From positions 99,482 to 163,481 of the IMG/VR virus record IMGVR_UViG_3300044739_000018: DNA of 64,000 nt; one strand, 5' to 3'. The notes beneath the pieces are model-generated. The model was not told the origin of the DNA. It saw nothing but the letters and a program-made list of their open reading frames with translations, and searched no databases. The DNA is from a virus. This document shows, piece by piece, positions 1 through 64,000 of this stretch (positions within the stretch are counted from its first letter, which is position 1; each line of letters starts with the position of its first letter). Position numbers and translations under genes: made by a program.

Positions 1-347
1 AGACCGAAGGGCCGCTGAAGCACGACATTCTCAAGGCCATCCTGCGCGAACTCAAGGTCCATGCTTCTGCCGAGGAGGAAGTGGTGTACTCCGAGCTTGC
101 CATCATCGACCAAGAGAAGACGAAACATGCTGCGGAGGAGCACGATCGCATCATGAACTTGATGACCGAGGTCGACATGGCCCCGGCTCCCACTCACGCA
201 ACGTACGTTGCCAAGCTGGAAGCTGAGGTCACCCATCATGTCGAGGAGGAGGAAGGCTCGGCGCTCCCCTTGCTGGAGAACTCCCTCACCGACGACCAAC
301 TTGAGGAGCTTGGCCGCAAGTTCGTGGAGCGCAAGTCTGAAATCTAA
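1..347 (+). CDS. Hemerythrin (HHE) domain protein, 5' truncated by window edge
   Basis: Frame open from window start: ELKVHASAEEEVVYSEL...EEH...HHVEEEE, the H-x3-EE and HH-x2-EE HHE motifs. Confidence 0.8.
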   Translation, partial: TEGPLKHDILKAILRELKVHASAEEEVVYSELAIIDQEKTKHAAEEHDRIMNLMTEVDMAPAPTHATYVAKLEAEVTHHVEEEEGSALPLLENSLTDDQLEELGRKFVERKSEI

Positions 348-362
348 GTCTGAAATCTAAGT
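333..362. repeat. 13-bp tandem duplication AAGTCTGAAATCT x2 (+AAGT)
   Basis: Directly visible at the convergent junction of the hemerythrin gene and the minus-strand RNA operon. Confidence 0.9.
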
Positions 363-528
363 GGTGGGTCCACCAGGATTATCCCTTTCGCTGCTCATCC
401 ACGTTTGAGGGCTGCGCTCCACGGTTCAGCTAGCTATCTTGCCGTGGACAGCCTTGACACGCGTACTGCTGCTACTCAGTACCTGGACCTCGGAGATCAA
501 CCCGCGGTCTAGTTGAACCTACAGACCC
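362..528 (-). ncRNA. tRNA-like RNA with encoded CCA and ~100-nt structured insertion in place of the T-loop
   Basis: Acceptor GGGTCTG/TGGACCC-A-CCA, D-like arm GGTT/GACC, aberrant anticodon arm, T-stem CCAGG/CCTGG enclosing ~105 nt. Confidence 0.55.
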
Positions 529-529
529 G

Positions 530-602
530 CGCCCTCCCTCGGATTCGAACCGAGAACCTACGGCGTTAGAAACCGCTGCTCTGCCAGTTGAGCTAGGAAG
601 GC
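530..602 (-). tRNA. tRNA-Sup(CUA) amber suppressor #1
   Basis: GCCTTCC TA GCTC AACTGGCA GAGC A GCGGT TTCTAAC GCCGT AGGTT CTCGG TTCGAAT CCGAG GGAGGGC G; 7-nt loop gives anticodon CUA. Confidence 0.8.
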
Positions 603-943
603 TTGCGTAGCCGTGCGTGTTCTCGCCGGTGACAGTTCGAGCACAACACGACGCACTTCTTGATTTCTTCTTCGAGGCGCTCACGGCTGATCGACCGTCC
701 TTGGCCTCTGACCGAAAAGCTTTTCGTCGCTGGATCTACATGATGGAAGTCGAGACACACGGGATCGGCCTCGCCGCAAGCGGCACAGGGCGTTTTCTGC
801 GTCTCCACCCATGCCGCTATCTCGGCCCGCCGTGATGCGGCAGCTTGGCGGCGCTGATTCCTGTAGTCCTCGTCTTCTTGATACCTCCGATTCCTGGTCT
901 CGCGGTTGTGTTGGAGGTGGTACTCGTAATCCTTGAAGGGCAT
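593..943 (-). CDS. HNH endonuclease (phage, Zn-ribbon type)
   Basis: CAACG...LDFHHVDP..K...EIKKCVVLCSNCHRREH motif; TAG stop lies at tRNA positions 8-10. Confidence 0.85.
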   Translation of the reverse strand: MPFKDYEYHLQHNRETRNRRYQEDEDYRNQRRQAAASRRAEIAAWVETQKTPCAACGEADPVCLDFHHVDPATKSFSVRGQGRSISRERLEEEIKKCVVLCSNCHRREHARLRKPS

Positions 944-978
944 GAACTCTTATCGGATTCGATACCAACCTAATTCAG

Positions 979-1026
979 CGCCCTCTGCTGTCTCGAACAG
1001 CTTGCTGGCCTGGATACCAGGAGGGC
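979..1026 (-). ncRNA. 48-nt mini-tRNA-like RNA lacking an anticodon arm
   Basis: Acceptor GCCCTC/GAGGGC, hairpin CTGG-TAT-CCAG, T-arm GCTG-TTCGAGA-CAGC. Confidence 0.5.
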
Positions 1027-1027
1027 T

Positions 1028-1095
1028 TGGTGCCCCTGCGAGTAACGAACTCCACCGACCCTCGGGTCAGACCGGCTCTGTTGCCGGACAGGGGC
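1028..1095 (-). ncRNA. tRNA-like cloverleaf with tetraloop instead of anticodon loop, encoded CCA
   Basis: GCCCCTG/CAGGGGC-A-CCA; CCGGC/GCCGG; CTGACC-CGAG-GGTCGG; GAG-TTCGTTA-CTC. Confidence 0.6.
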
Positions 1096-1096
1096 A

Positions 1097-1165
1097 TGGT
1101 GGGAGGCGGAGACTGGGCCTGCTACCCAAACGGTACGGTCCCTCTTACCTCTGGGCCGACCTCCC
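1097..1165 (-). ncRNA. CCA-terminated RNA with acceptor-like stem, non-cloverleaf body
   Basis: GGGAGGT/GCCTCCC-A-CCA; separated from neighbours by single bases. Confidence 0.5.
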
Positions 1166-1166
1166 A

Positions 1167-1238
1167 TGGAGCGCACGGAGGGAATCGAACCCTCGCCCCC
1201 GGCCTTTAGAGGGCCTAGACCTGACCAACAGCGCGCGC
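1167..1238 (-). tRNA. tRNA-Sup(CUA) amber suppressor #2, atypical D-arm, encoded CCA
   Basis: GCGCGCG/CGTGCGC-T-CCA; GGCC-CTCTAAA-GGCC; GAGGG-TTCGATT-CCCTC. Confidence 0.75.
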
Positions 1239-1245
1239 ATTGATA

Positions 1246-1605
1246 TCACACCATGGCCTTCTCCTTGAGCGCAAGGGGGAGGTTGGCGCAAAGCTTGCTC
1301 GCCGCATCGCCAGGCTCCAGGGCCATTGCCGTTGCGGGCTTGCCCTGCCAGTCAGGCTCCTCGATCAAGCAGAACGGGATGCCCCGACGATGCGCCTCTG
1401 CGGCAAGATCGAGAAGGGCAGGCTCGTCATCGACGGCGACGAGAACCAGGAAGTTCGATTCGTTGTGCCACGCCTGCGTGGCGGTTGGGTGAGCACAGGC
1501 ATAAGAAAAAGCCGCGTGAGCGGCCTGGGCAGCCTGATCTCCAGCGCGAAGATCGGCTCGGGTGACGATGTAGAGCTTGTCCTTCTGAACCTACGTGGGC
1601 GTCAT
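1246..1605 (-). CDS. Peptidyl-tRNA hydrolase (Pth2/PTH2-like), requires read-through of in-frame TAG at codon 5
   Basis: AGGAG SD, then ATG ACG CCC ACG TAG GTT...; translates MTPT*VQKDKLYIVTRADLRAGDQAAQAAHAAFSY...AWHNESNFLVLVAVDDEPAL...EEPDWQGKPATAMALEP...LCANLPLALKEKAMV, matching the PTH2-family pattern; absent from the ORF track. Confidence 0.8.
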
Positions 1606-1643
1606 GTCTTTCGTTCTCCTATCGGGTAGTGCGTCCAGTGAGC

Positions 1644-1672
1644 ACTCTTTCACAGCCTCATCGGTTTGTCAA
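1644..1672 (-). promoter_or_regulatory. Putative sigma70/SigA promoter of the Pth2-tRNA(CUA) operon
   Basis: TTGACA-N17-AAGAGT on the minus strand; perfect -35, weak -10. Confidence 0.5.
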
Positions 1673-1709
1673 GCACCAATTCTGAGAAACTTACGCCGAT
1701 ACATAATCC

Positions 1710-1961
1710 ATGAAGGTGTGGATCGACCAGGACCTCTGCACGGGTGACGGCCTATGCGCCGAGATCTGCCCCGAGATCTTCTTCATGCACGACGATGGCC
1801 TCGCCTACGTGAAAGAAGTGGGAGATTCAGGCATGGAAGGCGGGGAACCAAAGCTTAAAATGGCTACCGGCTTGGCATCCGTGCCAGAGCGCCTGGAGGA
1901 AGCCGTCATCGAATCCGCCGAGGAATGCCCCGGCGATTGCATCTTCATCGAAGCCGACTAG
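1710..1961 (+). CDS. Ferredoxin (actinobacterial monocluster type)
   Basis: MKVWIDQDLCTGDGLCAEICP...ECPGDCI. Confidence 0.9.
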   Translation: MKVWIDQDLCTGDGLCAEICPEIFFMHDDGLAYVKEVGDSGMEGGEPKLKMATGLASVPERLEEAVIESAEECPGDCIFIEAD

Positions 1962-1973
1962 CAAGGAGCAAGC

Positions 1974-2036
1974 ATGTACATCAGCGCCGGAGCAATCATC
2001 ATCATCATCATTCTCCTCCTGATCTTCGTCGTTTGA
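1974..2036 (+). CDS. 20-aa hydrophobic peptide MYISAGAIIIIIILLLIFVV
   Basis: AAGGAG SD; single transmembrane-like stretch. Confidence 0.55.
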   Translation: MYISAGAIIIIIILLLIFVV

Positions 2037-2263
2037 GGACGTGGGGTTCCTCAAGTGGCCGTGGATGACAGTCCTGGAGGATGATCCAGCGCCGAAGCCG
2101 CGGTGCGGCCTGGTGGACGCGATCACCGGAGCCATCTGCACTCTCGCGTACGACCACACCCGCCCACACCGGGATGACTCCGATTGGAGAATCCTGCTCG
2201 AATTCCCCGACCCACCGAAGCCAATCATTGTCTCTCGGTGACCTCGCGAGGTACTCTGCAAGC

Positions 2264-2707
2264 ATGGGTAAGTCCGGTAAGGGCCTGCGAGACTTCGCGA
2301 AGCAGATGGATGAGTCTCAGAAGGCCCTAGAACGCACCAGGATCGCCGCAAGCGCCTTCAAGGGAGCACCGGGCCGTATTCGCCCTGAAAAGGTACAGAA
2401 CGCCATAGACAGCGCCCGCGAGCTGGCAGATTCGATGAACGCGGAATACTCCATCGAGAAGTTCCACCCCAACAAGGTCACCATCGACCGGAAACGGTAC
2501 GAGGCCATGGAGAAGGTGATCTCCCTCGCCATGGTTGTGTGCGACCGTGGCACGAACAAGCCGCCCGACAAGGATGTCCAGAGGTTGCGCACCGTCGTCA
2601 ACGAGCTGCTGCTCTACAACGGAGACCGGGAGGCGATTATCGCCAGCCTGTTGCAGATGGAGGAGGCGTTGAGTGAGCAAAATGCTGCATCAGAGCACTC
2701 CGTATAA
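2264..2707 (+). CDS. Hypothetical protein
   Basis: ORF with coding-like composition in a tightly packed operon. Confidence 0.55.
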   Translation: MGKSGKGLRDFAKQMDESQKALERTRIAASAFKGAPGRIRPEKVQNAIDSARELADSMNAEYSIEKFHPNKVTIDRKRYEAMEKVISLAMVVCDRGTNKPPDKDVQRLRTVVNELLLYNGDREAIIASLLQMEEALSEQNAASEHSV

Positions 2708-3110
2708 GCACGAGACCGTCACGTTCGGGAACTTCGGGATCGCCGTGCTTGGAGATCCCACAGCGACCGCATGGGTGGAGCCGGACGAACGCTTCCCCTG
2801 CCCGTGTCCGAACTGCACGTACCACCGTGAGCGCAGGGACTCAGACTCCGAACGCTGATCTCCGATCTTCTCACCATGGTTCTATGGTGTCGCTGTGGTG
2901 AGGACGACTGCGATGCGATTGCCGAGATGATCGGTGAGTTCGTCGCAGCCACGCCTGAGGGCACGGTCAACCACCACTTCATCGTCCGGTGCTCACAGGG
3001 CCATGTCGGCTCTCCCATCGCGGAGATGGTGAGCCTGGACGTGTAGCCTTCGGGTGTGGGCCTATTCTTCTTCCTCGTAGTCTTTGTGGTCATCCTGATC
3101 CTGGTGAGCA

Positions 3111-3428
3111 ATGGCCGCTGACCTTCGCGACATCATCCTCGACGCTCTCGGCTGGACGGAGTTCCCCCGGGGCGACGACTTCGAGTTCTTCGAGGAGCCG
3201 GAGCCGTGCGACAACTGCGACGAGGGCCTCGTCACGGTCTTCAACTACGAGAACCGCCGCCTATGCCGTCGCTGCATGATTGAGCATGCCGATTCGATGG
3301 GCTGGATGGAAGCTCCGAAGGACGCCGAGGTAAAGTGGTTCGTTCTGGAGGCTCCCGTTGGCGAACCAGAAGTTCAGGATTCTGAAGAACCGGAACAGCC
3401 AACCTCTGGACAAGACAGCCTCTGGTAG
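3111..3428 (+). CDS. Hypothetical CxxC-CxxC Zn-binding protein
   Basis: CDNC...CRRC. Confidence 0.55.
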   Translation: MAADLRDIILDALGWTEFPRGDDFEFFEEPEPCDNCDEGLVTVFNYENRRLCRRCMIEHADSMGWMEAPKDAEVKWFVLEAPVGEPEVQDSEEPEQPTSGQDSLW

Positions 3429-3441
3429 CTACCGTCCCGGA

Positions 3442-4032
3442 ATGATCGACATAGAGACGGTGGTGGAGGAAGCGGCTCTCAAGTTCTGCAACATGAACGT
3501 GATGACGCCGTGTGAGAATCAGCCCTGCGACCAGCACCTCGCGCTGGCGGGAATCGCCGCCGATGCCATGGCGAAGCACCTTCCCTCTGGCGTCGTGTAT
3601 GGAGGCGACTGGCGAACCTGCGAGACGCTCTGGACGGGCAGGAAGCTCTATCACATTGATCAGCGCAAGCGCGAGCGGGGCTATGACCGCAGTGCGCGGG
3701 ACGAGATCCTCTCCGAGCGCAGCGCACCGGAAGCTGACCTCATCAGTTCCCGGGTGCTTGGCATCGAGGGCGATATGCACATGCCCGCCATCGACATCGA
3801 CTTCCCGGTCTACGCCGTGCAGTCCGACACGCCAGGTCACTCCCACCTCTACATCAACCGCCAGTTGCCGTGGGAGGCGTACGTGAAGCTGCTTCACGCC
3901 ATGGCGGAAGCGGGCCTCGTGGAGAAGGAGTACGCCAACATGTCCGAGGCCCGCGGCGCCAGCTTCCTCTACATGCCCGGGAAGGGCAACGGCCCCAAGC
4001 GGGAGAAGGCTTCTTCCGACTACTGGGGCTAG
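3442..4032 (+). CDS. Hypothetical phage protein
   Basis: Long ORF containing HMPAIDIDF...TPGHSHLYI. Confidence 0.6.
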   Translation: MIDIETVVEEAALKFCNMNVMTPCENQPCDQHLALAGIAADAMAKHLPSGVVYGGDWRTCETLWTGRKLYHIDQRKRERGYDRSARDEILSERSAPEADLISSRVLGIEGDMHMPAIDIDFPVYAVQSDTPGHSHLYINRQLPWEAYVKLLHAMAEAGLVEKEYANMSEARGASFLYMPGKGNGPKREKASSDYWG

Positions 4033-4044
4033 CCTTAGTCCGGT

Positions 4045-4851
4045 TTAGCTGCTAAGTCGGACGAAGGACTTCCCTTGGTCCGACTTAGTGAGCACACGGG
4101 CCTGGAGGTAGGGACGCCCGAGCATCCACGAGTGGCTGCCCACCACATACACCGGATCACCACCGGCGAGGTCACAGAATTCCTCCGCTGCTGCGGGCGG
4201 CGTGATCTGGTCGAACTTGCCCCACACGCACAACATCGGAAGCGCACGATCATGCAGTTCCGCCACCTCATCACGCATGTCGATGCTGAGAAGCTCGAAC
4301 GCGGCGGGCATGGTCGTCCTTGGCGAACGAACGTTGGTGGAGAAGTCGGGGAACACAGCTCTCGCAGTGGACACCATCCTGCCCATGAGGAGGTCAGCCG
4401 TTTCGATGGGGCTGAGCACGAATCGGCGCATCGTCGGCTTTCTCCATGCGGGCGTGGCTGCACCATCGCGGTAGATGATTCCGCTCACCCTGTCCGGGTG
4501 GTTGGCAGCCAGATCCACGGCTACTGCTCCGCCCATGGAGTGCCCGAGCACGACGGCGCTGTCAATGCCCAGTCGGTCCATCAATCCGACGATGGTGTCA
4601 GCCATCCCGCTAATGCAGCCCCGCTCCAACACTGGATCGGAGCCTCCGAAGCCCGGCAGACTGGGGTTGACGACTTTCCAGCCAAGCTTCTCGGCCAAGA
4701 TGCTGCTCTCTCGCCAGTACATGCCGCCACCGGCGAACCACCCGTGGATGTTGATAGCAAATCCGCTATCACGGTGGCTGTTGTTCGAAACTGCGTAAAC
4801 GAGCCGCCGACCAGCGATGTCCACTGCGGCGGGCTGCATTCGCGGCCGCAT
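4045..4851 (-). CDS. Alpha/beta-fold hydrolase
   Basis: IHGW, LPGFGGS, GHSMGG nucleophile elbow, WGKFD, SH. Confidence 0.9.
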   Translation of the reverse strand: MRPRMQPAAVDIAGRRLVYAVSNNSHRDSGFAINIHGWFAGGGMYWRESSILAEKLGWKVVNPSLPGFGGSDPVLERGCISGMADTIVGLMDRLGIDSAVVLGHSMGGAVAVDLAANHPDRVSGIIYRDGAATPAWRKPTMRRFVLSPIETADLLMGRMVSTARAVFPDFSTNVRSPRTTMPAAFELLSIDMRDEVAELHDRALPMLCVWGKFDQITPPAAAEEFCDLAGGDPVYVVGSHSWMLGRPYLQARVLTKSDQGKSFVRLSS

Positions 4852-5210
4852 GATGAGAACGTCGACCGTAACTTCCACAAGTATCAATCACAGTTTTCCC
4901 AACGGACGTTGAGCATTCTGACCGCGTACGAGAAAACCTACCGTCCTGATCTGTCCGGCATTTCCCTCAGAAAATCCGTGCAGACGGAAAACTTCTAGAG
5001 GCTTGACATGCAAGACATGACATCTGATGCACTTTGGGAGCGTTTGGAGACAGCCATCGAAACCGCAATCTTGGCGCGCCGTCGAATGAATCTTGCAACG
5101 CCGGGCACCAAGGAGGATGATGTGGCGGCCGCCATCGCCTTCAAGACGAAGTGCAAGGCGCACGTGGCCCTCATCAAGCTCATCGACGGAGAAGCAGCTA
5201 CCCCACAACC

Positions 5211-5717
5211 ATGAACACTGCACAGAAGAAACCGAAGGAGCTGAACCGTGAACGTCGTCGCACGCGCCGTTGCTACGACCATCTATACGTTGCTCCACTC
5301 TGGGTTGCCTTCGAGGCGAACCTCGGAACCCTCCTCAGGACTTGCGATGCTGTGGGGGCGTGCATGGCCCTTCCGAGCACGCCGTACTATCGCCAAGCCC
5401 TTGCTCGCGGTCGAACCCTCAACGGGAAGCAGACCTGCGTCCACTGGGTCCAGAAGGGCACCTACGTCGAGTCCATGAAGGGCAAGGCCCGCATCATCGG
5501 AGTCGAACTTGCCGATGACGCAACGATGTTGGGCGACGTGCGGCCCGCACGGGAACGCACCATCGTCTGCCTCGGACATGAGCACGAAGGTCTTCCGGCA
5601 AAGGTCTATCCGCTGCTGGACGAGGTTGTGGAGATCCCCATGATTGGCGTGGGTAGCAGCCTTAACGTTGCCGTCGCAGGGTCCCTTGTCTTGTACAAGT
5701 TGAGCGGCTTGATCTAA
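5211..5717 (+). CDS. TrmH/SpoU-family (SPOUT) RNA 2'-O-methyltransferase
   Basis: NLGTLLRTCDAVG, LGHEHEGL, VEIPMIGVGSSLNVAVA SPOUT motifs. Confidence 0.9.
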   Translation: MNTAQKKPKELNRERRRTRRCYDHLYVAPLWVAFEANLGTLLRTCDAVGACMALPSTPYYRQALARGRTLNGKQTCVHWVQKGTYVESMKGKARIIGVELADDATMLGDVRPARERTIVCLGHEHEGLPAKVYPLLDEVVEIPMIGVGSSLNVAVAGSLVLYKLSGLI

Positions 5718-5757
5718 CACAGATTACCTCCGATTCTATAGATGGAAAGGAGGTACC

Positions 5758-5922
5758 ATGGACCCCATTCTGGTAGCAGTCTTTCTAGTCATCGCGTTCG
5801 TAGTCTTCCTGTACGCCGCGCTGGCAAAGACGCCGCGCTTTGACCGCGTGCAACTGATCGCTGGAGGCAGCGCCGCCTTCATCGCACCCGTTGTGTACGA
5901 AGCCGTAAAAGCAGCGGCCTAA
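5758..5922 (+). CDS. Small membrane protein
   Basis: AAGGAGG SD; two hydrophobic segments. Confidence 0.55.
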   Translation: MDPILVAVFLVIAFVVFLYAALAKTPRFDRVQLIAGGSAAFIAPVVYEAVKAAA

Positions 5923-6032
5923 CCACTTCCCGACGTGCCCTGGCTGATAAAGTCGGGGCACGTCCGCGCCCCAACAGCCCTCGATCTACAACACGCCCTT
6001 CATCCTCTGGGGCCAAGCCTACGTCTGAGCCA

Positions 6033-6425
6033 CTGGAGTTCCGCGTCCTCATCTGCGGTGACCGCAACTGGACCGACTACTGGGGCATCAGAATGCTCGT
6101 TGAGGGCTTGCACCGACAGGCTGTCTCAAATAAGCAGACACTCGTCATCATTCACGGTGCTGCCCGTGGCGCAGACCTAATCGCTGGTGAGATTGCCCTC
6201 AGCATCGAGGGTGTGAAGGTGGAGGAGTACCCGGCCCAATGGGAGAAGCACGGGAAGAAGGCCGGGCCGCTCCGCAACGTCCAGATGCTGCAAGAAGGTC
6301 AGCCGGAGCTTGTCATCGCTTTCCACGACGATCTTGCGAACTCCAAGGGAACTCGTCATATGGCGACCATAGCCGCCAAACAAGGTCTTGATGTGTACGT
6401 CGTGCGCCGCTATTCTGGCGGCTAA
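6033..6425 (+). CDS. SLOG/YspA-like (DUF2493) protein; start uncertain, possibly CTG
   Basis: RVLICGDRNW, IIHGAARGAD, YPAQWEKHGKKAGPLRNVQML, SKGTRHM. Confidence 0.85.
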   Translation: MEFRVLICGDRNWTDYWGIRMLVEGLHRQAVSNKQTLVIIHGAARGADLIAGEIALSIEGVKVEEYPAQWEKHGKKAGPLRNVQMLQEGQPELVIAFHDDLANSKGTRHMATIAAKQGLDVYVVRRYSGG

Positions 6426-6443
6426 CCGAACAAGGAGGAAGTA

Positions 6444-7175
6444 ATGAGTGACACGCTCCCCGAGCCTGAGGTCGATCTCATCGACGAGGCTCTTGACCAG
6501 ATGAGGGAGGCGCTGTCCCACGAGGACATCCTGATCGCCTTTCTCCTGGATCGCTCTGGCAGCATGGCCTCGATCCGCACAGCGACCATCGACGGCTTCA
6601 ACGAGTTCAAGGGCGAGCAGTCCAAGAACCCTGGCAAGGCATGGGTCTCGCTCTATCAGTTCGACACGCAGTACCAGACGGACTACGAGATGGTCGAGAT
6701 CGCGAAGACTCCCTTCCTCGATGAGACCACCTTCGTGCCCCGTGGAGGCACTGCTCTCTACGACGGCATCGGCCACATGGTCACGCAGGTCGAGAACAGC
6801 CTGGCGCAGATGCCGGAGAAGCCCGGCTCCATCCTCATGGTCATCATGACGGACGGCGGCGAGAACAGCAGCACTGAAATGACTGGGCCTGCCGTCAAGA
6901 CGATGATCCAGGACAAGCAGAAGGAAGGCTGGGACTTCGTGTACCTCGGCGCCAACGTGGACGCGTTCCAGGAGGCTGCCAAGGTCGGCATCCCCAAGGG
7001 CTTCGCTGCTCAGTACGCGTCGACCCGTGCCAGCACGCAGGCTGTGTACGCCGCCTCGTCTGTCGGCACCACGACCATGCGTTCCACTGCGCGCAAGAAG
7101 GGCGCATCGCTCACGTCGAGCGGCGTGGACTTCTTCGCCTCCGAGACCGACACGAGTGACGCCAAGGACGAGTGA
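6444..7175 (+). CDS. von Willebrand factor A (VWA) domain protein
   Basis: LLDRSGSM MIDAS motif, GGTALYD, IMTDGGEN. Confidence 0.9.
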   Translation: MSDTLPEPEVDLIDEALDQMREALSHEDILIAFLLDRSGSMASIRTATIDGFNEFKGEQSKNPGKAWVSLYQFDTQYQTDYEMVEIAKTPFLDETTFVPRGGTALYDGIGHMVTQVENSLAQMPEKPGSILMVIMTDGGENSSTEMTGPAVKTMIQDKQKEGWDFVYLGANVDAFQEAAKVGIPKGFAAQYASTRASTQAVYAASSVGTTTMRSTARKKGASLTSSGVDFFASETDTSDAKDE

Positions 7176-7642
7176 ACCTCCCGACCGGGCGTGATCTAAA
7201 GCACCTTCGGTCGTGCATCCGAGACGCCAAAGAGTTCTCGACGTGCGCGAAGGCGCAGTACTTCTCCGTGATCGTGGACACACACGACTACGTGATCGGC
7301 ACGGGGTACAACGGAAGTCCGAAGGGCATGCCTCATTGCACGGATGGGGCGTGCCCTCGGGCGCTCAACCAACCGCCATCAGGCGGTGGGTACTCGGACT
7401 GCATCAGCATTCACTCCGAGGCCAACGCTCTCCTGCACAGCAACTACACGCAGCGGCGGGACGGCGGGACCCTCTACATCAATGGCCGACCATGCTGGGA
7501 TTGCGCCAAGCTGATCGCGAACAGCGGTCTGAGGCGAGTTGTCGCTCTCGATGACGGCAGCAAACGTGACTATCCCAAGGTCGATGACTTCCTGGATGAA
7601 GCGGGCATCGCCCTCATCCTCGTGACCCCGGAGGAACTGTGA
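7172..7642 (+). CDS. dCMP deaminase family protein
   Basis: TGYNGSP, HSEANA, PCWDCAKLI. Confidence 0.9.
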   Translation: MNLPTGRDLKHLRSCIRDAKEFSTCAKAQYFSVIVDTHDYVIGTGYNGSPKGMPHCTDGACPRALNQPPSGGGYSDCISIHSEANALLHSNYTQRRDGGTLYINGRPCWDCAKLIANSGLRRVVALDDGSKRDYPKVDDFLDEAGIALILVTPEEL

Positions 7643-8079
7643 TCGAGACTTACGCCGAGGCGGCGAAGCGGGCACAGCAGAACTTGGTTGACGTACTCAT
7701 CATGGCCGACGCCCTGCTGTTCTTCGGCAGCCTGGTCGCCCTGTTCCTGGCATGAGCTACCCGCCCGACTCCATGCGGCCCGGCGACAAGACAGTGCCGA
7801 ACACTGACCCCGATCTGGGCAGGATGCTGCGCACCTTCTCGGACGCCATGGACCAGTGGATTGCCCGTAGGAAAGAGTCAAGGAAAGAGGAACGCCAGTT
7901 CAAGCGCGTTCAACGTAAGTTGAAGCGACAGTACAAATGACACGTTTCCGCATCGAACACAGGTTCGGAGGCAACCCAACCGTCGAATACCGCGATTCCA
8001 TCTACACGGCGATGTGGCTCGTGGAGAAGTACCTGAACCTTGACGTGAAGCTCGTCATGGTCGAACGCATGGAGGAAGA

Positions 8080-8442
8080 TTGCGAATCGAAGTCGTCTAC
8101 CGAGGCGTCGTCATCGGAACCATCCACGACGCAGGAAGCAGACACACCCTCACCACCCCCTGCGTCATCGAGCGAAACGACGCCCTCAACATCAACGTCT
8201 ACGACGGACCCGCCGCCACCCCCAGCAACTACAACGTCCTGACCCAGATCGCCGCTGGCTTGGATCGGCAGGCGTCTGCAACAGAACGGATGGCGAACTT
8301 CCAGGGCAATATCGAGCGCGCCATCAACGAGGAGTTCACTTTCCTCCACGAGCAGTGCCGTGTGCAACAGGCCATCATCGACAAGTTGAATGTCGAGCTT
8401 GCGGCGTCGAGGGGAGGGGATGAAAGTGAACCTGCTGCGTGA
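8080..8442 (+). CDS. Hypothetical protein
   Basis: GGAGG SD, overlaps neighbours in operon fashion. Confidence 0.5.
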   Translation: MRIEVVYRGVVIGTIHDAGSRHTLTTPCVIERNDALNINVYDGPAATPSNYNVLTQIAAGLDRQASATERMANFQGNIERAINEEFTFLHEQCRVQQAIIDKLNVELAASRGGDESEPAA

Positions 8443-8626
8443 GATCTGCCACGGTGCAACACTCGTTGCGGAGTTCTGGATCTACGGTGCCGCGTACGCC
8501 CTCGCACAGCTTCTGACCTGGGATGATGACGATTTCCGCAGGCCCTTCGAAAATCAGTTGGTGCCCGCTCCAGAAGTCGCTATCGTCTGATCGCTAAAGA
8601 AATTCCGGCTCGTTGCCGAAAACTTG

Positions 8627-8654
8627 TTGACATCCCGAGAACTAGGGGTAAGGT
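8627..8654 (+). promoter_or_regulatory. Putative SigA promoter heading the tRNA island
   Basis: TTGACA-N16-TAAGGT. Confidence 0.55.
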
Positions 8655-8905
8655 AGCAAACGCTATGACGCAGAACATGACCACCGAGCGATTCCAGGGG
8701 ACATCCCTCCTGTCGAGTCCCGTGGCCGCGTCTGCCTACCCGCAGCCCGTCCATGAGACGAAGCGGGAATTGGGCATCCAGGCGAATCGCCCGGATACCA
8801 AGTGCCTCACCTGGTAAAGACTCACCTGTAGGGGAGTACAACCAGAAAGGCACAAGGGACCAATAGGTCTCTCCCCTACATAGCAGACCAACAACTGAAT
8901 ATCAT

Positions 8906-8973
8906 ACGCCGGAGTCAAGGTGATCATCGGGTCTCCAAAACCCGTGGAGTGGGTTCGATTCCTACCCGGCGTG
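8906..8973 (+). tRNA. tRNA-Trp(CCA), reduced D-arm
   Basis: CGGGT-CTCCAAA-ACCCG; T-arm GTGGG-TTCGATT-CCTAC. Confidence 0.8.
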
Positions 8974-9114
8974 CAAGGAGAATGTACCTCCGGCGTCATA
9001 CGGAGTGAGGATCTCCAGCAGGCGATAGTCCGGTACCGAACATAACCCGGACGCATAGGCATCGGAAATGAAGTACCCCGGGAGGGGCGGTTACGGCTGT
9101 CCCTCCTGGGTCAT

Positions 9115-9197
9115 GGGTCGGTATGCAAACGGTGAAGCAAGCTGGCTGTAAACCAGTGACGTAAGAGACGTTGGGGGTTCGAATCCCTCCTGGCCCA
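9115..9197 (+). tRNA. tRNA-Tyr(GUA)
   Basis: GCTGG-CTGTAAA-CCAGT, long variable arm. Confidence 0.9.
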
Positions 9198-9322
9198 CAA
9201 ATCCGACGAGAACCTCGCTGTTGTGAGACAAACTGTTGTAGCAGGACCGTCCGTGAGCCGGAGGTTATAGGCCCGGACATAGAGGCGGTCTACGCGACCA
9301 GGAGGTCACTCATCGGAAGCAT

Positions 9323-9396
9323 GCTCCACTAACTCAATTGGCTAGAGTACCTGCCTCTTAAGCAGGGAGTTCAGGGTTCGAGTCCCTGGTGGAGTA
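9323..9396 (+). tRNA. tRNA-Lys(CUU)
   Basis: CCTGC-CTCTTAA-GCAGG. Confidence 0.92.
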
Positions 9397-9399
9397 CGA

Positions 9400-9470
9400 G
9401 CAGGAAGTTCCGGTTCAATTCCGGAGGCCGTGGCGCAAGCCAGGGTTTGGTGTAACGGCAGCACACCTGC
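9400..9470 (+). ncRNA. Circularly permuted tRNA-like (YrlA-like) module 1
   Basis: GCAGG, T-arm TCCGG-TTCAATT-CCGGA, acceptor closed by GCAA tetraloop, D-arm GTGT/GCAC, CCTGC. Confidence 0.6.
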
Positions 9471-9479
9471 GTTGTTCAC

Positions 9480-9553
9480 GGTCCTATAGATCAGATGGTT
9501 AGATCGCTACCCTGTCAAGGTAGAGGCCGCGGGTTCGAGTCCCGTTAGGACCG
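9480..9553 (+). tRNA. tRNA-Asp(GUC)
   Basis: CTACC-CTGTCAA-GGTAG. Confidence 0.92.
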
Positions 9554-9814
9554 CGCAAGTAATGGTGAAGCTGAACTGAAGCTCGCAGAGGGAACTGGAC
9601 TGTGAATCCAGGGCCACCAGTCTGGAACGAGCCGAAGGAATGCCCAAGCCTTGCTCCGCCAGTCGTCGGCCGACTGACATGCCTGTGATGACATATTGGG
9701 CTTCATGCCCTCGGGACCACCAGCGATAGCCGATGGGCGTCCTAAGCTGATGTGCCGAAATACCCGCCCAACTTCTTCGGGAGTTGGGATTGCGCCTTGA
9801 AGCGCAGCAGTCTA

Positions 9815-9889
9815 GTCTCGATGGTGAAATGGAGATCATTGCGGTCTACGAAACCGCCGTTAGAGGTTCGAATCCTCTTCGAGACGCCA
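9815..9889 (+). tRNA. tRNA-Arg(ACG)
   Basis: GCGGT-CTACGAA-ACCGC, CCA encoded. Confidence 0.92.
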
Positions 9890-9895
9890 CCACAC

Positions 9896-9972
9896 GTCGA
9901 TGTAGCTCAGCCGGACAGAGCGCGGGCCTCCGAAGCCCGAGGCCAGAGGTTCGAACCCTCTCATCGACGCCA
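9896..9972 (+). tRNA. tRNA-Arg(CCG)
   Basis: CGGGC-CTCCGAA-GCCCG, CCA encoded. Confidence 0.92.
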
Positions 9973-10361
9973 TGAAGATCCAAGGTTGGCTCGACTGGTT
10001 CCGCGAGCACGCTTTGCCCAGGGACACGTTCATCGAGAAGGTGACCGACCACGTGGGCAACGTCAGCCGGACCCGTGAAACCAAGATCAAGGTTCCTCGC
10101 CGTGCCCGCATGGACGAGATCGACAAGCTCCTGGCTGCGGCCAAGGGCGTGAAGCTCGATACCGAGATCATCGTTCCGGCCCATGCCGTGGCTGCGGAGG
10201 GGGCGACAACGACGATTCAGATGAATTGCGCTGACTGCAACGAACGTTGCAACGGAAGCGTGAAGACTTCCTGGCTCACCAGTCAGGCAGCAGGAGATCT
10301 AGTGAGGTGGCAGTGCGCCAAGTGCGGACTGGAGCAGTTTTGCAGTATCACGCCGCAGTAG
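9972..10361 (+). CDS. Hypothetical Zn-ribbon protein
   Basis: CADC...CAKC; ATG overlaps the tRNA CCA and the stop lies inside tRNA-Thr. Confidence 0.6.
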   Translation: MKIQGWLDWFREHALPRDTFIEKVTDHVGNVSRTRETKIKVPRRARMDEIDKLLAAAKGVKLDTEIIVPAHAVAAEGATTTIQMNCADCNERCNGSVKTSWLTSQAAGDLVRWQCAKCGLEQFCSITPQ

Positions 10362-10424
10362 CGTCAACGGTTAGCGCGCGTCCTTGGTACGGACGAAGTT
10401 CAGGTTCGATTCCTGACTGTGGCT
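10352..10424 (+). tRNA. tRNA-Thr(GGU)
   Basis: CGTCC-TTGGTAC-GGACG. Confidence 0.9.
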
Positions 10425-10557
10425 CTCGGAGTGTCGGGTACCAGTGATGGCCCGAAGCGACCTGCCCCCAAAGTACCGGTTGAGGGGACGGTTGTATCGA
10501 GCACTCCTATCCCGGGTGGTGGCGGGCTGGTAGCTCCAGCCCGCTGCTTCCCATCAC

Positions 10558-10629
10558 GTCTCTGTAGTTCAAAGGAAAGAACACGAGTTTCCTAAACTTG
10601 CGATGGGGGTTCGAGTCCTCCCAGAGACG
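10558..10629 (+). tRNA. tRNA-Arg(CCU)
   Basis: CGAGT-TTCCTAA-ACTTG. Confidence 0.88.
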
Positions 10630-10942
10630 CTCAAGCCAGTGGATGCCATCATGCCGTTGGAAGGGAACATCCGGCTGCGTAGTAGCCGTCCTGAAAGACG
10701 TTCGTGCGGGCATCGGCGGGTTCGACCCCCGTAGCTTCCACAACGAGGGAGCTTGCTGCCGGTGCAGCCCTGGCACATTGTATTTCGAGCGGATAGTGCC
10801 GATCTTTAGGTGAGCAGATCACCCCAGACCCTGGTGATTGGACTGGGGAATCTGTGCGCTATCGACACTACGAACTCAAGACGATCTTCATGGTTGCCTT
10901 TGTGGCCTTCGTAGTCATCAACCTCGTAATGGTGGTGGCTAT

Positions 10943-11353
10943 ATGAGCGGTGAAACCGAACAGCAGGTCAGTGGGTGGACAGTTGACACCCTGAATGAGC
11001 ACCTCCAGCGCATCATTGATGAGAAGCTGGCAGCTCAGGACGTGCTTATTACGGAGCGCGACCGCCGTTACGAACAACGCTTTGAGGCCCAAGAGAAGGC
11101 CATCCAGAAGGCGGAAACCGCGACCGAGAAGCGGTTCGAATCGGTCAACGAGTTCCGATCCGTGCTTTCGGACCAGACGAGGAGCTTCCTCCCTCGTGAA
11201 GAGTACAATCGTGCTCACACAGATCTGGCTAGCCGGTTGGATGAGGCGACCAAGAGTACCAACGAGAAGTTGGAACAGGCCGTGAAGACCCTTGAGAGTC
11301 GCATTGCCTCTCTCCAGCAGCAGCTCAACGCCGTCGAAGCGGTGGTGAAGTAA
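10943..11353 (+). CDS. Coiled-coil phage protein
   Basis: AQEKAIQKAETATEKRFESVNEFR heptad-rich sequence. Confidence 0.65.
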   Translation: MSGETEQQVSGWTVDTLNEHLQRIIDEKLAAQDVLITERDRRYEQRFEAQEKAIQKAETATEKRFESVNEFRSVLSDQTRSFLPREEYNRAHTDLASRLDEATKSTNEKLEQAVKTLESRIASLQQQLNAVEAVVK

Positions 11354-11571
11354 TGCCCGTCGTGACCTTGGGGACGCTGGCCGAGAAGCTGATCGCTGCC
11401 CAGACTGGCATTGACCAGATCCAGGTAGAACTCAGGAAGGTCAACGAGCAAGCTCTTGACCGGCGAGTCTCCAAGCTGGAAGACACCGTAAAGTTCTTGA
11501 GCCGCACAGTCGCCGCCACGCTCATTTCGGCCATAGGGTCGGCCATCCTCGCGGTGGTGATGTCCCGATGA
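11353..11571 (+). CDS. Small coiled-coil plus C-terminal TM protein (lysis-associated-like)
   Basis: RVSKLED followed by a hydrophobic C-terminus; translationally coupled. Confidence 0.55.
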   Translation: MPVVTLGTLAEKLIAAQTGIDQIQVELRKVNEQALDRRVSKLEDTVKFLSRTVAATLISAIGSAILAVVMSR

Positions 11572-11912
11572 ACGAAAAAATGGATGAGACAAAGGCGGAC
11601 TCCCGCTTCAATGGAGTGCGTGTCCTCGTCACCGCCATCATTGTCGGCGTATTGGCCGTGGCGGTATTCGTGTCGGCCAGCCTCCTGACGAGAGTGCCGA
11701 AGAACGCTCAGGATCTCCGAGAGCGGTGCGTGTCATCAAACCTGGCGATCCAGCAGTTCAACACCAAGTTCTCGCAGTTGGTTGACTTGTTCGACCAGTC
11801 GCTGGCAAACCCGGACCCGAACAGGCCACCGCCGTCGCCGGAGGTCCTTGCTCTTTACGCCGAGTTCAAAAAGCCCGTCCCTCTCATCAAGTGCGAGGAC
11901 GACGGCCGCTAA
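11568..11912 (+). CDS. Membrane-anchored protein (lysis-associated-like)
   Basis: N-terminal TM, two Cys; ATGA overlap. Confidence 0.55.
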   Translation: MNEKMDETKADSRFNGVRVLVTAIIVGVLAVAVFVSASLLTRVPKNAQDLRERCVSSNLAIQQFNTKFSQLVDLFDQSLANPDPNRPPPSPEVLALYAEFKKPVPLIKCEDDGR

Positions 11913-11922
11913 GTTTTCGTGA

Positions 11923-12101
11923 ACCCAAGCTCAGTAGGCAGAGTAGCCTTCAGGGGCCGGAGGTCGTGGGTGGGATTCCCACCGAGTCCATCATGAGTCG
12001 TCACTCGGGTGTAGCGCCGCCAGGCTGCCTACAGTGACGGTTCATCGTGGGGTCGTAGCTCAGTACCCAGAGCACCGTCTGGAACCTACGAAAGTGCGGG
12101 T
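11923..12101 (+). ncRNA. Circularly permuted tRNA-like (YrlA-like) module 2 with long hairpin extending the acceptor stem
   Basis: T-arm GTGGG/CCCAC, CGAGTCC pairs GGGGTCG, extension ATGAGT-CGTCACT/AGTGACG-GTTCAT, D-arm GCTC/GAGC. Confidence 0.55.
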
Positions 12102-12113
12102 AACACAACACCT

Positions 12114-12196
12114 GGAGAGATACCCAAGTGGTGAAGGGGACGGTTTGCTAAACCGTTAGGTCGAAAGGCGCGTGGGTTCGAACCCCACTCTCTCCG
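12114..12196 (+). tRNA. tRNA-Ser(GCU)
   Basis: ACGGT-TTGCTAA-ACCGT, long variable arm. Confidence 0.92.
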
Positions 12197-12273
12197 CGCT
12201 GGTGGGTATGCGGACTATAGGCGTGCATGCGCGCTTGGTCGTCCCGGCGCCGGGATGGCTGCCCACCGGATTC

Positions 12274-12543
12274 TTGAGATAGCCGGGTGACCGCGGCACG
12301 ACTTGATCGTGTCGAGGAAGGTCGGGACTCCACAGGACGAGGGAGCCAACGAGAGTTGGGCGGGCGTGAGCTTGCGGCTCTGCAACAGAGACGAGCCGGT
12401 TAAGTCCGGGTGAAACGGGCAACCCCCTGGAGCAACTTCATACAGAGGTCGCTGGTCCGGCGATAACCTCGGGTAGAAGGCTTAGATGGATGGTCACCGC
12501 GCTACATGCTGGCGTACAGAATCCCGCCTACAAGCTATCTCAG
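12274..12543 (+). ncRNA. rnpB: RNase P RNA (compact, ~270 nt)
   Basis: P1 TGAGATAGC/GCTATCTCA; CR-I GAGGAAGGTCGGGAC; CR-II/III ACAGAGA..GTGAAACG; GAGCAA; CR-IV AGATGGAT; CR-V ACAGAATCCCGCCTAC with P4 pairing intact. Confidence 0.9.
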
Positions 12544-12549
12544 TATCTC

Positions 12550-12636
12550 GGAGCGATGGCAGAGTCTGGTTGATTGCACCTGCCTTGAAAGCAGACGTGG
12601 GGTAACTCACCGGGGGTTCGAATCCCTCTCGCTCCG
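12550..12636 (+). tRNA. tRNA-Ser(UGA)
   Basis: CTGC-CTTGAAA-GCAG, long variable arm. Confidence 0.92.
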
Positions 12637-12791
12637 CTCGCCAACGTTCGTTGGCAAACCCGTACTCATTCCTAGTACCGCTACGCAATGTTAGTCCTCG
12701 TAACTATCCGCCTGGCTGACCTGCGGTTTTAACGTCCTCCCACCTGTTCAAACGTGTGGCCGGTACTAGACATGAGTACATGACTCACCTC

Positions 12792-12875
12792 GGAAGGCAT
12801 CCGAATTGGAGAGGAACCCGCCTCGAAAGCGGGCACGGTGTAACAGCCTTGTGGGTTCGAGTCCCACGCCTTCCG
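12792..12875 (+). tRNA. tRNA-Ser(CGA)
   Basis: CCCGC-CTCGAAA-GCGGG. Confidence 0.9.
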
Positions 12876-12904
12876 CTTTGACAACCCGATGTGACAGAGC
12901 AGTC

Positions 12905-12975
12905 TGTATCGTAGCTCAGTTGGATAGAGCGCCGCCCACAAGGCGGAGGTCGCAGGTTCGAGTCCTGCCGAACAC
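12905..12975 (+). pseudogene. tRNA-like gene (Val-CAC derived?) with 5-nt anticodon loop
   Basis: Intact D- and T-arms; CCGCC-CACAA-GGCGG; bulged acceptor stem. Confidence 0.6.
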
Positions 12976-13011
12976 TGGAACTCTCGAATGTGCGGGCGAG
13001 TCAATAACCTC

Positions 13012-13357
13012 GGGGCTGACAGGTTTCGACGGTGCAAGTGAAGCTAGGAGTGCGACCGGTCTTGGGCAGAGACCTAAAACGGCCTACCAAAAACAAACGA
13101 CAACGACATCGTTGCCGAGGCAGAGGCCGTCCTGGCTTCTGCTGCTCTCGCTACTGTCTGACAGTAGCTTGCGGGGAAGCCCATCCTTGAGATCCAAACG
13201 GGCATGTGACATGACTCTCAGGAAAGACTGAGTGGCGCTCCGTGAAATGCGGGCTGACAGCCGGAAAGACGGCACACTGGCCCGACAGTAAACGGGAATG
13301 GTCGTATCACAAGTAGTGAATCTGCAACGGACGTGGGTTCGAATCCCACCAGCTCCA
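13012..13357 (+). ncRNA. ssrA: tmRNA; predicted tag (A)DNDIVAEAEAVLASAALATV
   Basis: 5' GGGGCTGA..GGTTTCGAC, 3' GGTTCGAATCCCACCAGCTCCA, G3.U70 pair, tag ORF 13099-13161. Confidence 0.92.
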
Positions 13358-13358
13358 C

Positions 13359-13578
13359 GTGTATGCGCAACGAAAGGTTGGCTTAGAGGCAGCCATCCTA
13401 TAATGAGTGGGGTAACGGTCCATCTTGGCAGTAGCTGGGGTGGACCTCCGGGCAATACCGTTGGAGACAGCGAGTACGTCCGGGATCAGGTACGTGGGGA
13501 CTAGCCTGCCCATCGGTAACCGCTTTCTCCGTTCCTCGGAACCGCCCTTTGGCGTAATAGCACATCCTTGCGTGACAC
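13359..13578 (+). ncRNA. 23S rRNA GTPase-associated-centre (H43/H44, uL11 site) mimic with ~140-nt insertion
   Basis: AGGTTGGCTTAGAGGCAGCCATCCTATAATGAGT...GCGTAATAGCACA versus the rRNA pattern AGGTTGGCTTAGAAGCAGCCA..CTT.AAAGAGTGCGTAATAGCTCA; closed by GTGT..GCGCAA/TTGCGT..ACAC. Confidence 0.75.
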
Positions 13579-13582
13579 ACCT

Positions 13583-13665
13583 GGAGAGGACCCGAACGGT
13601 CAGGAGCCTCGTTGGAAGCGAGGTACGGGTGCAAGCCCTAGTGGGTTCGACCCCCACCCTCTCCG
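13583..13665 (+). tRNA. tRNA-Ser(GGA)
   Basis: CCTCG-TTGGAAG-CGAGG. Confidence 0.88.
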
Positions 13666-14028
13666 CTCCACATAGCGGGACGACAACTAATCGCGTTACA
13701 GGAAGTCGTTCTGCACGACCAAGGAGGTGAGTGAAGGTTATCAGCACCTACATCCGGTGGCATCAAGCTTCCGTTTGGAGCCTTCTCTCACACCGCAACC
13801 TGATCTGAAAGTGGTACGACCGGCCCGACAAGAGGCTACCCTCCTCAGCGTCCCGCCTCCCTGGCTCGGTGCCCGCATGCGTGCGGGCTTACCTGCGGTG
13901 TGATTCCTCAGGTGAGAGTGGTCGTGAATCCACGTGATTTGACGGTAAGCCAACGCTCGTTGCAGTGAGAACGTGGCTTCGCAGGAACAAGATGTCGGAA
14001 TGCTGAACTGGCCGTGACGGTGCAGTCG

Positions 14029-14099
14029 TTGGGATTCGTATATCGGTAGTACACCCGGCTTTGAACCGGGTGGAGTGGGTTCGACTCCCGCATCCCCCC
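14029..14099 (+). tRNA. tRNA-Gln(UUG), mismatched acceptor end
   Basis: CCCGG-CTTTGAA-CCGGG. Confidence 0.75.
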
Positions 14100-14148
14100 T
14101 TGAACGGAGACTGAAACACCTGATCCAAAGGTAACAGCGTTCCATCAT

Positions 14149-14222
14149 GCCCCCATCGTTTATGGGTAGGACATCAGCCTTTCAAGCTGATAGACAGGGT
14201 TCGAGTCCCTGTGGGGGTACCA
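14149..14222 (+). tRNA. tRNA-Glu(UUC)
   Basis: TCAGC-CTTTCAA-GCTGA, CCA encoded. Confidence 0.92.
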
Positions 14223-14223
14223 A

Positions 14224-14294
14224 GGCGCATTAGTTTAGTGGGAAAACAACTGGTTCTCAGCCAGTCGTCAGGAGTTCGATCCTCCTATGCGCTA
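14224..14294 (+). tRNA. tRNA-Glu(CUC)
   Basis: ACTGG-TTCTCAG-CCAGT. Confidence 0.88.
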
Positions 14295-14351
14295 CTCATA
14301 GCAACGGCTCCGTGGCTCCTCCATCGGTACACCCGATGAGAGGGGGTGAAC

Positions 14352-14513
14352 GTGCCCAAGTATCACAGAGTAACGGGAGCCACCCGCTGCTATGTCTGCG
14401 GCCAGCGTCTGACGCTGACCGACTATGACGACGGCGATGAGGTCATCGCTAGTCACATAGACAAGACTCACATGAGAGTCATCAAGGCTCTCATTCGTTT
14501 CGCCCGCTCCTAG
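14352..14513 (+). CDS. 53-aa C2H2-like Zn-finger microprotein
   Basis: GAGGGGGTG SD; CYVCG...HIDKTH. Confidence 0.5.
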   Translation: MPKYHRVTGATRCYVCGQRLTLTDYDDGDEVIASHIDKTHMRVIKALIRFARS

Positions 14514-14572
14514 CTGGCGGCCCGGCGACACCTGCCGTAAGTGGTGTGACGTGGGGGAGAGACCTCATCCAT

Positions 14573-14649
14573 TGCCGGGTAGCTCAGATAGGCAGAGCAG
14601 CCGCCTGTTAAGCGGAAGCGCGTGGGTTCGATCCCCACCCTGGCAGCCA
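14573..14649 (+). tRNA. tRNA-Asn(GUU)
   Basis: CCGC-CTGTTAA-GCGG, CCA encoded. Confidence 0.92.
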
Positions 14650-14650
14650 T

Positions 14651-14725
14651 GGGACGATAGCCAAGTGGTAAGGCGACGGATTGCAACCCCGTCATTCGTC
14701 GGTTCGATTCCGACTCGTCCCTCCA
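14651..14725 (+). tRNA. tRNA-Cys(GCA)
   Basis: Loop TTGCAAC, U73, CCA encoded. Confidence 0.92.
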
Positions 14726-14878
14726 TGTGATACAGAACCCGATCCTGACCTAGCAGGAGCAGTCGCCGCGGGGTCCCCCATGTATCCACAAACTGAGAGA
14801 TACTATTCAGAATGTGGATAGATGGGGTCCTCCGGTGGAGGACTGAAACTGGTGATGGTAGGGTAACTGTCTCAACTT

Positions 14879-14951
14879 GTGCGTGTAGCTCAACTGGCAG
14901 AGCACGACGTTGCCAACGTCGAGGTCGAGGGTTCGAACCCCTTCACGCACT
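14879..14951 (+). tRNA. tRNA-Gly(GCC)
   Basis: CGACG-TTGCCAA-CGTCG. Confidence 0.92.
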
Positions 14952-14956
14952 CGCAT

Positions 14957-15029
14957 GCGGGAGTGATGTCAACGGTTAGCATCTCTGCCTTCCAAGCAGA
15001 TCGTGCCGGTTCGAATCCGGTCTCCCGTT
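14957..15029 (+). tRNA. tRNA-Gly(UCC)
   Basis: TCTGC-CTTCCAA-GCAGA. Confidence 0.92.
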
Positions 15030-15030
15030 C

Positions 15031-15059
15031 TTGACGCTGGCACCGGCGTGTCATAAAAT
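15031..15059 (+). promoter_or_regulatory. SigA-type promoter
   Basis: TTGACG-N17-TAAAAT. Confidence 0.7.
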
Positions 15060-15204
15060 GGGCGTTGGCGGAGAAGCCTACGGGGCGACTCCGAGTGTAA
15101 TCCGATCAGTCGAACCTCAGCCTCACGGTGAAGGCCCACTACTTACTCAAAGCCGGAACCTAAAGGCGGGCACCGTAATCGGGTTGCCGCGCAAAGAAAG
15201 TACC

Positions 15205-15230
15205 GAGAAGGGGCCGCAAGGCCCCTTCTC
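15205..15230 (+). terminator. GC-rich hairpin, terminator-like
   Basis: GAGAAGGGGCC-GCAA-GGCCCCTTCTC, 11-bp perfect stem. Confidence 0.55.
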
Positions 15231-15234
15231 ACTA

Positions 15235-15309
15235 GCCTTCGTGATGTCAACGGCAGCATTCCTGTCTTGTAAACAGGTCGTGGCGGTTCGAATCCGTCCG
15301 GAGGCTCCA
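15235..15309 (+). tRNA. tRNA-Thr(UGU)
   Basis: CCTGT-CTTGTAA-ACAGG, CCA encoded. Confidence 0.92.
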
Positions 15310-15446
15310 AGCAGTTGTGATGAAGCAGCATGTAAGCCGCCTGGCGGTGGAAACTCGCGGTCCGAATCTCAGGCTGGCAGAAATGCCAAGGGAACGGTGG
15401 CACTGGGAGCCGTTGGGGTGTTGGAACTTCTTGAATGACTGCTCAT

Positions 15447-15521
15447 GGTTCAGTAGCTCAGACTGGTTAGAGCGTCCGGTTGAAACCCGGGAGGTCGTCC
15501 GTTCGATCCGGACCTGAACCA
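15447..15521 (+). tRNA. tRNA-Phe(GAA)
   Basis: TCCGG-TTGAAAC-CCGGG. Confidence 0.9.
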
Positions 15522-15536
15522 CGCCGATAGAGTCTC

Positions 15537-15770
15537 ATGGCTTCTATCACCATCACCATCCCCGATGCTCAGGTTCAACGAGTGTTGGACGCCTTCAGCC
15601 ATCGTTACGGCTACCAAGACCAGATTGACGGCGCACCAAACCCTCAAACGAAGGTCCAGTTCGCCAAGCAGCAGGTGGCACTCTGGATCAAGCGAGAGAC
15701 CGAGGACTACGAGCGGGCAATCCGAATCGCAGCAGCCGAGGCGGCTGCCATTGCACTCGACGCCACCTGA
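15537..15770 (+). CDS. Hypothetical phage protein
   Basis: Clean ORF, probably leaderless after a GCCGA motif. Confidence 0.65.
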   Translation: MASITITIPDAQVQRVLDAFSHRYGYQDQIDGAPNPQTKVQFAKQQVALWIKRETEDYERAIRIAAAEAAAIALDAT

Positions 15771-15784
15771 CGTAGAATCAGACC

Positions 15785-16135
15785 ATGTGTGGTGGAGGGA
15801 AGTGCAACCCCGATCCTCAGGTCGCCGCCAGCTTCCACCGCCTGGAGGAGCAGCGTCTGGCTGACATCGAGCGGTGGGGCCAGTGCGAGGAGATCAGCTA
15901 CCGCAACAAACGGTGCCACTACCCAATCGGTCACGACCGCGGGCACCATGCCGGTGACGGAATCACCTGGGCAACGGACGTTGAACATGAGGGCGGCCAG
16001 GCGGCAGAGCTGAAGAAGTTGTTCGAGACGTGCAAGACGATCATCCCCGGCATCGAGCTGCCCGCATGGGTGGAGTTCCAGGCCGACTTGTCTCACCTGG
16101 GCTTTCTGCTGGGGATCAAGAACGAGGACGCGTAA
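15785..16135 (+). CDS. Hypothetical protein
   Basis: ORF ending in TAA inside tRNA-Val. Confidence 0.55.
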   Translation: MCGGGKCNPDPQVAASFHRLEEQRLADIERWGQCEEISYRNKRCHYPIGHDRGHHAGDGITWATDVEHEGGQAAELKKLFETCKTIIPGIELPAWVEFQADLSHLGFLLGIKNEDA

Positions 16136-16197
16136 CTCAGAGGCAGAGTGCCAGGACGACACCCTGGTGGTCATTGGTTCGAATCCAATCGTGTCCA
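16126..16197 (+). tRNA. tRNA-Val(GAC), non-canonical A32/C33
   Basis: CCAGG-ACGACAC-CCTGG. Confidence 0.82.
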
Positions 16198-16415
16198 CGC
16201 AGCAAAATGCCAACTCAAGTTGAAGAGGCACCCATACCGAGAGCACATCGTCTTCATAAGACGCCCTGTGCGGATTAAGAGTTTACCAACGGTAGGCTGC
16301 TACATCATTGTGTCGATGTAGTTTGATCAGGACCCTCGGGGCAGGTAGCGCACTCGGCAGATAACCGGGGAGGCGGCCATGGTGGAACCTTGGAAACACG
16401 AGCCAAGCACTGCGG

Positions 16416-16485
16416 TGCCGTGTGATTTGGTAATCAAGGCTGGCTTATATCCAGCCCCTCTCGGGTTCGACTCCCGGCGCGGCTA
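16416..16485 (+). tRNA. tRNA-Ile(UAU), atypical
   Basis: GGCTGG-CTTATAT-CCAGCC; T-arm TCGGG-TTCGACT-CCCGG; shortened D-arm. Confidence 0.7.
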
Positions 16486-16564
16486 CGTCATGACCTACCT
16501 CCGAGAGTTCTCCACAGTGAGTGGGTAGTGTCGGCAGGAAAACTCGGCTGACTGTCGGCCACTT

Positions 16565-16639
16565 GCGTAACAAGCCAACTAGGTTGGAGGCGCTACCCTG
16601 ATAAGGTAGATATGCGAGGTTCGAATCCTCGGTTACGCA
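16565..16639 (+). tRNA. tRNA-Ile(GAU)
   Basis: CTACC-CTGATAA-GGTAG. Confidence 0.88.
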
Positions 16640-16781
16640 CTCAGAAATACGACTGATGCAGCAATAGAAACAGCGACCAGGAGGGGCCTGAAACCCCTTC
16701 GGCCTGCCGAGGTCAGCATGCGGCTCTTAACCGCCTCGCCCCTCTCTGCTGAAACTGTTGAAGGCGTATCAACTGAAGCAA

Positions 16782-16854
16782 GCCTCTCTGGCGTAATGGA
16801 TAGCGTGTCGGCCTTTTAAGCCGGTCGGTCAGGGTTCGAATCCCTGGGGGGGCA
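16782..16854 (+). tRNA. tRNA-Lys(UUU)
   Basis: TCGGC-CTTTTAA-GCCGG. Confidence 0.9.
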
Positions 16855-16862
16855 CTTTTCAT

Positions 16863-16938
16863 AGGCGGGTAGCTCAGAGGCCAGAGCAGCACCCTTACAA
16901 GGTGAAGTGCGAGGGTTCGACTCCCTCTCCGCCTACCA
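16863..16938 (+). tRNA. tRNA-Val(UAC)
   Basis: CACC-CTTACAA-GGTG, CCA encoded. Confidence 0.92.
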
Positions 16939-16939
16939 T

Positions 16940-17017
16940 GGTGGCCGTAGCTCAGTTGGTTAGAGCGCCAGGTTGTGATCCTGGATGTCGGGGGTTCGAG
17001 TCCCCTCGGTCACCCCA
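16940..17017 (+). tRNA. tRNA-His(GUG)
   Basis: G-1/C73; CCAGG-TTGTGAT-CCTGG, CCA encoded. Confidence 0.93.
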
Positions 17018-17346
17018 TGAGCACCAAAGTCAAAGAGATCACGTCGAATCCCAACGGGGACCGGCGACGGTGCCAGCTCTGCAATCCAACCCCTGACCGA
17101 ATTCCACTGGACAAGGTGTGGGCCTGGTCGCTAGAACATCCAGGAGAACCTTGGAGGCGAAGTGGCTGAGACCCTGACGGACGTTTCCCAGCACTACCGG
17201 GAGCGGGCAGAAGTCAGCATGTACTGGTGGGACGAGGACGACGAGGTTGCCATGGAGATCGTGCAGGACGCCATGAAGAACCTCATGTTCGCCTTCAAGC
17301 GGGCAGGAGTACGAGTACCGGCCCTGCACGTCACGGGCAGGAAGTA

Positions 17347-17607
17347 ATGGGCGACCCGTTCCGCTGTGGACGTTGCGACACGTGGTTCGACTACTACGAG
17401 GCCCTGGAGCGGCACATCGCGAAGGAGCATCCCAAGCCCTCGGACAAGTCGGTCCTCGCCACCATGCAGTATGAATTGAAGGAGGCGCTGCTTGAAATCC
17501 AGCGGCATCATGCCGACTTCAAGAAGGTCAGTCAGGCCCTCGACGACTACGAGGAGCATGGCGATGCGAAATTGCTTTACAAGACGGTCAGGAGCGTTGT
17601 AGGATGA
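17347..17607 (+). CDS. C2H2 zinc-finger protein
   Basis: FRCGRCDTWFDYYEALERHIAKEH. Confidence 0.65.
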   Translation: MGDPFRCGRCDTWFDYYEALERHIAKEHPKPSDKSVLATMQYELKEALLEIQRHHADFKKVSQALDDYEEHGDAKLLYKTVRSVVG

Positions 17608-17616
17608 TTCCCACGT

Positions 17617-17689
17617 TGCGGTGGGAGGGGACGGAGACCCTGTCAGGCTCATAACCTGGACTATGCGAGTTCGATTCTCGCCGCCGCTA
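17617..17689 (+). tRNA. tRNA-Met(CAU), 1:72 mismatch (initiator-like)
   Basis: TCAGG-CTCATAA-CCTGG. Confidence 0.82.
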
Positions 17690-17713
17690 CTAAGCAGTAC
17701 AGCTTAACCTCTT

Positions 17714-17789
17714 GCCGGGAGGGTGAAACGGTTTCCACGGGGGCCTCATAAGCCTCAGACATGCGGTTCGACTCCGCTTCCCGCCACCA
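17714..17789 (+). tRNA. tRNA-Met/Ile2(CAU)
   Basis: GGGGC-CTCATAA-GCCTC, CCA encoded. Confidence 0.82.
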
Positions 17790-17947
17790 TCTAAGGGACG
17801 CCTCCAAGGAGGTGAGTCCGATGTAGCAGCAACAACTAACATGCGAAGACACTCAACGGAGTGCCAGGAGTAACTCGGTAACACGGGCGCTGCTCCACAG
17901 GTCAATCGGGAGGCCAGGCCCCGCAAGTCGGGGCCGCTCCAATTCTT

Positions 17948-18023
17948 GGGGACGAAGCTCAGCAGGTTGAGCATCTGTCTGGCAGACAGAAGGTCGAGGG
18001 TTCGAATCCCTTCGTCTCCACCA
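17948..18023 (+). tRNA. tRNA-Ala(GGC)
   Basis: G3.U70; TCTGT-CTGGCAG-ACAGA, CCA encoded. Confidence 0.92.
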
Positions 18024-18025
18024 TC

Positions 18026-18265
18026 ATGGCATCAGCAACCGAAGGCAAAATCGACGTAGAGGTTACGCACGCATTCTGTATTGACCGTGCAGTCAAGACC
18101 TTGAAGTCGGTCTACAAGGCGGGTTTGAGTGCCGAGATCATCGAGCACACGCTGGCAACAGTGGACCGCTGGTTGAAGATTGCCGCAGAGATCCGAGCGG
18201 GTGACGAGCTTGCTAGCTACAAGTTCAACGCCCTGAAGAGGCAGTTGGAAGAGGAGAGTATGTAG
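18026..18265 (+). CDS. Hypothetical protein
   Basis: ORF starting 3 nt after tRNA CCA. Confidence 0.55.
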   Translation: MASATEGKIDVEVTHAFCIDRAVKTLKSVYKAGLSAEIIEHTLATVDRWLKIAAEIRAGDELASYKFNALKRQLEEESM

Positions 18266-18483
18266 TACGAACTCGGTGCGGACGTGATTCCGCCACTGCC
18301 TTCTGCCAACGCCTGGGCCGAACCGTGACGAACGGTGACTGCAAGGGAAGGTGCCGACATGGGAACTCCGGCCGGGTTACCTGTGAGCGGATAGAGGGGT
18401 CAGTGAAGAAATGACCCGATAGGGGAACGCTGTGCCGCGGAGGCGGCGGTCCCTTTCTTATCCATCCTTTATCTCCGCAACAC

Positions 18484-18556
18484 GGGCCTGTAGCTCCAAC
18501 GGTAGAGCAACTGCTTTGCAAGCAGAGGGTTGTCGGTTCGAATCCGACCTGGTCCA
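18484..18556 (+). tRNA. tRNA-Ala(UGC)
   Basis: G3.U70; CTGC-TTTGCAA-GCAG. Confidence 0.9.
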
Positions 18557-18561
18557 CGCAA

Positions 18562-18644
18562 GGGCGAGTGGCGTAATTGGCAGCCGCGCTGGTCTTAGGA
18601 ACCAGTGTCTATATGACGTGCGGGTTCGAGTCCCGCCTTGCCCA
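18562..18644 (+). tRNA. tRNA-Leu(UAG)
   Basis: CTGGT-CTTAGGA-ACCAG, long variable arm. Confidence 0.92.
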
Positions 18645-18645
18645 C

Positions 18646-18927
18646 GTGACGGCACGAGCAGGAACAGCAAGGAAGTCCACCGGAGCGGTAGCCAAGGGAG
18701 CCACTCGGCGGATATCAGTAGCTCGCACGGGAGGGTATCCGTGTGGCTTCTGTGGTGGCGGGAAACCGAACGGGCAGCGGTACTGTGCCCAGTGCATTGA
18801 CGAGTATGCCGACTTCATGGAAGTCACTGGCATCGACGAGTCACCGCACAGTGCCGACCTCTACAAGCTCTATCGCTTCATGTCTATGAAGGATGAAGTC
18901 GAGCGCATCAAAGAGAAGTACAGCTAG
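18646..18927 (+). CDS. Hypothetical Zn-binding protein
   Basis: CGFC...YCAQC. Confidence 0.55.
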   Translation: MTARAGTARKSTGAVAKGATRRISVARTGGYPCGFCGGGKPNGQRYCAQCIDEYADFMEVTGIDESPHSADLYKLYRFMSMKDEVERIKEKYS

Positions 18928-19004
18928 CTGACGTAGCCCAATCCGGCAGAGGCACATGGTTCAGAACCATGCCAGTGGAGGTTCGAGTCCTCTCGTCAGC
19001 ACCA
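18927..19004 (+). tRNA. tRNA-Leu(CAG), short variable loop
   Basis: CATGG-TTCAGAA-CCATG, CCA encoded. Confidence 0.88.
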
Positions 19005-19005
19005 A

Positions 19006-19081
19006 GCCTCTGTAGTGCTAATGGTTATCACGTCGGTTTCGTAAACCGAAGGACTCAGTTCGACTCTGAGCAGAGGCTCCA
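19006..19081 (+). tRNA. tRNA-Thr(CGU)
   Basis: TCGGT-TTCGTAA-ACCGA, CCA encoded. Confidence 0.9.
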
Positions 19082-19082
19082 C

Positions 19083-19165
19083 GCGAACGTGGCGGAATGG
19101 TATACGCGCTAGGTCGAGAGCCTAGTGCCCGCAAGGGATTGAGGGTTCGACTCCCTCCGTTCGCA
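19083..19165 (+). tRNA. tRNA-Leu(GAG), C33
   Basis: CTAGG-TCGAGAG-CCTAG, long variable arm. Confidence 0.88.
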
Positions 19166-19172
19166 CAAATCG

Positions 19173-19201
19173 TTGACCCGCTCGCCCTCCAATGTTAGGG
19201 T
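19173..19201 (+). promoter_or_regulatory. SigA-type promoter
   Basis: TTGACC-N17-TAGGGT with TGn extension. Confidence 0.55.
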
Positions 19202-19225
19202 CAGGTTCAACTGAACCTCAAGACC

Positions 19226-19513
19226 ATGGAGGCGGCGGTGGACGAGTACGTGGCGCTGTTCTGCCCGCACTGCGGCGTGCATCTCAACGAGGTTGAGACG
19301 GACGACGAGACCCTGGTTGCCCTCACTCCTGAGCCTGGGACCAGTGTGAAGTGCGGCCACTGTGGTATCGAGACCGACGACTGGAACCACATCGTCCAGT
19401 GCCGTCGCACGCTTGGCGCTGTGGGGGAGCTTCGGTTCCGTCAGGCGGCTGAGCGTCTTGCCGCTCTGGAGCAAGAGCTTGCCCTCGGCACGGAAGCTAC
19501 GCGGGCCTTCTAA
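19226..19513 (+). CDS. Zn-ribbon protein
   Basis: CPHCG...CGHCG; 3' end overlaps tRNA-Arg(UCU). Confidence 0.6.
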   Translation: MEAAVDEYVALFCPHCGVHLNEVETDDETLVALTPEPGTSVKCGHCGIETDDWNHIVQCRRTLGAVGELRFRQAAERLAALEQELALGTEATRAF

Positions 19514-19550
19514 GCCTGTGGACCGGGTTCGATTCCTGGCGGGGGTGCCA
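19481..19550 (+). tRNA. tRNA-Arg(UCU), D-armless
   Basis: GCCCTCG/CGGGGGT-G-CCA; GCGGGC-CTTCTAA-GCCTGT; CCGGG-TTCGATT-CCTGG; no D-stem. Confidence 0.75.
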
Positions 19551-19668
19551 TCATGATTGTCGCACTTCTGCTCGGCCTGTTCTGCCTCATTTTTGGCATC
19601 GGGCTTTACTTCGACAGCTACACTCACAACTGGTGCGACCTGCACCATTGGGATAGGTGTGAGCAACA

Positions 19669-19959
19669 ATGCTCAGGACGAAGGTGGCGGGGCTGGTGAC
19701 AGAAACAGAGAATGCAACCCACACGCTGTTTACCTGGATCACGCCGTCAGGCACTCAGGCTCGGATCAAGGTCGTCCTTGGTGCGGGCACACAGCGCGAG
19801 GTGTGGGACATGGCGGCGAACGTCTTGAAGTTCGAGATGGTGGACAACCTTCACATGGAGCGCACGAACGGAGATGCTCCGCCCGCCGACGACATCTTCG
19901 CCATGTGGATTCAGTTCGCTATCGCCCACTGCAAGCAGATGAGTGGCGTCGAAGACTAA
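19669..19959 (+). CDS. Hypothetical protein
   Basis: ORF between tRNAs. Confidence 0.55.
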   Translation: MLRTKVAGLVTETENATHTLFTWITPSGTQARIKVVLGAGTQREVWDMAANVLKFEMVDNLHMERTNGDAPPADDIFAMWIQFAIAHCKQMSGVED

Positions 19960-20030
19960 CGGGTCGAGTTGTTACGGAAGCATCCGGGGTTTGGAACCCC
20001 GTGGCCGGGGTTCGACTCCCTGCGACCCGA
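19960..20030 (+). tRNA. tRNA-Pro(UGG)
   Basis: C1-G72; CGGGG-TTTGGAA-CCCCG. Confidence 0.85.
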
Positions 20031-20043
20031 CGTAGTAATGCAA

Positions 20044-20117
20044 CTGGGTATGGCTCAGCTAGGTAGAGCGCCGCGTTCGGGACGCGGAGGCCGTTGGTTC
20101 GAATCCAACTACCCAGA
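20044..20117 (+). tRNA. tRNA-Pro(CGG)
   Basis: CCGCG-TTCGGGA-CGCGG. Confidence 0.92.
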
Positions 20118-20217
20118 CTCACCAGGTAGGTGACACGAAAGGATGCTCACCATGAGCAAGCGCGTGGACTGTAGGGAGGTGCCGCTGATGACCCTGTCGT
20201 AAGGGAGGTGATCATCA

Positions 20218-20388
20218 ATGGCAGCCAAACAGTCCAACAAGAAGAAGGGTGGCAACAAGCACTCTTCAAATCTTCGTCGGCACGAACGGAAGGCACTTCA
20301 CAACCGTCGTATTAACTACACGCCCGTTCCCGGCAAGTGCGGTAGCTCGTTCTGCGAGAAGCGCACCGGCTGTGAACCCTGGAAGTAA
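20218..20388 (+). CDS. 56-aa basic microprotein
   Basis: GGAGGTGA SD; MAAKQSNKKKGGNKHSSNLRRHERKALHNRR...KCGSSFCEKRTGCEPWK. Confidence 0.55.
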   Translation: MAAKQSNKKKGGNKHSSNLRRHERKALHNRRINYTPVPGKCGSSFCEKRTGCEPWK

Positions 20389-20481
20389 TCCTGGGCACGG
20401 CGTTAGCGGTATCTCCTAGAAACCAACCGGCTCAACGGCTTGGGGCCTCAAATTGGTGGTCCCAGCCGTCGAGACCTGTTC

Positions 20482-20823
20482 ATGCCCTACAAGAATCCGG
20501 AAGATCAACGTGCAAGTGAACGCCGGTACTATGCAGCACACCGAGAGCAGGCGCTTGAGAAGCAGCGCAGGCATCGAGCGGCGTTGAAGTTGCACGTGAA
20601 CGGCATCAAGGCGTCCACTCCCTGCACAGACTGTGGCGTCTCATACCCCTACTACGTCATGGACTTCGATCACGTTCGTGGTGAGAAGATCGGTGACTTG
20701 AATCGCCTCGTTGCCACTGGCCGCAAAGCACTTGTGCTCGCAGAAATGGAGAAGTGCGAGCTTGTCTGTGCTAACTGCCATCGGGAACGAACACATCAAC
20801 GGGCATTGGCTCAGTTTGGTTAG
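20482..20823 (+). CDS. HNH endonuclease (same family as 593-943)
   Basis: CTDCG..YPYYVMDFDHVRG.K...EKCELVCANCHRERT; TAG stop inside tRNA-Pro. Confidence 0.85.
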   Translation: MPYKNPEDQRASERRYYAAHREQALEKQRRHRAALKLHVNGIKASTPCTDCGVSYPYYVMDFDHVRGEKIGDLNRLVATGRKALVLAEMEKCELVCANCHRERTHQRALAQFG

Positions 20824-20874
20824 AGCGCCGGTCTGGGGGACCGGAGGCCGCAAGTTCGAATCTTGCATGCCCGA
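20800..20874 (+). tRNA. tRNA-Pro(GGG)
   Basis: CCGGT-CTGGGGG-ACCGG. Confidence 0.9.
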
Positions 20875-20934
20875 CGCAACACTCCTGTCTGTCGCATTCT
20901 CGATTGGATGTTCCAATCAGACAAGGAGGATACA

Positions 20935-21315
20935 ATGAGCATCTACTACAGTCCTGAGGACCACGGTCTTGAGGTCTTTGGAGAGCTTGACGAGCCGAAT
21001 ATGTCCTACGAGTTCCACATGCTCGTCGTGTGGCAGTCGAAGGACGGGCGGCTCTGGTATGCAGAGGACAGTGGGTGCTCGTGCCCCAGCCCTTTCGAGG
21101 ACTGCCACAGCACCGATGACCTCATCGAGATCACGCACGCCAGCCTTGACCAGTTCTGGGCCGACGTAAACGACTTCTCCGGCTACAGCAACGAAGGCAT
21201 CCTCGCCTGCGAGAAGACCCGGCTTCTCTCTGAGGTGACAAGTGCCTTGCCTCCGCTCGATGTCAGTGGCACCATTGCTGGCTTGGAGCGGATTGCTCGG
21301 GACCTCGCGTCCTGA
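20935..21315 (+). CDS. Conserved phage hypothetical protein
   Basis: AAGGAGG SD; SYEF.MLVVW...DSGCSCPSPFE. Confidence 0.7.
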   Translation: MSIYYSPEDHGLEVFGELDEPNMSYEFHMLVVWQSKDGRLWYAEDSGCSCPSPFEDCHSTDDLIEITHASLDQFWADVNDFSGYSNEGILACEKTRLLSEVTSALPPLDVSGTIAGLERIARDLAS

Positions 21316-21323
21316 GCACCCAT

Positions 21324-21396
21324 TGGCAGATAGTGTAACCGGCAACACACTTGGCTCTGAACCAAGAGACTCCAGGTTCGAACCCTGGTCTGCCAG
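21324..21396 (+). tRNA. tRNA-Gln(CUG)
   Basis: CTTGG-CTCTGAA-CCAAG. Confidence 0.92.
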
Positions 21397-21399
21397 CTT

Positions 21400-21666
21400 A
21401 TGGATGAGTGGAAAGCGGCAACGTTTATTCCGAACGTGATGGATGAAGCCGTTGAGAGCAAGAATGACGCCGTAAGAGCAGAACTCATCTACTGGCTACA
21501 TACGACCTGGCCTGAGCATTGCCCGTGCAATTCCTGTATCGAGCAGCGAGAGGACATACAGGCCATCGTCGAAGGACGACCACACTCCTACAGCGGAACG
21601 AAGGTGCGTCGTGGGCAAGAAGGTAACATCGACAGCGAAACAAGAGAAGGCAGCACGCCTTCATGA
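21400..21666 (+). CDS. H-x3-PE-x-CPC-x2-C family microprotein 1
   Basis: LHTTWPEHCPCNSCIEQREDIQAI. Confidence 0.6.
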   Translation: MDEWKAATFIPNVMDEAVESKNDAVRAELIYWLHTTWPEHCPCNSCIEQREDIQAIVEGRPHSYSGTKVRRGQEGNIDSETREGSTPS

Positions 21667-21712
21667 GAAGAAGAAGCTGCGTAAGCAGAAGCGACGTGGT
21701 AACCCAAGCTGA

Positions 21713-21844
21713 ATGGGCAGTTCCGATTAGCTGTGGGGATGCCGGGGTTAGCCTCCCGGCCGCGGGCACAGGCTCGTGTAGCTCAAAGTGGCGAGCACGC
21801 AGAGGCGTGGCTGAAACCCAGGAAGTACGGATCAACCAGTCCAT
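21713..21844 (+). ncRNA. YrlA-like (Y RNA-like) permuted tRNA mimic, module 3
   Basis: CTGTG, T-arm GCCGGG/CCCGGC, closed acceptor CGCGGGC-ACAG-GCTCGTG, TA, D-arm GCTC/GAGC, CGCAG; terminal stem ATGGGC/GTCCAT. Confidence 0.65.
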
Positions 21845-21847
21845 CAT

Positions 21848-21918
21848 TCGGGAGTCGTTTAACGGCAGGACAGCGGGCTTTGAACCCGCGAGTGAGGGTT
21901 CGAATCCTTCCTCCCGAG
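21848..21918 (+). tRNA. tRNA-Gln(UUG), second copy
   Basis: GCGGG-CTTTGAA-CCCGC. Confidence 0.9.
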
Positions 21919-21919
21919 C

Positions 21920-22135
21920 GTGAATCAAGCTGACCGAGGCAGACTCAAAGAGATCATAGAGCTGGAGCGCGGGCTGACATACAGGGAAGCCGTGCATGCC
22001 ATCGAGATGCAAGAGAAGCTCTCAAAGTTGCAGGTCATCGCATCAACCCACGAGAACTTCCCTGAGATTTGCCCATGCGTGGACTGCAAGGAGCAGCGCC
22101 ATGACCTCAAGGTCATCCGATCTCACTACGGATGA
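21920..22135 (+). CDS. H-x3-PE-x-CPC-x2-C family microprotein 2
   Basis: THENFPEICPCVDCKEQRHDLKVI. Confidence 0.6.
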   Translation: MNQADRGRLKEIIELERGLTYREAVHAIEMQEKLSKLQVIASTHENFPEICPCVDCKEQRHDLKVIRSHYG

Positions 22136-22286
22136 GCTGATCGCCTTCGTCCGGCGCAGGATGGTCAACCTGGACGAGTTGGCCCAGTTCCTCCACAACC
22201 ACTTCCCCGAGGAGTGCCCGTGCTGGCTCTGCTCTGAGCACAGGCACCAGATCAGGGAGATCAAGCACAAGTACAGGCTGGCGTAG
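22101..22286 (+). CDS. H-x3-PE-x-CPC-x2-C family microprotein 3
   Basis: LHNHFPEECPCWLCSEHRHQIREI; TAG inside tRNA-Leu. Confidence 0.6.
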   Translation: MTSRSSDLTTDELIAFVRRRMVNLDELAQFLHNHFPEECPCWLCSEHRHQIREIKHKYRLA

Positions 22287-22353
22287 CCCAATTGGTAGAG
22301 GCCGCGGAGTCAAATCCCGTGGGTTGTCGGTTCGAATCCGTCCGCCAGTACCA
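22277..22353 (+). tRNA. tRNA-Leu(CAA), short variable loop
   Basis: GCGGA-GTCAAAT-CCCGT, CCA encoded. Confidence 0.82.
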
Positions 22354-22483
22354 AATCCGATGCCTATGTCGCCTTCTGTCTGAATCTTTCAGACACTCCA
22401 CGTGCCCGCGTGGGTTGTCTTCTCGCCCCCCGGGGCATACTCTAGGAGTACCTGCCTTCCTCCATGGCTGGTTGGTGCGTTAT

Positions 22484-22517
22484 GAAGCCCCGCGGCAGAT
22501 CCCGCGGGGCTTCTTTG
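22484..22517. terminator. Intrinsic terminator at the convergent junction ending the RNA island
   Basis: GAAGCCCCGCGG-loop-CCGCGGGGCTTC-TTT. Confidence 0.8.
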
Positions 22518-22689
22518 CGTCTAGGCCCCGACGCTGGCGAGGATCCGACTCGGCCAGAACTCCTCCAGGCCAAGCTGCCTCACAAGTTCGAGACGGTCTT
22601 CTGGTCGTGCCGCCATCGCGATGAACTTGATGAAGGCAATGTCCAGGTAGCGGAGCGGAACGTCGTGCAAGTTGGCGACGAGCCACGGA

Positions 22690-22944
22690 TCAGGAATCAC
22701 GGAGCCTCTTGACCTCTGCGATCAGGGCCAGAATGACCGACTGTGGCGACCAGCCGCCGAGGTGGCGCTTGCAGTCCACGGCGTCGATGAAGTGCTCGTC
22801 CTCGACGCACGTACACGGCTGGGTCGTGTCATCGGGCTGGTCGAGCACGTCGTACAGGTGTGTTCGACCGTCGTCACTCGTGCCGCAGGCGGACTCCAAG
22901 ATTGCCAGCGTCATGTCGTCAGTGGGGAACATCAGCCGTTCCAA
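22690..22944 (-). CDS. Hypothetical protein
   Basis: Coupled minus-strand operon. Confidence 0.55.
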   Translation of the reverse strand: MERLMFPTDDMTLAILESACGTSDDGRTHLYDVLDQPDDTTQPCTCVEDEHFIDAVDCKRHLGGWSPQSVILALIAEVKRLRDS

Positions 22945-23174
22945 GTCTTCGGGTCCTCCACGATGTAGGTCCAGACGTTTTTCACGTCCGAGGACATCTT
23001 CTTGATCCTGTCCTGCTGGACCATCTTCGCCAAGATGCGGTTCACGGCGAAGTACGTGATCCCCAATTCGGTTGCCAACGTCCGTTGAACGATTCGAATT
23101 CTGTGCAGTCGGTCGGACTTTCGGAACAAGTACGCGTGGAGGGCGTCAATGTCAATCGCTTGCCCGCGCGGCAT
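22932..23174 (-). CDS. Small winged-HTH DNA-binding protein
   Basis: IVQRTLATELGITYFAVNRILAKM. Confidence 0.65.
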   Translation of the reverse strand: MPRGQAIDIDALHAYLFRKSDRLHRIRIVQRTLATELGITYFAVNRILAKMVQQDRIKKMSSDVKNVWTYIVEDPKTWNG

Positions 23175-23892
23175 TCTCCTCCTTCAAGCGTTCACGAAGC
23201 TTGTGGTAGCGCAGTTCAAGCTCCTCGTTGTAGCGCCGGAGTTGGCGCTCCTCCTTGACGGTGATGAACTGCCCCCCGGATACGCACCCCTTGCAGCCAC
23301 GGAAACGTCCGTTGCCACTCTCCTCCCACGCCGTTGTCATCTCTGACTTTCGGAACCACATGTCGCATAGTGGGCAATGCTCCCACGATGGCTGCTTTGC
23401 GCAGTCCTCGCACAGCACTGCCGCGATCTTGTGCTTGCCGACGTAGACCCTGTAGTGCCCGCCATGGTGGCGATCCCTCGTCTCCACTCGGCTGCGGCAG
23501 TCGTGGCAGAGCCGAAAGAACTTCTGCTCGGCCCCGTCGAGGTGCTGACGGTTCACCATGTCCCAAATGTCCTGGAACCCGGTGTCCCGGACGATGCACT
23601 CTGGATGGCCGAAGGTCTTCTTCTCGAAGATCACGCCGCCCTTGGGCACCTTGTATGACCTCGGCAGCCGAATGACGAAGATCAGGCGAAGGGACTTGGC
23701 TCGTATCGGCTGGGAGCAAATCTGGCACGTCGATGCCCGCTTGGACGAATCGGCGTAGATGCGGAACAGGGCACTCCGCGGATTGCAGCCATTAGGAAAG
23801 ACGCAGACCAGGCGAGCGCCCTTAGGGTGCGGGTCGCGGGGAGGCTTCGGCTTCTCGTAAGTCTGTGGGCCGAAGTCGTCATCGTCAGCCAT
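23152..23892 (-). CDS. Multi-Cys Zn-finger protein (PARP-type finger-like N-terminus)
   Basis: YADSSKRASTCQICSQPI...HPEC plus further CxxC pairs. Confidence 0.6.
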   Translation of the reverse strand: MADDDDFGPQTYEKPKPPRDPHPKGARLVCVFPNGCNPRSALFRIYADSSKRASTCQICSQPIRAKSLRLIFVIRLPRSYKVPKGGVIFEKKTFGHPECIVRDTGFQDIWDMVNRQHLDGAEQKFFRLCHDCRSRVETRDRHHGGHYRVYVGKHKIAAVLCEDCAKQPSWEHCPLCDMWFRKSEMTTAWEESGNGRFRGCKGCVSGGQFITVKEERQLRRYNEELELRYHKLRERLKEENAARASD

Positions 23893-24187
23893 TCAACCGT
23901 CCCTTCAACCCCGGTGCCGGATGGAAACCAAGAACACGGTGCTCGGGAACAACAACTTCTGCACCAGTGGCTGGGTTCCTGCGAACCATGGCCTTGCGGA
24001 CATGGGTTTCGAAACGCCCAAACCCCCGGATGGTCACATTCTGTCCATCCTCCAGGGCAACTGCAAGCGATTCCAGAAAAGCCCTCATGACGCGAGCCGC
24101 CACCGCAGGGTCGACGCCCTCCTGGGCGCAGACGGCGGTGATCAAGTCGGTTGCGTTCAATCCGCCGTCTCCATGGCTTGCAGGCAC
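23885..24187 (-). CDS. HU/IHF-family DNA-binding protein
   Basis: VTIRGFGRF...RRNPATG...FHPAPGLK. Confidence 0.92.
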   Translation of the reverse strand: MPASHGDGGLNATDLITAVCAQEGVDPAVAARVMRAFLESLAVALEDGQNVTIRGFGRFETHVRKAMVRRNPATGAEVVVPEHRVLGFHPAPGLKGRLNG

Positions 24188-24228
24188 CTATCCGCCACTG
24201 CCTGGTCCTGCCACTTTAGACTCTCGGC

Positions 24229-24552
24229 GTGGACAGTCAAGACCGGTTCTCCCGTGCCCAGTTCGAAGCCGCCCGTATGTTCGTAGCCCGGATGCGAGCG
24301 GAGGCCAACCAGGAGATGTTCGAGTTCGATGACATCGGCATGCTATGGCTACCAGACCTCGACGGTGAAGATCCCATCGTGGCCGATGTGGATGGCAGGC
24401 CCATAAGCGCCGGGGACTTCGTGCGGGCGGCTCTGGTCATGATGTGGAGCATGCTGCTGGAGACAGCCCAGCTTCAAGACCTCGACCCTGGTGCCCTCGT
24501 GACGCAGCTTGGTTTGAGCCTGGCTCAGTACGAACCGCCAGAAGGTACTTGA
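24229..24552 (+). CDS. Hypothetical protein
   Basis: ORF divergent from HU. Confidence 0.55.
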   Translation: MDSQDRFSRAQFEAARMFVARMRAEANQEMFEFDDIGMLWLPDLDGEDPIVADVDGRPISAGDFVRAALVMMWSMLLETAQLQDLDPGALVTQLGLSLAQYEPPEGT

Positions 24553-25096
24553 CAGGAATGCCACGCGTGTGATTCACTTCCGCACGCGACGCGACAGGCC
24601 AGGGGCCGGTCCCAAGTACGAAGGTCGGAAAAGCGGGATTAGCGCCGGTGAGCAGTAGCCGGTTGGGGCAAAGCCCCTCCAGAGAGTCCGGGTGATGCCG
24701 GACCAAGGCGCTCGCAGAATGTTGGCCTCGGATAAGTCAAGGTCTAGATGGAGTCAACTCCCATCTAGCTCCGAGTCGCGCATTACGGCATCCCTTAACA
24801 CGGGGGGCGGCCGGGGTCTTCGACACCCTGCCCCCCGGACCCCCCGCTCGCTGCCGCTCGCAAAAAGACCAACTTCGTTCTGCTGCAAGAAGCAAGTTGC
24901 TTTCCACCTCGGACAGACTCCGGCTCGTCTACCTATATGTCGATTGAGCGGGCCTGAACGAAAGCAAATTTTCGGAAAAGCCTGTGACCAGGGACGATGC
25001 GAGTCCGTAGTGCAAGTTTTACGCACTTAAGCAGGTCGGCTAAGTGCCGGTTGTGAGGCCGTCGAACTCAACGTGCGTTCAGCCGATACAGATGGC

Positions 25097-25444
25097 ATGA
25101 CTGACGCACTACGCCGGGCAATCCGGACATTCATCCAGGCGTTCCTGGGTTCGATCATCTCCTCAGGCGTGCTCTCTGCCGTTGCCACAACTGGTGCGGT
25201 GGACTTGTCGAACTTGCAGAAGGTTGGTGCCGCGGGTCTTGCCGCTGGCCTGATCGCTCTTGTTTCGTTCGCACAGAACGCTCTGGAAGATGGCGGCCAG
25301 ATCCCTGCATTGCTGAAGGCTCCTGCCTCTGACGGGGCGGATCCCGTACCGGATCCCGAGCCTGAGCCTCCCGCACCTGTGAAGCGGGCAGCCCGCAAGA
25401 AGGCTGCTGCTCCCCGGAAGGCCGCACCCCGGAAGAAGGCATAA
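25097..25444 (+). CDS. Holin (r1t-like) with Pro/Lys/Ala-rich tail
   Basis: RAIRTFIQAF N-terminal motif, two TM segments. Confidence 0.75.
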   Translation: MTDALRRAIRTFIQAFLGSIISSGVLSAVATTGAVDLSNLQKVGAAGLAAGLIALVSFAQNALEDGGQIPALLKAPASDGADPVPDPEPEPPAPVKRAARKKAAAPRKAAPRKKA

Positions 25445-25524
25445 CCGTGGGAGTGCTAGTGGGCATCTTCCTTGCCGTCTTCCTGATCTGGCTCGTCTGG
25501 GTCATCTTCGGCGGAGCCTGATCC

Positions 25525-26016
25525 ATGGCGTACCCCCGGTTTCAGCAGGCCCGCGCCTTCAAGGCCATTAAGCGCACGGCGGGAGATGTCACTTTCACCC
25601 AGTCCACGACATGGGTGAAGGCGAACGCGTTGTTCGAACTTCCCTTGGCTGCGCAGGTGGGCGACTATCTGGAGGCCAGCCTCAACTGCATGAGCGGCAA
25701 CGAGGCCCAGAACCTGTTCCCGGACGTGTTGACGCTCAGTGGAGCTGCCGGAACCGCTGTGACCTTCTTTGGCAGCGGGGGCACCACGGCCAACGAGGGC
25801 ATCGAAGGTTGGGTGGCAGAGACGGGCGTCTACAAGCGGTATGGGGCCAACGTGATCGTCGGCCCGCTGACTGCCACCGAGATAGTCAGCGGTATTTGCT
25901 ACGTGACGCTGGGGTACCGCACGAACAGTTCAGGTGGATCCAAGACGTTGTTCGCCAACGCCAACAACCCGCTGTTCTGGTCCGTCAAGAACCTTGGTCC
26001 GGCAGATCCGAACTAA
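25525..26016 (+). CDS. Putative virion beta-sandwich protein
   Basis: Gly/Thr-rich beta-strand composition. Confidence 0.5.
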   Translation: MAYPRFQQARAFKAIKRTAGDVTFTQSTTWVKANALFELPLAAQVGDYLEASLNCMSGNEAQNLFPDVLTLSGAAGTAVTFFGSGGTTANEGIEGWVAETGVYKRYGANVIVGPLTATEIVSGICYVTLGYRTNSSGGSKTLFANANNPLFWSVKNLGPADPN

Positions 26017-26449
26017 GCGCCTGTAGCTGCTCCAGTAGGGCCAGCAGTCGCTCGGTAGTCGCAGCGATCTCCTTGGGGTCAACAGGCCGTCCGTTTGTGG
26101 GTACGTTGCCCCCCCAACCCTCAATCGTGTCGAGCGGGCGTACCCGTTCCGCAGGGCACTGGATCTTCGACGGGTCCTTGTGGCCGGTGAAGTTGATTCC
26201 CCAGATGTGGCGGAGGTACTGCCACTCCGGATGGTGGTCGCAGTACTCACACTCGTTCGGAGCGTGGAGGACTCCGGAGTCGCAGTGTGGGAACTGGACC
26301 TTCCCCGCACGTAGTTCGGTCTGCAAATCCACGTCAACGAAGCTCTCGACCAGATCGGGGTCGAAGTTCATGCCTTCGGCCCAGTGGGTGGGAGCGGTGG
26401 CGTCGTGGACCTTGCGCTTGAGTCTGGTCACCTTGCCCTGGAAGCTCAT
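25985..26449 (-). CDS. Hypothetical protein
   Basis: FPHCDSGVLHAPNECEYCD. Confidence 0.6.
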   Translation of the reverse strand: MSFQGKVTRLKRKVHDATAPTHWAEGMNFDPDLVESFVDVDLQTELRAGKVQFPHCDSGVLHAPNECEYCDHHPEWQYLRHIWGINFTGHKDPSKIQCPAERVRPLDTIEGWGGNVPTNGRPVDPKEIAATTERLLALLEQLQALSSDLPDQGS

Positions 26450-26552
26450 GAGAACATCCTGTATAGCTCGCCACCGATGGCGCGTCCAACGCCCATGGCG
26501 AAGCCAAAGAGTATGGCGACGAAGACCCAGTAGGTGACAGCGGCAACAGTCT

Positions 26553-26816
26553 TCATACGACCTCCTCGTAGGTTGCTTCGAAGATGGACTGCTTCACGGG
26601 CCAGCAGTCACCAGCGTCACCCACGCAAAGGTAGTCGCCGGGGTTGGCGACCATCGTGCCCTCCAGCGTGTGAACGATGAACGGCTCCGGGACTTGCAGC
26701 GCCCGAGTTGTGGCCGTCTTCTTGTAGGTCTTCCACGGCTCTGCGCTGGCGGCCACGAGCAACTTCTCGTCACCGTGGCTGAAGATCAGGCGACCGTGCT
26801 CGTCGCGCTCAGTCAT
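26553..26816 (-). CDS. PGDYG-like phage protein
   Basis: TLEGTMVANPGDYL..G..WPVK.SIFEATYE. Confidence 0.75.
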   Translation of the reverse strand: MTERDEHGRLIFSHGDEKLLVAASAEPWKTYKKTATTRALQVPEPFIVHTLEGTMVANPGDYLCVGDAGDCWPVKQSIFEATYEEVV

Positions 26817-27061
26817 CGTCCACCTTCCTTGCTGCGAAGAACGTGAGATCGGCGTCGTGCCAAACCTTGGTCAACCAGCCAACGCCACCATCGAGATATT
26901 CAGCGGCGAGGGCCTGAGTGATTAGGCGGTCGACTTCTAGCTCAGACAGGCAGACTCGGAATTCGCCGTCCTCGACGCTCATGGCCCCATCTCCGCAATC
27001 AGGACGTACACCGTGCAGAGAACCCAGGCGCACAGTGTGATGATGATGGCTGTCCGTTCGC

Positions 27062-27691
27062 TCACTTGACCTCCCCAATTGTGATACCCCGCGGCGTGGG
27101 GAACCTAAGTATGTTCAGATCCCCAGATAGTTCAGCAACGATTTCGTCATGCAGGTCGCGACCACTGGGGATCCGGTGCGAACCATGTTCCGGAGCAGAG
27201 TCATGGAAGGCCACGATGGTGCCCGCTCGCATGTACGGCCGATACCGCTGGAACTCCGGCACTCGAAGCTCGTACAAGCTGTCGAAGAACGCGAAGTCGA
27301 TGGGAGTCTGTGTGGGCCACCATTCCATGGAACTCGTGTGGTGGACCCGCACCGGCAGCGTGACGGAAACCGAAGGACACATGCGCTCCTCCGTCTCTCG
27401 GCAGCGTTCGATGTCGGCATCCATGGTGTCGAGGAACCCATGCCCGTTCCGCAGCAGTGCCGCACCGATGGCTACGGTCGTCTGACCGAAGGCGCACCCG
27501 GTCTCGACGCAGTAGTCAGGCTGAAGCCCACGGACGAGGCCGCCGATCATTGCCGACACCTCAACTTCCGTTGAGTCGCCGTCCGTGCTGGTCCAGTACT
27601 CCGGATGCGGGCACAGGGGCGTAGCCCACGTGAACCGATCCTCTGGTGCAGGCTCGCCAGGGATGTCGATGCCCGGTACTAGTCGAGCCAT
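27062..27691 (-). CDS. Class I SAM-dependent methyltransferase (Methyltransf_24-like)
   Basis: VETGCAFGQT, IDFAFFDS, IVAFHDS. Confidence 0.85.
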   Translation of the reverse strand: MARLVPGIDIPGEPAPEDRFTWATPLCPHPEYWTSTDGDSTEVEVSAMIGGLVRGLQPDYCVETGCAFGQTTVAIGAALLRNGHGFLDTMDADIERCRETEERMCPSVSVTLPVRVHHTSSMEWWPTQTPIDFAFFDSLYELRVPEFQRYRPYMRAGTIVAFHDSAPEHGSHRIPSGRDLHDEIVAELSGDLNILRFPTPRGITIGEVK

Positions 27692-28734
27692 ACCCTGTAT
27701 TCCGCCGTGATTCCGTTGTCCGGGTGCATGAAGAACAACCACTGGTTCGGGAATCCGACCGCAGCTAGCTGCTCCATGGCATAGGTGTTCGTGCTCTCTG
27801 TGGAGCCGTTCACGTAGACCATCTTGGTGTTGAGCACGAAGCTGGTCGGCTGGTGCCAGTGTCCGCACACGGCGTAGTCGAAGTGCTCGGGGATGGCACC
27901 GACGCCCCAGCCCAGCACCTTCTTGTTGAATCCATACCAGGGCATGCCAGCAAAGCCGCCCCTGATCTGGTCGCCATGGAACAGCAGCGCCGACTTCTTG
28001 CCATAGGTGTCGACCGCATACCAGTTCCGGTCATGCTGTCCATCCGGAATGGTCCAAGTGATACGGGTTTCGGCAGCTAGTAGCTGCTGAACGATGCGAT
28101 ACAACATGCGGTCGGCATTCGTCTCTGGGTCATAGTCCCGCCGCGACCTGCCACCCAGTGCGCCGTGGTTGCCGATAACGGCCGTTACATGGATGGTGTC
28201 GAATCTGGTCAGCATCTTGCGCAGGAAGTTGACCATGATGCGTGGGCCGTCCACGGTGACCTGTCGGTACAAGCTGGCGTCGATGAGGTGCTGCTGACCC
28301 GGGAAGATGAGTTCACCCTCCACGATGTCACCCAGCACCCAGCACCGCAGCTCGTTCACCGGATGGTGCGAACCCTGGATGTCGGCAAGCTCGATCACCT
28401 TGTCGCCGTACTGCTCGATGCGCTTCTCGCACACATCAGAGTCGTAGTCCGGAGTGATCTTGGCTAGCTGCCAGTCGGATAGCACCGCAATCGCAGCTTC
28501 GGGTGTTGTGGCCTGCTTCTTGGTCGGCTTCTTGACCCGAGGAACCTTGGGGATACGCAGGCCCTGATGTGCGTCCTTCACGGCGGCGTAGATGGCTTCG
28601 ACAAGTTCAGCCTTTGATGACTTCGCCTTGTCCAGCGCCCTCAACGTCCGTGCATGAGCAGAGCGGAGTTCGTCGAGCTGCTGTATCGAGTCGATCTGTT
28701 CCTTGATGGCGTCCCGTGCGTTGGGCTTAGCCAT
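27679..28734 (-). CDS. Calcineurin-like metallophosphoesterase/exonuclease
   Basis: LSDWQ, GDIVEG, GNHG, FHGD, GHWH motifs. Confidence 0.9.
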   Translation of the reverse strand: MAKPNARDAIKEQIDSIQQLDELRSAHARTLRALDKAKSSKAELVEAIYAAVKDAHQGLRIPKVPRVKKPTKKQATTPEAAIAVLSDWQLAKITPDYDSDVCEKRIEQYGDKVIELADIQGSHHPVNELRCWVLGDIVEGELIFPGQQHLIDASLYRQVTVDGPRIMVNFLRKMLTRFDTIHVTAVIGNHGALGGRSRRDYDPETNADRMLYRIVQQLLAAETRITWTIPDGQHDRNWYAVDTYGKKSALLFHGDQIRGGFAGMPWYGFNKKVLGWGVGAIPEHFDYAVCGHWHQPTSFVLNTKMVYVNGSTESTNTYAMEQLAAVGFPNQWLFFMHPDNGITAEYRVWLD

Positions 28735-28990
28735 GTGAACCTGCCGGGCACGTGCAAACTCCACGACGATGCCGCTGGATGGCAGGAGACGAGATCTCGA
28801 ATCCCTTGGACCTCAGCACCTTGGAGATGGTCGTTCCGTAGATCACGGGGTCTGACATGGCTTCTGCCAAGGCTCCTCTGTCTGCGGGTGGAAGCTTCTC
28901 CAGGGCTTTCTTCACTGGGCAATGCACGTTGGACGTAAGTTGCGCGTCCTTGGCCGACTTCAACATCGCTGCCAAGCTGTCGCTCGCCAT
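28727..28990 (-). CDS. Hypothetical protein
   Basis: AAGGAG SD; C-terminal RHRRGVCTC. Confidence 0.65.
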   Translation of the reverse strand: MASDSLAAMLKSAKDAQLTSNVHCPVKKALEKLPPADRGALAEAMSDPVIYGTTISKVLRSKGFEISSPAIQRHRRGVCTCPAGSHG

Positions 28991-29109
28991 GCACGTCTCC
29001 TTGTTCGCCTCACTATCCGTCGACGTGCGTGTCGCTCTATTTGAGCTTCTGACGATTGGTTCGGTCGCGTGGTAGGCCGATACCTCTAGTGAGGATGAGG
29101 AGGAGCGCC

Positions 29110-29361
29110 ATGGCGGAGGAAAGCAAGCCCGTAGAGGAGCCGAAGCTGGACGAGGCACTGGTCGAGGATCTGGACCTCACGGAGATCGTCTCGGTCGTAC
29201 AGCGCCCCGGGGAGTTCATCGAGGTGGACGCGGGGGACACGGATCCGGACACGGCAATCGCCATGCTCGTCAAGGGCCTTTTCTCATACGTCATGGACGA
29301 ACTCTGCTACGAGGAAGACCTGGACTTCGAGGACGATCCGGACGAGGAAACTCCCGCCTGA
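29110..29361 (+). CDS. Acidic hypothetical protein
   Basis: GAGGAG SD, very Asp/Glu-rich. Confidence 0.6.
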   Translation: MAEESKPVEEPKLDEALVEDLDLTEIVSVVQRPGEFIEVDAGDTDPDTAIAMLVKGLFSYVMDELCYEEDLDFEDDPDEETPA

Positions 29362-29452
29362 CGCGAAACAGCCCACCTCCGCGGATGGAAAAGGTGGGCT
29401 GCTTCGGTCAACGGTGGGGGGGTTGACCCGGGCACCGTATCAGGCGGGCTGG

Positions 29453-29758
29453 TCAGTCGCCAGTCCGATCCTCCTGCTCCTCGGACTCCTGCGTCTCCGG
29501 CTGAGCCTGCTCGGGCGTCTCGCCCGGGGTCTCCTCCGTGGTGGCCTCGTCGCTGGTAGCTCCCATGGTTGTCTTCGCTCCTCTGCTGATTCGGTTTAGG
29601 TCCATACCCAGCCGGTCGAAGTCGGCCTTCAACTCGTTGATCTCGCGGAACTGCGTGTTCAAGGTTGGTTCGGTTGGCTGGCGGAACAACAGTAGCCCAG
29701 ACAACCCCAGAATGAACAGGATTGAGAAGGTGAGACAGGCGATGGCGAATCGTCTCAC
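29453..29758 (-). CDS. Membrane-anchored protein
   Basis: N-terminal TM, acidic tail. Confidence 0.55.
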   Translation of the reverse strand: MRRFAIACLTFSILFILGLSGLLLFRQPTEPTLNTQFREINELKADFDRLGMDLNRISRGAKTTMGATSDEATTEETPGETPEQAQPETQESEEQEDRTGD

Positions 29759-30495
29759 CGGACGAGGCTCCGCCGCAGGCGTTCAACCGCCATTCCGAGG
29801 TAGACGGCCATGAAGATCATGCCCAGGACGTGCAGGAACCCAGGGCCGCTGTTGACGATGACTGGCGGGCGTTCGTCCAGGATCATGGGAAGTTCAGGAG
29901 ACGCGACCTCGGTGGCCCGCAGTCCGAGCTTGCGGGCGCAGTAGGGCCACTGGCCCCAACCGCTTCGGGCCTGGAGCTTCTGTGCCAGCGCGAGTTGCGT
30001 CCCATACGGATGGTCGATGGGGTTGCCGGTTCCCCCGACAGACCGCCAGGTGCCCACCGTGAACTGGAAGGCACCGAAGTACTTCCCGCCGCCACCGACC
30101 GCGCGGGGATTGCCGCCCGATTCGCAGGCAGCGAGTCGGCCCCAAATGTCACCGGAAACGACTCGTTCGGGTGCAGCCTGGGGGGCAACACGGGGACGGC
30201 TTCGAGCGGCCTGCTTCGCCTGTTCTTGTGCTGCTGCAACTCGCTGGGCGCGGGCCTTGGCTCGTGCGTCTTCTTCGATCTGCTCCCGATAGGCGGCGCC
30301 AGCGGCTTCTCGTTCTGCCTGTTCTGCGACGAAACGAGCTTCGCTAGCTTTCTGCTCGTTGCTCAACCGCAGCAGTTCATCGACGCCTGGACCGGTTACC
30401 ATCCCGACTTCCGTCTTGGGGCTTTCCGGGGCAAACTGGATAATTCCACCTACTACGGCTGCCATTAGGCATGCCGCTACCAAGGCTCGTTTCAT
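29755..30495 (-). CDS. Resuscitation-promoting factor (Rpf)-type transglycosylase with signal/anchor, coiled coil and C-terminal TM
   Basis: WGRLAACESGGN...YFGAFQFTVGTWRSVGG...GWGQWPYC. Confidence 0.9.
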   Translation of the reverse strand: MKRALVAACLMAAVVGGIIQFAPESPKTEVGMVTGPGVDELLRLSNEQKASEARFVAEQAEREAAGAAYREQIEEDARAKARAQRVAAAQEQAKQAARSRPRVAPQAAPERVVSGDIWGRLAACESGGNPRAVGGGGKYFGAFQFTVGTWRSVGGTGNPIDHPYGTQLALAQKLQARSGWGQWPYCARKLGLRATEVASPELPMILDERPPVIVNSGPGFLHVLGMIFMAVYLGMAVERLRRSLVR

Positions 30496-30644
30496 GGGGA
30501 CTCCCTTCTCACCGGCAGCGGGGCGCGCCGGACTAGTCCTGATGGGCCGGGAAGTGAATGACCCTAGTACATCGACAGGGGGATTGACAAGACCGAGGAT
30601 TTGTGATCAAGTGTTTGGCAACCGAACAGTGATGGAGGAAATGG

Positions 30645-31007
30645 ATGACGAACAAGCGCAAGGGTGACGACGAGAAGCGCAAGGCCGAGGCTGAGAAGTT
30701 TCGGGAGAAGGTCGAGGAGCTTGCCGATGGCGCTCGCAAGATCGGCCTCTACTTGGAGGATGCCGGTGTCGTTCCCGGGCCTGATGACGCCTTCGATCAG
30801 CCGACGATGGTGCTCGTCTGCAACTTCAACGTGGGCGACCAGGCTTGGTCCACCCGCGTGCAGGAAGGTGCCGACTTCGAGAAGATGGAGACCAACGTCA
30901 AGCAGTTGGAGCGCGAGATGGACCAGTCCGAGTTCAACGCCCTCCAGGAGCGCCTGGCGCGTGGCGAAATCTTCAAGCCGCTGGATGAGGAGGAGGGCGA
31001 CGAGTGA
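30645..31007 (+). CDS. Hypothetical protein
   Basis: GGAGG SD; TTGACA upstream at 30585. Confidence 0.6.
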   Translation: MTNKRKGDDEKRKAEAEKFREKVEELADGARKIGLYLEDAGVVPGPDDAFDQPTMVLVCNFNVGDQAWSTRVQEGADFEKMETNVKQLEREMDQSEFNALQERLARGEIFKPLDEEEGDE

Positions 31008-31252
31008 GGCAACAGAAGGTCACTACGCGCAGCAAGCTGAACGGAAAGCAGTGCCCGCTCTGCCGACGCGTCCTTCGCATTGATGAGGCGGCGCTCGTCG
31101 TCGGTGAGGCATTCAACGGCTACGTCTATCACCGAGACTGCATCGAGCGCCTGCTCGCAGATACGCCGTATGATGGTAACCCGTCTGCGGCGGTGCAGGT
31201 AGAGGAGCAGTTCGAATCGCTGCGTCAGCAGTTGACAGAGAGGTACTCGTGA
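31004..31252 (+). CDS. Small Zn-finger protein
   Basis: CPLC...HRDC. Confidence 0.6.
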   Translation: MRQQKVTTRSKLNGKQCPLCRRVLRIDEAALVVGEAFNGYVYHRDCIERLLADTPYDGNPSAAVQVEEQFESLRQQLTERYS

Positions 31253-31677
31253 ACCCTGAGTGCCGCTTGTGTGGCAACTGTCATCCATATGACGTGTATT
31301 GCGAGGATCATCTACAGGAGACCTATATGTGGAGTACTACGACCAAGAAACAGATCTACACGCAGTCCCGGGAGGACCCTTGGGCTGACATGCTGCCCGA
31401 GGATGGCAAGGTCGTGGAGCTTCGCAGAGTCAAGGCGGGGGATGAGCTTCACGACCAGCAATGCTCTGCCTGTGGAGAAAGGACCAAGGCTCGTCAGACA
31501 GTGCTGGCCCTGCTCACCATGGATGGTTCGTACAAGCGAGCCATCATTCACCTGACCTGTCTGGAGCTTTACCTGGACGAGCTTCCTGACGAGACGGGCT
31601 TCGCAACGAAGCGTCGGGAAAAGGCAACCGCTGGGCTGGTTGCCCTGGAGAAAGACCTGGCGGCAAAGGCAGTATGA
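31249..31677 (+). CDS. Zn-finger protein
   Basis: CSAC...HLTC, resembling the preceding gene. Confidence 0.55.
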   Translation: MNPECRLCGNCHPYDVYCEDHLQETYMWSTTTKKQIYTQSREDPWADMLPEDGKVVELRRVKAGDELHDQQCSACGERTKARQTVLALLTMDGSYKRAIIHLTCLELYLDELPDETGFATKRREKATAGLVALEKDLAAKAV

Positions 31678-31913
31678 CGAACGACCGGCTCGACAAGGTT
31701 GTGCCGTTCATCGAAACGTACATGGCCGAGCGCGGCTTCGCGCCGTCCACCCGCGAGCTTGCTGCGGGCCTCGGGTTCAAATCCACCGAGAGCATCCACC
31801 GATACCTCATTCGGTTGCGTGATGATGGCGCAATCGAATGGGAGCCGGGAAAGGCCCGGACTCTAAGGGTGGTTGCTCATGGCGACACAGGGGATTACGG
31901 AGAGCGGATATAG
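31674..31913 (+). CDS. LexA-type winged-HTH DNA-binding protein (no peptidase domain)
   Basis: GFAPSTRELAAGLGFKS...L.RL..DG.I...PGKARTL. Confidence 0.88.
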   Translation: MTNDRLDKVVPFIETYMAERGFAPSTRELAAGLGFKSTESIHRYLIRLRDDGAIEWEPGKARTLRVVAHGDTGDYGERI

Positions 31914-32331
31914 CCGCGCCCTAAATGCTGCGTGTTCAGGTGGCGGAGCGGGCACCGGCACGGCCACTTCTGGCGCTGCATGGGACCCGAGCAGTTTCGT
32001 CAGCAGCAGCACGATCACGTTCGGCAACACCCCTGTACCAGTATGTCCTGCGGGCCATGTGGCGGGAGAGAACTACGCCGAGTATCTCGACGGCGAGATC
32101 GCTACCAACTGTGAGTCCTGCGGGCAGCGCATCACCTTCAAGTCCTTGCCGGGTGGGGTACCACTACTCCGCCTGAAGTTCCTGCTGGAACAGGTGATGG
32201 GCGCAGAGGAAGTCACGAGCCGCATGCTTGAGGACTTCGGCGCCGTCAAGGACGCGCTCCAGACCGAGCGACAGGTGCTAGATGCCGCCGATGCACTCCT
32301 CGCCGTCGCGCAGGCGCTGCTGGAAAAGTGA
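31879..32331 (+). CDS. Hypothetical protein
   Basis: CPAGH...CESCG. Confidence 0.5.
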   Translation: MATQGITESGYSRALNAACSGGGAGTGTATSGAAWDPSSFVSSSTITFGNTPVPVCPAGHVAGENYAEYLDGEIATNCESCGQRITFKSLPGGVPLLRLKFLLEQVMGAEEVTSRMLEDFGAVKDALQTERQVLDAADALLAVAQALLEK

Positions 32332-32741
32332 TGCAAGTGGAACTGCGGTTCCCGGTGCCCAATCGACCCCTCAGCATCAACGAGGCCAACTCGATGCGTC
32401 ACTGGGCTGCGAAGAAGCGTCGACTCGATCCGTGGAAGGAAGCGGTTCAGTGGGCCTGGCGTGACGCGCAGTCGTACCAGTGGATCGTGCGAGACAAGCC
32501 AACGCTCGTTGAGATCGAGATTCCCTTCAACACGAAGCGTCGGCGGGACCCGCACAACTACACGGGCACCATCATGAAGACGGTGGTGGATGCCCTCGTC
32601 ACCAAGACGAAGGGCGGCGAGGTCGTGTGGAACGGGGCTTGGCCGGACGACACTCCGGAGTGGATCGAGACGGCTGAACCCGTGCTCGTAGAGGGGGACG
32701 AAGTGGTCATTCGCCTTACTCCGAGGCGTGCCGGTGCTTGA
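32328..32741 (+). CDS. RusA-like Holliday junction resolvase
   Basis: RRRDPHN...KTVVDAL...WPDD. Confidence 0.8.
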   Translation: MMQVELRFPVPNRPLSINEANSMRHWAAKKRRLDPWKEAVQWAWRDAQSYQWIVRDKPTLVEIEIPFNTKRRRDPHNYTGTIMKTVVDALVTKTKGGEVVWNGAWPDDTPEWIETAEPVLVEGDEVVIRLTPRRAGA

Positions 32742-33447
32742 TTTCGCTGTTGGCTGCCCCGTGCGGAAGCGGGCATGGATCTTGCCTCTCTGGTTCGAGC
32801 ACATCGAAGCCGCATGTGCAGAGGTCAGCGTGTCACCAACGTACGTTTTCGTCGTTGACATGGAGGACCTCGAAACCACCGAATGCATCTTGCAAGAGAC
32901 CTCGAAGCGTCGCCGGGAAGTTGTTCTCGTGCCCGCTCAGGAGCCATCACGACCTGACATTCGGGTGTGGAACGAGGACCGCTACCACCACATGGTCTAC
33001 CTGCGGAACCTCCTCCTCGACAGCGTTCGGACCATTGGGCCAGATCTGTTCTGGTCGGTGGACAGCGACATGCTCGTCCATCCGGAGGCGTTGATGTACG
33101 CCATCGACGCTCTCCGGCGGTTCGATGCAGTCGCGTCCCGGGCCTATCTCTCGGAGGGGCAGGACACTCGCTGTCCCAATTGGGCCACCTACACGCGCAT
33201 GGGCGGGTTGTCGCGGCAGGACATGGATGGCGGCTCGTTTGCGGTCGGCGTAATCATGGCGATCAAGCTCATGACGCCCCCTGCGTACAAGGTGGACTAC
33301 TCGTGGAATCACCAGGGCGAGGACATCGGCTGGAGCTTGGCAGCCAAGCGACTGGGACTGACTCTCGGTTGGGATTCTCGCACCACGTCGAAGCACGTCT
33401 TCCATCCATGGGAACTGGACAAGGTGGATATCCGATGCGGCTACTAG
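32728..33447 (+). CDS. Glycosyltransferase (GT-A fold)
   Basis: LRN.LL, SVDSDML, GEDIGWS. Confidence 0.8.
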   Translation: MPVLDFAVGCPVRKRAWILPLWFEHIEAACAEVSVSPTYVFVVDMEDLETTECILQETSKRRREVVLVPAQEPSRPDIRVWNEDRYHHMVYLRNLLLDSVRTIGPDLFWSVDSDMLVHPEALMYAIDALRRFDAVASRAYLSEGQDTRCPNWATYTRMGGLSRQDMDGGSFAVGVIMAIKLMTPPAYKVDYSWNHQGEDIGWSLAAKRLGLTLGWDSRTTSKHVFHPWELDKVDIRCGY

Positions 33448-34238
33448 AACCCGGTCTCGACATCGTGATGGTGAACTATCGGACACCAGACGATTTCGAG
33501 TCCTGGCTGAACTCGTTTCTCAAGAACGAGCCGTCGTATCCATATGACCTCTGGCTAGCCAACGTGGAACCAAGGGACTGGGACCAACGGCATGGCCGGT
33601 TCATGCACGACCTCATGCCGTTGGCGACGTACGCCGAGTTCCCCACCAACGTGGGCTATGCCACCGCTGTGAACCGGTGCCTGGAAGAAGGCAGCCGCAT
33701 GGTGATCGCTGCGTTCAATGCTGATACGCGGATCACCCCAGGCGTACTGGATGCGTGTTACGAGAAGCTACTGGCTCGCCCCGACTGGGGCATCCTAGGC
33801 CCTCGCAGCACCGATGAGATGTTGCGTATCACGCATGGTGGCATCTTGGGATCACCCCAGAGACCGCAACTTCGTGGCTGGATGCAGCGTGATACCGGAC
33901 AGTTCAATGATGTCCGTGATGACGCCGTCTCGGTGAGCGGCTCAGCCTACTTCTGCAAGCGGGCAGTGTGGGAGGAGCTAACCAACTGCCCCATCTACCA
34001 GGAGGTAGCGGAAGGCGCCGAGGGTGCCTTCCTGCCAACTCAGCACTACTACGAGGAGACAGCGTGCTCGTACCACGCCGTAGCCCACGGCTACAAGGTC
34101 GTCTATGACGGCGAGGACCATCTGGTCCACATATGGCACCGTGCCTCCCCCGTGGGTGGCTGGGCCGAGCAGCAGATGGGTGCCAGCCGCGAGTTCTTCC
34201 GAGTCTTCTGTGATGCCCACGGCATCCCTCACGACTGA
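33435..34238 (+). CDS. Glycosyltransferase family 2
   Basis: IVMVNY, NVGYATAVN, NAD, VSGS, YYEE. Confidence 0.88.
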   Translation: MRLLEPGLDIVMVNYRTPDDFESWLNSFLKNEPSYPYDLWLANVEPRDWDQRHGRFMHDLMPLATYAEFPTNVGYATAVNRCLEEGSRMVIAAFNADTRITPGVLDACYEKLLARPDWGILGPRSTDEMLRITHGGILGSPQRPQLRGWMQRDTGQFNDVRDDAVSVSGSAYFCKRAVWEELTNCPIYQEVAEGAEGAFLPTQHYYEETACSYHAVAHGYKVVYDGEDHLVHIWHRASPVGGWAEQQMGASREFFRVFCDAHGIPHD

Positions 34239-34610
34239 GGGGAGGGAGATGCGCAAGCTTCGCAAGGCGAAGAAGCGGTTGGAAGCACGTCGGGAGGCGT
34301 ACGACGGCAGCAAGATCGCCAACACGTCGGGCTATCACCGCCCGGGTTCACTCAAGAAGTAACTCTGTCACCGTGCGGTGACATTTCCAGCTCAACGGAC
34401 GTTGAGCTTCACAAGTCCTAATCGACAAGCAATTAGGAGTTACAAAAGTGCTGGTCAGAGAGGTGCGCTCCGAGCTAGACGATTTTGAGGCCCTTGAAAC
34501 CGGGTCAAATCGGACGCGTTTTGACCGTAGCTCTTGTTTTCGCGGGCAAATGGGACGAATCCGTCTCGACATTAACTAGCCGAAATCTCAACGCTCGTTG
34601 AGGAGATCAG

Positions 34611-35336
34611 ATGAGGCTGCTAGCCACGATGGTGACCAAGGATGAGGCCGGTCGCTACCTCGCGGACTGTCTCGGGTGGCTGAAGACATGCGTAGACGAG
34701 ATCCATGTGTTTGATGACAAGTCTGACGATGAGACACCCGAGATCGTTCTGTCTCACGAGTGTCGCCTGACGGTGCGGGCAGATGATCAGCCGAGCTTCC
34801 TTGATCATGAGGGCAGGTTCAGACAGGCGGCCTGGCACGCGTTTGAACAGAAGATAAAGCCCGAGATAAACGACTGGGTTCTAGCGATTGACGCTGACGA
34901 GTTTCTCGTCGCGGATGGAAAAGAGCGTCTAGAGCTGGTTCATGCGGCCACGGAAGCGAACTTTCGTGCGGCGAAGTCTGTGATCCTCAAGTTCCAAGAA
35001 GTCTTCGGTTTTCGTGGCGACATTCCACTGGTTCGTACGGATGGTTACTGGGATTCCATTACCCATCCCCGCTTCTTCCAGTATGAGCCGAACGGGGCGT
35101 TCCTCGACCGACCCATGGCCTGTGGCAGCGAGCCGACGTACGTGCGGGCATCGCCGTACGTGGATGCGCCGAACCTCTCTGTCCTTCATTACGGATACGC
35201 CAAACCGGAAGATCAGGCACAGAAGTTCCAAAGGTACTCCGAGGCAACGGGGCACAATTCACGACATATCGACTCGATCTTGCAACAGGGTCGGCTCATT
35301 CCGTGGCAGGGAAGGCGACCATGTTTGACCTCGTGA
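34611..35336 (+). CDS. Glycosyltransferase family 2
   Basis: FDDKSDDET, IDADEFL, LHYGY. Confidence 0.88.
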   Translation: MRLLATMVTKDEAGRYLADCLGWLKTCVDEIHVFDDKSDDETPEIVLSHECRLTVRADDQPSFLDHEGRFRQAAWHAFEQKIKPEINDWVLAIDADEFLVADGKERLELVHAATEANFRAAKSVILKFQEVFGFRGDIPLVRTDGYWDSITHPRFFQYEPNGAFLDRPMACGSEPTYVRASPYVDAPNLSVLHYGYAKPEDQAQKFQRYSEATGHNSRHIDSILQQGRLIPWQGRRPCLTS

Positions 35337-35899
35337 CGGTCTTCCACAACGACAGGAACCACAAGCAGGCCAAACAGCTAGAAGCAGACCTCCACTTCCA
35401 CGCCGATGCTGACTACGTGCTCTGGAATGTGGATAACCGTGAGGAGAACCGTGGATTCTCCAAAGGTTCGAACTTGGGAGCCTCTTGGGGAAGTCAGCCG
35501 TTCATCGGCTTCCTGAATCCCGACTCCCAGGTCAGCGGCCCGCTTCTCAGCCCCGTGCTGCGCTCCTTTCAGGACGAGAACGTGGTCATCACGGGGGAGA
35601 GGTTCAATAAGCCACAGTCCGAACTCCGAACTTGGGGAGTCAGGGATTGGGTGTGTGGAGCCTGCTTCTTTGTGCGCCGATCCTTCTGGGAGGAAGCGGG
35701 AGGCTTTGACGAGCAGTTTGTCTGGGGCTGGGAGGAGACGGATCTCATTCGGTATGCAGAGATCTCGGGTCGCTGCGTTCGTTCGATCTCCCTTCCCGTC
35801 TACCACGAGAGTCCGCAAGAGGAAACACAAGAGGACTTCGCATATAAACGTAAGCACTTTGCCGAAGGTGCTGCTCTGTTCTATAGGAAGTGGCGATGA
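35321..35899 (+). CDS. Glycosyltransferase family 2
   Basis: NRGFSKGSN, LNPD, GGFDEQF.WGWEETD. Confidence 0.88.
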   Translation: MFDLVTVFHNDRNHKQAKQLEADLHFHADADYVLWNVDNREENRGFSKGSNLGASWGSQPFIGFLNPDSQVSGPLLSPVLRSFQDENVVITGERFNKPQSELRTWGVRDWVCGACFFVRRSFWEEAGGFDEQFVWGWEETDLIRYAEISGRCVRSISLPVYHESPQEETQEDFAYKRKHFAEGAALFYRKWR

Positions 35900-36498
35900 C
35901 TGTTTCGATAATTGTCAGCACCTTCGGGGACCGCAGCATTTGGCACCCGCTCGCCTGTCGTGCCATAGGCTCGGCTGAGAAGCAGACCGTGAAGTCGCAG
36001 GTGATCTACGTTCATGGCGCGTCTTTGCAGGATGCCAGGAACGCCGGTGCTGCGCGAGCAGAGGGGGATTGGCTGATCTTCCTTGATGCTGACGACGAAC
36101 TCGATCCTGGGTACGTGGAAGCGATGGAAGCGGGCACCGGTGACCTTCGACAACCGGCGACCCTTGGGGTCGTGGACGGCAGAGAAGATCCGTTTCCTGT
36201 GGTGATCCCGAAGAAGCCGCTACTGGATGGCAATTACATGGTCATAGGAACCATGTGTCGTAAGGACTTGTTCGGTCAGGTGGGGGGCTTTGACGACTGG
36301 CCCATCTACGAGGACTGGGACCTCTGGATCCGCATGTGGCTACTAGGGGCGGTCCCTGCGCCCTGCCCCGAGGCCATCTACCGTGTGCATGTGCAGCAAG
36401 AGGGCCGAAACAGTCAAGACCGAGCAACCCAGGTGAAGTACTACAACGCGATTCGACAGAAGCACCTGCCGGTCGCACGAGCAAAGAGGCTCGCATGA
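35896..36498 (+). CDS. Glycosyltransferase family 2
   Basis: ARNAGA, FLDADD, GGFD, EDWDLW. Confidence 0.9.
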   Translation: MTVSIIVSTFGDRSIWHPLACRAIGSAEKQTVKSQVIYVHGASLQDARNAGAARAEGDWLIFLDADDELDPGYVEAMEAGTGDLRQPATLGVVDGREDPFPVVIPKKPLLDGNYMVIGTMCRKDLFGQVGGFDDWPIYEDWDLWIRMWLLGAVPAPCPEAIYRVHVQQEGRNSQDRATQVKYYNAIRQKHLPVARAKRLA

Positions 36499-37157
36499 AG
36501 ACGACCTTGTTGATGTTCACTGATGGCAGGAGGGAGTGTCTCAAGCATACTCTCGACTCAGCGTCAGAGATGCTGTCGGGCAAGATCGACCACCGAATCA
36601 TCGTGAACGATTGCCTTGATCCCGACTACGCCGACTGGCTGCGGAAGACCTGTTACGACTTCGAGATCATTCGTCACACGGACAAGCGCGGCTTCTGCGG
36701 CGCTATCCAGAGTGGCTGGGCGGCGATCCCGCCTGACACGGACTTCGTGTTCCACCTGGAGGATGACTTCACGTTCAACCGTCCGGTGCCCCTGAAGGAC
36801 ATGGCAGCAGTACTCCAGGCCAACGCCCATCTCGTGCAACTGGCGTTGAGGCGGCAGCCGTGGAACGCCGAGGAGGTGCTGGCCGGTGGCGTCATCGAGA
36901 TGTGGCCTGACGAGTATGTGCAGGAGAGCAGCACCTTCGGTTCGTGGCTGGAGCACCGGCTGTTCTTCACGACCAACCCGTCGATGTACCACGTTCGTTG
37001 GACGCGTGAGGGCTGGCCTGACGCGCCAGCATGTGAGCGCGCTTTCACTGACAAGTTGCTGACGGACGAGGACGTGCGCTTTGGCTTCTGGGGCAAGCGA
37101 ACCGATGATCCGTGGGTCCACCACATCGGGGATGTGCGGGCGGGAAGCGGCTACTAG
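36495..37157 (+). CDS. Glycosyltransferase (GT-A)
   Basis: IIVND, VFHLEDDF, HIG. Confidence 0.8.
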   Translation: MKTTLLMFTDGRRECLKHTLDSASEMLSGKIDHRIIVNDCLDPDYADWLRKTCYDFEIIRHTDKRGFCGAIQSGWAAIPPDTDFVFHLEDDFTFNRPVPLKDMAAVLQANAHLVQLALRRQPWNAEEVLAGGVIEMWPDEYVQESSTFGSWLEHRLFFTTNPSMYHVRWTREGWPDAPACERAFTDKLLTDEDVRFGFWGKRTDDPWVHHIGDVRAGSGY

Positions 37158-37738
37158 TGATCTTTCTGGATGTGGGCGGGCACCGAGGCCAGACCCTTGA
37201 GGAAGTACTGAAGCACAAGTTCACGTGGGTGCATTGCTTCGAGCCGATGCCAGCGGAGTACGCCTATTTGCAAGAGACCTACGGCCATCTGTCCAAGCTC
37301 ACGCTGCACAACTTCGGCCTGGCTGAAAGCACCGGGCAGCGCAACGTGTATGGAACAAATGCTGGCATGGAGGCATCCCTGTTTGCGGACAAGGTGGACG
37401 CTGATGCGGGCACGGTGACGGTGTGTGAATTCGTTGAGGCATCTGAGTTCTTTCGTACCAATCTCGGCGGCAGCGCGATCGTGAAGCTCAACTGTGAGGG
37501 GTCAGAGACGCTGATCCTCAACAACCTGATCGACTCAGGCGAGATCTGGAAGATCGTTGAGGTGATGATCGACTTTGATGTCCGCAAGATCCCCAAGATG
37601 AAGAAGGAAGAAAAGCGAACGCTCGACCGGCTGCGGGCTATGAAGTTTGATCGCTTCGTGCTGTCCGAGAAGGTCATGATCGGTGAAACGCACCAGGACC
37701 GTATTGCCAACTGGCTGCGGGCAGGAGGCTGGATATGA
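37157..37738 (+). CDS. FkbM-family methyltransferase
   Basis: LDVGGHRG, FEP, VKLNCEGSE. Confidence 0.88.
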   Translation: MIFLDVGGHRGQTLEEVLKHKFTWVHCFEPMPAEYAYLQETYGHLSKLTLHNFGLAESTGQRNVYGTNAGMEASLFADKVDADAGTVTVCEFVEASEFFRTNLGGSAIVKLNCEGSETLILNNLIDSGEIWKIVEVMIDFDVRKIPKMKKEEKRTLDRLRAMKFDRFVLSEKVMIGETHQDRIANWLRAGGWI

Positions 37739-38532
37739 GCGTGTGGGGCATCACCATGATGCGCGACGAAGAAGATGTGGCAGAACATGTCATCAGGCAC
37801 ATGTTCGGAGAGGGCCTCGCTGGCATCATCGTTGCCGACAACAACTCCAAGGACGGCACACTGGCGGCCCTTCATCGGGCCAGCAGGTATGGGAACCTCA
37901 TTGTCCAGGACGACCCGGAGATGGGTTACTACCAATCCAAGAAGATGACGACCCTGGCGCATCAGGCGGCGGGCAACGGGGCGACGTGGATCGTTCCCTT
38001 CGACGCCGATGAGCTTTGGTATGCCGTGGACAGGCTGTCGATCACTCTCATGAACATGCCGGAGGAAGTGCGGGTGGTGCGCGCTCCGCTGTGGAACCAC
38101 TTCCCCTCCGCCATCGACCCCGAGGGCAAGACGCCCTTCCAGCGCATCGCCTACCGGCAGCTAGAGTCTGGGGCGCTCCCCAAGGTGTGCTTCCGATACC
38201 ACGAGAGCTGCTGGATCTTGCAGGGCAACCACGGGGTGACCATGGAGGACACCAGGTGGCCGGAGGACAGCGTCCAGGGAGATGTGAAGCTGCGCCACTT
38301 TCCGTACCGCTCCTTTGAGCAGTTCATGCGCAAGGCTACGAACGGAGCCGAGGCGTACAGGGCCACAGACCTGCCGCCCGAGGAGGGCGCGCACTGGCGT
38401 CAGTATGGCGAGATTCTGGAGCGTCACGGGGAGGCAGCTTTGCGTGATGTATTTGAGAAGTGGTTCCACTTTCCAGCACCCGTGACAGCCGGATTGGTGC
38501 TGGACCCGGCCCCTTATTGTCGCTGGGAGTAG
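37735..38532 (+). CDS. Glycosyltransferase family 2
   Basis: RDEED, ADNNSKDGT, FDADELW, GNH, HFPYRSFEQF. Confidence 0.9.
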   Translation: MSVWGITMMRDEEDVAEHVIRHMFGEGLAGIIVADNNSKDGTLAALHRASRYGNLIVQDDPEMGYYQSKKMTTLAHQAAGNGATWIVPFDADELWYAVDRLSITLMNMPEEVRVVRAPLWNHFPSAIDPEGKTPFQRIAYRQLESGALPKVCFRYHESCWILQGNHGVTMEDTRWPEDSVQGDVKLRHFPYRSFEQFMRKATNGAEAYRATDLPPEEGAHWRQYGEILERHGEAALRDVFEKWFHFPAPVTAGLVLDPAPYCRWE

Positions 38533-38600
38533 TAACTGTCTGGGATTCTCAGACAAACCTGCCGAAGATAGTTACACACGTGTAACTCCGGAGGTAGGTT

Positions 38601-39275
38601 GTGGAAGTGACAGACGAAGATTCTCCACAGGCAGAGGAAGAATCCGATCCAGGCATTGTCGTCCCTATGGACGATCAACGTCCGGTCACCTTGCCCTCAG
38701 GCGGCACGTTCTTCGTGGACAAGCGGGAGACTGCTTACTTCAGTGAGCGCGTGCGCCGCTACCTCAGTGACAACCACTTCACCAACGTGGCTGACCTGGC
38801 TTCGCTGGACCAGATCCTGGTTCTGGAACTCTTGGTCTGGCGTTGGGGTATCTGGGTGTCGCAGCAGCGGGACTACTGGGGCGACCCGATTGACGAGAAG
38901 GGCTACGGCAAGCAGATCAAGGAGCTTGCCGGTGAGCTTCGCCAGCTAAAGGCTTCCCTGGGCATCGACAAGGTGACCCGGGACAAGCAGCGTGGTGAGG
39001 AGTCGGTAGATAAGTACCTCGCCAACCTTCGTGCCCGCGCCAAGGACTTCGGCGTGAAGCGGGAAAAGGAACTTGGCAAGGCTCTGGAGTTGTTCAACGA
39101 ACTCAAGTCCCTGGTGGTGCTGCATTACAACTCCACGGACGACGAGCGTCGTGAAATGAAGGTCAAGGCAACGGACGTGTTGGAGTGGATCCGCGACGTA
39201 GCCATGCCTGAGTACGACAAGATCGACGACCACTTCCGGAAGAACAATCAACGATTCTGGATTCGTGACATGTGA
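38601..39275 (+). CDS. Putative terminase small subunit
   Basis: Helical protein upstream of TerL; positional inference. Confidence 0.45.
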   Translation: MEVTDEDSPQAEEESDPGIVVPMDDQRPVTLPSGGTFFVDKRETAYFSERVRRYLSDNHFTNVADLASLDQILVLELLVWRWGIWVSQQRDYWGDPIDEKGYGKQIKELAGELRQLKASLGIDKVTRDKQRGEESVDKYLANLRARAKDFGVKREKELGKALELFNELKSLVVLHYNSTDDERREMKVKATDVLEWIRDVAMPEYDKIDDHFRKNNQRFWIRDM

Positions 39276-39832
39276 TGAAGCACGACCTCTCCATGTTCGA
39301 GGAAGCGAACAAGAAGAAGATTCCGTGGGACAAGCGCGCCGTGATGATCAAAGAGCGGTTCCCGTCCACCGGGAAGCTGAACTGGAACGTTGCGTTCGAC
39401 CGCGACCTCGATCTCTTCGCCCGCATCGTCCGGGACATCCTGAAGCTAGATCAGGCACAACCGGGTCGCCCTGGACCACGCCCGTCACTCGACTACGGGC
39501 AGGCTACGCACCGACTACGCCAGTTCATGGGGCAGGACTACGCCATGCTGCCCTTCCCGGAAGCGTTGAAGGCGCTGACCGGTGGCCTGTCGATTCGCAA
39601 GCTCTCTGAGAAGACCGGGCTAGAGCGCAACCTCGTCCACCAGCTACTTCGTGGTGAGCGGGAACCCGATGTCTATGCCATGACGCAGATTGCGAAAGCG
39701 TACGAGAAGCACCCGAGTTACTTCATGGAGTACCGGATCCTATTCATCACGAGCGCCATCGTCGGTCGCATTGAAGACGTTCCAGAAGCGACGATCAACC
39801 TGTACCGGAAGATGGTCGAGGAGCGAGACTAA
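39272..39832 (+). CDS. XRE-type HTH protein
   Basis: LSIRKLSEKTGL....VHQLLRGEREP. Confidence 0.75.
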   Translation: MMKHDLSMFEEANKKKIPWDKRAVMIKERFPSTGKLNWNVAFDRDLDLFARIVRDILKLDQAQPGRPGPRPSLDYGQATHRLRQFMGQDYAMLPFPEALKALTGGLSIRKLSEKTGLERNLVHQLLRGEREPDVYAMTQIAKAYEKHPSYFMEYRILFITSAIVGRIEDVPEATINLYRKMVEERD

Positions 39833-41472
39833 TGGCAGTTCTAGAAGATCTCTCCGAGGAGGAGTGTTACCTGTGGGCCATCTTGCAGGATCCGAGTGGT
39901 CTGGATCTTGCGGAGTGGTCCTGGCACGACCCCGACGACGACAACGGGACGTGGCGTGCCTGGCCCTACCAGTGGTCGTGGTTCCGTAACACCGATCCGC
40001 TACAGATCGACCAATGTGCCCGCTCGGTGGGCAAGTCGCTCTCCATCAAGATGCGTATGTTTGCCTTCCCGTTCCTGTATCCGGGGCAGGAGGCGGTCGT
40101 TACTGCTCCCGAACTTGTTCACCTTCACCCGATCACCGGCCTCATTGAGAGCCAGTTCAACCACACGCGGCTGGGCCGCGAGATGCTCCCCAAGGGCAGG
40201 AACATGGGGATCACCCACCGTCCATTCCAGATGGACTTCAACAATGGTGCCCGCATCCTGGGCCGTATTCCGCAGCGAGACGGCAAGGGCGTTAAGGGAC
40301 TCCACCCCATCTGGCTGGAGTTGGACGAGGGCCAGGACTACCCCGCGCCAGGCTGGATCGAGCTAACCGAGACCTTGAAGCGAGGTCACGAAGGTGCCGT
40401 CTGGCGGGCACATGGTGTTACGCGCGGCGTCCGCGACCACTTCTACAAGTACACGCAGCCCGAGTCCTCATGGACAGTTCACCGCTTCACGGCCATGCAC
40501 CGTCCGAACTGGTCTGATGAGGAGCGCCAGGAGAAGATTGAACAGTACGGGTCCAAGGAGCACCCCGACTATCGACGCAACGTACTGGGCCTGCATGGTG
40601 ACGCCACCAATCCGTTGTTCGTGCTGCATCGCCTCATGCAGTGCGTCGACTCTGACGAAACCAGCGACTACAACCAGAAGGAGTACTTCCAAGTCCGTCT
40701 GTCGGACGAGGTGCTCCGGGACATGGGCAATGACATCGTTGGCCTGCTGGACTTTCCCCACAGCCACAAGTCGAGTAAGTACCTGAACTACTGGATGGGG
40801 ATGGACGTTGGGTATACGTCACACCCGTCCGAGATCCTCATTTTTGGGGAACACCGACCAACGCAAAGCAAGCCCAGCAAACTTCGGCTCCTCACGCGCC
40901 TGCACTTGGAGCGCATCAACCACAAGGACCAGGTGGCCGCAATTATGTGGGCCATCGACTTCTATCGGCCCAAGGTCTTCGCCATGGACAAGACCGGGCT
41001 GGGCCTGCCCTTGTTCCAGGACATCCAAAACAAGGCCGAGGAACAGGTTCACCTGAAGGACACCCTTGAGACGATCAAGGGCTACAACTTCAGCAGCAAG
41101 ATCCTCGTGGACTTCGACAGCACTATCGAGGTTGACCAGTTCGGGCCGACGCCCAAAGAGGATCTCATCAAGCAGTCGGGGATCCAGCGCAACGTCTTGG
41201 AGTACTCAACCGACAAGCTGCGTGAGCTGGTGGACCACGAACGTGTGGAACTTCCTTGGGACCGAGACCTGATCGGAGAGTTCCAGGGCCAGACGTACAT
41301 CGTGGTCAAGACGGAGATGGACTCCTACGGGCGCCGTCGCTACAGCGAGGGCCAGTTCCACGCGCTGGATGCTGCCCGCATGGCGGCACTTGGCTACGCC
41401 CAGTTCTCCATCGAGGAGTTTGTTCGTGAGGTTGACGACGAACCGGTCTTCGATTCGTTTGTTGCCTTCTAA
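39832..41472 (+). CDS. Terminase large subunit
   Basis: ARSVGKS Walker A, LELDE Walker B, GMDVG RNase H-like nuclease, HALDA. Confidence 0.88.
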   Translation: MAVLEDLSEEECYLWAILQDPSGLDLAEWSWHDPDDDNGTWRAWPYQWSWFRNTDPLQIDQCARSVGKSLSIKMRMFAFPFLYPGQEAVVTAPELVHLHPITGLIESQFNHTRLGREMLPKGRNMGITHRPFQMDFNNGARILGRIPQRDGKGVKGLHPIWLELDEGQDYPAPGWIELTETLKRGHEGAVWRAHGVTRGVRDHFYKYTQPESSWTVHRFTAMHRPNWSDEERQEKIEQYGSKEHPDYRRNVLGLHGDATNPLFVLHRLMQCVDSDETSDYNQKEYFQVRLSDEVLRDMGNDIVGLLDFPHSHKSSKYLNYWMGMDVGYTSHPSEILIFGEHRPTQSKPSKLRLLTRLHLERINHKDQVAAIMWAIDFYRPKVFAMDKTGLGLPLFQDIQNKAEEQVHLKDTLETIKGYNFSSKILVDFDSTIEVDQFGPTPKEDLIKQSGIQRNVLEYSTDKLRELVDHERVELPWDRDLIGEFQGQTYIVVKTEMDSYGRRRYSEGQFHALDAARMAALGYAQFSIEEFVREVDDEPVFDSFVAF

Positions 41473-41511
41473 GAAGTTCGATTAACCGCTAAGGAAGGCC
41501 GACAAACTGCT

Positions 41512-41868
41512 ATGGCTCAATTCGAACTAGCTGAAGCCGTGGTGCCTGCTGCCTCAACGAACGTTGGGTGCGTTCAGAAGGCTACCTGGGTCGACTCTTG
41601 GCGGGCCGAGCTTGATGAGGGCTACACGACCATGCGCAAGTTCGGGTCCATGGACATCACCGATGTGCTCCTCTGCCTCTCTGCCTTCTCCGCACGAGCA
41701 GCGGAGATGCGGGCACAGTGCAATCGCGTCGAGAACCGCAAGGCCGCTGCCTTCCGGACCCGCGAGGTTGACCCCTTCCTTGAGGAAGTCGACCGCCAGT
41801 TCCGTATCCACAGTCGACTCCAGGCTGTTCGTCAGATGGAGTGGGATGCGATGCGAGGTCAGGTCTGA
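41512..41868 (+). CDS. Hypothetical protein
   Basis: Between TerL and portal. Confidence 0.6.
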   Translation: MAQFELAEAVVPAASTNVGCVQKATWVDSWRAELDEGYTTMRKFGSMDITDVLLCLSAFSARAAEMRAQCNRVENRKAAAFRTREVDPFLEEVDRQFRIHSRLQAVRQMEWDAMRGQV

Positions 41869-43610
41869 TGGCTACCGAGATCATGACCGACAAGGAAATG
41901 GGAACGGTTGTCCTCAACGACACCGAGATCTCTAACGACGTAATCATGAAGCACCTTGGGGATCAAGAACCCGAGATCGCTGCCCTGGTCCGCTGGACGG
42001 CGGGCACCCAGTCACAGGGGCGTCATGGTGGGCTGTTCGACCGCGACCGTTACGTCACTCCCGAGACTCTCTTTGACGAGTTCAAGGTGGCGTATGACGC
42101 CGCTGAACAGGACGACGTGGTATCTGGTGTTCTGGAGACAACCGAGGCGCTGGCCTTCGGCAAGATGTCGCTGGACTGTGACGACCCTGACGAGACGGAT
42201 GTCTGGAACCAGGTGGCGGCCGACTTGGATTTGGACTCTCGCCTTCGTGAAATGTGGAGGGAGCTGTTCATCGTCTCCCAGTTCTACGCCGCCGTCTGGT
42301 GGGGCAGGAAGACCTACAAGGTGCGCGGCAAGAGCAGTGACACCGGGGTGAAGCGCAAGAAGACGTTCTCCAACCTCTATGTGCCACGAGGCATCACCGT
42401 CCTCGATCCCACCAAGGTCGTCCCGGTCGGAAGCTTCATGTTCAACCAGGAGAAGCTGGCATACATCTCCGACCGCATCGAGGGCGACGAGATCGACAAG
42501 GTTCTGAATCGTGAGAAGTCAGACCCAATGATCGAGCAGCTAATTGTCGGCCCTTACGAGCCAAGCCGTGACGAAATGAAGCGGTTGGCTGAGTTCGGCA
42601 TCGGCAGCATGGATCGGCTGTTCCTGATGAACCCGAAGAACGTTTTCCGCCACACCGCCACTCGGCCCCAGTACAAGAAGATGGCGACAGTGCGGCTCAA
42701 GAGCGTCTTTGAGCTTCTGGACATGAAGCATCAACTCCGCCAGATGGACCGCGCTCACCTGATCGGTGGCACCAACTTCATCGTTCTGGTCAAGAAGGGC
42801 ACCGACCAGATGCCCGCCAAGCCCGCCGAGATCGCGAACTTGCAGGCACAGGTTCGCACGGTTGCTCGCGTTCCCGTGCTGGTGGGCGACCACCGCCTTG
42901 AAGTCGAGATCGTTACTCCGAAGCTGGACACGACCTTGCAGCCAGACAAGTACAACGGCCTCGACGCCCGCATCACCGCTCGGCTCTACCAGATGTTCAT
43001 GACCGGCAACTTCTCTGCCGGAGCCAAGGGCGACGACTCGATCAAGCTCGCCCGCGTCGTCGCCCGGTCGATGGAGTCACGGCGCCACATGCTGCGCCGT
43101 TCCATTGAAACGTTCATTCTAAAGCCCTGCTTCGAGATGAACGATGACCTGGTTGCCGAGGCTCCCAAGTTGCGGTTCCACCCCAAGCGCATCGCTCTCG
43201 ACTTCGACCCGGCCCTGGCGAATTACCTGCTCGACCTTCGTGACCGTGGCGACCTCAGCCGCCAGTCGGTGCTTGAGGAGGTCGATTACAACCAGGACGA
43301 CGAGGCCAAGCGGCGTAAGCGTGAGGCCGAGGAGGGCATGGACGAACTGTTCGCCCCAACGAACGTTCCGTTCGACGGCGCTCCTGCTCCTGGACAGCCT
43401 GGCGTTCCGGGTGCTCCGAACAACAACGTGCCCAAGGGCGCGGTGCGTGCTCCTGGGCAGCCCAACAAGCCTGGAGCGAAAAATTTGGTCCCGCGTGTCG
43501 ATCCTAAAGCGCAGGGACGAACCAAGGGCGGTAACCGGAACGGCGGAGGCTCTGCCCCCGGCACCGGTCAGGGTAAGCCGTCGACCGACCCAAGGAGGAA
43601 ATCGAAGTGA
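41868..43610 (+). CDS. Portal protein
   Basis: ~580 aa after TerL with a disordered Pro/Gly C-terminus; synteny. Confidence 0.72.
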   Translation: MATEIMTDKEMGTVVLNDTEISNDVIMKHLGDQEPEIAALVRWTAGTQSQGRHGGLFDRDRYVTPETLFDEFKVAYDAAEQDDVVSGVLETTEALAFGKMSLDCDDPDETDVWNQVAADLDLDSRLREMWRELFIVSQFYAAVWWGRKTYKVRGKSSDTGVKRKKTFSNLYVPRGITVLDPTKVVPVGSFMFNQEKLAYISDRIEGDEIDKVLNREKSDPMIEQLIVGPYEPSRDEMKRLAEFGIGSMDRLFLMNPKNVFRHTATRPQYKKMATVRLKSVFELLDMKHQLRQMDRAHLIGGTNFIVLVKKGTDQMPAKPAEIANLQAQVRTVARVPVLVGDHRLEVEIVTPKLDTTLQPDKYNGLDARITARLYQMFMTGNFSAGAKGDDSIKLARVVARSMESRRHMLRRSIETFILKPCFEMNDDLVAEAPKLRFHPKRIALDFDPALANYLLDLRDRGDLSRQSVLEEVDYNQDDEAKRRKREAEEGMDELFAPTNVPFDGAPAPGQPGVPGAPNNNVPKGAVRAPGQPNKPGAKNLVPRVDPKAQGRTKGGNRNGGGSAPGTGQGKPSTDPRRKSK

Positions 43611-43764
43611 CCAGTGAGCAGATGGACAATTACCTGAACGACCTAAAGGAACACGCTCGCGAAATCGGCGTCGAGCGTAACACCGCTGCACAGCAAGGCG
43701 TGGATCTGATCCAGGCCAAGGAAGTCGGCATGCTGGAGCACGATGAGGACGAGGATGACGACTA

Positions 43765-44538
43765 ATGACCGTCCTCTACGAATCCAAGAGCGCCTTCTGG
43801 TTTGGCGCGCAGGCTGTGCTCCTGGACAGCACGATGGAGCGCGCTTGGGCTGAGAAGTATGTCCGAGAGAATGCTGCCTACAAGTGGGTTCTGGGCAAGT
43901 TCGTGGAAGCGGACAATGCCAACTCCAACAAGCAGTACTTCTCCATGGATGGCCTCCGGATGGGTCAGCCCACAATCTCGCACGCTCCAATGAACATCAA
44001 TCATGCGCCCCGGCGCATCGTTGGTGCCTATGTAGCGAGCGAGTTCCAGTACCCAGTCGAAGGTGCTGCTGAAGGACAGATTCACAATCCCTACATCGAG
44101 GCACTAGCCGTCTTCTGGCGGCACTACTTCCCCGAGGAGTTCGCCGTCGTCCAAATGGCGAATGACACCGGCAATCTGTTCTTCTCTATGGAGTGCATCC
44201 CGCAGGAGATCAAGTGTGACGGTGAGTCTGGATGCGGGCAGCAGTTCGCCTATGAAGGCCGCTACTCCCACAGCTATTGCGACCACCTGAACGAGCCGGG
44301 TAGCGGCGTAATCAAGAACCTGGTCAAGCCTCACTTCACCGGTGGAGCACTGATCGTTCCGCCCGAAAGGCCAGGTTGGAAGAACGCTTCTGTGGACCAG
44401 TTCTCACAGCTTCTGAAGGACAATGCGAAGGAAGCTGAGATGGCATACGAGGGTATCGAGGAGGAGTTTCCGACCCTTGATCCTGCCAAGTGGGAAGCCA
44501 TGATGTTCGAGCTTTTGAAGCTGGGTGCAAAGTCATAG
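43765..44538 (+). CDS. Putative prohead protease
   Basis: ANSNKQYF, NINH, FSMEC; position between portal and scaffold. Confidence 0.65.
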   Translation: MTVLYESKSAFWFGAQAVLLDSTMERAWAEKYVRENAAYKWVLGKFVEADNANSNKQYFSMDGLRMGQPTISHAPMNINHAPRRIVGAYVASEFQYPVEGAAEGQIHNPYIEALAVFWRHYFPEEFAVVQMANDTGNLFFSMECIPQEIKCDGESGCGQQFAYEGRYSHSYCDHLNEPGSGVIKNLVKPHFTGGALIVPPERPGWKNASVDQFSQLLKDNAKEAEMAYEGIEEEFPTLDPAKWEAMMFELLKLGAKS

Positions 44539-44585
44539 CACGGAAAATTTGAATTAGCCGTGTCTTTTTGCCGAAGACTTCCTCG

Positions 44586-45281
44586 ATGCTAAAAGAGCTT
44601 CACGACCTGCTAATGGCTGAGAAGCCCGAGGGTGCATCGCATCCCGAGGAAGCCAACTGCCCATTCTGCAAGTCAGACGCCGAGCCGAAAGAGGCGAAGG
44701 AGGTATCCGTGTCCTACACCGAGGAAGAGTTGAAGGCCAAGGTGGACGAAGCAGTTGCGTCGGCCACCAAGGATCTTGAGACCAAGGTGAAGGAGCTGGA
44801 AGAGGTGCGCAGTGCCTCTGAGGTTGAGGCGAAGCTTGCCGAGGCCAAGGCTGAATTCGAGACCAAGGTTTCGGAGATCCAGGCCCAGCTCGACACCGCG
44901 GTTCTGGAGGCCGAAAAGGCCAAGACCGAGAAGGAAGAGATTGTTGCTTTCCTAGAGGCGGAAGCAACCAAGGCAGAGGAGCAGGCTCAGCTTGTTGCTC
45001 GCCGGGATGAGCGGCTGAAGCAGGTCGCTGAAGTTGCCTCCTTCCCCCAGGAGTACGTCGAGGCCAACGCAGATCGTTGGGCTGGCCTGGACGACGAGCA
45101 GTTCGCTGCACTGCTGGAGGATTACAAGGCTGTTGGCGCAAAGAAGGAAGACGGCGAGGAGCAGATTCCCGCTGGCACTTCTGCCATGACCGCTAGCCGC
45201 GAATCAAAGGGCGACAAGAAGGTGATGGCAGAAGTCATTCGTGGCTTCCGCACAGCCGGTGTCGACCCTCGGACGCTCTAA
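44586..45281 (+). CDS. Capsid scaffolding protein
   Basis: Acidic Glu/Ala/Lys coiled coil before the capsid genes. Confidence 0.72.
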   Translation: MLKELHDLLMAEKPEGASHPEEANCPFCKSDAEPKEAKEVSVSYTEEELKAKVDEAVASATKDLETKVKELEEVRSASEVEAKLAEAKAEFETKVSEIQAQLDTAVLEAEKAKTEKEEIVAFLEAEATKAEEQAQLVARRDERLKQVAEVASFPQEYVEANADRWAGLDDEQFAALLEDYKAVGAKKEDGEEQIPAGTSAMTASRESKGDKKVMAEVIRGFRTAGVDPRTL

Positions 45282-45301
45282 CCCGAAGGGGGTGTATGTA
45301 A

Positions 45302-45874
45302 ATGTCCTACGGCCGTAATTTCGAGTTCCGCGTTCCCCCCGTACATGGTGAGCGTTCCGCTCGGCATTCGACTCCGACTACTGGCACGCCGCTTCCCATC
45401 GGCGCTCCGGTCAGGATCAACCGTGCTGCTGACGACGATACGTTCGGCAACAAGCCCGTTGAACTGGCTCCCGCTGGTGCTCCCCCCCGCAAGGGCGAGA
45501 GTGGCATTGCCATCTACGAACACGCACCGGCAGCGTATGCCGGGACCGATCCGTTCCTGACTACTTACAGCGACATCGACACGATTCCGCTGGGCAAGAT
45601 GGTCCAGGTTGTTTTCGGTGACACGGTGAAGGTTGTTCTCCGCAACACAGAGGACCGCACCTTCCTGAACACCCGGGAGTATGCGGGCAAGACCATGATC
45701 GCTGGCCTAGGTGCCACGCCGACCGTGGTTGTCGGTGACTACCTGGAGCCTGCAACAACTCCGAACGATACCAACGGGTATTGGCAGGAGACTTCAACAG
45801 CCGCCAACGCGTGGCTCGTCGTTACCAAGGTCGATGCTGACCGCGGTGAGGTCGAAGCCCGGATGCTCTTCTAA
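45302..45874 (+). CDS. Putative head decoration/minor capsid protein
   Basis: Beta-rich, between scaffold and MCP. Confidence 0.6.
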   Translation: MSYGRNFEFRVPPVHGERSARHSTPTTGTPLPIGAPVRINRAADDDTFGNKPVELAPAGAPPRKGESGIAIYEHAPAAYAGTDPFLTTYSDIDTIPLGKMVQVVFGDTVKVVLRNTEDRTFLNTREYAGKTMIAGLGATPTVVVGDYLEPATTPNDTNGYWQETSTAANAWLVVTKVDADRGEVEARMLF

Positions 45875-45890
45875 GGGGAGGTGTAAGAAA

Positions 45891-46841
45891 GTGACCACCA
45901 CCACTGTTGATCCCGGCCGAAGTGAGGCCGAGCGCAAGGAGCTACGGGACAAGGTCGCGAAGTTGAACCAGGAGGCATCGGCTAACTGGGACAACCCGAC
46001 ATGGCGTCGTGAGATGGCTCAGGAAGTTACTGAGACGATTTACGAAGGCTTCGACCACGAGAACCTGCTGTCGCTGCTTGCCGACGTGGAGAATGCGCCC
46101 TTTGATGGGCGTGTCTTCGTGAAGGAAGTCAGGGGTCTGCGTGCCTTCTGGGTAGCCCGAGGTGGCTACATCGAGGCCAGCACACTCCAGGCCGAGGTCA
46201 TGGAGATCGAGCGAGACACCATCGGATTCCACGTCACGGAGTTCGAGGACAAGCTGCGGACCAACTTCGCAGAGACGCAGAGGACTCTTGTCGATCTCGG
46301 CATCCGCCGGATGGACGCTGAGGTCAACCTGCGCCTCCTGAAGCTGCTCCAGGCTTCCATTCCCTCTGGTCATGACTCCTATGTGGGCATGACCGGCTTC
46401 AGCCTCGACGCCCTCAACGCCGCACTACGCGCCGTTGCGGACGCAACGCTGGAGCAGGGAGCCATCACGATTGTGGGCCGTCGCACCATGACGGACCAGA
46501 TCATCGACGCCATTGTCAGCACGCCTGCTTACGGCGCGTTCCTCCCGGAGACCAACGAACAACTGCTTCGGCAGGGCGTTCTTGGTACCTACCGGGGTGC
46601 CCGCATCGTCAGCCTGCGGAACTTCAAGGACGCAGACGATGTGTCCTTCTTCCCGGCCAACGAGATGTATGTCCTTGCCCGGGACGCCAGCAAGTTCGCC
46701 TTCTGGGGCGGCCTTCTGTCGAAGGAGTTCGACGAGCAGGACAACTGGTACTGGCACTACCTGGCACGCCGGGACTTCGGTGGAACCGTTCACCGTCCCG
46801 ACCGTGTTCGTCGCCTGGTCGACACCAACCTCGCACCGTAA
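45891..46841 (+). CDS. Major capsid protein
   Basis: 316 aa, GVLGTYRGARIV motif, followed by a terminator; synteny. Confidence 0.78.
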   Translation: MTTTTVDPGRSEAERKELRDKVAKLNQEASANWDNPTWRREMAQEVTETIYEGFDHENLLSLLADVENAPFDGRVFVKEVRGLRAFWVARGGYIEASTLQAEVMEIERDTIGFHVTEFEDKLRTNFAETQRTLVDLGIRRMDAEVNLRLLKLLQASIPSGHDSYVGMTGFSLDALNAALRAVADATLEQGAITIVGRRTMTDQIIDAIVSTPAYGAFLPETNEQLLRQGVLGTYRGARIVSLRNFKDADDVSFFPANEMYVLARDASKFAFWGGLLSKEFDEQDNWYWHYLARRDFGGTVHRPDRVRRLVDTNLAP

Positions 46842-46875
46842 GGCTGCCTTAGCCGACAAGGGCGGAGCGAGAGAA

Positions 46876-46916
46876 GCAAGGGGAGGGGACTTCGGTCTCC
46901 TCCTCTTGCGCGTTTG
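46876..46916 (+). terminator. Terminator hairpin after MCP
   Basis: GCAAGGGGAGGGGAC-TTCG-GTCTCCTCCTCTTGC. Confidence 0.75.
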
Positions 46917-46965
46917 ATCTCAGCTTCGAATTCTCCGATGGTTAGTTCAGGAAGGCGCGAGCCTT

Positions 46966-47493
46966 ATGGAAAAAGGAGCAACAATGTCAGAGTACGAGAG
47001 CTGGAAGAACGCAACGAATGGGTTGCTGTTCATTCGCAAGTACAACAACCGTGGTGACCTCGGTCATGAGGCGGTCCATGCAAGGAAGACGTTTCACGTG
47101 ACACCACAAGAGCGTCGTATCAATCAGGAGATGGCCGCTGTGCCGTCCCAGGACTTTTTCAGCAACGGGATGCTGACCCCGGTACGTCTCATCGACACCG
47201 AGGAAGACGCAAAGGAGATTGCGTCCAACCCGAACCTCATGTCCGAGAGTGACATGAAGGGTCTGTTCAAGGCCCAGTGGAAGACCTTCGATGCCCGCAT
47301 CGACAGCATCACCAACGAGACCACGTTGAAGCGGCTGCTGGAGATGAGCCAGGACAACGAGGTTGGTGCGTCAGTGCGTCAGGCAGACGCCGTGCAGGCT
47401 CGGCTGCGTGAGGTCGCACCGCAAACGTTCATTGAGGTGCAGAGCGCCCCGATCTCCGAGAAGCAGACCCTCAAGCCGACTTCACCGCGGTAA
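46966..47493 (+). CDS. Hypothetical head-associated protein
   Basis: ORF after MCP. Confidence 0.6.
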   Translation: MEKGATMSEYESWKNATNGLLFIRKYNNRGDLGHEAVHARKTFHVTPQERRINQEMAAVPSQDFFSNGMLTPVRLIDTEEDAKEIASNPNLMSESDMKGLFKAQWKTFDARIDSITNETTLKRLLEMSQDNEVGASVRQADAVQARLREVAPQTFIEVQSAPISEKQTLKPTSPR

Positions 47494-47502
47494 GGAGCAA
47501 TT

Positions 47503-47904
47503 GTGTCCGCACTTAGTGACTACGCCGAGAACAAGCTTCTCGACCACGCCGTGGGAACCACGTCGTTCACGATGCCTGCGACGGTTCGCGTGGCGCTATT
47601 CACAACTTCAGGTTCTCTTGCGAACCTTGAAGCGGGCACGCTTACCGGTGAGGTATCGGGTGGCTCGTATGCCCGTCAGACGCCGACATTCTCTGCTGCG
47701 TCTGGCGGGGCTACGAGTAACACCGGAGCACTCACTTTTACGAACATGCCAGCCAACACTGTGCGGTTTGTGGCCCTCATGGACAGCGCCACCGCTGGGG
47801 CAGGCAACGTGCTGTTCTATGGGCAGCTAGCGGCTGACAAGACGACTGGGGCTGGCGACACCTTCACCATCGCCATTGGTGACCTCGACGTAACCCTGGC
47901 CTAA
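47503..47904 (+). CDS. Virion structural protein (fibre-associated)
   Basis: LSDYAENKLLDH, EVSGGSYAR, GNVLFYG, GDTFTI pattern typical of phage structural proteins. Confidence 0.75.
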   Translation: MSALSDYAENKLLDHAVGTTSFTMPATVRVALFTTSGSLANLEAGTLTGEVSGGSYARQTPTFSAASGGATSNTGALTFTNMPANTVRFVALMDSATAGAGNVLFYGQLAADKTTGAGDTFTIAIGDLDVTLA

Positions 47905-47940
47905 GTCGAATAACGCTCCCGGCAGGCCGATACCTGTTCT

Positions 47941-48135
47941 GTGGCTACTGACGGTCTGGACTATGTCGCACACGCTGTCGTGGAGAAGTGGTCTCCCGCG
48001 CAAATGGACAAAATCAAGGCCAAGCACCAGGGCAAGAACAAGTTCACTCGTGAGGAATTGCTTGCGGAGGAACCGCCCGACGAAATCACTGATGATGGAA
48101 CTGTGATCCCCGGCAAGGTCAAGGAGAAGAAGTAA
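47941..48135 (+). CDS. Small protein, partial paralogue of the next gene
   Basis: VVEKWSPAQ. Confidence 0.55.
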   Translation: MATDGLDYVAHAVVEKWSPAQMDKIKAKHQGKNKFTREELLAEEPPDEITDDGTVIPGKVKEKK

Positions 48136-48821
48136 TGGCGAATCTACTGATTCCTCGGGCCGAGGATCTGATCGCTGCCCGCCCTGGATGCGGGCCGGAC
48201 GATCTGAAGGATTTGGCTCGCGAGCTTTTCACCAACGGTAGTTTGGACCACGTTCCCGCAACGTGGATCAGCACTGGCATCGTCGAGAAGTGGGACCCCG
48301 ACCAGGTGGCCTATGCCAGCAAGATTCAGTCGGGACGCCTAGAGCGCGAAGACCTGTATCGGCTCGTCGGAACGCCTGAGTACACCGAGGACCCGCCCTC
48401 GAACTTGCTCGTCAACAACGGCATTAACCGGCTGCTGAACCTGCTGATCGGCACAGGCTCCATTGTGGCGTACACCAACGCCACCTCTCGCCTGGGCACG
48501 GGCAACTCGGCCACCGCCGAGGTCGCGTCACAGACCGACCTTCAGGCTGCTGCCGGTGCCGCCAACCGATACTTCCAGGCTGCTGCCGCCACCTACCCGC
48601 AGGTGTCAGCCCAGACCCTCACTCAGCAGGCCACTTTCGCCACAGGCGACGGCAACTACGTGTGGGCCGAATGGGGTATCGACGGTGGCGGCGCTTCGTC
48701 TGCTGTCGTCGGCACCAACGGCGCTTCTACCGCCGCCCTCCTGAACAGGAAGGTTGCAGCCCTGGGTACCAAGGCATCAGGTTCCACATGGACCCTGACC
48801 GTCACGATTGTGGTCTCGTAA
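48135..48821 (+). CDS. Virion structural protein
   Basis: NLLVNNG, W.EWGI, LLNRKV..LGTK. Confidence 0.7.
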   Translation: MANLLIPRAEDLIAARPGCGPDDLKDLARELFTNGSLDHVPATWISTGIVEKWDPDQVAYASKIQSGRLEREDLYRLVGTPEYTEDPPSNLLVNNGINRLLNLLIGTGSIVAYTNATSRLGTGNSATAEVASQTDLQAAAGAANRYFQAAAATYPQVSAQTLTQQATFATGDGNYVWAEWGIDGGGASSAVVGTNGASTAALLNRKVAALGTKASGSTWTLTVTIVVS

Positions 48822-49099
48822 TGCCCGCCCCCGAGGAAGGCGTCGAAGTCACCGAGTCGGCGCAGGTTGAGACGGACGAGACGAGCTTCTCGACAGAGAA
48901 CAAGGCATGTGCTTGTGAGTTCTGTGGTGAGAGTACGGATCTCGACATTCCGGAGAGCTATGCCTCCGACCTCAAGTGGGTGTGCCCGAAGTGCCAGGGA
49001 ACGAATGTTCTAGAGGGGCAGGGTCCAGCGGGTGTGCCCGAGGAACTCAAGAGCGTCACCCCGCACCTTCAGTCGGCACCCCCGCCCGACGAGGACTAA
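48821..49099 (+). CDS. Small Zn-ribbon protein
   Basis: CEFC...CPKC. Confidence 0.55.
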   Translation: MPAPEEGVEVTESAQVETDETSFSTENKACACEFCGESTDLDIPESYASDLKWVCPKCQGTNVLEGQGPAGVPEELKSVTPHLQSAPPPDED

Positions 49100-49124
49100 C
49101 CATGCACCGCGAAGGCGGTGAGCC

Positions 49125-51377
49125 ATGGCGATAGATAGCGTCACCAATTTCGCGCGCTCGACCGTCAACTCGGGTGCCATGACAGCGGGATCTCCCGCCA
49201 ACGGCGCCACTTTCACGGTCGTTGACGGTTCGGCCTTCCCGGCCAGCAACTTCTATGTGGTGATCGACCTTGAGATCATCCTGATTTCGTCGCGCTCGAC
49301 CAACACCTTCACGGTCCACGCCACCACCGGCAGGGGACAACGCGGCACCTCTGCCGCTTCCCACAGCAACGGAGCACAGGTCTTCAACGGGCCGCTGGCT
49401 CATCATGTCTCAGAGTCGGCCTACACCACGCAGGCCAACGTGTTCACGCAGGCCACGACCTTTCAGGCCGACGTGGACATGGACGACTTTGACATCAATG
49501 ACCTTGGGCAAATCAGGTTTGGCACTGGTGTTACTGCTCCGAGCTTTGCCTACATCGACCAAGGCAATCTGACTGGCGGCAAGACACGCACCATCTCGTC
49601 GCCGGACATTCTGTACGGCTACGTCGGTGAGCCAGTCAACAACGGCAACGGCATCATCTACGGCTACAAGGTCACGCCCCAGACGAACTTCGCCGGGACG
49701 GTTGCGTCACTCGTCGGCATTAACGGCCAGGTCCGGCTGCTCAACGCTGCCTCTGTGGTGAGTGACGCCTACGGCGTTTTGTGCTCACCGCCCATCATGC
49801 AGGCAGGCTCCGCCATCACGAGGGCGTACGGCGTCTACGTGAACGCGCAGACCCATGCCAGCATCACGAACGGCTACGGAGTGGTGATCGAGTCGGCCAA
49901 GACGGTGGCACTGTGGCTCGGCGCCGAGGCCGCGGGCACCACCGCGACTGGTGGAATCTCTTGGGGATCTGGCCGTGATGTCAACTTGTTCCGCAGCGCG
50001 GCCAACACGCTGAACGTTACGGCCACAGGCACGCCTGTGTTGCAGGTTGGTGGCTCCACGGTCCTGACAGCAGCCACGGGCGCTGCTCTAGCAAGTGCGA
50101 ACACCTTCACGACAGCTCAGGTCATCGACGTTGCCTCGGACGTGGTGCCGATCACCCTGATCGGGCATTCGTCTCAGACGGCGGCGTATCTGATCGCTCG
50201 TAATGACGCCAATACGCGCACCTACGTCACGTTCGACCCGGAGATCATCCACAACCAATTCGCCTTCTCCTTCACCGGATATGACACAGGCGTTACTTCT
50301 GGGTTCGCGTTGGGAATTCGCAGTGAACTCATCATTGATCCCGCCGGAGCCTCTGCCACGGTTCACATTGCAGGCAACTCTTGGGCGACTGTCCCGACCA
50401 CAAATACGCAGAACTTTACGTCCGACATGGTTGGACACATCGGTCAGGTTAGCTACGGAAGCAGTGGAACGCATTCAGGGTTGATGGTTGGGTCGAAGGG
50501 AGCCATCGACCATAGTGCAGCCCACGGGGCCGTAACCACCCAGTATGGCGTGCTCGCTACCGTCGATGATATTTCGGCTGGAACTACGTCAGTGCTGTTC
50601 AAGGGGATGACTCCAGCCAGGGCGGGCACGGCCACCAACTTCTATGGCATGTGGATCGACCCGATTACCAAGGGCGGCACTCAGAGCATCGGTGTTCGCA
50701 TCGACACGCCCACCGGAGCTGGGGCGAAGTACGCCCTATGGGTTGGAGCTGATGCCGTTGGTACGACTACTGCTAGCGGCATTGCCTTTGGTTCAGCCCA
50801 GGATGTGACGTTGGCTCGTCAGGCTCCGTTGTTCACGGAGTTGGCGACCAACGTCATCTTCTCTGCTAGCGGCAGCCTCGTGAAGATCGGTGCAGTGGGT
50901 CCAGCCCTTGAGGCAGCGATCAACCTCAACGGGTCCACGATCTACCGTGATGGGGCACTTAGCCTCAGGACCGCGTCATCAATCAACGCCGATGCAGGCA
51001 TCGAGGACAACGGCGTACTCGTCACCAAGCAAGTTCCGTTGATGTTCTCCAAGGGTGGAACGCTGACCGTTGGTGCAGGCACACATCGGGCCTACATCGA
51101 CGGCGGCAACTGGACCATTATTTCGATCCGGGCCAGTGTTGGAACGGCTCCTACTGGGGCCTCACTCATCGTGGACGTGAACAAGAACGGCACCACCGTT
51201 CACACCACCCAGTCCAATCGGGCGACCATTGCTGCGTCCGGATTCACTGACCTGGCTGACTCAGTCCAGGTGAGCAGCGTGACCACTGGGGATTACCTGA
51301 CCGTTGATATCGACCAGGTTGGATCTGGTGTTGCTGGGTCTGACCTGACCGTCACTATCTGGCTGCAAAGGGCCTAA
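49125..51377 (+). CDS. Tail/head fibre-like protein
   Basis: 750 aa, Gly/Thr/Ala-rich, internal repeat ALW.GA.A.GTT...GI..GS..DV.L.R. Confidence 0.7.
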   Translation: MAIDSVTNFARSTVNSGAMTAGSPANGATFTVVDGSAFPASNFYVVIDLEIILISSRSTNTFTVHATTGRGQRGTSAASHSNGAQVFNGPLAHHVSESAYTTQANVFTQATTFQADVDMDDFDINDLGQIRFGTGVTAPSFAYIDQGNLTGGKTRTISSPDILYGYVGEPVNNGNGIIYGYKVTPQTNFAGTVASLVGINGQVRLLNAASVVSDAYGVLCSPPIMQAGSAITRAYGVYVNAQTHASITNGYGVVIESAKTVALWLGAEAAGTTATGGISWGSGRDVNLFRSAANTLNVTATGTPVLQVGGSTVLTAATGAALASANTFTTAQVIDVASDVVPITLIGHSSQTAAYLIARNDANTRTYVTFDPEIIHNQFAFSFTGYDTGVTSGFALGIRSELIIDPAGASATVHIAGNSWATVPTTNTQNFTSDMVGHIGQVSYGSSGTHSGLMVGSKGAIDHSAAHGAVTTQYGVLATVDDISAGTTSVLFKGMTPARAGTATNFYGMWIDPITKGGTQSIGVRIDTPTGAGAKYALWVGADAVGTTTASGIAFGSAQDVTLARQAPLFTELATNVIFSASGSLVKIGAVGPALEAAINLNGSTIYRDGALSLRTASSINADAGIEDNGVLVTKQVPLMFSKGGTLTVGAGTHRAYIDGGNWTIISIRASVGTAPTGASLIVDVNKNGTTVHTTQSNRATIAASGFTDLADSVQVSSVTTGDYLTVDIDQVGSGVAGSDLTVTIWLQRA

Positions 51378-51385
51378 GGAGAACA

Positions 51386-52066
51386 ATGGCTAGTAGCTAC
51401 ATTCGGGTTCCACCCGACTCAACGGGCAAGAAACTGCGCACTCGTAACCGCACGGTCGGCGCGGACTCGGTCGAGGAGCAGTACCTCATCAAGCAGGACG
51501 AACGCATCATCAGTTACAAGGGGCGGTGCAATACGTTCCGCACTACTGGCCGTGCGGGCACCACGGGTCAGAAGCTGTTTGCCATCCACAATGCCACAGG
51601 TTCGTCGATTCTCGTGGATGTCAACCGAATCAGTGTGGACGTGATCAACACGGCTGTTCGTGCCATTACTGTCGAGCCAGTGTTGATTCGCCTCTGGCGA
51701 TTCACCGCGATCCCGACCAATGGTACGGCGCTCACGAAGGTGCCCTTGGACACAGCACTGTCCTCTAACGCGTCTGTCACCGTGTTCGGTGACGCGTCGG
51801 CCGACAAGACGGGATCAGGCACCACCTTGACGGTGACTCTGCCCGCTAACAACATCATCGGCCAGGAGTATGGCCCCCGAAACTTCACTGCTGTTGGTCA
51901 GGAAGCCGCCGATCGCGTGGAGTTCTTGGAGGATCCGCTGTCGGTGGTCACTCTGCGGGCGCTGGAAGGCATCTGCGTCTTTCTTGACTACGCCACGGCC
52001 ACGTTCAACCCTGTCACCGACTTCTGGACTGCCACTTGTGAGTGGGTGGAGTACACCCTCCCCTGA
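51386..52066 (+). CDS. Virion protein, paralogue A
   Basis: Colinear similarity with 52066-52755. Confidence 0.65.
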   Translation: MASSYIRVPPDSTGKKLRTRNRTVGADSVEEQYLIKQDERIISYKGRCNTFRTTGRAGTTGQKLFAIHNATGSSILVDVNRISVDVINTAVRAITVEPVLIRLWRFTAIPTNGTALTKVPLDTALSSNASVTVFGDASADKTGSGTTLTVTLPANNIIGQEYGPRNFTAVGQEAADRVEFLEDPLSVVTLRALEGICVFLDYATATFNPVTDFWTATCEWVEYTLP

Positions 52067-52755
52067 TGGCTGAAAGTTATGTCGCTCTCCCGAGGGACGG
52101 CACATCTGCTGGAAAGCAGGTGCGTAGTCGGCAACGCACTGTTGGCAGCACCGTTGTAGAGGAGCAGTACTTCATCGAGCAGGATGAACGGGTCCTCAGC
52201 TTTAAGGGTCGGGCAAGCACCTATCGCGCGCCGGGCCGAGCTGCAACACAGGACATCTTTGCTCTCTGGAACCAGACCGGATCAGGAGTGATCGTTGATG
52301 TTCAACGCATCACTGTTGACGTGGTCGGCACAGTGGTGAAGAACCCCATCACCGTTGAGGCGCCACTGGTTCGGCTTGTGGGCATTACTGCAATTCCGAC
52401 CGGTGGGCAGACCATGGTGACGGCTAAGACCTCTCTGGACACAGCACTCACGTCTGCCAATAACGTCATTCCATACCAAGACGCCACGGCGGATCGGGCA
52501 TTGATTGCTGGTGGGGGATTGACCATCAACCCTATCGTCATCATTTCTGAGGAGTATGGTCCTCGGGTTATCGCCACGGCGGTGGGTCAGGAGCAGTCTG
52601 ACTGTATAACGTTCCTGGGCCATAGCTGCACTCCCGTGACTCTCCAGGTGGGTGTTGGCATTGGCGTGCGAGTTGACATTGGAAGTGCTGGGACGAATCC
52701 GGCCACTGACCTGTGGACCGTAACTTGTGAATGGCTTGAGTACTCACTGCCATGA
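52066..52755 (+). CDS. Virion protein, paralogue B
   Basis: Colinear similarity with 51386-52066. Confidence 0.65.
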   Translation: MAESYVALPRDGTSAGKQVRSRQRTVGSTVVEEQYFIEQDERVLSFKGRASTYRAPGRAATQDIFALWNQTGSGVIVDVQRITVDVVGTVVKNPITVEAPLVRLVGITAIPTGGQTMVTAKTSLDTALTSANNVIPYQDATADRALIAGGGLTINPIVIISEEYGPRVIATAVGQEQSDCITFLGHSCTPVTLQVGVGIGVRVDIGSAGTNPATDLWTVTCEWLEYSLP

Positions 52756-53483
52756 CCGCTACCTACGCTCCCTTTTGGGATGGCACCTGGGTCGAACCGG
52801 CGACAAGCATCAGCTTTGTCGGAGCCAACGCGACCCCCCAAACGGATACGACCACGATCACAACCAACGTGCCAGCGGGGACGACGACCGGTGATCTGGT
52901 GCTGTGTGTGGTGGCCTGCCGTGGCAACGGCGTCATTACTGGGCCTGCGACGTTTACTAACGAGGGCACGATTGCCAGCGGGGTTGGCAGTGCTGACGCT
53001 CAACTTTGCATCTTCTCGAAGCGGCTGACCGCTGGACCTCCGGCCAACTACACCGTGACAGATACCGCCGGTGTTAACAGGTGGGCGATGGGCCTGCTGG
53101 TGTACCGGGGGACCGACCCGATCACGCCAGTTGCCTATCAGGGGTCAGCGTCAAGCTCGGGGGGAGCGAACGCCATCGACATCGTGTTGTATGGAGGGTA
53201 CCCCACCCCCACGGGTACCGATCATTGGTACATCCCCATGTTGTCCAACCGAGGCAACGTCAACTCGGCCGATCAGGATTTGGGTGTGGTCACCAACCGA
53301 ATCTCCGAGAAGACGGCGGCTACAGATCTGCTGGTCTGGGACAGCAACGGGGGATTCAACCCGCCGTCATCCGATCATTACACTCGCATGGGGACCGCTG
53401 ACCGGTGGGCTGGTGTCCAGGTCTTCTTGCAGGGTACGGCTGGCGCCGCCACGGCGTTCACCGGCTGGGGCATCCCAATCTAA
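52752..53483 (+). CDS. Virion beta-sandwich protein
   Basis: VPAGTTTGDLVL, LVYRG.D pattern. Confidence 0.6.
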   Translation: MTATYAPFWDGTWVEPATSISFVGANATPQTDTTTITTNVPAGTTTGDLVLCVVACRGNGVITGPATFTNEGTIASGVGSADAQLCIFSKRLTAGPPANYTVTDTAGVNRWAMGLLVYRGTDPITPVAYQGSASSSGGANAIDIVLYGGYPTPTGTDHWYIPMLSNRGNVNSADQDLGVVTNRISEKTAATDLLVWDSNGGFNPPSSDHYTRMGTADRWAGVQVFLQGTAGAATAFTGWGIPI

Positions 53484-53537
53484 TGGAGAGCCTCCAGTGT
53501 CGATCTACTACTAGGACCCAGTGGTTACGGAGGAACG

Positions 53538-53771
53538 ATGGAATACACCAGGCTTTCTGAGGCAGATAAGCGCCAGATCGTGGAACAGCGGCTAGGCCAG
53601 CTTGAGGCCGAGCACTACAGCCAGACGATCTCCTGTGCGCAGCTTGCAACGACTGACGACGGCTCGGAACAGTCCAAGCAGGCCATCCACCTCGCCAACC
53701 AGCGCCTGGCTGCCCTGGATGTTGCTTACGAGCGCACCAAGGCAGAACTGGATTCCGCCGAGGAGACCTAA
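53538..53771 (+). CDS. Small helical protein (fibre chaperone-like)
   Basis: GGAGG SD. Confidence 0.55.
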   Translation: MEYTRLSEADKRQIVEQRLGQLEAEHYSQTISCAQLATTDDGSEQSKQAIHLANQRLAALDVAYERTKAELDSAEET

Positions 53772-53789
53772 ATGACCTGGGGGGGCTGA

Positions 53790-56700
53790 ATGGCCCGCCC
53801 AGCATTCGGTGAACAGGCATTTGGGGAACTCCCCTTTGGCCTTGATGACGCTGGCGCGACCCTGGTCGTCAGCAGCGACACGGGGTCAGGCTCTGACGCG
53901 TCTGCTGTCACACTCACGGCAACGGCTCCGGCCAGCAGCCAAACAGGCTCTGGTAGCGATGCGGCTACGCCAAACGTCGGGCAGGCGAACTCGGATGGCA
54001 ATGGTGTTGAGGTTGAAGCCTCGTCTATCGCGGCGACTATCCCGGGCGGCTCCCAGACCGGCTCTGGTTCGGACGCGGGCACCGCCAGCATCAGCCAGGC
54101 GTCGTCAGATGGCAATGGAACGGAAGTTGAAGCTGCCATCGTTGTCGTGCAGGTCTCTGGCTCGGACGTTGGTGCGGGCACCGAAGGTGTTCCGAACGTC
54201 AGGTTCACGGCCTCGGACGCCAACGGCACCACCATAGAAACAGCAACCTCGACGGCGAACCTGTCTGGTTCGGATGGCAATGGTGTTGAAGTTGAGAGCG
54301 CCACCCTCATTGCTACTGTCTCCTCCTCAGACAGCCAGGGCAACGAGGTCGAGAGTGCGACCCTGTCGGCTGCGCTGGCGTCATCGGATGCCCAGGGCAA
54401 CGAGGTCGAGAGTGCGACAGCGACCGTTGCAGTCCCTGGCTCGGAGACGGGATCTGGCGGTGAAGGCACGGCGGCGATTCGCCAGGCCGCTTCAGACGCC
54501 AATGGTGCGACCACTGAAGCTGCCACGGTCACTGTCGCAGTCTCGTCCTCGGATAGCGGATCTGGTGCTGAAGGCACGCCCAACATCCGCTTCACGTCGT
54601 CGGATGTCAACGGTTCCACCACTGAAGCTGGCGCGGTCAACGCGTCGCTCTCGGGCATTGACGCAGGTGGTGGCAACGATGGAACGCCAAACGTCAGGTT
54701 CCAGGCCGCCACGGACACAGGAACAGGCGTTGAAGGCACGCCGACCATCACGGTCAGTCAGTCTTCGTCTGATGTCGGTACCGGGGCAGAAGGAACTCCC
54801 GACATCCGCCAAAGCAGCTCTGACCTGGGGTCAGGGTTGGAGTCAACGAACGTTGTCAGCGCCCAGCTCTCCAGTTCGCAAACTGGCACCGGTACTGAGG
54901 GTGGAGCAAGCGTTACACAGGCCGCTTCTGATGCGGGCACGGGTGCAGAGGGCACGCCGTCGATCAGCCAGGCGTCGTCAGACGCAAACGGTAACGAAGT
55001 CGAGACGGCGGCGGTTGCCGCCAGTCTCTCGGGCGCCGATACGGGGTCGGGCCTGGAGGGCACTCCGAACGTCCGACTTGCCGGTGCAGATAGCGGAACC
55101 AGCACCGAGAATGGCACCACGGCGGTCAGTGCGCTCTCCTCGGATGCTGGCTCCGGGGCAGAAGGTACACCAAACGTTCGGGTCGTGGGAAGCGATACGG
55201 GTTCAGGCACGGAAGCTGCCGTTCTCACGGCCGCCATTGCATCCAGCGACACGTCAAGCGGCCTTGAGGGCACGCCTTCGATCCGGCTTTCTGGTGCAGA
55301 CTCGGGCACATCAACGGAGAACGGCGCTGCGTCAGCTTCTGCCGCCTCCTCTGACGCCGCCTCTGGTCTTGAGGGCACTGGGAATGTTGCACAAGCCTCC
55401 TCTGAAACCGCTACTGGTACGGAGACGGCAAGCATTGCCGCACAGATTGTCAGCTCGGAATCTGGAGCTGGACTCGAAGGAACTCCCAACGTCCGTTTGT
55501 CGTCAGCCGACGCGGCTACGGCCGCCGAGGGTTCACCGGCCGTCTCCGTCTCTGTCACGTCTATCGACGCGGGCATCGGAAACGATGGCACGCCTAACGC
55601 TGCCCAGGCGGCACAGGACTTTGCTACAGGATCCGAGGGTGCACTCACCCTCAGCAACCAGGTCTCGGGCGCTGATGCCGCTTCAGGAGTCGAGGGAACT
55701 CCTAATGTCAAGCTCAGCAGTAGCGAATCCGGAACATTCACGGAAGTGTCTGCCGTCGTTGCGGCAACTGTCTCTGATTCTCAGACAGCCACCGGGACGG
55801 AAGGAACGCCGTCTGTCAGCCTCGGCAACACGGACTCGAACGGTTCGACGACCGAGACCGCTGTGGTCTCCGCGTCTTGGGCGGGCGCCGATGCGGGCAC
55901 GGCAATCGAAACGGGACTGCCGTCCATCTCTCAGGCAAACTCCGATTCTGGAGTATCAGCAGAAACGTCTCTCGTCTTCGCTACCGCTTCTTCGAATGAT
56001 TCTTCGAGCGGAACCGAGCAAACGCCAGATATCAGGCACAGTAGTTCCGATTCTCTTATTGCTACTGACACTGCACTCTCACTGACGGCTACGTCAGTCG
56101 GCGCTGACACTGCTTCAGGCATTGAGGGAACTCCCGCTATTAGCCTCACAAGTTCCGAGAGCACTTCATCAGTTGAAGGAGCGCCGAACGTTTCCGCTAG
56201 TGCCGCAAGCTCTGATGCTGGCACGGCGACGGAACAGACCTCAACTCTCAGCCTCACAAGCTCCGAAACCCTAATTGCACAAGATCTGACACTCTCGCTG
56301 ACGGCTACGTCAGAGTCGTCTGACGCGACTACAGGCGCTGAAGGCACGCCTGACATTGCTCATGCCAGTAGTGAAACTGGGTTTTCGCTTGAGGCCGAGG
56401 TGCTTGAGGCTGCAAGTAGCTCGACGGAGTCAGGTGAGTTCCTTGAGGGGACTCCCAACGTCCGTTTGGCGGGCAGCGATGAAGCCAGTGCTCAGGAGAA
56501 CGCTTTTGCTGGCGTTCCGGTGGCGGACGATGACCAGGCGTCTGGAGTCGAGGGCACTCCGAGCATCTCTGCAAGTTCGGATGACGCTGCTTCAGGCGTC
56601 GAAACAGAGACTTTGTTCGCTACGACGTCTGGGCAAGATGCGGGCACAGGCATCGAGGTTGCACAGGCGATCACCCAGGCAGACAGCGACTCTGCGACGG

Positions 56701-57743
56701 GGCTGGAGACGGAGGCCGTATCGGCTGACGCCGCGTCGGCTGACGCTGCGTCGGGTGCCGAAGGCACGCCTCACATTGCTCTTGCCAGTGATGACGCGGG
56801 TACGGGGCAGGAAGCTGCACTCGTCACCGTTCCCGTCACATCCACGGATGCTGGTACAGCCCTGGAGAATGCGCCAAACATTGGAATCGCATCTTCTGAG
56901 GCTGGAACCTCTACCGAGACAGCCACCATTCAGGCCGCACTCGACGCGAGTGACGCGGCAAGTGGCCTGGACGAGCACTCGACCCTCGTTGTTGGCGCAT
57001 CGGATACTGGATCTGGCACAGAGGGTTCGGGCGACCTCTCGCTGGTCAGTTCGGACACGGGCACTGCCGCCGAGGAGCACGAACTCTTCGTAACTGTAGC
57101 CAGCTCGGACAGCGCAACGTTCGTTGAGGACGAAACTGTTAGTCAGGAGTCTGGAGCAATCGCGCTGGCGGGCGAGGCGACCCTCACGGCCAGCGGCACG
57201 GTCACCACCTTCGGGGCAACCTCGCTCGTTGCCAGCGCCACGCTCTCGGCAGCAGCCACGGTCACCGTCAGCGGATCCGCCGTCCTCGCCGGATCCTCCA
57301 GCCTGGCGGTCGTTGCCAAGAGTGAGCTGTTTGCCCAGATCAGCCTTATTGGCACGGCCACCCTCACGGTTATTCAGGGCCGAAGGTTCGTCGCTCTCGT
57401 TTTGGATACGGAAGTATTCAATTTCAGTCAGACTATCGAGGTCCGAAGCCGAGACATGAATGTGAATGTTGCGTCTCATCTGGCTACTCCGGTCAGCATT
57501 TCTAGCCCGCTGGTTCCGACTGTTACGTCTCATGCGATGGGCATTACCACTGGTAGTGCAGCGGATGAACTCGTTGTGGTTGAGAGTGCAGCGGTAACGG
57601 TCGGTGTCCCCGACCACGTGCTGGTCACCGTGGCCGCAGATTCGACCTTGACACCGGCAGCGTTGGCTCCGGATGAAGTGACATCGGTGGACGAGCAGGG
57701 CGTGGACACCGAGATCTGGGAAGTTCTCGACATCAACATCTAA
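53790..57743 (+). CDS. 1317-aa Ser/Thr/Gly/Ala-rich acidic repeat protein (putative long fibre)
   Basis: Dozens of ~16-17 aa S-x-D-x-G-x-G-x-E-(GTP) repeats. Confidence 0.8.
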   Translation: MARPAFGEQAFGELPFGLDDAGATLVVSSDTGSGSDASAVTLTATAPASSQTGSGSDAATPNVGQANSDGNGVEVEASSIAATIPGGSQTGSGSDAGTASISQASSDGNGTEVEAAIVVVQVSGSDVGAGTEGVPNVRFTASDANGTTIETATSTANLSGSDGNGVEVESATLIATVSSSDSQGNEVESATLSAALASSDAQGNEVESATATVAVPGSETGSGGEGTAAIRQAASDANGATTEAATVTVAVSSSDSGSGAEGTPNIRFTSSDVNGSTTEAGAVNASLSGIDAGGGNDGTPNVRFQAATDTGTGVEGTPTITVSQSSSDVGTGAEGTPDIRQSSSDLGSGLESTNVVSAQLSSSQTGTGTEGGASVTQAASDAGTGAEGTPSISQASSDANGNEVETAAVAASLSGADTGSGLEGTPNVRLAGADSGTSTENGTTAVSALSSDAGSGAEGTPNVRVVGSDTGSGTEAAVLTAAIASSDTSSGLEGTPSIRLSGADSGTSTENGAASASAASSDAASGLEGTGNVAQASSETATGTETASIAAQIVSSESGAGLEGTPNVRLSSADAATAAEGSPAVSVSVTSIDAGIGNDGTPNAAQAAQDFATGSEGALTLSNQVSGADAASGVEGTPNVKLSSSESGTFTEVSAVVAATVSDSQTATGTEGTPSVSLGNTDSNGSTTETAVVSASWAGADAGTAIETGLPSISQANSDSGVSAETSLVFATASSNDSSSGTEQTPDIRHSSSDSLIATDTALSLTATSVGADTASGIEGTPAISLTSSESTSSVEGAPNVSASAASSDAGTATEQTSTLSLTSSETLIAQDLTLSLTATSESSDATTGAEGTPDIAHASSETGFSLEAEVLEAASSSTESGEFLEGTPNVRLAGSDEASAQENAFAGVPVADDDQASGVEGTPSISASSDDAASGVETETLFATTSGQDAGTGIEVAQAITQADSDSATGLETEAVSADAASADAASGAEGTPHIALASDDAGTGQEAALVTVPVTSTDAGTALENAPNIGIASSEAGTSTETATIQAALDASDAASGLDEHSTLVVGASDTGSGTEGSGDLSLVSSDTGTAAEEHELFVTVASSDSATFVEDETVSQESGAIALAGEATLTASGTVTTFGATSLVASATLSAAATVTVSGSAVLAGSSSLAVVAKSELFAQISLIGTATLTVIQGRRFVALVLDTEVFNFSQTIEVRSRDMNVNVASHLATPVSISSPLVPTVTSHAMGITTGSAADELVVVESAAVTVGVPDHVLVTVAADSTLTPAALAPDEVTSVDEQGVDTEIWEVLDINI

Positions 57744-57751
57744 GGGAATCC

Positions 57752-58057
57752 ATGCCGCTCTACACCGGTGAAACCACCCGAATCCAGACGAGCGCCACGG
57801 ACTACAACGGCGTCACGCTTGATGACGACAATGTGGACACGGCCCTGGTCACCATCTATCGCAAGTCAGACAACGCAATCATCGTTGAGGACGCCGCCAT
57901 GTCCTATGACCCGGACAATGGGGTCTTCTACTACGACTGGCAAACAGGAGCCACTCCGCAAGCCGCAGGCGCCTATCTGGCGAAGGTGTATCTGTCAGGC
58001 ACGGACTACGAGACCTGGGAGTACAAGCGGTTCAAGCTCCTAGCCAACCCGGTGTGA
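57752..58057 (+). CDS. Small Ig-like/BppU-like structural protein
   Basis: GVFYYDW...AGAY. Confidence 0.55.
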   Translation: MPLYTGETTRIQTSATDYNGVTLDDDNVDTALVTIYRKSDNAIIVEDAAMSYDPDNGVFYYDWQTGATPQAAGAYLAKVYLSGTDYETWEYKRFKLLANPV

Positions 58058-58065
58058 GGTAAACG

Positions 58066-58557
58066 ATGGCCGTTGATCTTTTTGACCTAGTGGAACCACT
58101 GCGGCGGGAGGTAAACCCTCCCGGCTCCAACGCGTTCCCGGATGCCACCGACGACGACTACTCGGGCTACCTCGCGGATGGCTTCTGGGAGGCCCGTCTG
58201 GACGGATTCCTGGCTGGCTACGAGGAGTCTGACGGAATCGTCACGCCCATTAGCGGCACCGACGACCTGGGTCGGGACTGGCAGCAACTCATCGTCATCT
58301 ATGCGGGCTTCCGTATTCTCAAGAACGCCCTACGACAGATGCGGACGGTCTTCCGTGCGCAGGCGGGTCCAGTCTCCTTCGAAACACAGCAGTCCGCTCA
58401 GCTTCTGCGTGAGATCATGATTGAACTGCGAGAGCGGCGCGACTGGTTGCTCGACAATCTTGCCTCCACTGGGCAGGTTCCGGCGTACTACATCGACGCT
58501 GTTGTTGCCCGCCATGACAGCTTGTACTTCGGGGACACCACCTGGGTTGGGTTCTAA
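58066..58557 (+). CDS. Putative head-tail adaptor
   Basis: Helical protein; synteny. Confidence 0.55.
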   Translation: MAVDLFDLVEPLRREVNPPGSNAFPDATDDDYSGYLADGFWEARLDGFLAGYEESDGIVTPISGTDDLGRDWQQLIVIYAGFRILKNALRQMRTVFRAQAGPVSFETQQSAQLLREIMIELRERRDWLLDNLASTGQVPAYYIDAVVARHDSLYFGDTTWVGF

Positions 58558-58560
58558 TCC

Positions 58561-59007
58561 ATGGCTGGGTCCAACGCCGCGTTCAACCCTGGCGAGTTCA
58601 GGACCGCTATTCGCGACGCCATGAACATGGGTTTGCCTGCGAATGTGTCGGAGCGGGCAACCTTCAAGTGGAACGTTGAGCGGACTTACACCGTTGCCGA
58701 CCCCGGTGACAACCCGTACGACTGGAATGACACTCCGGTCTCCACCACGACGCACGCTGATGTGCAGATTCCCGTGGCGGTGGAGTTCACGGCCCGTGCC
58801 TCGGATGCGGGAGCGAACAACATTGGGTCGTTCGACCCTTCTCGGGTCACGTTGACCGTTTTGGATGAGGACTATGCGCTGGTCCAGGGGGCTGACGAGG
58901 TGCTGCTGGGTGGCAACGCTTACGTCATCCGGTACGTGGCTCCGCCGCTTGGTCTCTTTGAGGTCACCGTCTACCAGATCTTTGCTGAAGCCAGGGACGA
59001 GAGCTAA
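58561..59007 (+). CDS. Putative head closure/stopper protein
   Basis: Synteny; beta-rich. Confidence 0.5.
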   Translation: MAGSNAAFNPGEFRTAIRDAMNMGLPANVSERATFKWNVERTYTVADPGDNPYDWNDTPVSTTTHADVQIPVAVEFTARASDAGANNIGSFDPSRVTLTVLDEDYALVQGADEVLLGGNAYVIRYVAPPLGLFEVTVYQIFAEARDES

Positions 59008-59525
59008 TGGCTTACGTCGGTGGCCTTCGTGCCCGCCTCATCAGGGACTCGGTGTTTCGCATGCTGCGTGACGGTCTGGATGCTCTGGACTGGTTCGACC
59101 CCACGCGCAAGCACAAGCCCGTCACCATGCGGGCATCAGACGTGCCTCAGGATGAGGAGATTGCGCCAAACACGGTCGCCCTCGCTGACGAGGATCAGGA
59201 TGAGTTGGAGGACGAGCTTGGCAGCAACATGGCCGAGCACCGCTGGACCTTCTTTCTGGACTTCTATGCCGAGAACGACACCATCGGCATCCATCTCATC
59301 AACGACGTGAAGGCGATCCTCGGAGGCAGGATCCCGTCCATTGGTCGCACGGGTCCCTTCTGCCATGTGTACGACTACATGCAGGCAACTCCGCCGAAGA
59401 TCTTCACAGTGGAGATCGAGAACATTGTTCTGGATCGGGGGCACGACTTTCCGCAGGCGTGGCTCCGCTACTGGTATTCGTGTCGGTTCGAAATTGTTGA
59501 TCACTATGGGGACGAGATCGAATAA
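59007..59525 (+). CDS. Putative tail terminator
   Basis: Synteny; LDFYAE motif. Confidence 0.5.
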   Translation: MAYVGGLRARLIRDSVFRMLRDGLDALDWFDPTRKHKPVTMRASDVPQDEEIAPNTVALADEDQDELEDELGSNMAEHRWTFFLDFYAENDTIGIHLINDVKAILGGRIPSIGRTGPFCHVYDYMQATPPKIFTVEIENIVLDRGHDFPQAWLRYWYSCRFEIVDHYGDEIE

Positions 59526-60766
59526 TGCCCATTGTTTACGCCACCATTGAGGACCCGAGTGGCAACCCACTTCGTCGCGCCTACGTCGAGGCGAGGGTTG
59601 CGGTGGATGATGCCACTCACGTTTACCGCCCGGCAGATGAAGTGAGTCTGGTCTCCCGGAGCAATGGTTACACTGACTCCAACGGACGTTGGGAACTGGA
59701 CCTTGCGCCTAACGAGGACCTGACCCCAGCGAACACGGTCTACGAAGTCATCGAGGCTCCCCAGACGGGCAGGTTCCGGGTCAGCTACATCCTCGTGCCC
59801 GACGAGGCTGGCCCGCTTTGGCTGGAGGATTTGCTGGTGGATCCACCGCAGGATCTTCCTGATCCTGTTGGTGAGATCCTGGCCGCAGATGTGACCTTCG
59901 CTCCCGCAGGCACCATTGAGGCAACGGACGTTCAGGCTGCCATCCTTGAGGCTGCGTCTGAAGGCGGTAGTAGCGGACCAACGATTCCCATGGGCGTAGT
60001 CACGACAGACGCCGACTACACGGTGCAGCCAGAGGACCGCTGGATCGTTGTTGACTCGTCGGTCAACCAGTGGGTCATCATTACGCTGCCCGACGCCGAC
60101 CCTGGCGCGGCTGTCACCATCATCCGGACTGACGAAGTGGACGAAGACGGCTCGGGGATTCAGGTGAATGGCACGAGCGTCTCTCAGATTAATGGCCGTC
60201 AGTTCACCATTCTGATGGAGGGCGCGTTCGAGTTCGTGTGCGTGGATGGCACGACCTGGCGGTGCGCTAGCAGTCCATTCGACTTCATAGCGTTGGTCGG
60301 CACCGTGGCTCCCAATGTCGTCTTTGTGCCGCGCTGGGAGTCCGGTGGCTTCGGCGGGGCGCAATGGACCGTCGACCAGTTGAGCCTCCAAAACCTCATG
60401 GGGATGGAGGCTGTGTCTCCCAGCGACGGCCAAGTCCTGTATTGGGAGTCCTCTATCCCGGGCTGGAGCACCAAGAGCGTCCCGGCGTACATCCCGCTCA
60501 ACAACTTCAGTGGTGATGTGGGTATCGGTGACGAGAGCAGCGGCATTTTCTTGGTTGACACCGATGGCGCACCGCGCACGGTGACGTTGCCGACCGCCAT
60601 GTATGGCCTACAAATCACGATCAAGAAGGTGGACACGTCAGCGGATTCGCTGACCATCACCACCTTGGATGGTGCCCTGATTGACGGCGAAGCTGCCGTA
60701 GTTCTTGACACCCCGTATCAGTCTCGCGACCTCGTTTGCGACGGAACGAATTGGTGGTTGGTATGA
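59525..60766 (+). CDS. Minor tail/fibre protein
   Basis: TDSNGRWELDL.PN; repeated ITLP..../DGTNW modules. Confidence 0.65.
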   Translation: MPIVYATIEDPSGNPLRRAYVEARVAVDDATHVYRPADEVSLVSRSNGYTDSNGRWELDLAPNEDLTPANTVYEVIEAPQTGRFRVSYILVPDEAGPLWLEDLLVDPPQDLPDPVGEILAADVTFAPAGTIEATDVQAAILEAASEGGSSGPTIPMGVVTTDADYTVQPEDRWIVVDSSVNQWVIITLPDADPGAAVTIIRTDEVDEDGSGIQVNGTSVSQINGRQFTILMEGAFEFVCVDGTTWRCASSPFDFIALVGTVAPNVVFVPRWESGGFGGAQWTVDQLSLQNLMGMEAVSPSDGQVLYWESSIPGWSTKSVPAYIPLNNFSGDVGIGDESSGIFLVDTDGAPRTVTLPTAMYGLQITIKKVDTSADSLTITTLDGALIDGEAAVVLDTPYQSRDLVCDGTNWWLV

Positions 60767-61320
60767 GTTACGATCCGCCGCAGGACGGCACAACGCAGAC
60801 AAGTCCATACATTTCGGGGTTTTTCTATATCCCCACGACGGAGACGGCCAACTCGACTGGCGTTGCGTATGGCAACATCATCGTATTGGTTCCCTTCTGG
60901 TTCCCGGGACCGATCACGATTGATTCGCTGGCCGTTTGGACGAACTCAGCAGGTACGTCTGCCCGCCTGGGTCTCTACACGGTCGCTCCTACTGATCCTG
61001 TCATGACGAAGGTGGCCGACAGTGGTTCCGTTGCCCTGAACTCTGCTTCGGACACGATTCTGGACATCACGAACTATTCCGTATCAGCAGGCACGTTGTT
61101 GTTCACGGCCTACACGCCTACGTCTGGCAACCCGAACATTCAGTCAGTGAGTGCCTCTGGCGGCGTCGAGTTCCTTGGTATGCCGAGCGGTCTAAACAAC
61201 CAACGTCGGGCCTACCAGGTCAACTACAGCGCGGGAACACTGCCTGCCACGATCAACAAGGCCAGCCTACAAACGGCCATTGGCTCCGGGCAGCCGTATA
61301 TCTGGGTTCGGGCAGCGTAA
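60763..61320 (+). CDS. Fibre tip-like protein
   Basis: ARLGLY beta-sandwich pattern. Confidence 0.55.
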   Translation: MSYDPPQDGTTQTSPYISGFFYIPTTETANSTGVAYGNIIVLVPFWFPGPITIDSLAVWTNSAGTSARLGLYTVAPTDPVMTKVADSGSVALNSASDTILDITNYSVSAGTLLFTAYTPTSGNPNIQSVSASGGVEFLGMPSGLNNQRRAYQVNYSAGTLPATINKASLQTAIGSGQPYIWVRAA

Positions 61321-61361
61321 TTGCCGATGAACTCCTAGGAGCTAATGCTTAAGGAGTCCCG

Positions 61362-61643
61362 ATGAACCCGGTGCTAGCCGACATCTTGAAGAAGCGCATG
61401 GACAAGGCTTGTGCCATCGTGCTCGGCGTCAAGGAGCGCGAGTGCGACAAGTACTTGCCGCCCGAGGCCCGCTCCAAGCTACGGAAGGTCGTTCTCGATC
61501 AGATGAACGAGTTCTATGACCTCTGCTGCGACGTTATGCGGTCGCTGGACCGCGGAGACACGGTGCTCAACGAGAAGTACCTGGAGAAGCTGGACGATAT
61601 TCATGATGCCGTCGTCCTGAACGGGCACAACAGGCGTGGCTAG
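61362..61643 (+). CDS. Hypothetical protein
   Basis: AAGGAG SD. Confidence 0.6.
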   Translation: MNPVLADILKKRMDKACAIVLGVKERECDKYLPPEARSKLRKVVLDQMNEFYDLCCDVMRSLDRGDTVLNEKYLEKLDDIHDAVVLNGHNRRG

Positions 61644-62655
61644 TGCGAACTATCCCGGGGGGCCGCCATTCTCGAATGACGCCCAAGCAGCCATCGCTGC
61701 CGAGGAGTACAGGGTCATTCTCGAACTGCGCAAGCACGTCGTTGACGCAGCAAAGAAGGGCCTCATGGGCCACAACAATCGAATCCAGAAGCTGGCCTCC
61801 GCTCTGGCTCTGAGTGGCACCAACAACCCTGCCGTTCTCAAGGCCAACCGGGCTATTGCTGAGAAAATGCACATCGCTGTGAAGAATGCTTTCCGGGCAC
61901 GGGTTGAGAACAAGAAGCGGGTTGCGTCCTATCGAGTCGGCAAGGGTCGACTCTCCGGCGGTGCCCTCAAGAGGGCCGTCTTCCATGAGTCTCAGGTGAA
62001 GGCTGATGGCACTGGAATCACGTACATCAACCAGAAGTTGCTGAACAGCGAGGCCCGACACTGGGCGCGACTGAACTTCGGTGCTGGTGCTGCCGGTGCC
62101 AAGACCGTTCAACGCAGAACGTATGACCTCACGTTCGGAGGAACCAGGAAGGGTGGCCCTTCGGCGCAGGGCACCAAGGTCAAGAAGGTCGGGTTTGGCA
62201 GTTTGCACGGGGCAAGGCCGCCGTTCTTCATGCCCCTGGGTATCTGGGGCACCGAGGACGAGCAGGGCAGGATTGGCAAGGGAACGCAGCGGCCTGGCTC
62301 CCTTGGTCGGCGGAGGTTCAAGAACACCAAGGGGAACTGGGTCGGCGGAGCGCCTATTGGCAACGCCAGTTTCAGAAACGACATGGGCTACGGAAACCGT
62401 CGCGGTGGCCGTGGCCGGTTCGCGAAGCGCAACAACGCCCAGTTCTTCCCTCTTGGGACTGGTCGGTTCTACAACAAGCCGACCATTGGTATCCGAGCAG
62501 CCAACTTCTTCAACGATGGCTTCGCCGCTCTCGTAAAGGAGTTCCCTCGGGAGTACTACAAGATGTATGACACCTGGGTGAAGCAGAAGAAGGCCCAGGG
62601 ACAGGTCATCAAGCGGACTGCGGTCAAAATCCGAGGCGGGCAGCCAGTCATTTAG
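61636..62655 (+). CDS. Basic neck/tail-completion-like protein
   Basis: Arg/Lys/Gly-rich, before the major tail gene. Confidence 0.5.
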   Translation: MASANYPGGPPFSNDAQAAIAAEEYRVILELRKHVVDAAKKGLMGHNNRIQKLASALALSGTNNPAVLKANRAIAEKMHIAVKNAFRARVENKKRVASYRVGKGRLSGGALKRAVFHESQVKADGTGITYINQKLLNSEARHWARLNFGAGAAGAKTVQRRTYDLTFGGTRKGGPSAQGTKVKKVGFGSLHGARPPFFMPLGIWGTEDEQGRIGKGTQRPGSLGRRRFKNTKGNWVGGAPIGNASFRNDMGYGNRRGGRGRFAKRNNAQFFPLGTGRFYNKPTIGIRAANFFNDGFAALVKEFPREYYKMYDTWVKQKKAQGQVIKRTAVKIRGGQPVI

Positions 62656-62786
62656 CTTGAACTGCTGCGCTCGTATGCCGATGACGATTATCAGATACGC
62701 AGGCAGATTTGGGCGCGTACGTCAGTATGCGATAACGGTGTAGTTCTTGGTTAGGAGGGTCTGCGTCCACCTTATAGGAGGCCACA

Positions 62787-64000
62787 ATGGCAATCAAGGC
62801 AGGCCAGATTCTCCACGACGCCAACGGATTCGTCATCGACAGGATCCAGACGGGTGGAATCTCTGGGCTTAACATCCCGGAAGAAAAGATCTACGAGCTA
62901 GGTAACTATCAGACGGTTGCGACCGTCCGAGACATTCCTGACCTGAGCTTCGAGATGGAGTCCCTGGACGTTTCAACGGAAGTTGAAGCTCTCCTCCACG
63001 GGCAGGATCCCACCACCACCAACGACGGCGACATGTTTGACTTCCTGGGCGCAATGCCTCTCGATGTCATCTCGCCTTTCAAGTCGGGCAACGGCAACTT
63101 CGACATCGTTCGCGGCATCGCCATTCCGTACTTGACCCTGGAGAATGCCACCTACCGCTTCGGTGTGCGGCAGAACTCCACCCAGTCCTTCACCCTGCGC
63201 GGCGACAGCGTGATGTATGCACCGGGCACGCCGAAGTTCCAGTCCTTCACCATCTCTGGTGCGGGTCCCTACACCTTCAGCGCCACTCCGACCATCCCGT
63301 ACGTCGAGGCTGGCGACACCCTCTACGCGTGGGGCGTCTGCCTGAAGAACCCGACCACAGGTGCCTACAAGCGGCTGTTCTTTGAGGCTGGCGGCTCCAG
63401 TGGCTACACGAACAACTCCACCACCTTCACCCTCCAGGCCGTTCCGGACGCTGCCTACACCGAGGTCCATGTGGTCTACGGAACCACGGCGGCCACGAGC
63501 TACCCGCAGACCGTCCACCAGGGAACGTCCGTTAAGCCCGCCACCGTCCGAGGCAAGGACATTGATGTCTACGTCTCCACGGCCAGCGCCACGACCGTTC
63601 TCGGTCGCTGGTCAGGCGTGCAGTCGGTCGAGGTCACCCGGTCAGTCGCCCTCGACAACGACGAGGAGTTCGGCAACGCCCACTATGTGGCGCAGGACTA
63701 CGACACCGCAGACGTAACCGGCAACATCACGATCAAGCCTGCCGACCCGGCAGACCTGTGGGCCAAGATCGCCCAGATCTCCAACGTTGCCACCAACGAG
63801 GCGGCTGGTGCCCTTACGAGCGCACCGCTGGCCGTCGAGATCCGTGTCTACGACCCGGACGACCACAGCAACCTGCTCAAGACCCTGTACGTCCCTGATG
63901 CCCGCTTCCAGGTTCCGGCCATCCAGGGCACCGTGCAGCAGAAGCTCACCACGCAGTTCAACTTCACCTCGGACGGTGGAGTGCTTGAGGTTTACCAGGG
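62787..64000 (+). CDS. Major tail (tube) protein, 3' truncated by window edge
   Basis: AGGAGG SD; MAIKAGQILH...EKIYELGNYQTVATVRDIPDLSF; open to window end. Confidence 0.75.
   Translation, partial: MAIKAGQILHDANGFVIDRIQTGGISGLNIPEEKIYELGNYQTVATVRDIPDLSFEMESLDVSTEVEALLHGQDPTTTNDGDMFDFLGAMPLDVISPFKSGNGNFDIVRGIAIPYLTLENATYRFGVRQNSTQSFTLRGDSVMYAPGTPKFQSFTISGAGPYTFSATPTIPYVEAGDTLYAWGVCLKNPTTGAYKRLFFEAGGSSGYTNNSTTFTLQAVPDAAYTEVHVVYGTTAATSYPQTVHQGTSVKPATVRGKDIDVYVSTASATTVLGRWSGVQSVEVTRSVALDNDEEFGNAHYVAQDYDTADVTGNITIKPADPADLWAKIAQISNVATNEAAGALTSAPLAVEIRVYDPDDHSNLLKTLYVPDARFQVPAIQGTVQQKLTTQFNFTSDGGVLEVYQ

What the first reader, a model, noticed from the sequence alone, without database searches (positions are those of the whole stretch)
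362..1672. Amber-gated peptidyl-tRNA hydrolase operon carrying its own suppressor tRNAs
Seen: on the minus strand a TTGACA promoter and an AGGAG SD precede ATG-ACG-CCC-ACG-TAG (1605-1591). The frame then continues for 114 more codons into a PTH2-family-like protein (KLYIVTRADL..G.QAAQAAHA...EEPD...TAMAL..LCANLPL), with no in-frame ATG/GTG/TTG ahead of the conserved motifs. Seven nt after its TGA begins a tRNA with anticodon CUA, then three tRNA-like RNAs, an HNH gene, a second tRNA(CUA) and another tRNA-like RNA. Established: Pth enzymes recycle dropped-off peptidyl-tRNA and N-acylated aminoacyl-tRNA, short minigenes promote drop-off, and RF1 reads UAG. Inference: this is a translational switch. 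Full-length Pth would be made only when the co-transcribed suppressors are matured and charged, or when RF1 is limiting; otherwise the MTPT minigene is made. It could act as a sensor or timer of translation stress, or counter tRNA-targeting defences. Caveat: the usual Pth2 GK-x-AAQ lysine is Asp here, so catalysis is unproven.
Basis: partly seen in the sequence, partly recalled or inferred. Interest (0 to 1): 0.92.

Follow-up and report, generated by a model that had tools for sequence, protein, structure and literature searches.

The report
Amber-gated phage Pth2 gene with suppressor tRNAs
A 163-kb phage with the normal genetic code keeps a UAG stop as the fifth codon of a small tRNA-hydrolase-like gene and carries its own UAG-reading tRNAs just downstream; dozens of distant phages, some lab-grown, share this pairing, so the enzyme is probably made only when those tRNAs override the stop.

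Summary
On the minus strand, AGGAG and ATG-ACG-CCC-ACG-TAG (1605-1591) run in frame into 114 codons of a Pth2-fold protein. It matches PF01981 (E 1.3e-11), its model has pLDDT 95, and TM is 0.72-0.76 to archaeal Pth2. No ATG, GTG or TTG follows the TAG before the conserved core.

The TAG is neither an error nor decay. Forty distinct start contexts in pth2 relatives (GC 29-69%) show a start codon, 0-4 sense codons (11 in one locus), then an in-frame TAG. They include Mycobacterium phages Catera, IkeLoa and Myrna.
- 34 of 36 such loci with enough flanking DNA carry a tRNA-CUA nearby, against 3 of 30 loci with an ordinary start.
- One relative has TAA plus a tRNA-UUA.
- The base after the gating TAG is a purine in 39 of 40 contexts, against 8 of 33 at this phage's TAG terminators.

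This phage is not recoded. TAG ends about 15% of its genes, and I found no other interrupted gene.

Best reading: translation of pth2 depends on the phage's suppressor tRNAs. Why it is gated is unknown. The family also lacks the canonical Pth2 lysine.

The scan has noted this pairing before on other DNA. I found no paper describing it.

The parts
1644..1672 (-). Promoter-like TTGACA (1672-1667), 17-nt spacer, TGn-AAGAGT (1652-1644)
   Evidence: Read. The same layout is in relative L002. It was not called by the consensus scan, so it is weak.
1616..1620 (-). Shine-Dalgarno AGGAG, 10 nt before the ATG
   Evidence: Conserved as (A)AGGAG plus 10-11 nt plus ATG in L002 and L003. It would be 22 nt from the TAG, too far to serve a start after it.
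1594..1605 (-). Four-codon leader ATG ACG CCC ACG (M-T-P-T)
   Evidence: The same peptide with synonymous codons occurs in L003 (ATG ACC CCC ACG) and in distant L010 (ATG ACT CCC ACC). Thr is the last sense codon in 16 of 40 contexts.
1591..1593 (-). In-frame gating amber codon TAG, followed by G
   Evidence: Conserved in 40 distinct start contexts among relatives. The +4 base is a purine in 39 of 40.
1246..1590 (-). Pth2-like body, 114 codons plus TGA
   Evidence: PF01981 E 1.3e-11. phrog_1866 E 2.6e-20. PDB profile hits 2zv3, 1wn2, 1q7s. AF2 pLDDT 95.1. Foldseek TM 0.72-0.76 to archaeal Pth2 and Bit1.
1167..1238 (-). Atypical tRNA-CUA: short D-arm, loop CUCUAAA, encoded CCA
   Evidence: ARAGORN. 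Rfam tRNA 27.5 bits, below the 29-bit cut-off. About 90% identical to L003, with paired changes in the acceptor stem. Vienna prefers an alternative 6-bp stem, so decoding is not certain.
972..1166 (-). Three head-to-tail tRNA-like RNAs without usable anticodon loops
   Evidence: Folds: z -1.2, -4.2 and -2.5. The first is nearly identical in L003. Not found by ARAGORN or Rfam. Function unknown.
593..943 (-). HNH endonuclease gene, probably a mobile insertion in the tRNA array
   Evidence: phrog_3106 E 1.5e-27. Absent from the homologous interval of L003. Its last 10 nt, including its TAG stop, overlap the next tRNA.
529..602 (-). Canonical tRNA-CUA (loop UUCUAAC, G73, no encoded CCA)
   Evidence: ARAGORN. 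Rfam tRNA 61 bits. Clean cloverleaf.
362..375 (-). Weak terminator-like hairpin at the end of the unit
   Evidence: 5-bp stem with a poor T tract. Two such sites were found in the region, against 1.1 expected by chance.

Best explanation
This is a suppressor-dependent (amber-gated) gene.

Proposed mechanism:
- Ribosomes start at the SD-led ATG and make M-T-P-T.
- They then meet UAG with peptidyl-tRNA(Thr) in the P site.
- If RF1 wins, only a tetrapeptide is released.
- If a charged phage tRNA-CUA wins, one residue is inserted and the 119-residue Pth2-fold protein is made. Two tRNA-CUA genes lie 7 nt and about 640 nt downstream on the same strand.

The amount of Pth2-like protein therefore follows the ratio of active phage suppressor tRNA to RF1.

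Shown here: the layout, its deep conservation, its tight linkage to suppressor tRNA genes, the match between stop type and anticodon in one TAA case, and the Pth2 fold.

Inferred: that read-through happens, that the tRNAs are expressed and charged, and that the stop sits at codons 2-5 so that failure costs only a tiny peptide and RF1 competes poorly on a very short nascent chain.

Most likely purpose (inference, about one chance in three): the protein services the phage's non-standard tRNAs, for example by recycling peptidyl- or N-acyl-aminoacyl-tRNA made by or on them. The early UAG would then tie its dose to suppressor activity. The logic resembles the in-frame UGA of prfB, but without a frameshift.
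For: 1. Start and frame. The SD is 10 nt from the ATG. No canonical start lies between the TAG and the conserved core.

2. Conservation.
- L002 (81% identity) and L003 (73-74%) carry ATG ACx CCC ACG TAG. Their products had been auto-called as truncated 76-78-aa proteins.
- More distant loci carry ATG ACT TAG, ATG ACG TAG, ATG TCC TAG and ATG TAG GTG.
- In the survey, the nearest in-frame start lies 1 codon before the TAG in 12 of 40 contexts, 2 in 16, 3 in 3, 4 in 6, 5 in 2 and 12 in 1.
- 26 of 40 contexts have no canonical start before the conserved Tyr.

3. Linkage. 34 of 36 early-TAG loci with at least 400 nt downstream have a tRNA-CUA, against 3 of 30 ordinary-start loci. Fisher p is 6e-13, not corrected for phylogeny.

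4. Covariation. L067 has ATG ACG TAA with a tRNA-UUA (58.5 bits) and no tRNA-CUA.

5. Phylogeny. The window lies in a well-supported clade of 24 rows, all with the early TAG. The trait needs 6 changes on the tree, against 27.6 when labels are shuffled.

6. Context. The +4 base is G in 25, A in 14 and T in 1 of the gating TAGs. It is a purine after only 8 of this phage's 33 TAG terminators (p 1e-11).

7. The leader is translated. Thr before the TAG is kept through synonymous codons: ACC 9, ACG 6, ACT 1. M-T-P-T recurs in L010 with different codons.

8. Cultured phages. Catera and IkeLoa have ATG TAG GTG and Myrna has GTG TAG GTG. A -10-like hexamer lies 6-7 nt upstream, so these mRNAs look leaderless. 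Each has a tRNA-CUA 130-310 nt downstream.

9. Not general recoding. TAG ends 33 of 215 crude genes and no other TAG-interrupted gene was found.
Against: - Nothing is experimental. Expression, processing, charging and the inserted amino acid are unknown, and the tRNA-CUA resembles none of the phage's other tRNAs closely.
- TAG still ends about 15% of the phage's genes, and presumably many host genes, so a strong suppressor should be costly.
- In 14 of 40 contexts a canonical start lies between the TAG and the core, and in 7 it is the very next codon. Read-through is not strictly required there.
- The codon after the TAG is GTN or ATN in 26 of 40 contexts. These could be weak or vestigial start codons used for re-initiation.
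- L100 has an early TAG but no tRNA in 1.5 kb downstream. L039 shows only a four-base 'ccta' tRNA nt downstream. L047, L098 and L099 have suppressor tRNAs beside an ordinary-start pth2.
- The first tRNA-CUA of the window scores below Rfam's cut-off and has a competing fold.
- The canonical catalytic lysine is missing in the whole phage family, so 'hydrolase' is unproven.
- The linkage statistics count related loci as independent.
Confidence: 0.72

Rival explanations
1. Termination followed by re-initiation. The short ORF is only a landing pad. After RF1 releases the tiny peptide, the ribosome restarts at the adjacent codon (GTG, ATG, ATT, ATA, or GTT here). Pth2 would then be made without any suppressor, and the neighbouring tRNA-CUA genes would serve another purpose.
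For: The codon after the TAG is GTN or ATN in 26 of 40 contexts and a canonical start in 7. Annotators of cluster C phages chose the GTG after the TAG as the start.
Against: - In the window the next codon is GTT, which differs from AUG at two positions, and GTA or GTT occurs in 10 contexts.
- This model does not explain the near-exclusive linkage to tRNA-CUA (34 of 36 against 3 of 30), or the TAA with tRNA-UUA case.
- It does not explain why the stop is TAG in 40 contexts and never TGA with a start codon after it. TGA is the commonest stop in this phage.
Confidence: 0.12
2. A leaky attenuator that uses host decoding. The early UAG only turns translation of a gene on a heavily transcribed tRNA precursor down to a trickle. 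Read-through would come from near-cognate host tRNAs, and the phage tRNA-CUA would be incidental or a decoy.
For: pth2 sits inside tRNA arrays that are likely to be strongly transcribed. From general knowledge, termination on very short nascent chains is inefficient.
Against: A weak SD or a rare start codon would do the same job. This model does not predict the tRNA-CUA linkage or the TAA/UUA covariation. Ordinary-start pth2 genes also sit in tRNA arrays without any stop.
Confidence: 0.08
3. Artefact, pseudogene or genome-wide recoding. Either the TAG is an assembly error or a recent nonsense mutation, or the phage reads TAG as sense everywhere (code 15).
For: The window alone cannot exclude a base-call error. 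The phage carries two tRNA-CUA genes, as recoded phages do.
Against: The TAG is present in independent assemblies and in cultured, finished phage genomes. The coding sequence shows conservation, not decay. TAG terminates about 15% of genes and no other gene is interrupted.
Confidence: 0.02

Closest known systems
Stop-codon-recoded phages with phage-encoded suppressor tRNAs (TAG read as Gln, 'code 15'; bioRxiv 10.1101/2021.08.26.457843; PMC9523058)
   Same: A phage-encoded tRNA-CUA reads in-frame TAG in phage genes. Translation of those genes depends on a phage product, which was proposed as a regulatory device.
   Different: There, many late and lysis genes carry TAG at many positions, and TAG is largely given up as a stop. 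Here the code is standard: TAG ends about 15% of genes, and a single small gene carries one TAG, always within the first few codons and next to the tRNA. That preprint contains no occurrence of the word 'hydrolase'.
prfB (RF2) autoregulation through an early in-frame UGA (from general knowledge)
   Same: An early in-frame stop makes the yield of full-length product depend on the balance between termination and an alternative decoding event at that stop.
   Different: prfB escapes by a +1 frameshift and its product is the release factor that reads the stop, which closes a proven feedback loop. Here escape is in-frame suppression by a separate tRNA gene. Whether the product feeds back on suppression is unknown.
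Archaeal and eukaryotic peptidyl-tRNA hydrolase 2 (PF01981; PDB 2zv3, 1wn2, 1xty, 3erj; human Bit1 1q7s)
   Same: Same fold (TM 0.72-0.76) and a sequence-profile match. The conserved R-x-D-L...G-x-x-A-A-Q-x-x-H-A block and an acidic residue before the last strands are present.
   Different: The Lys after the conserved Gly is L, D or Y in the phage family. From memory, this is K18 of the Sulfolobus enzyme and was reported as catalytic. The invariant E-P-D replaces D-A-G. No activity has been shown for any phage member that I could find.
Orphan suppressor tRNAs of standard-code jumbo phages (Xanthomonas phage XacN1, PMC5852040)
   Same: A standard-code phage with two tRNA-CUA genes and a large tRNA set.
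   Different: The authors read through 18 amber stops and found no target gene. XacN1's Pth2-like domain is the C-terminal part of a 279-aa ORF with no early TAG. Here a conserved target of the suppressor is identified.
Lambda bar-type minigenes (from general knowledge)
   Same: An SD-led ORF of a few codons ends in a stop, and the subject is peptidyl-tRNA drop-off and Pth.
   Different: bar minigenes stand alone and are harmful when Pth is limiting. Here the mini-ORF is in frame with, and fused to, a Pth2-like gene. No drop-off effect was tested.

Membership tests
Pth2 (PF01981) | Match to the family HMM above the curated cut-off | tested here: met
   E 1.3e-11, 45.2 bits against a cut-off of 23, covering residues 10-101 of the read-through product. 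PDB profile hits to 2zv3, 1wn2, 1q7s, 1rzw and 1xty.
Pth2 (PF01981) | Pth2 alpha/beta fold | tested here: met
   AF2 model with pLDDT 95.1 and pTM 0.88. The top Foldseek hits are all Pth2 or Bit1, with TM 0.69-0.76.
Pth2 (PF01981) | Conserved Lys of the G-K-x-A-A-Q motif (reported catalytic in Sulfolobus Pth2; from memory) | tested here: not met
   The aligned residue is Asp in the window. It is L in 67, D in 10 and Y in 4 of the 81 family sequences where the motif could be matched, and never K.
Pth2 (PF01981) | Conserved acidic residue of the D-A-G segment | tested here: inconclusive
   The invariant E78-P79-D80 aligns over this segment. Which residue is equivalent cannot be fixed from sequence alone.
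Pth2 (PF01981) | Hydrolysis of peptidyl- or N-acyl-aminoacyl-tRNA | not testable with these tools
   Needs an enzyme assay or complementation of pth(ts).
Amber suppressor tRNA | tRNA cloverleaf with anticodon CUA, U33 and a purine at 37 | tested here: met
   529-602(-): 61 bits, loop UUCUAAC, clean cloverleaf. 1167-1238(-): loop CUCUAAA but 27.5 bits, below the 29-bit cut-off, with a short D-arm and a competing fold, so it is borderline.
Amber suppressor tRNA | Expressed, aminoacylated and active at UAG on the ribosome | not testable with these tools
   No close match to the phage's other tRNAs (at most 73% identity). The amino acid it would carry is unknown.
Genome-wide TAG recoding (code 15) | Many genes with in-frame TAG, and TAG depleted as a terminator | tested here: not met
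   No excess of TAG between coding stretches. No other early-TAG gene. The candidates inspected are spurious frames or adjacent genes. TAG ends 33 of 215 genes.
prfB-like autoregulatory stop | Early in-frame stop whose bypass sets the yield of the product | tested here: met
   TAG is codon 5 here and codons 2-6 in 39 of 40 contexts among relatives. Bypass itself is inferred.
prfB-like autoregulatory stop | The product acts back on decoding of that stop (closed loop) | not testable with these tools
   There is no evidence either way.

The most novel reading that the evidence does not exclude
The cassette would be a self-contained read-through homeostat. The Pth2-like protein, which has lost the canonical lysine, would act specifically on the phage's own suppressor and other non-standard tRNAs by deacylating them or freeing them from peptidyl or N-acyl forms. 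The UAG at codons 2-5 of its gene would measure suppressor activity against RF1, closing a feedback loop. This would let a standard-code phage run a stop-codon suppressor at a tolerable level. It would be a tRNA-based counterpart of RF2 autoregulation, conserved from mycobacteriophages to 400-700-kb phages. The sister clade of ordinary-start pth2 genes, linked to A34 tRNAs, would be a second form of the same partnership.
Probability: 0.2. Interest if true: 0.92.

Novelty: new variant of a known kind. Interest (0 to 1): 0.8.

Why it matters
- It gives a concrete, conserved client for the 'orphan' suppressor tRNAs that standard-code phages carry. The XacN1 authors looked for such targets and found none.
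- Programmed stop-codon read-through in phages would not need whole-genome recoding. It can exist as a one-gene, one-tRNA module.
- Routine annotation mis-handles these genes. The closest relatives were called as truncated 76-78-aa proteins. In cluster C mycobacteriophages the start is placed after the TAG, and the tRNA-CUA is labelled Arg, Ser or Pyl.
- Cluster C phages grow on Mycobacterium smegmatis and can be engineered, so the idea is directly testable.
- If the gate works as read, it is a compact natural switch driven by a tRNA. It may also be an intermediate on the road to stop-codon reassignment.

Tried and rejected
- Sequencing error or pseudogene: rejected. The TAG is conserved in independent assemblies and in cultured phages.
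- Genome-wide TAG recoding: rejected. The first stop-to-stop ORF comparison was uninformative in this 60% GC genome.
- TAG as a start codon read by an initiator-like tRNA-CUA: rejected. The SD spacing fits the ATG. Neither tRNA has three G-C pairs next to the anticodon loop or a 1-72 mismatch.
- Amino-acid identity of the suppressor, by comparison with the phage's 40 other tRNAs: no clear parent, best 73%. The phage lacks a tRNA-Trp, but that alone does not make the suppressor Trp-derived.
- An opal version in L014 (in-frame TGA before pth2): rejected. Its complete 191-kb genome has 37 tRNAs and none is UCA.
- XacN1 as a cultured test case: its Pth2-like domain is fused in a 279-aa ORF without an early TAG. 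Lak-A1 has an ordinary start with a tRNA-UUA upstream.
- Megablast of the window against the phage collection found nothing. A single-protein scan of IMG/VR found nothing. The genome-contig scan failed for lack of a conserved stretch.
- Test for back-up stops after TAG-ending genes: median 14 codons to the next in-frame stop, against 27 for TGA-ending and 36.5 for TAA-ending genes, p 0.11, not significant.
- Literature searches linking phage Pth2 with suppressor tRNAs found nothing relevant.
Full report
**What is in the window**

The window is bases 99482-163481 of a complete 163,481-bp IMG/VR virus record with direct terminal repeats. The genome is 60% GC and has 42 tRNA genes plus a tmRNA. 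It has no tRNA-Trp.

On the minus strand the following elements lie in order:
- TTGACA at 1672-1667 and AGGAG at 1620-1616, then 10 nt.
- ATG ACG CCC ACG TAG at 1605-1591.
- 114 sense codons ending at TGA 1248-1246.

After the TAG, the first ATG, GTG or TTG in frame is TTG at 1368. That is far inside the protein.

**The protein**

- The read-through product matches PF01981 (PTH2) at E 1.3e-11 and phrog_1866 at 2.6e-20.
- A family profile finds archaeal Pth2 and human Bit1 structures in the PDB.
- An AlphaFold model built on 74 relatives has pLDDT 95. It superposes on those structures with TM 0.72-0.76.
- The residue aligned with the canonical G-K of the GK-x-AAQ motif is Asp here. It is L, D or Y, never K, in the 81 of 83 family proteins where the motif could be matched.
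- So the fold is Pth2, but catalysis is unproven.

**Downstream of pth2, same strand**

- An atypical tRNA-CUA at 1167-1238: short D-arm, encoded CCA, 27.5 bits.
- Three tRNA-shaped RNAs without usable anticodon loops at 972-1166.
- An HNH endonuclease gene at 593-943.
- A canonical tRNA-CUA at 529-602, 61 bits.
- The stretch after that tRNA (362-530) shows no structure.

**The TAG is conserved**

The three closest database proteins (87, 82 and 71% identical over the part they cover) had all been called as truncated products of 76-78 aa.

Where DNA was available, the missing N-terminus lies behind the same leader:
- L002 has ATG ACG CCC ACG TAG.
- L003 has ATG ACC CCC ACG TAG, with a synonymous change. 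A homologous odd tRNA and a canonical tRNA-CUA follow.

More distant relatives show the same design with different leaders:
- ATG ACT TAG in L004, behind a leaderless-type promoter.
- ATG ACG TAG in low-GC L006, overlapping the upstream gene's stop as ATGA.
- ATG TCC TAG ATG in L007.
- ATG TAG GTG in Mycobacterium phage Catera.

Each has a tRNA-CUA nearby.

**Survey**

I collected 22 IMG/VR loci, 80 metagenome loci and 10 further IMG/VR loci with family alignments. I classified their starts by script.

Forty distinct contexts have a start codon, then 0-4 sense codons (11 in one case), then TAG. The TAG lies 3-20 codons before the conserved K-L-Y.
- In 26 of the 40 there is no canonical start after the TAG.
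- Of the early-TAG loci with at least 400 nt downstream, 34 of 36 carry a tRNA-CUA, usually 60-900 nt downstream and often two in tandem.
- Of loci whose pth2 has an ordinary ATG, 3 of 30 carry one. Fisher p is 6e-13, uncorrected for relatedness.
- L067 has ATG ACG TAA with a tRNA-UUA (58.5 bits) and no tRNA-CUA.

On a maximum-likelihood tree of 83 proteins:
- The window sits in a supported clade of 24 rows, all with the early TAG, together with cluster C mycobacteriophages.
- Many other deep branches also carry the early stop.
- A nested clade of 22 rows lacks it.
- The trait needs 6 changes, against 27.6 with shuffled labels.

Cultured phages carry it too:
- Catera and IkeLoa (cluster C1) have ATG TAG GTG.
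- Myrna (C2) has GTG TAG GTG.
- In each, a -10-like hexamer lies 6-7 nt upstream, so the transcripts look leaderless.
- Their tRNA-CUA is annotated variously as Arg, Ser or Pyl.

**Signs that the leader is translated and the stop is meant to be read through**

- The last sense codon is Thr in 16 of 40 contexts, through three synonymous codons. M-T-P-T recurs in distant L010 with other codons.
- The base after the gating TAG is G in 25, A in 14 and T in 1.
- After the 33 TAG terminators of this phage's 215 crudely called genes, the next base is a purine only 8 times (p 1e-11).
- From general knowledge, a 3' purine favours amber suppression in E. coli.

**Not general recoding**

- TAG ends about 15% of genes.
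- TAG is not enriched between coding stretches.
- No other gene has a start, a few codons and a TAG with coding sequence after it.
- The best candidates are antisense frames or neighbouring genes with their own starts.

pth2 is the only evident client of the suppressors in this phage.

**Interpretation**

The best reading is that full-length Pth2-like protein is made only when a charged phage tRNA-CUA beats RF1 at codon 5. I put this at about 0.7.

The purpose is open. The logic resembles prfB, where an early stop meters a factor tied to decoding of that stop.

The family as a whole keeps company with unusual tRNAs:
- Suppressors accompany the early-stop genes.
- tRNAs with A34 anticodons (AAU, AAA, AAC, AAG, AGU) occur in 23 of 39 ordinary-start loci, against 1 of 47 early-stop loci.
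- L047 has two tRNA-UCA beside an ungated pth2.

This suggests that the protein services non-standard phage tRNAs. The UAG would then couple its dose to suppressor activity.

**Weak points**

- There is no experimental evidence.
- Suppression at ordinary TAG stops should carry a cost.
- In 14 of 40 contexts a canonical start lies after the TAG.
- The next codon is GTN or ATN in 26 of 40 contexts. That keeps a termination and re-initiation model alive.
- The window's first tRNA-CUA has a borderline score.
- There are a few exceptions to the linkage: L100, L039, L098 and L099.

**Novelty**

Full-text searches found no paper linking phage Pth2 genes with suppressor tRNAs. The XacN1 paper states that targets of its two tRNA-CUA genes could not be found (PMC5852040).

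This scan has already noted the same pairing in many other genomes: 139 notes in at least 87 genomes. My tests agree with those notes. They add the TAA/UUA covariation, the +4 context contrast, the leader statistics and the A34-tRNA sister group.

My folds agree for two of the three. Alignment with L003 shows that the odd tRNA-CUA and the first mimic are about 90% identical, and the HNH gene is absent from that interval of L003.

Noticed in passing
Loci L014-L018, L023, L025, L027, L028, L053, L055, L063, L071-L073, L076, L083, L085, L086, L089, L092, L101, L103, L104, L110, L148, L150-L154: pth2 genes with an ordinary start sit within a few hundred nt of tRNAs that ARAGORN reads with A34 anticodons: AAU 16 times, AAA 9, AAC 3, AAG 2, AGU 1. 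Position 37 is an unusual G, T or C. Such tRNAs occur in 23 of 39 ordinary-start loci against 1 of 47 early-stop loci. The phage Pth2 family therefore seems tied to non-standard tRNAs in general.
   Followed up: partly
L067:2989-2997 and L067:5312-5386: Ochre version of the gate: ATG ACG TAA in frame before pth2, an SD 8 nt upstream, and a tRNA-UUA (Rfam 58.5 bits) 2 kb downstream. No tRNA-CUA lies within 3 kb on either side.
   Followed up: yes
L047:1026-1530: A pth2 with an ordinary ATG start is followed at +17 and +96 by two tRNAs read as UCA (opal suppressors; Rfam 48.7 and 61.5 bits). Both have a mismatched 31-39 pair. This is suppressor linkage without a gate.
   Followed up: partly
L014:2970-3010; L151 and L153 upstream of the match: pth2 is preceded by an in-frame TGA with no canonical start after it, yet the complete 191-kb phage has no tRNA-UCA among 37 tRNAs. 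Both lineages have CCC ATT G just after the TGA, and L014 has a 5-codon out-of-frame ORF with a good SD. The start mechanism is unexplained.
   Followed up: partly
window 972-1166 (-): Three head-to-tail tRNA-shaped RNAs without anticodon loops, two of them ending in ACCA. The first is nearly identical in L003. Similar ACCA-ended tRNA-like units lie between pth2 and the tRNA-CUA in Catera (L008:3360-3570).
   Followed up: partly
window 593-602 (-): The HNH ORF ends inside the canonical tRNA-CUA gene. Its TAG stop is the UAG of the tRNA's D-stem. The HNH gene is absent from the homologous interval of L003, so it looks like a mobile insertion into the tRNA array.
   Followed up: partly
whole genome G000 (window 9115-22353 holds most tRNAs): The phage encodes tRNAs for 19 amino acids plus a tmRNA, but no tRNA-Trp. 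Its only CUA-neighbour gap is CCA. Whether a suppressor derives from tRNA-Trp could not be shown.
   Followed up: partly
whole genome G000: At the phage's TAG terminators the next base is G in only 2 of 33. It is G in 41 of 122 after TGA and 16 of 60 after TAA. This looks like avoidance of a read-through-prone context.
   Followed up: partly
L008 (Catera), L155 (Myrna), L156 (IkeLoa): Public annotations place the pth start at the GTG after the TAG. They label the adjacent tRNA-CUA as tRNA-Arg, tRNA-Ser or tRNA-Pyl respectively. The start-stop ATG/GTG-TAG at the likely transcript 5' end is not annotated.
   Followed up: yes
tRNA-CUA genes of the surveyed loci (listing): Two anticodon-loop types dominate, UUCUAAC (11) and CUCUAAA (11). 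Several loci, including the window, carry one of each in tandem. Several have C at position 33.
   Followed up: partly
L114 (Prevotella phage Lak-A1) 1751-1823 and about 2440-2800: The Pth2-like gene of a TAG-recoded Lak megaphage has an ordinary ATG start and lies about 700 nt downstream of a tRNA-UUA.
   Followed up: no

Follow-up and report, generated by a model that had tools for sequence, protein, structure and literature searches.

A predicted phage RNA that rebuilds the uL11-binding domain of 23S rRNA around a variable insert

The element and its neighborhood in the phage genome

The window analyzed here, a stretch of 64 kb, is the final part of a complete phage genome of 163,481 bases with direct terminal repeats and 60% G+C. 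Its plus strand carries, from about 8.9 to 22.4 kb, a tRNA array with some 40 tRNA genes, a tmRNA and an RNase P RNA; ARAGORN counted 43 tRNA/tmRNA genes in the whole genome. Together with a CCA/poly(A)-type nucleotidyltransferase gene outside the window (genome positions 80710-81156), this near-complete tRNA set, the tmRNA and the RNase P RNA are the tools of a phage that supports translation in its host. A Pup gene, likewise outside the window (genome positions 15981-16163), suggests a host that is probably actinobacterial or of the Nitrospira type. Two tRNAs with CUA anticodons (amber suppressor-like) lie on the minus strand at window positions 529-602 and 1167-1236, and a tRNA-like gene with a shortened anticodon loop at 12905-12975 was seen by Rfam and not by ARAGORN.

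Between the tmRNA gene and a tRNA gene of the array lies a predicted non-coding RNA of about 220 nt, whose ends fold into a self-closed copy of the uL11-binding domain of 23S rRNA (Table 1). When the two rRNA-like parts are joined (13374-13408 and 13552-13564) and compared with 23S positions 1056-1103, 43 of 48 bases agree with the nearest of 112 true rRNA copies, and the median over these copies is 41/48. The 5' half has a chance expectation of about 7e-10 in a genome of 163 kb and is present once. A 143-nt insert splits the rRNA-like core after U1090. The window copy keeps all four bases at the loop tips (A1067, G1068, A1095 and A1096), the U1060-A1088 pair and the bases of the 1071/1072/1089 triples. 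A preliminary description, made from the letters of this DNA, had already placed both halves (the first of them from 13376), the stem around them, an insert of about 140 nt and the two retained loop adenines, and all of this is borne out here.

Table 1. Positions of the element and its neighbors in the window, with rRNA positions in E. coli 23S numbering
Feature	Position	Strand	Remarks
Phage RNase P RNA	12275..12546	+	class A, shortened (272 nt); 120 bits with Rfam; same array
tmRNA gene	13012..13358	+	5' neighbor of the element; CCA not encoded at its end
Whole predicted RNA	13359..13578	+	predicted ends
Closing stem, 5' strand	13359..13373	+	stands in for rRNA helix 42 below 1055; without the Kt-42 kink-turn
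H43 copy (1056-1081)	13374..13399	+	G1059 = 13377; U1060 = 13378; A1067 loop with A1067 = 13385; G1070 = 13388
1082-1086 loop and 5' strand of H44 to U1090	13400..13408	+	has A1082-U1086; A1082 = 13400; U1086 = 13404; A1088 = 13406; U1090 = 13408
Multi-hairpin insert, 143 nt	13409..13551	+	short closing helix; 13-bp hairpin 13417-13446; uncertain middle arms; UUUG linker
H44 copy (1091-1103)	13552..13564	+	G1091 = 13552; A1095 = 13556; family-diagnostic A1101 = 13562; A1103 = 13564
Closing stem, 3' strand	13565..13578	+	from folding and covariation
tRNA-Ser(GGA)-like gene	13583..13666	+	3' neighbor of the element; weak D arm

A BLAST comparison of the tRNA tract with rRNA loci revealed no rRNA-like sequence besides the element, tRNA matches apart. 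Rfam 15 gave no match over the element, either at the gathering score or at E<=10, and even the partial LSU match that had been expected did not appear. A 23S rRNA gene or fragment is thus ruled out by the insert, the missing LSU match and the lack of any further rRNA piece in the tract, in agreement with the preliminary description. We also set aside a coding explanation, since the overlapping open reading frames are mechanical and covariation acts at the RNA level. As for the 3' flank, which had been called tRNA-Ser, there is indeed a gene with a GGA anticodon, but the call is weak: ARAGORN missed it at the default threshold and reported it only at a relaxed one.

A promoter scan of window positions 8000-14500 found no sigma-70 promoter. 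The element would share the transcript of the tRNA array and be released by tRNA processing. Trimming of the tmRNA, which encodes no CCA, from its 3' end, together with an RNase P cut at 13583, would leave a mature RNA that probably spans about 13358-13582 (~224 nt). The RNase P RNA encoded by the phage could itself free the 3' end at 13583. Release through the flanking tRNAs, as proposed earlier, is therefore plausible for the window copy but not obligatory, because the copies of Serratia phage BF and Xanthomonas phage XacN1 sit between protein genes.

Fold, covariation and extent of the family

The closing stem comprises 12 pairs, with one C-C mismatch and one small internal loop. The fold of the whole element reaches z = -3.2, and none of 200 shuffled sequences folded as well. 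Relatives were collected by three pattern scans. The H43 half, run against viral contigs, yielded 39 matches, only two of them true rRNA, and a scan with the H44 half gave at least 120 matches, so that the family is larger than the set analyzed. The third scan was anchored on positions 1072-1090, left both loop tips largely free and covered viral contigs and bacterial assemblies. The 142 distinct cores that it returned stem from viral contigs, from cultured phages and from tRNA arrays of bacterial genomes; all have the insert at the same site, with insert lengths of 27-338 nt. Among the H44-half matches listed, 109 of 131 have an H43 half upstream, compared to none of 105 downstream controls. 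The two halves are hence co-conserved in related phages, and the search for them at variable spacing that the preliminary description had proposed uncovers a large family.

Both halves are found in the cultured phages pf16, Milchi and UNO-G1W1 of Pseudomonas, BF of Serratia, XacN1 of Xanthomonas and 4_4572 of Aeromonas, none of which has the element annotated as an RNA; many of the cultured carriers infect Gram-negative hosts. A tRNA or tmRNA on the same strand is found within 30 nt of 28 of the 86 viral members, and within 500 nt of 50 of them. No fixed partner gene accompanies the family (the best neighbor cluster occurs at 10 of 180 loci). Rfam assigned no family to 13 small loci with relatives and reported a single partial LSU match. 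In XacN1 (L430) the element is located directly 3' of a gene annotated as 2'-5' RNA ligase. Split elements were also seen inside a chromosomal tRNA array of a complete Acidithiobacillus chromosome (L260) and in Nitrospira assemblies (L218, L239, L255), and one locus (L231) holds two copies 1.2 kb apart.

Covariation was measured as corrected mutual information over the family alignment. Of 3741 column pairs, the 16 strongest had all been predicted: they comprise 1058-1080, the closing stem beginning at 1055-1104 and running outward (with 1054-1105 among its pairs), four pairs that close the insert and the tertiary pair 1082-1086. The latter occurs as U-A in 68, C-G in 44 and A-U in 21 members and scores 1.07, whereas the first non-predicted pair scores 0.13. 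The A1082-U1086 form of the window copy is found in one of the 112 true rRNAs compared to 21 of the 142 family cores. The H44 pairs are invariant in the family and hence uninformative for covariation. These data confirm that the fold of the element is under selection, and we regard it as almost certain that the elements are a real folded RNA family. The identity of the core, the self-closing stem and the covariation together bear out the earlier proposal of a free-standing H43/H44 mimic.

The helix that closes the insert begins directly after U1090, and a UUUR linker follows on its 3' side throughout the family. In the window copy this register gives three G-C pairs (13409-13411/13545-13547) and a 4-nt linker at 13548-13551. 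The closure GGGGT/GCCCT of the preliminary description is the energy minimum, but the register supported by family covariation is shifted by one base. Within this insert, firm structure is limited to the closing helix and the hairpin 13417-13446. Since no close relatives of the insert were found, its inner hairpins are drawn from folding energy alone (z about -2.1).

Although no motif is common to all inserts, sub-motifs recur. A hairpin that contains an ACC/UAA internal loop and lies toward the 3' end occurs in 26 of 128 non-redundant inserts, against 0.03 expected, and defines a subfamily (L005, L011, L017, L019 and about 35 other loci) to which the window copy, lacking this hairpin, does not belong. 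Copies of the sarcin-ricin loop lie inside the insert in 7 of 181 members (L008, L071, L077, L177, L188, L212, L243), with three strict matches compared to 0.035 expected. They are mostly in a flanking stem, and most of their carriers have altered H43 or H44 tips. Neither the insert of the window copy nor the tRNA tract of its genome contains such a loop. In four cyanobacterial loci of Nostoc/Anabaena (L226 at 5380-5510, L251, L258 and L309), the H43/H44 copy is unsplit, and a sarcin-ricin loop lies 71-72 nt upstream of it, without further 23S sequence; by their sequence, these pairs appear to be a second, cellular kind of factor-site mimic. At L226 the unsplit copy precedes an open reading frame of no assigned function, followed by one that looks ThiF/E1-like by eye. 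The repeated pairing of H43/H44 with the sarcin-ricin loop suggests that what is imitated is the factor-binding center.

Positions kept, relaxed and dropped relative to rRNA

The 112 true 23S rRNA copies that served as reference were fetched with the same middle pattern as the third scan. Fisher tests between family and rRNA positions treat the sequences as independent, and their significance is therefore overstated. The family keeps U1060, A1088, G1071, C1072, the UAA at 1083-1085, G1087, G1089, U1090, G1093, U1094 and A1098. They are also kept where members were retrieved with only the H44 pattern, and hence they are no artefact of the search. In members that were not selected on them, U1060-A1088 and the bases of the 1071/1072/1089 triples are invariant or nearly so; of the UAA, A1084 and A1085 are present in 67 of 67 members and U1083 in 64.

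On the contrary, the kink-turn signature Kt-42 is absent from all 142 members, while 110 of the 112 rRNAs have it. The loop tips are relaxed: A1067 is kept in 117/142 members (108/112 rRNAs), G1068 in 112/142, A1095 in 129/142 and A1096 in 114/142, the latter three being present in all 112 rRNAs. All four tips together are retained in 68 of 142 members compared to 108 of 112 rRNAs. Tip changes are spread over 9-24 of 83 core backgrounds, and A1067 or A1095 is changed in 37 of 142 members, in many of these backgrounds. Position 1101 is A in 141/142 members and U in 111/112 rRNAs, A1101 being part of the fuzzy search pattern. Taken at the level of sequence, selection thus keeps the folded uL11 domain and neither the uL10 site nor the loop tips. 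The same invariant bases would, however, be needed for folding alone, and uL11 is thus not singled out as the selected partner. A further reservation comes from a second insertion of 20-57 nt between 1077 and 1078 of H43 in 9 of 81 members (L050, L070, L080, L102, L103, L125, L130, L131, L152). This site is on the strand contacted by uL11, which weakens the case for uL11 binding.

Two earlier suggestions are not supported at the family level. For titration of the uL10 stalk complex, every member lacks the kink-turn that uL10 requires. For a thiopeptide decoy or a faithful decoy of GTPase contacts, the bases A1067, G1068, A1095 and A1096 are much less constant in the family than in rRNA, even if the window copy has all four. 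With Kt-42 absent and the tips relaxed, a sponge for thiopeptides or uL10 is unlikely as the purpose of the family.

The element has the helices of the GTPase-associated center (top of H42, H43 and H44; E. coli 1051-1108) and with them U1060-A1088, the 1071 and 1072 triple bases, UAA 1083-1085 and a covarying 1082-1086 pair. Judged by fold and bases, it is predicted to work like the 58-nt uL11-binding rRNA domain. Unlike the rRNA, it stands free in a phage, is split after U1090 by 143 nt and a UUUR linker, has a plain closing stem without Kt-42 and U1090-A1101 in place of U-U, and belongs to a family whose tips are free to vary.

The rplJL (L10) leader, too, occurs naturally and binds a ribosomal protein by imitating part of the H42-H44 region. 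It can titrate L10(L12)4 in trans when overexpressed (PMC4538822), and uL10 binding requires the kink-turn plus the UAA (PMC4538822; PMC10931766). This leader is a cis-acting mRNA element; the phage element retains the UAA without the kink-turn, follows H43/H44 almost base by base and is flanked by tmRNA and tRNA instead of a ribosomal-protein gene. An rplJL-type leader is therefore ruled out, as no ribosomal-protein operon lies downstream and the genome has no L11 or L12 gene. A review names no uL11-binding leader (PMC10931766).

Structured RNAs known from tRNA clusters of phages and mobile elements include GOLLD, Y RNA/YrlA, theta ribozymes, tmRNA and RNase P RNA. No Rfam model for GOLLD, Y RNA/YrlA or theta ribozymes matches the element. 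We rejected a Ro60-bound Y RNA, because the complete genome lacks a TROVE/Ro60 gene and a DUF2828/DUF7788 gene is close to few relatives. The 4.5S SRP RNA shares a decamer with 23S 1068-1077, within H43, and is reported to bind EF-G; it has only these ten bases in common with the element and a different fold, and no Rfam SRP model matches the element.

The rRNA mimics known so far are, to our knowledge, leaders of mRNAs, and they control ribosomal-protein operons in cis. A published description of such an RNA was not found in the full text of the searchable literature, which leaves out most subscription journals, and none of the surveys of non-coding RNAs that were covered names an L11- or rRNA-like motif. 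That no named family is known, as first noted, agrees with this and with Rfam 15. The element may be an unrecognized entry among the 10,006 unnamed candidates of Fremin et al. It is neither an rRNA gene nor an L10 leader, an intron or a member of an Rfam family.

A possible function as a stalk-base decoy

Searches of the phage genome found no gene for L11, L12, an EF-Tu/EF-G-type GTPase or RelA/SpoT, and HMM and tblastn searches of the complete genome found no TROVE/Ro60 or DUF2828-like gene, with the control of one search silent. The partner of the RNA is therefore most likely a host protein. The reading that we favor starts from the free RNA, folded into the 58-nt H43/H44 domain and closed by its own stem, as the covariation supports. 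Host uL11 would bind through its C-terminal domain and lock the fold; the invariant binding face makes such binding likely. The resulting RNA-uL11 particle would be an off-ribosome imitation of the stalk base, and it may draw off host proteins that read the factor-binding center and would otherwise halt translation during infection. These proteins might be ribosome-directed defense effectors or stress sensors, which is the weakest step. The insert would be variable cargo mounted on U1090, in some relatives displaying a sarcin-ricin loop and thereby the second half of the factor-binding center.

We put the probability that the RNA acts as such a free, uL11-bound decoy for host translation-shut-off proteins at roughly 45%. 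In its favor are the co-conserved halves, the covariation, the sarcin-ricin pairings, the proximity to tRNA and tmRNA genes and the translation kit of the phage. Against it count that the window copy has no sarcin-ricin loop, that no partner gene travels with the family and that no defense effector recognizing H43/H44 was found. Because the loop tips are relaxed, a faithful decoy of proteins that read these tips is unlikely.

Among the alternatives, depletion of free or exchangeable uL11 fits what is conserved: no more and no less than the 58-nt uL11 domain, while the uL10 kink-turn is missing and the tips are relaxed. uL11 is required for RelA activation, as known from relC mutants, and uL11-poor ribosomes would activate Rel/RelA badly, so that the stringent response would be blunted. 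However, the RNA would presumably be needed in numbers near the ribosome count, while existing ribosomes already hold their uL11, and the sarcin-ricin loops and the second insertion at 1077/1078 are left unexplained. We consider this sponge rather unlikely.

The RNA could instead regulate or sequester translational GTPases, either EF-G, EF-Tu and IF2 or stress GTPases such as BipA, LepA and Obg. The RNA of the factor-binding site consists of two parts, H43/H44 and the sarcin-ricin loop, which occur together in some relatives, and the tips of the window copy are intact. Yet fewer than half of the family members share these intact tips, and even the seven members with a sarcin-ricin loop have mostly altered ones. 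Furthermore, translation factors are recruited by the uL10/bL12 stalk (PMC10931766), which cannot dock without the kink-turn, and a phage gains little from titrating elongation factors. Such a role thus seems quite unlikely.

About as unlikely is a protein-stabilized scaffold. Here the domain would be a compact, nuclease-resistant handle, with the function carried by the variable insert or by a partner protein, for example one like Ro60. The wide range of insert lengths and the recurring hairpin speak for it, as does a DUF2828/DUF7788 VWA protein gene within 5 kb at 8 of 180 loci. However, the inserts have nothing in common throughout, some are shorter than 50 nt, and the searches for TROVE and DUF2828-like genes in this phage were negative. 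We give this explanation a small chance.

Splicing of the insert as an intron is very unlikely, and so is use of the RNA as a spare part swapped into damaged ribosomes. The last base of the 5' half is an invariant U and that of the insert is G in 111 of 142 members, as in group I introns, but the insert ends in A in the other 31, inserts can be as short as 27-50 nt, and there is neither a catalytic core nor an Rfam intron match; a group I intron was rejected on these grounds. A spare part would be misfit for a working ribosome, given the self-closing stem, the missing kink-turn, the relaxed tips and A1101. A thiopeptide sponge is highly improbable. It could appeal to A1067 and A1095 of the window copy and to the Pup gene, since the actinobacterial (or Nitrospira-type) host that this gene suggests is one for which thiopeptides are relevant. 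However, changes at A1067 or A1095, which reduce thiopeptide binding (PMC5960728), are common in the family, and many cultured carriers have Gram-negative hosts. Finally, a decaying captured host rRNA, an assembly artefact or chance would account for the high identity to rRNA, but these are refuted by covariation with compensatory changes not seen in rRNA, and by the family-specific linker and A1101, the fixed insertion site and the occurrence in cultured phages.

We found no precedent for a phage RNA of such wide occurrence that acts in trans and reconstructs a complete tertiary domain of 23S rRNA; it would place rRNA mimicry among the ways in which phages protect or steer host translation. 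The family can be read as a mutagenesis experiment of nature on a textbook RNA domain, from which one learns what bases are required for the fold away from the ribosome, and that the domain tolerates insertions at 1090 and 1077. Since members are present in cultured phages, the predictions are directly testable. More tentatively, the stalk-base decoy may belong to a class of modular imitations of the factor-binding center, always with the uL11 domain and sometimes with the sarcin-ricin loop, that phages use as counter-defense RNAs to absorb ribosome-directed toxins or sensors. If this is true, the RNA would serve as bait for finding an unrecognized group of ribosome-directed defense proteins.
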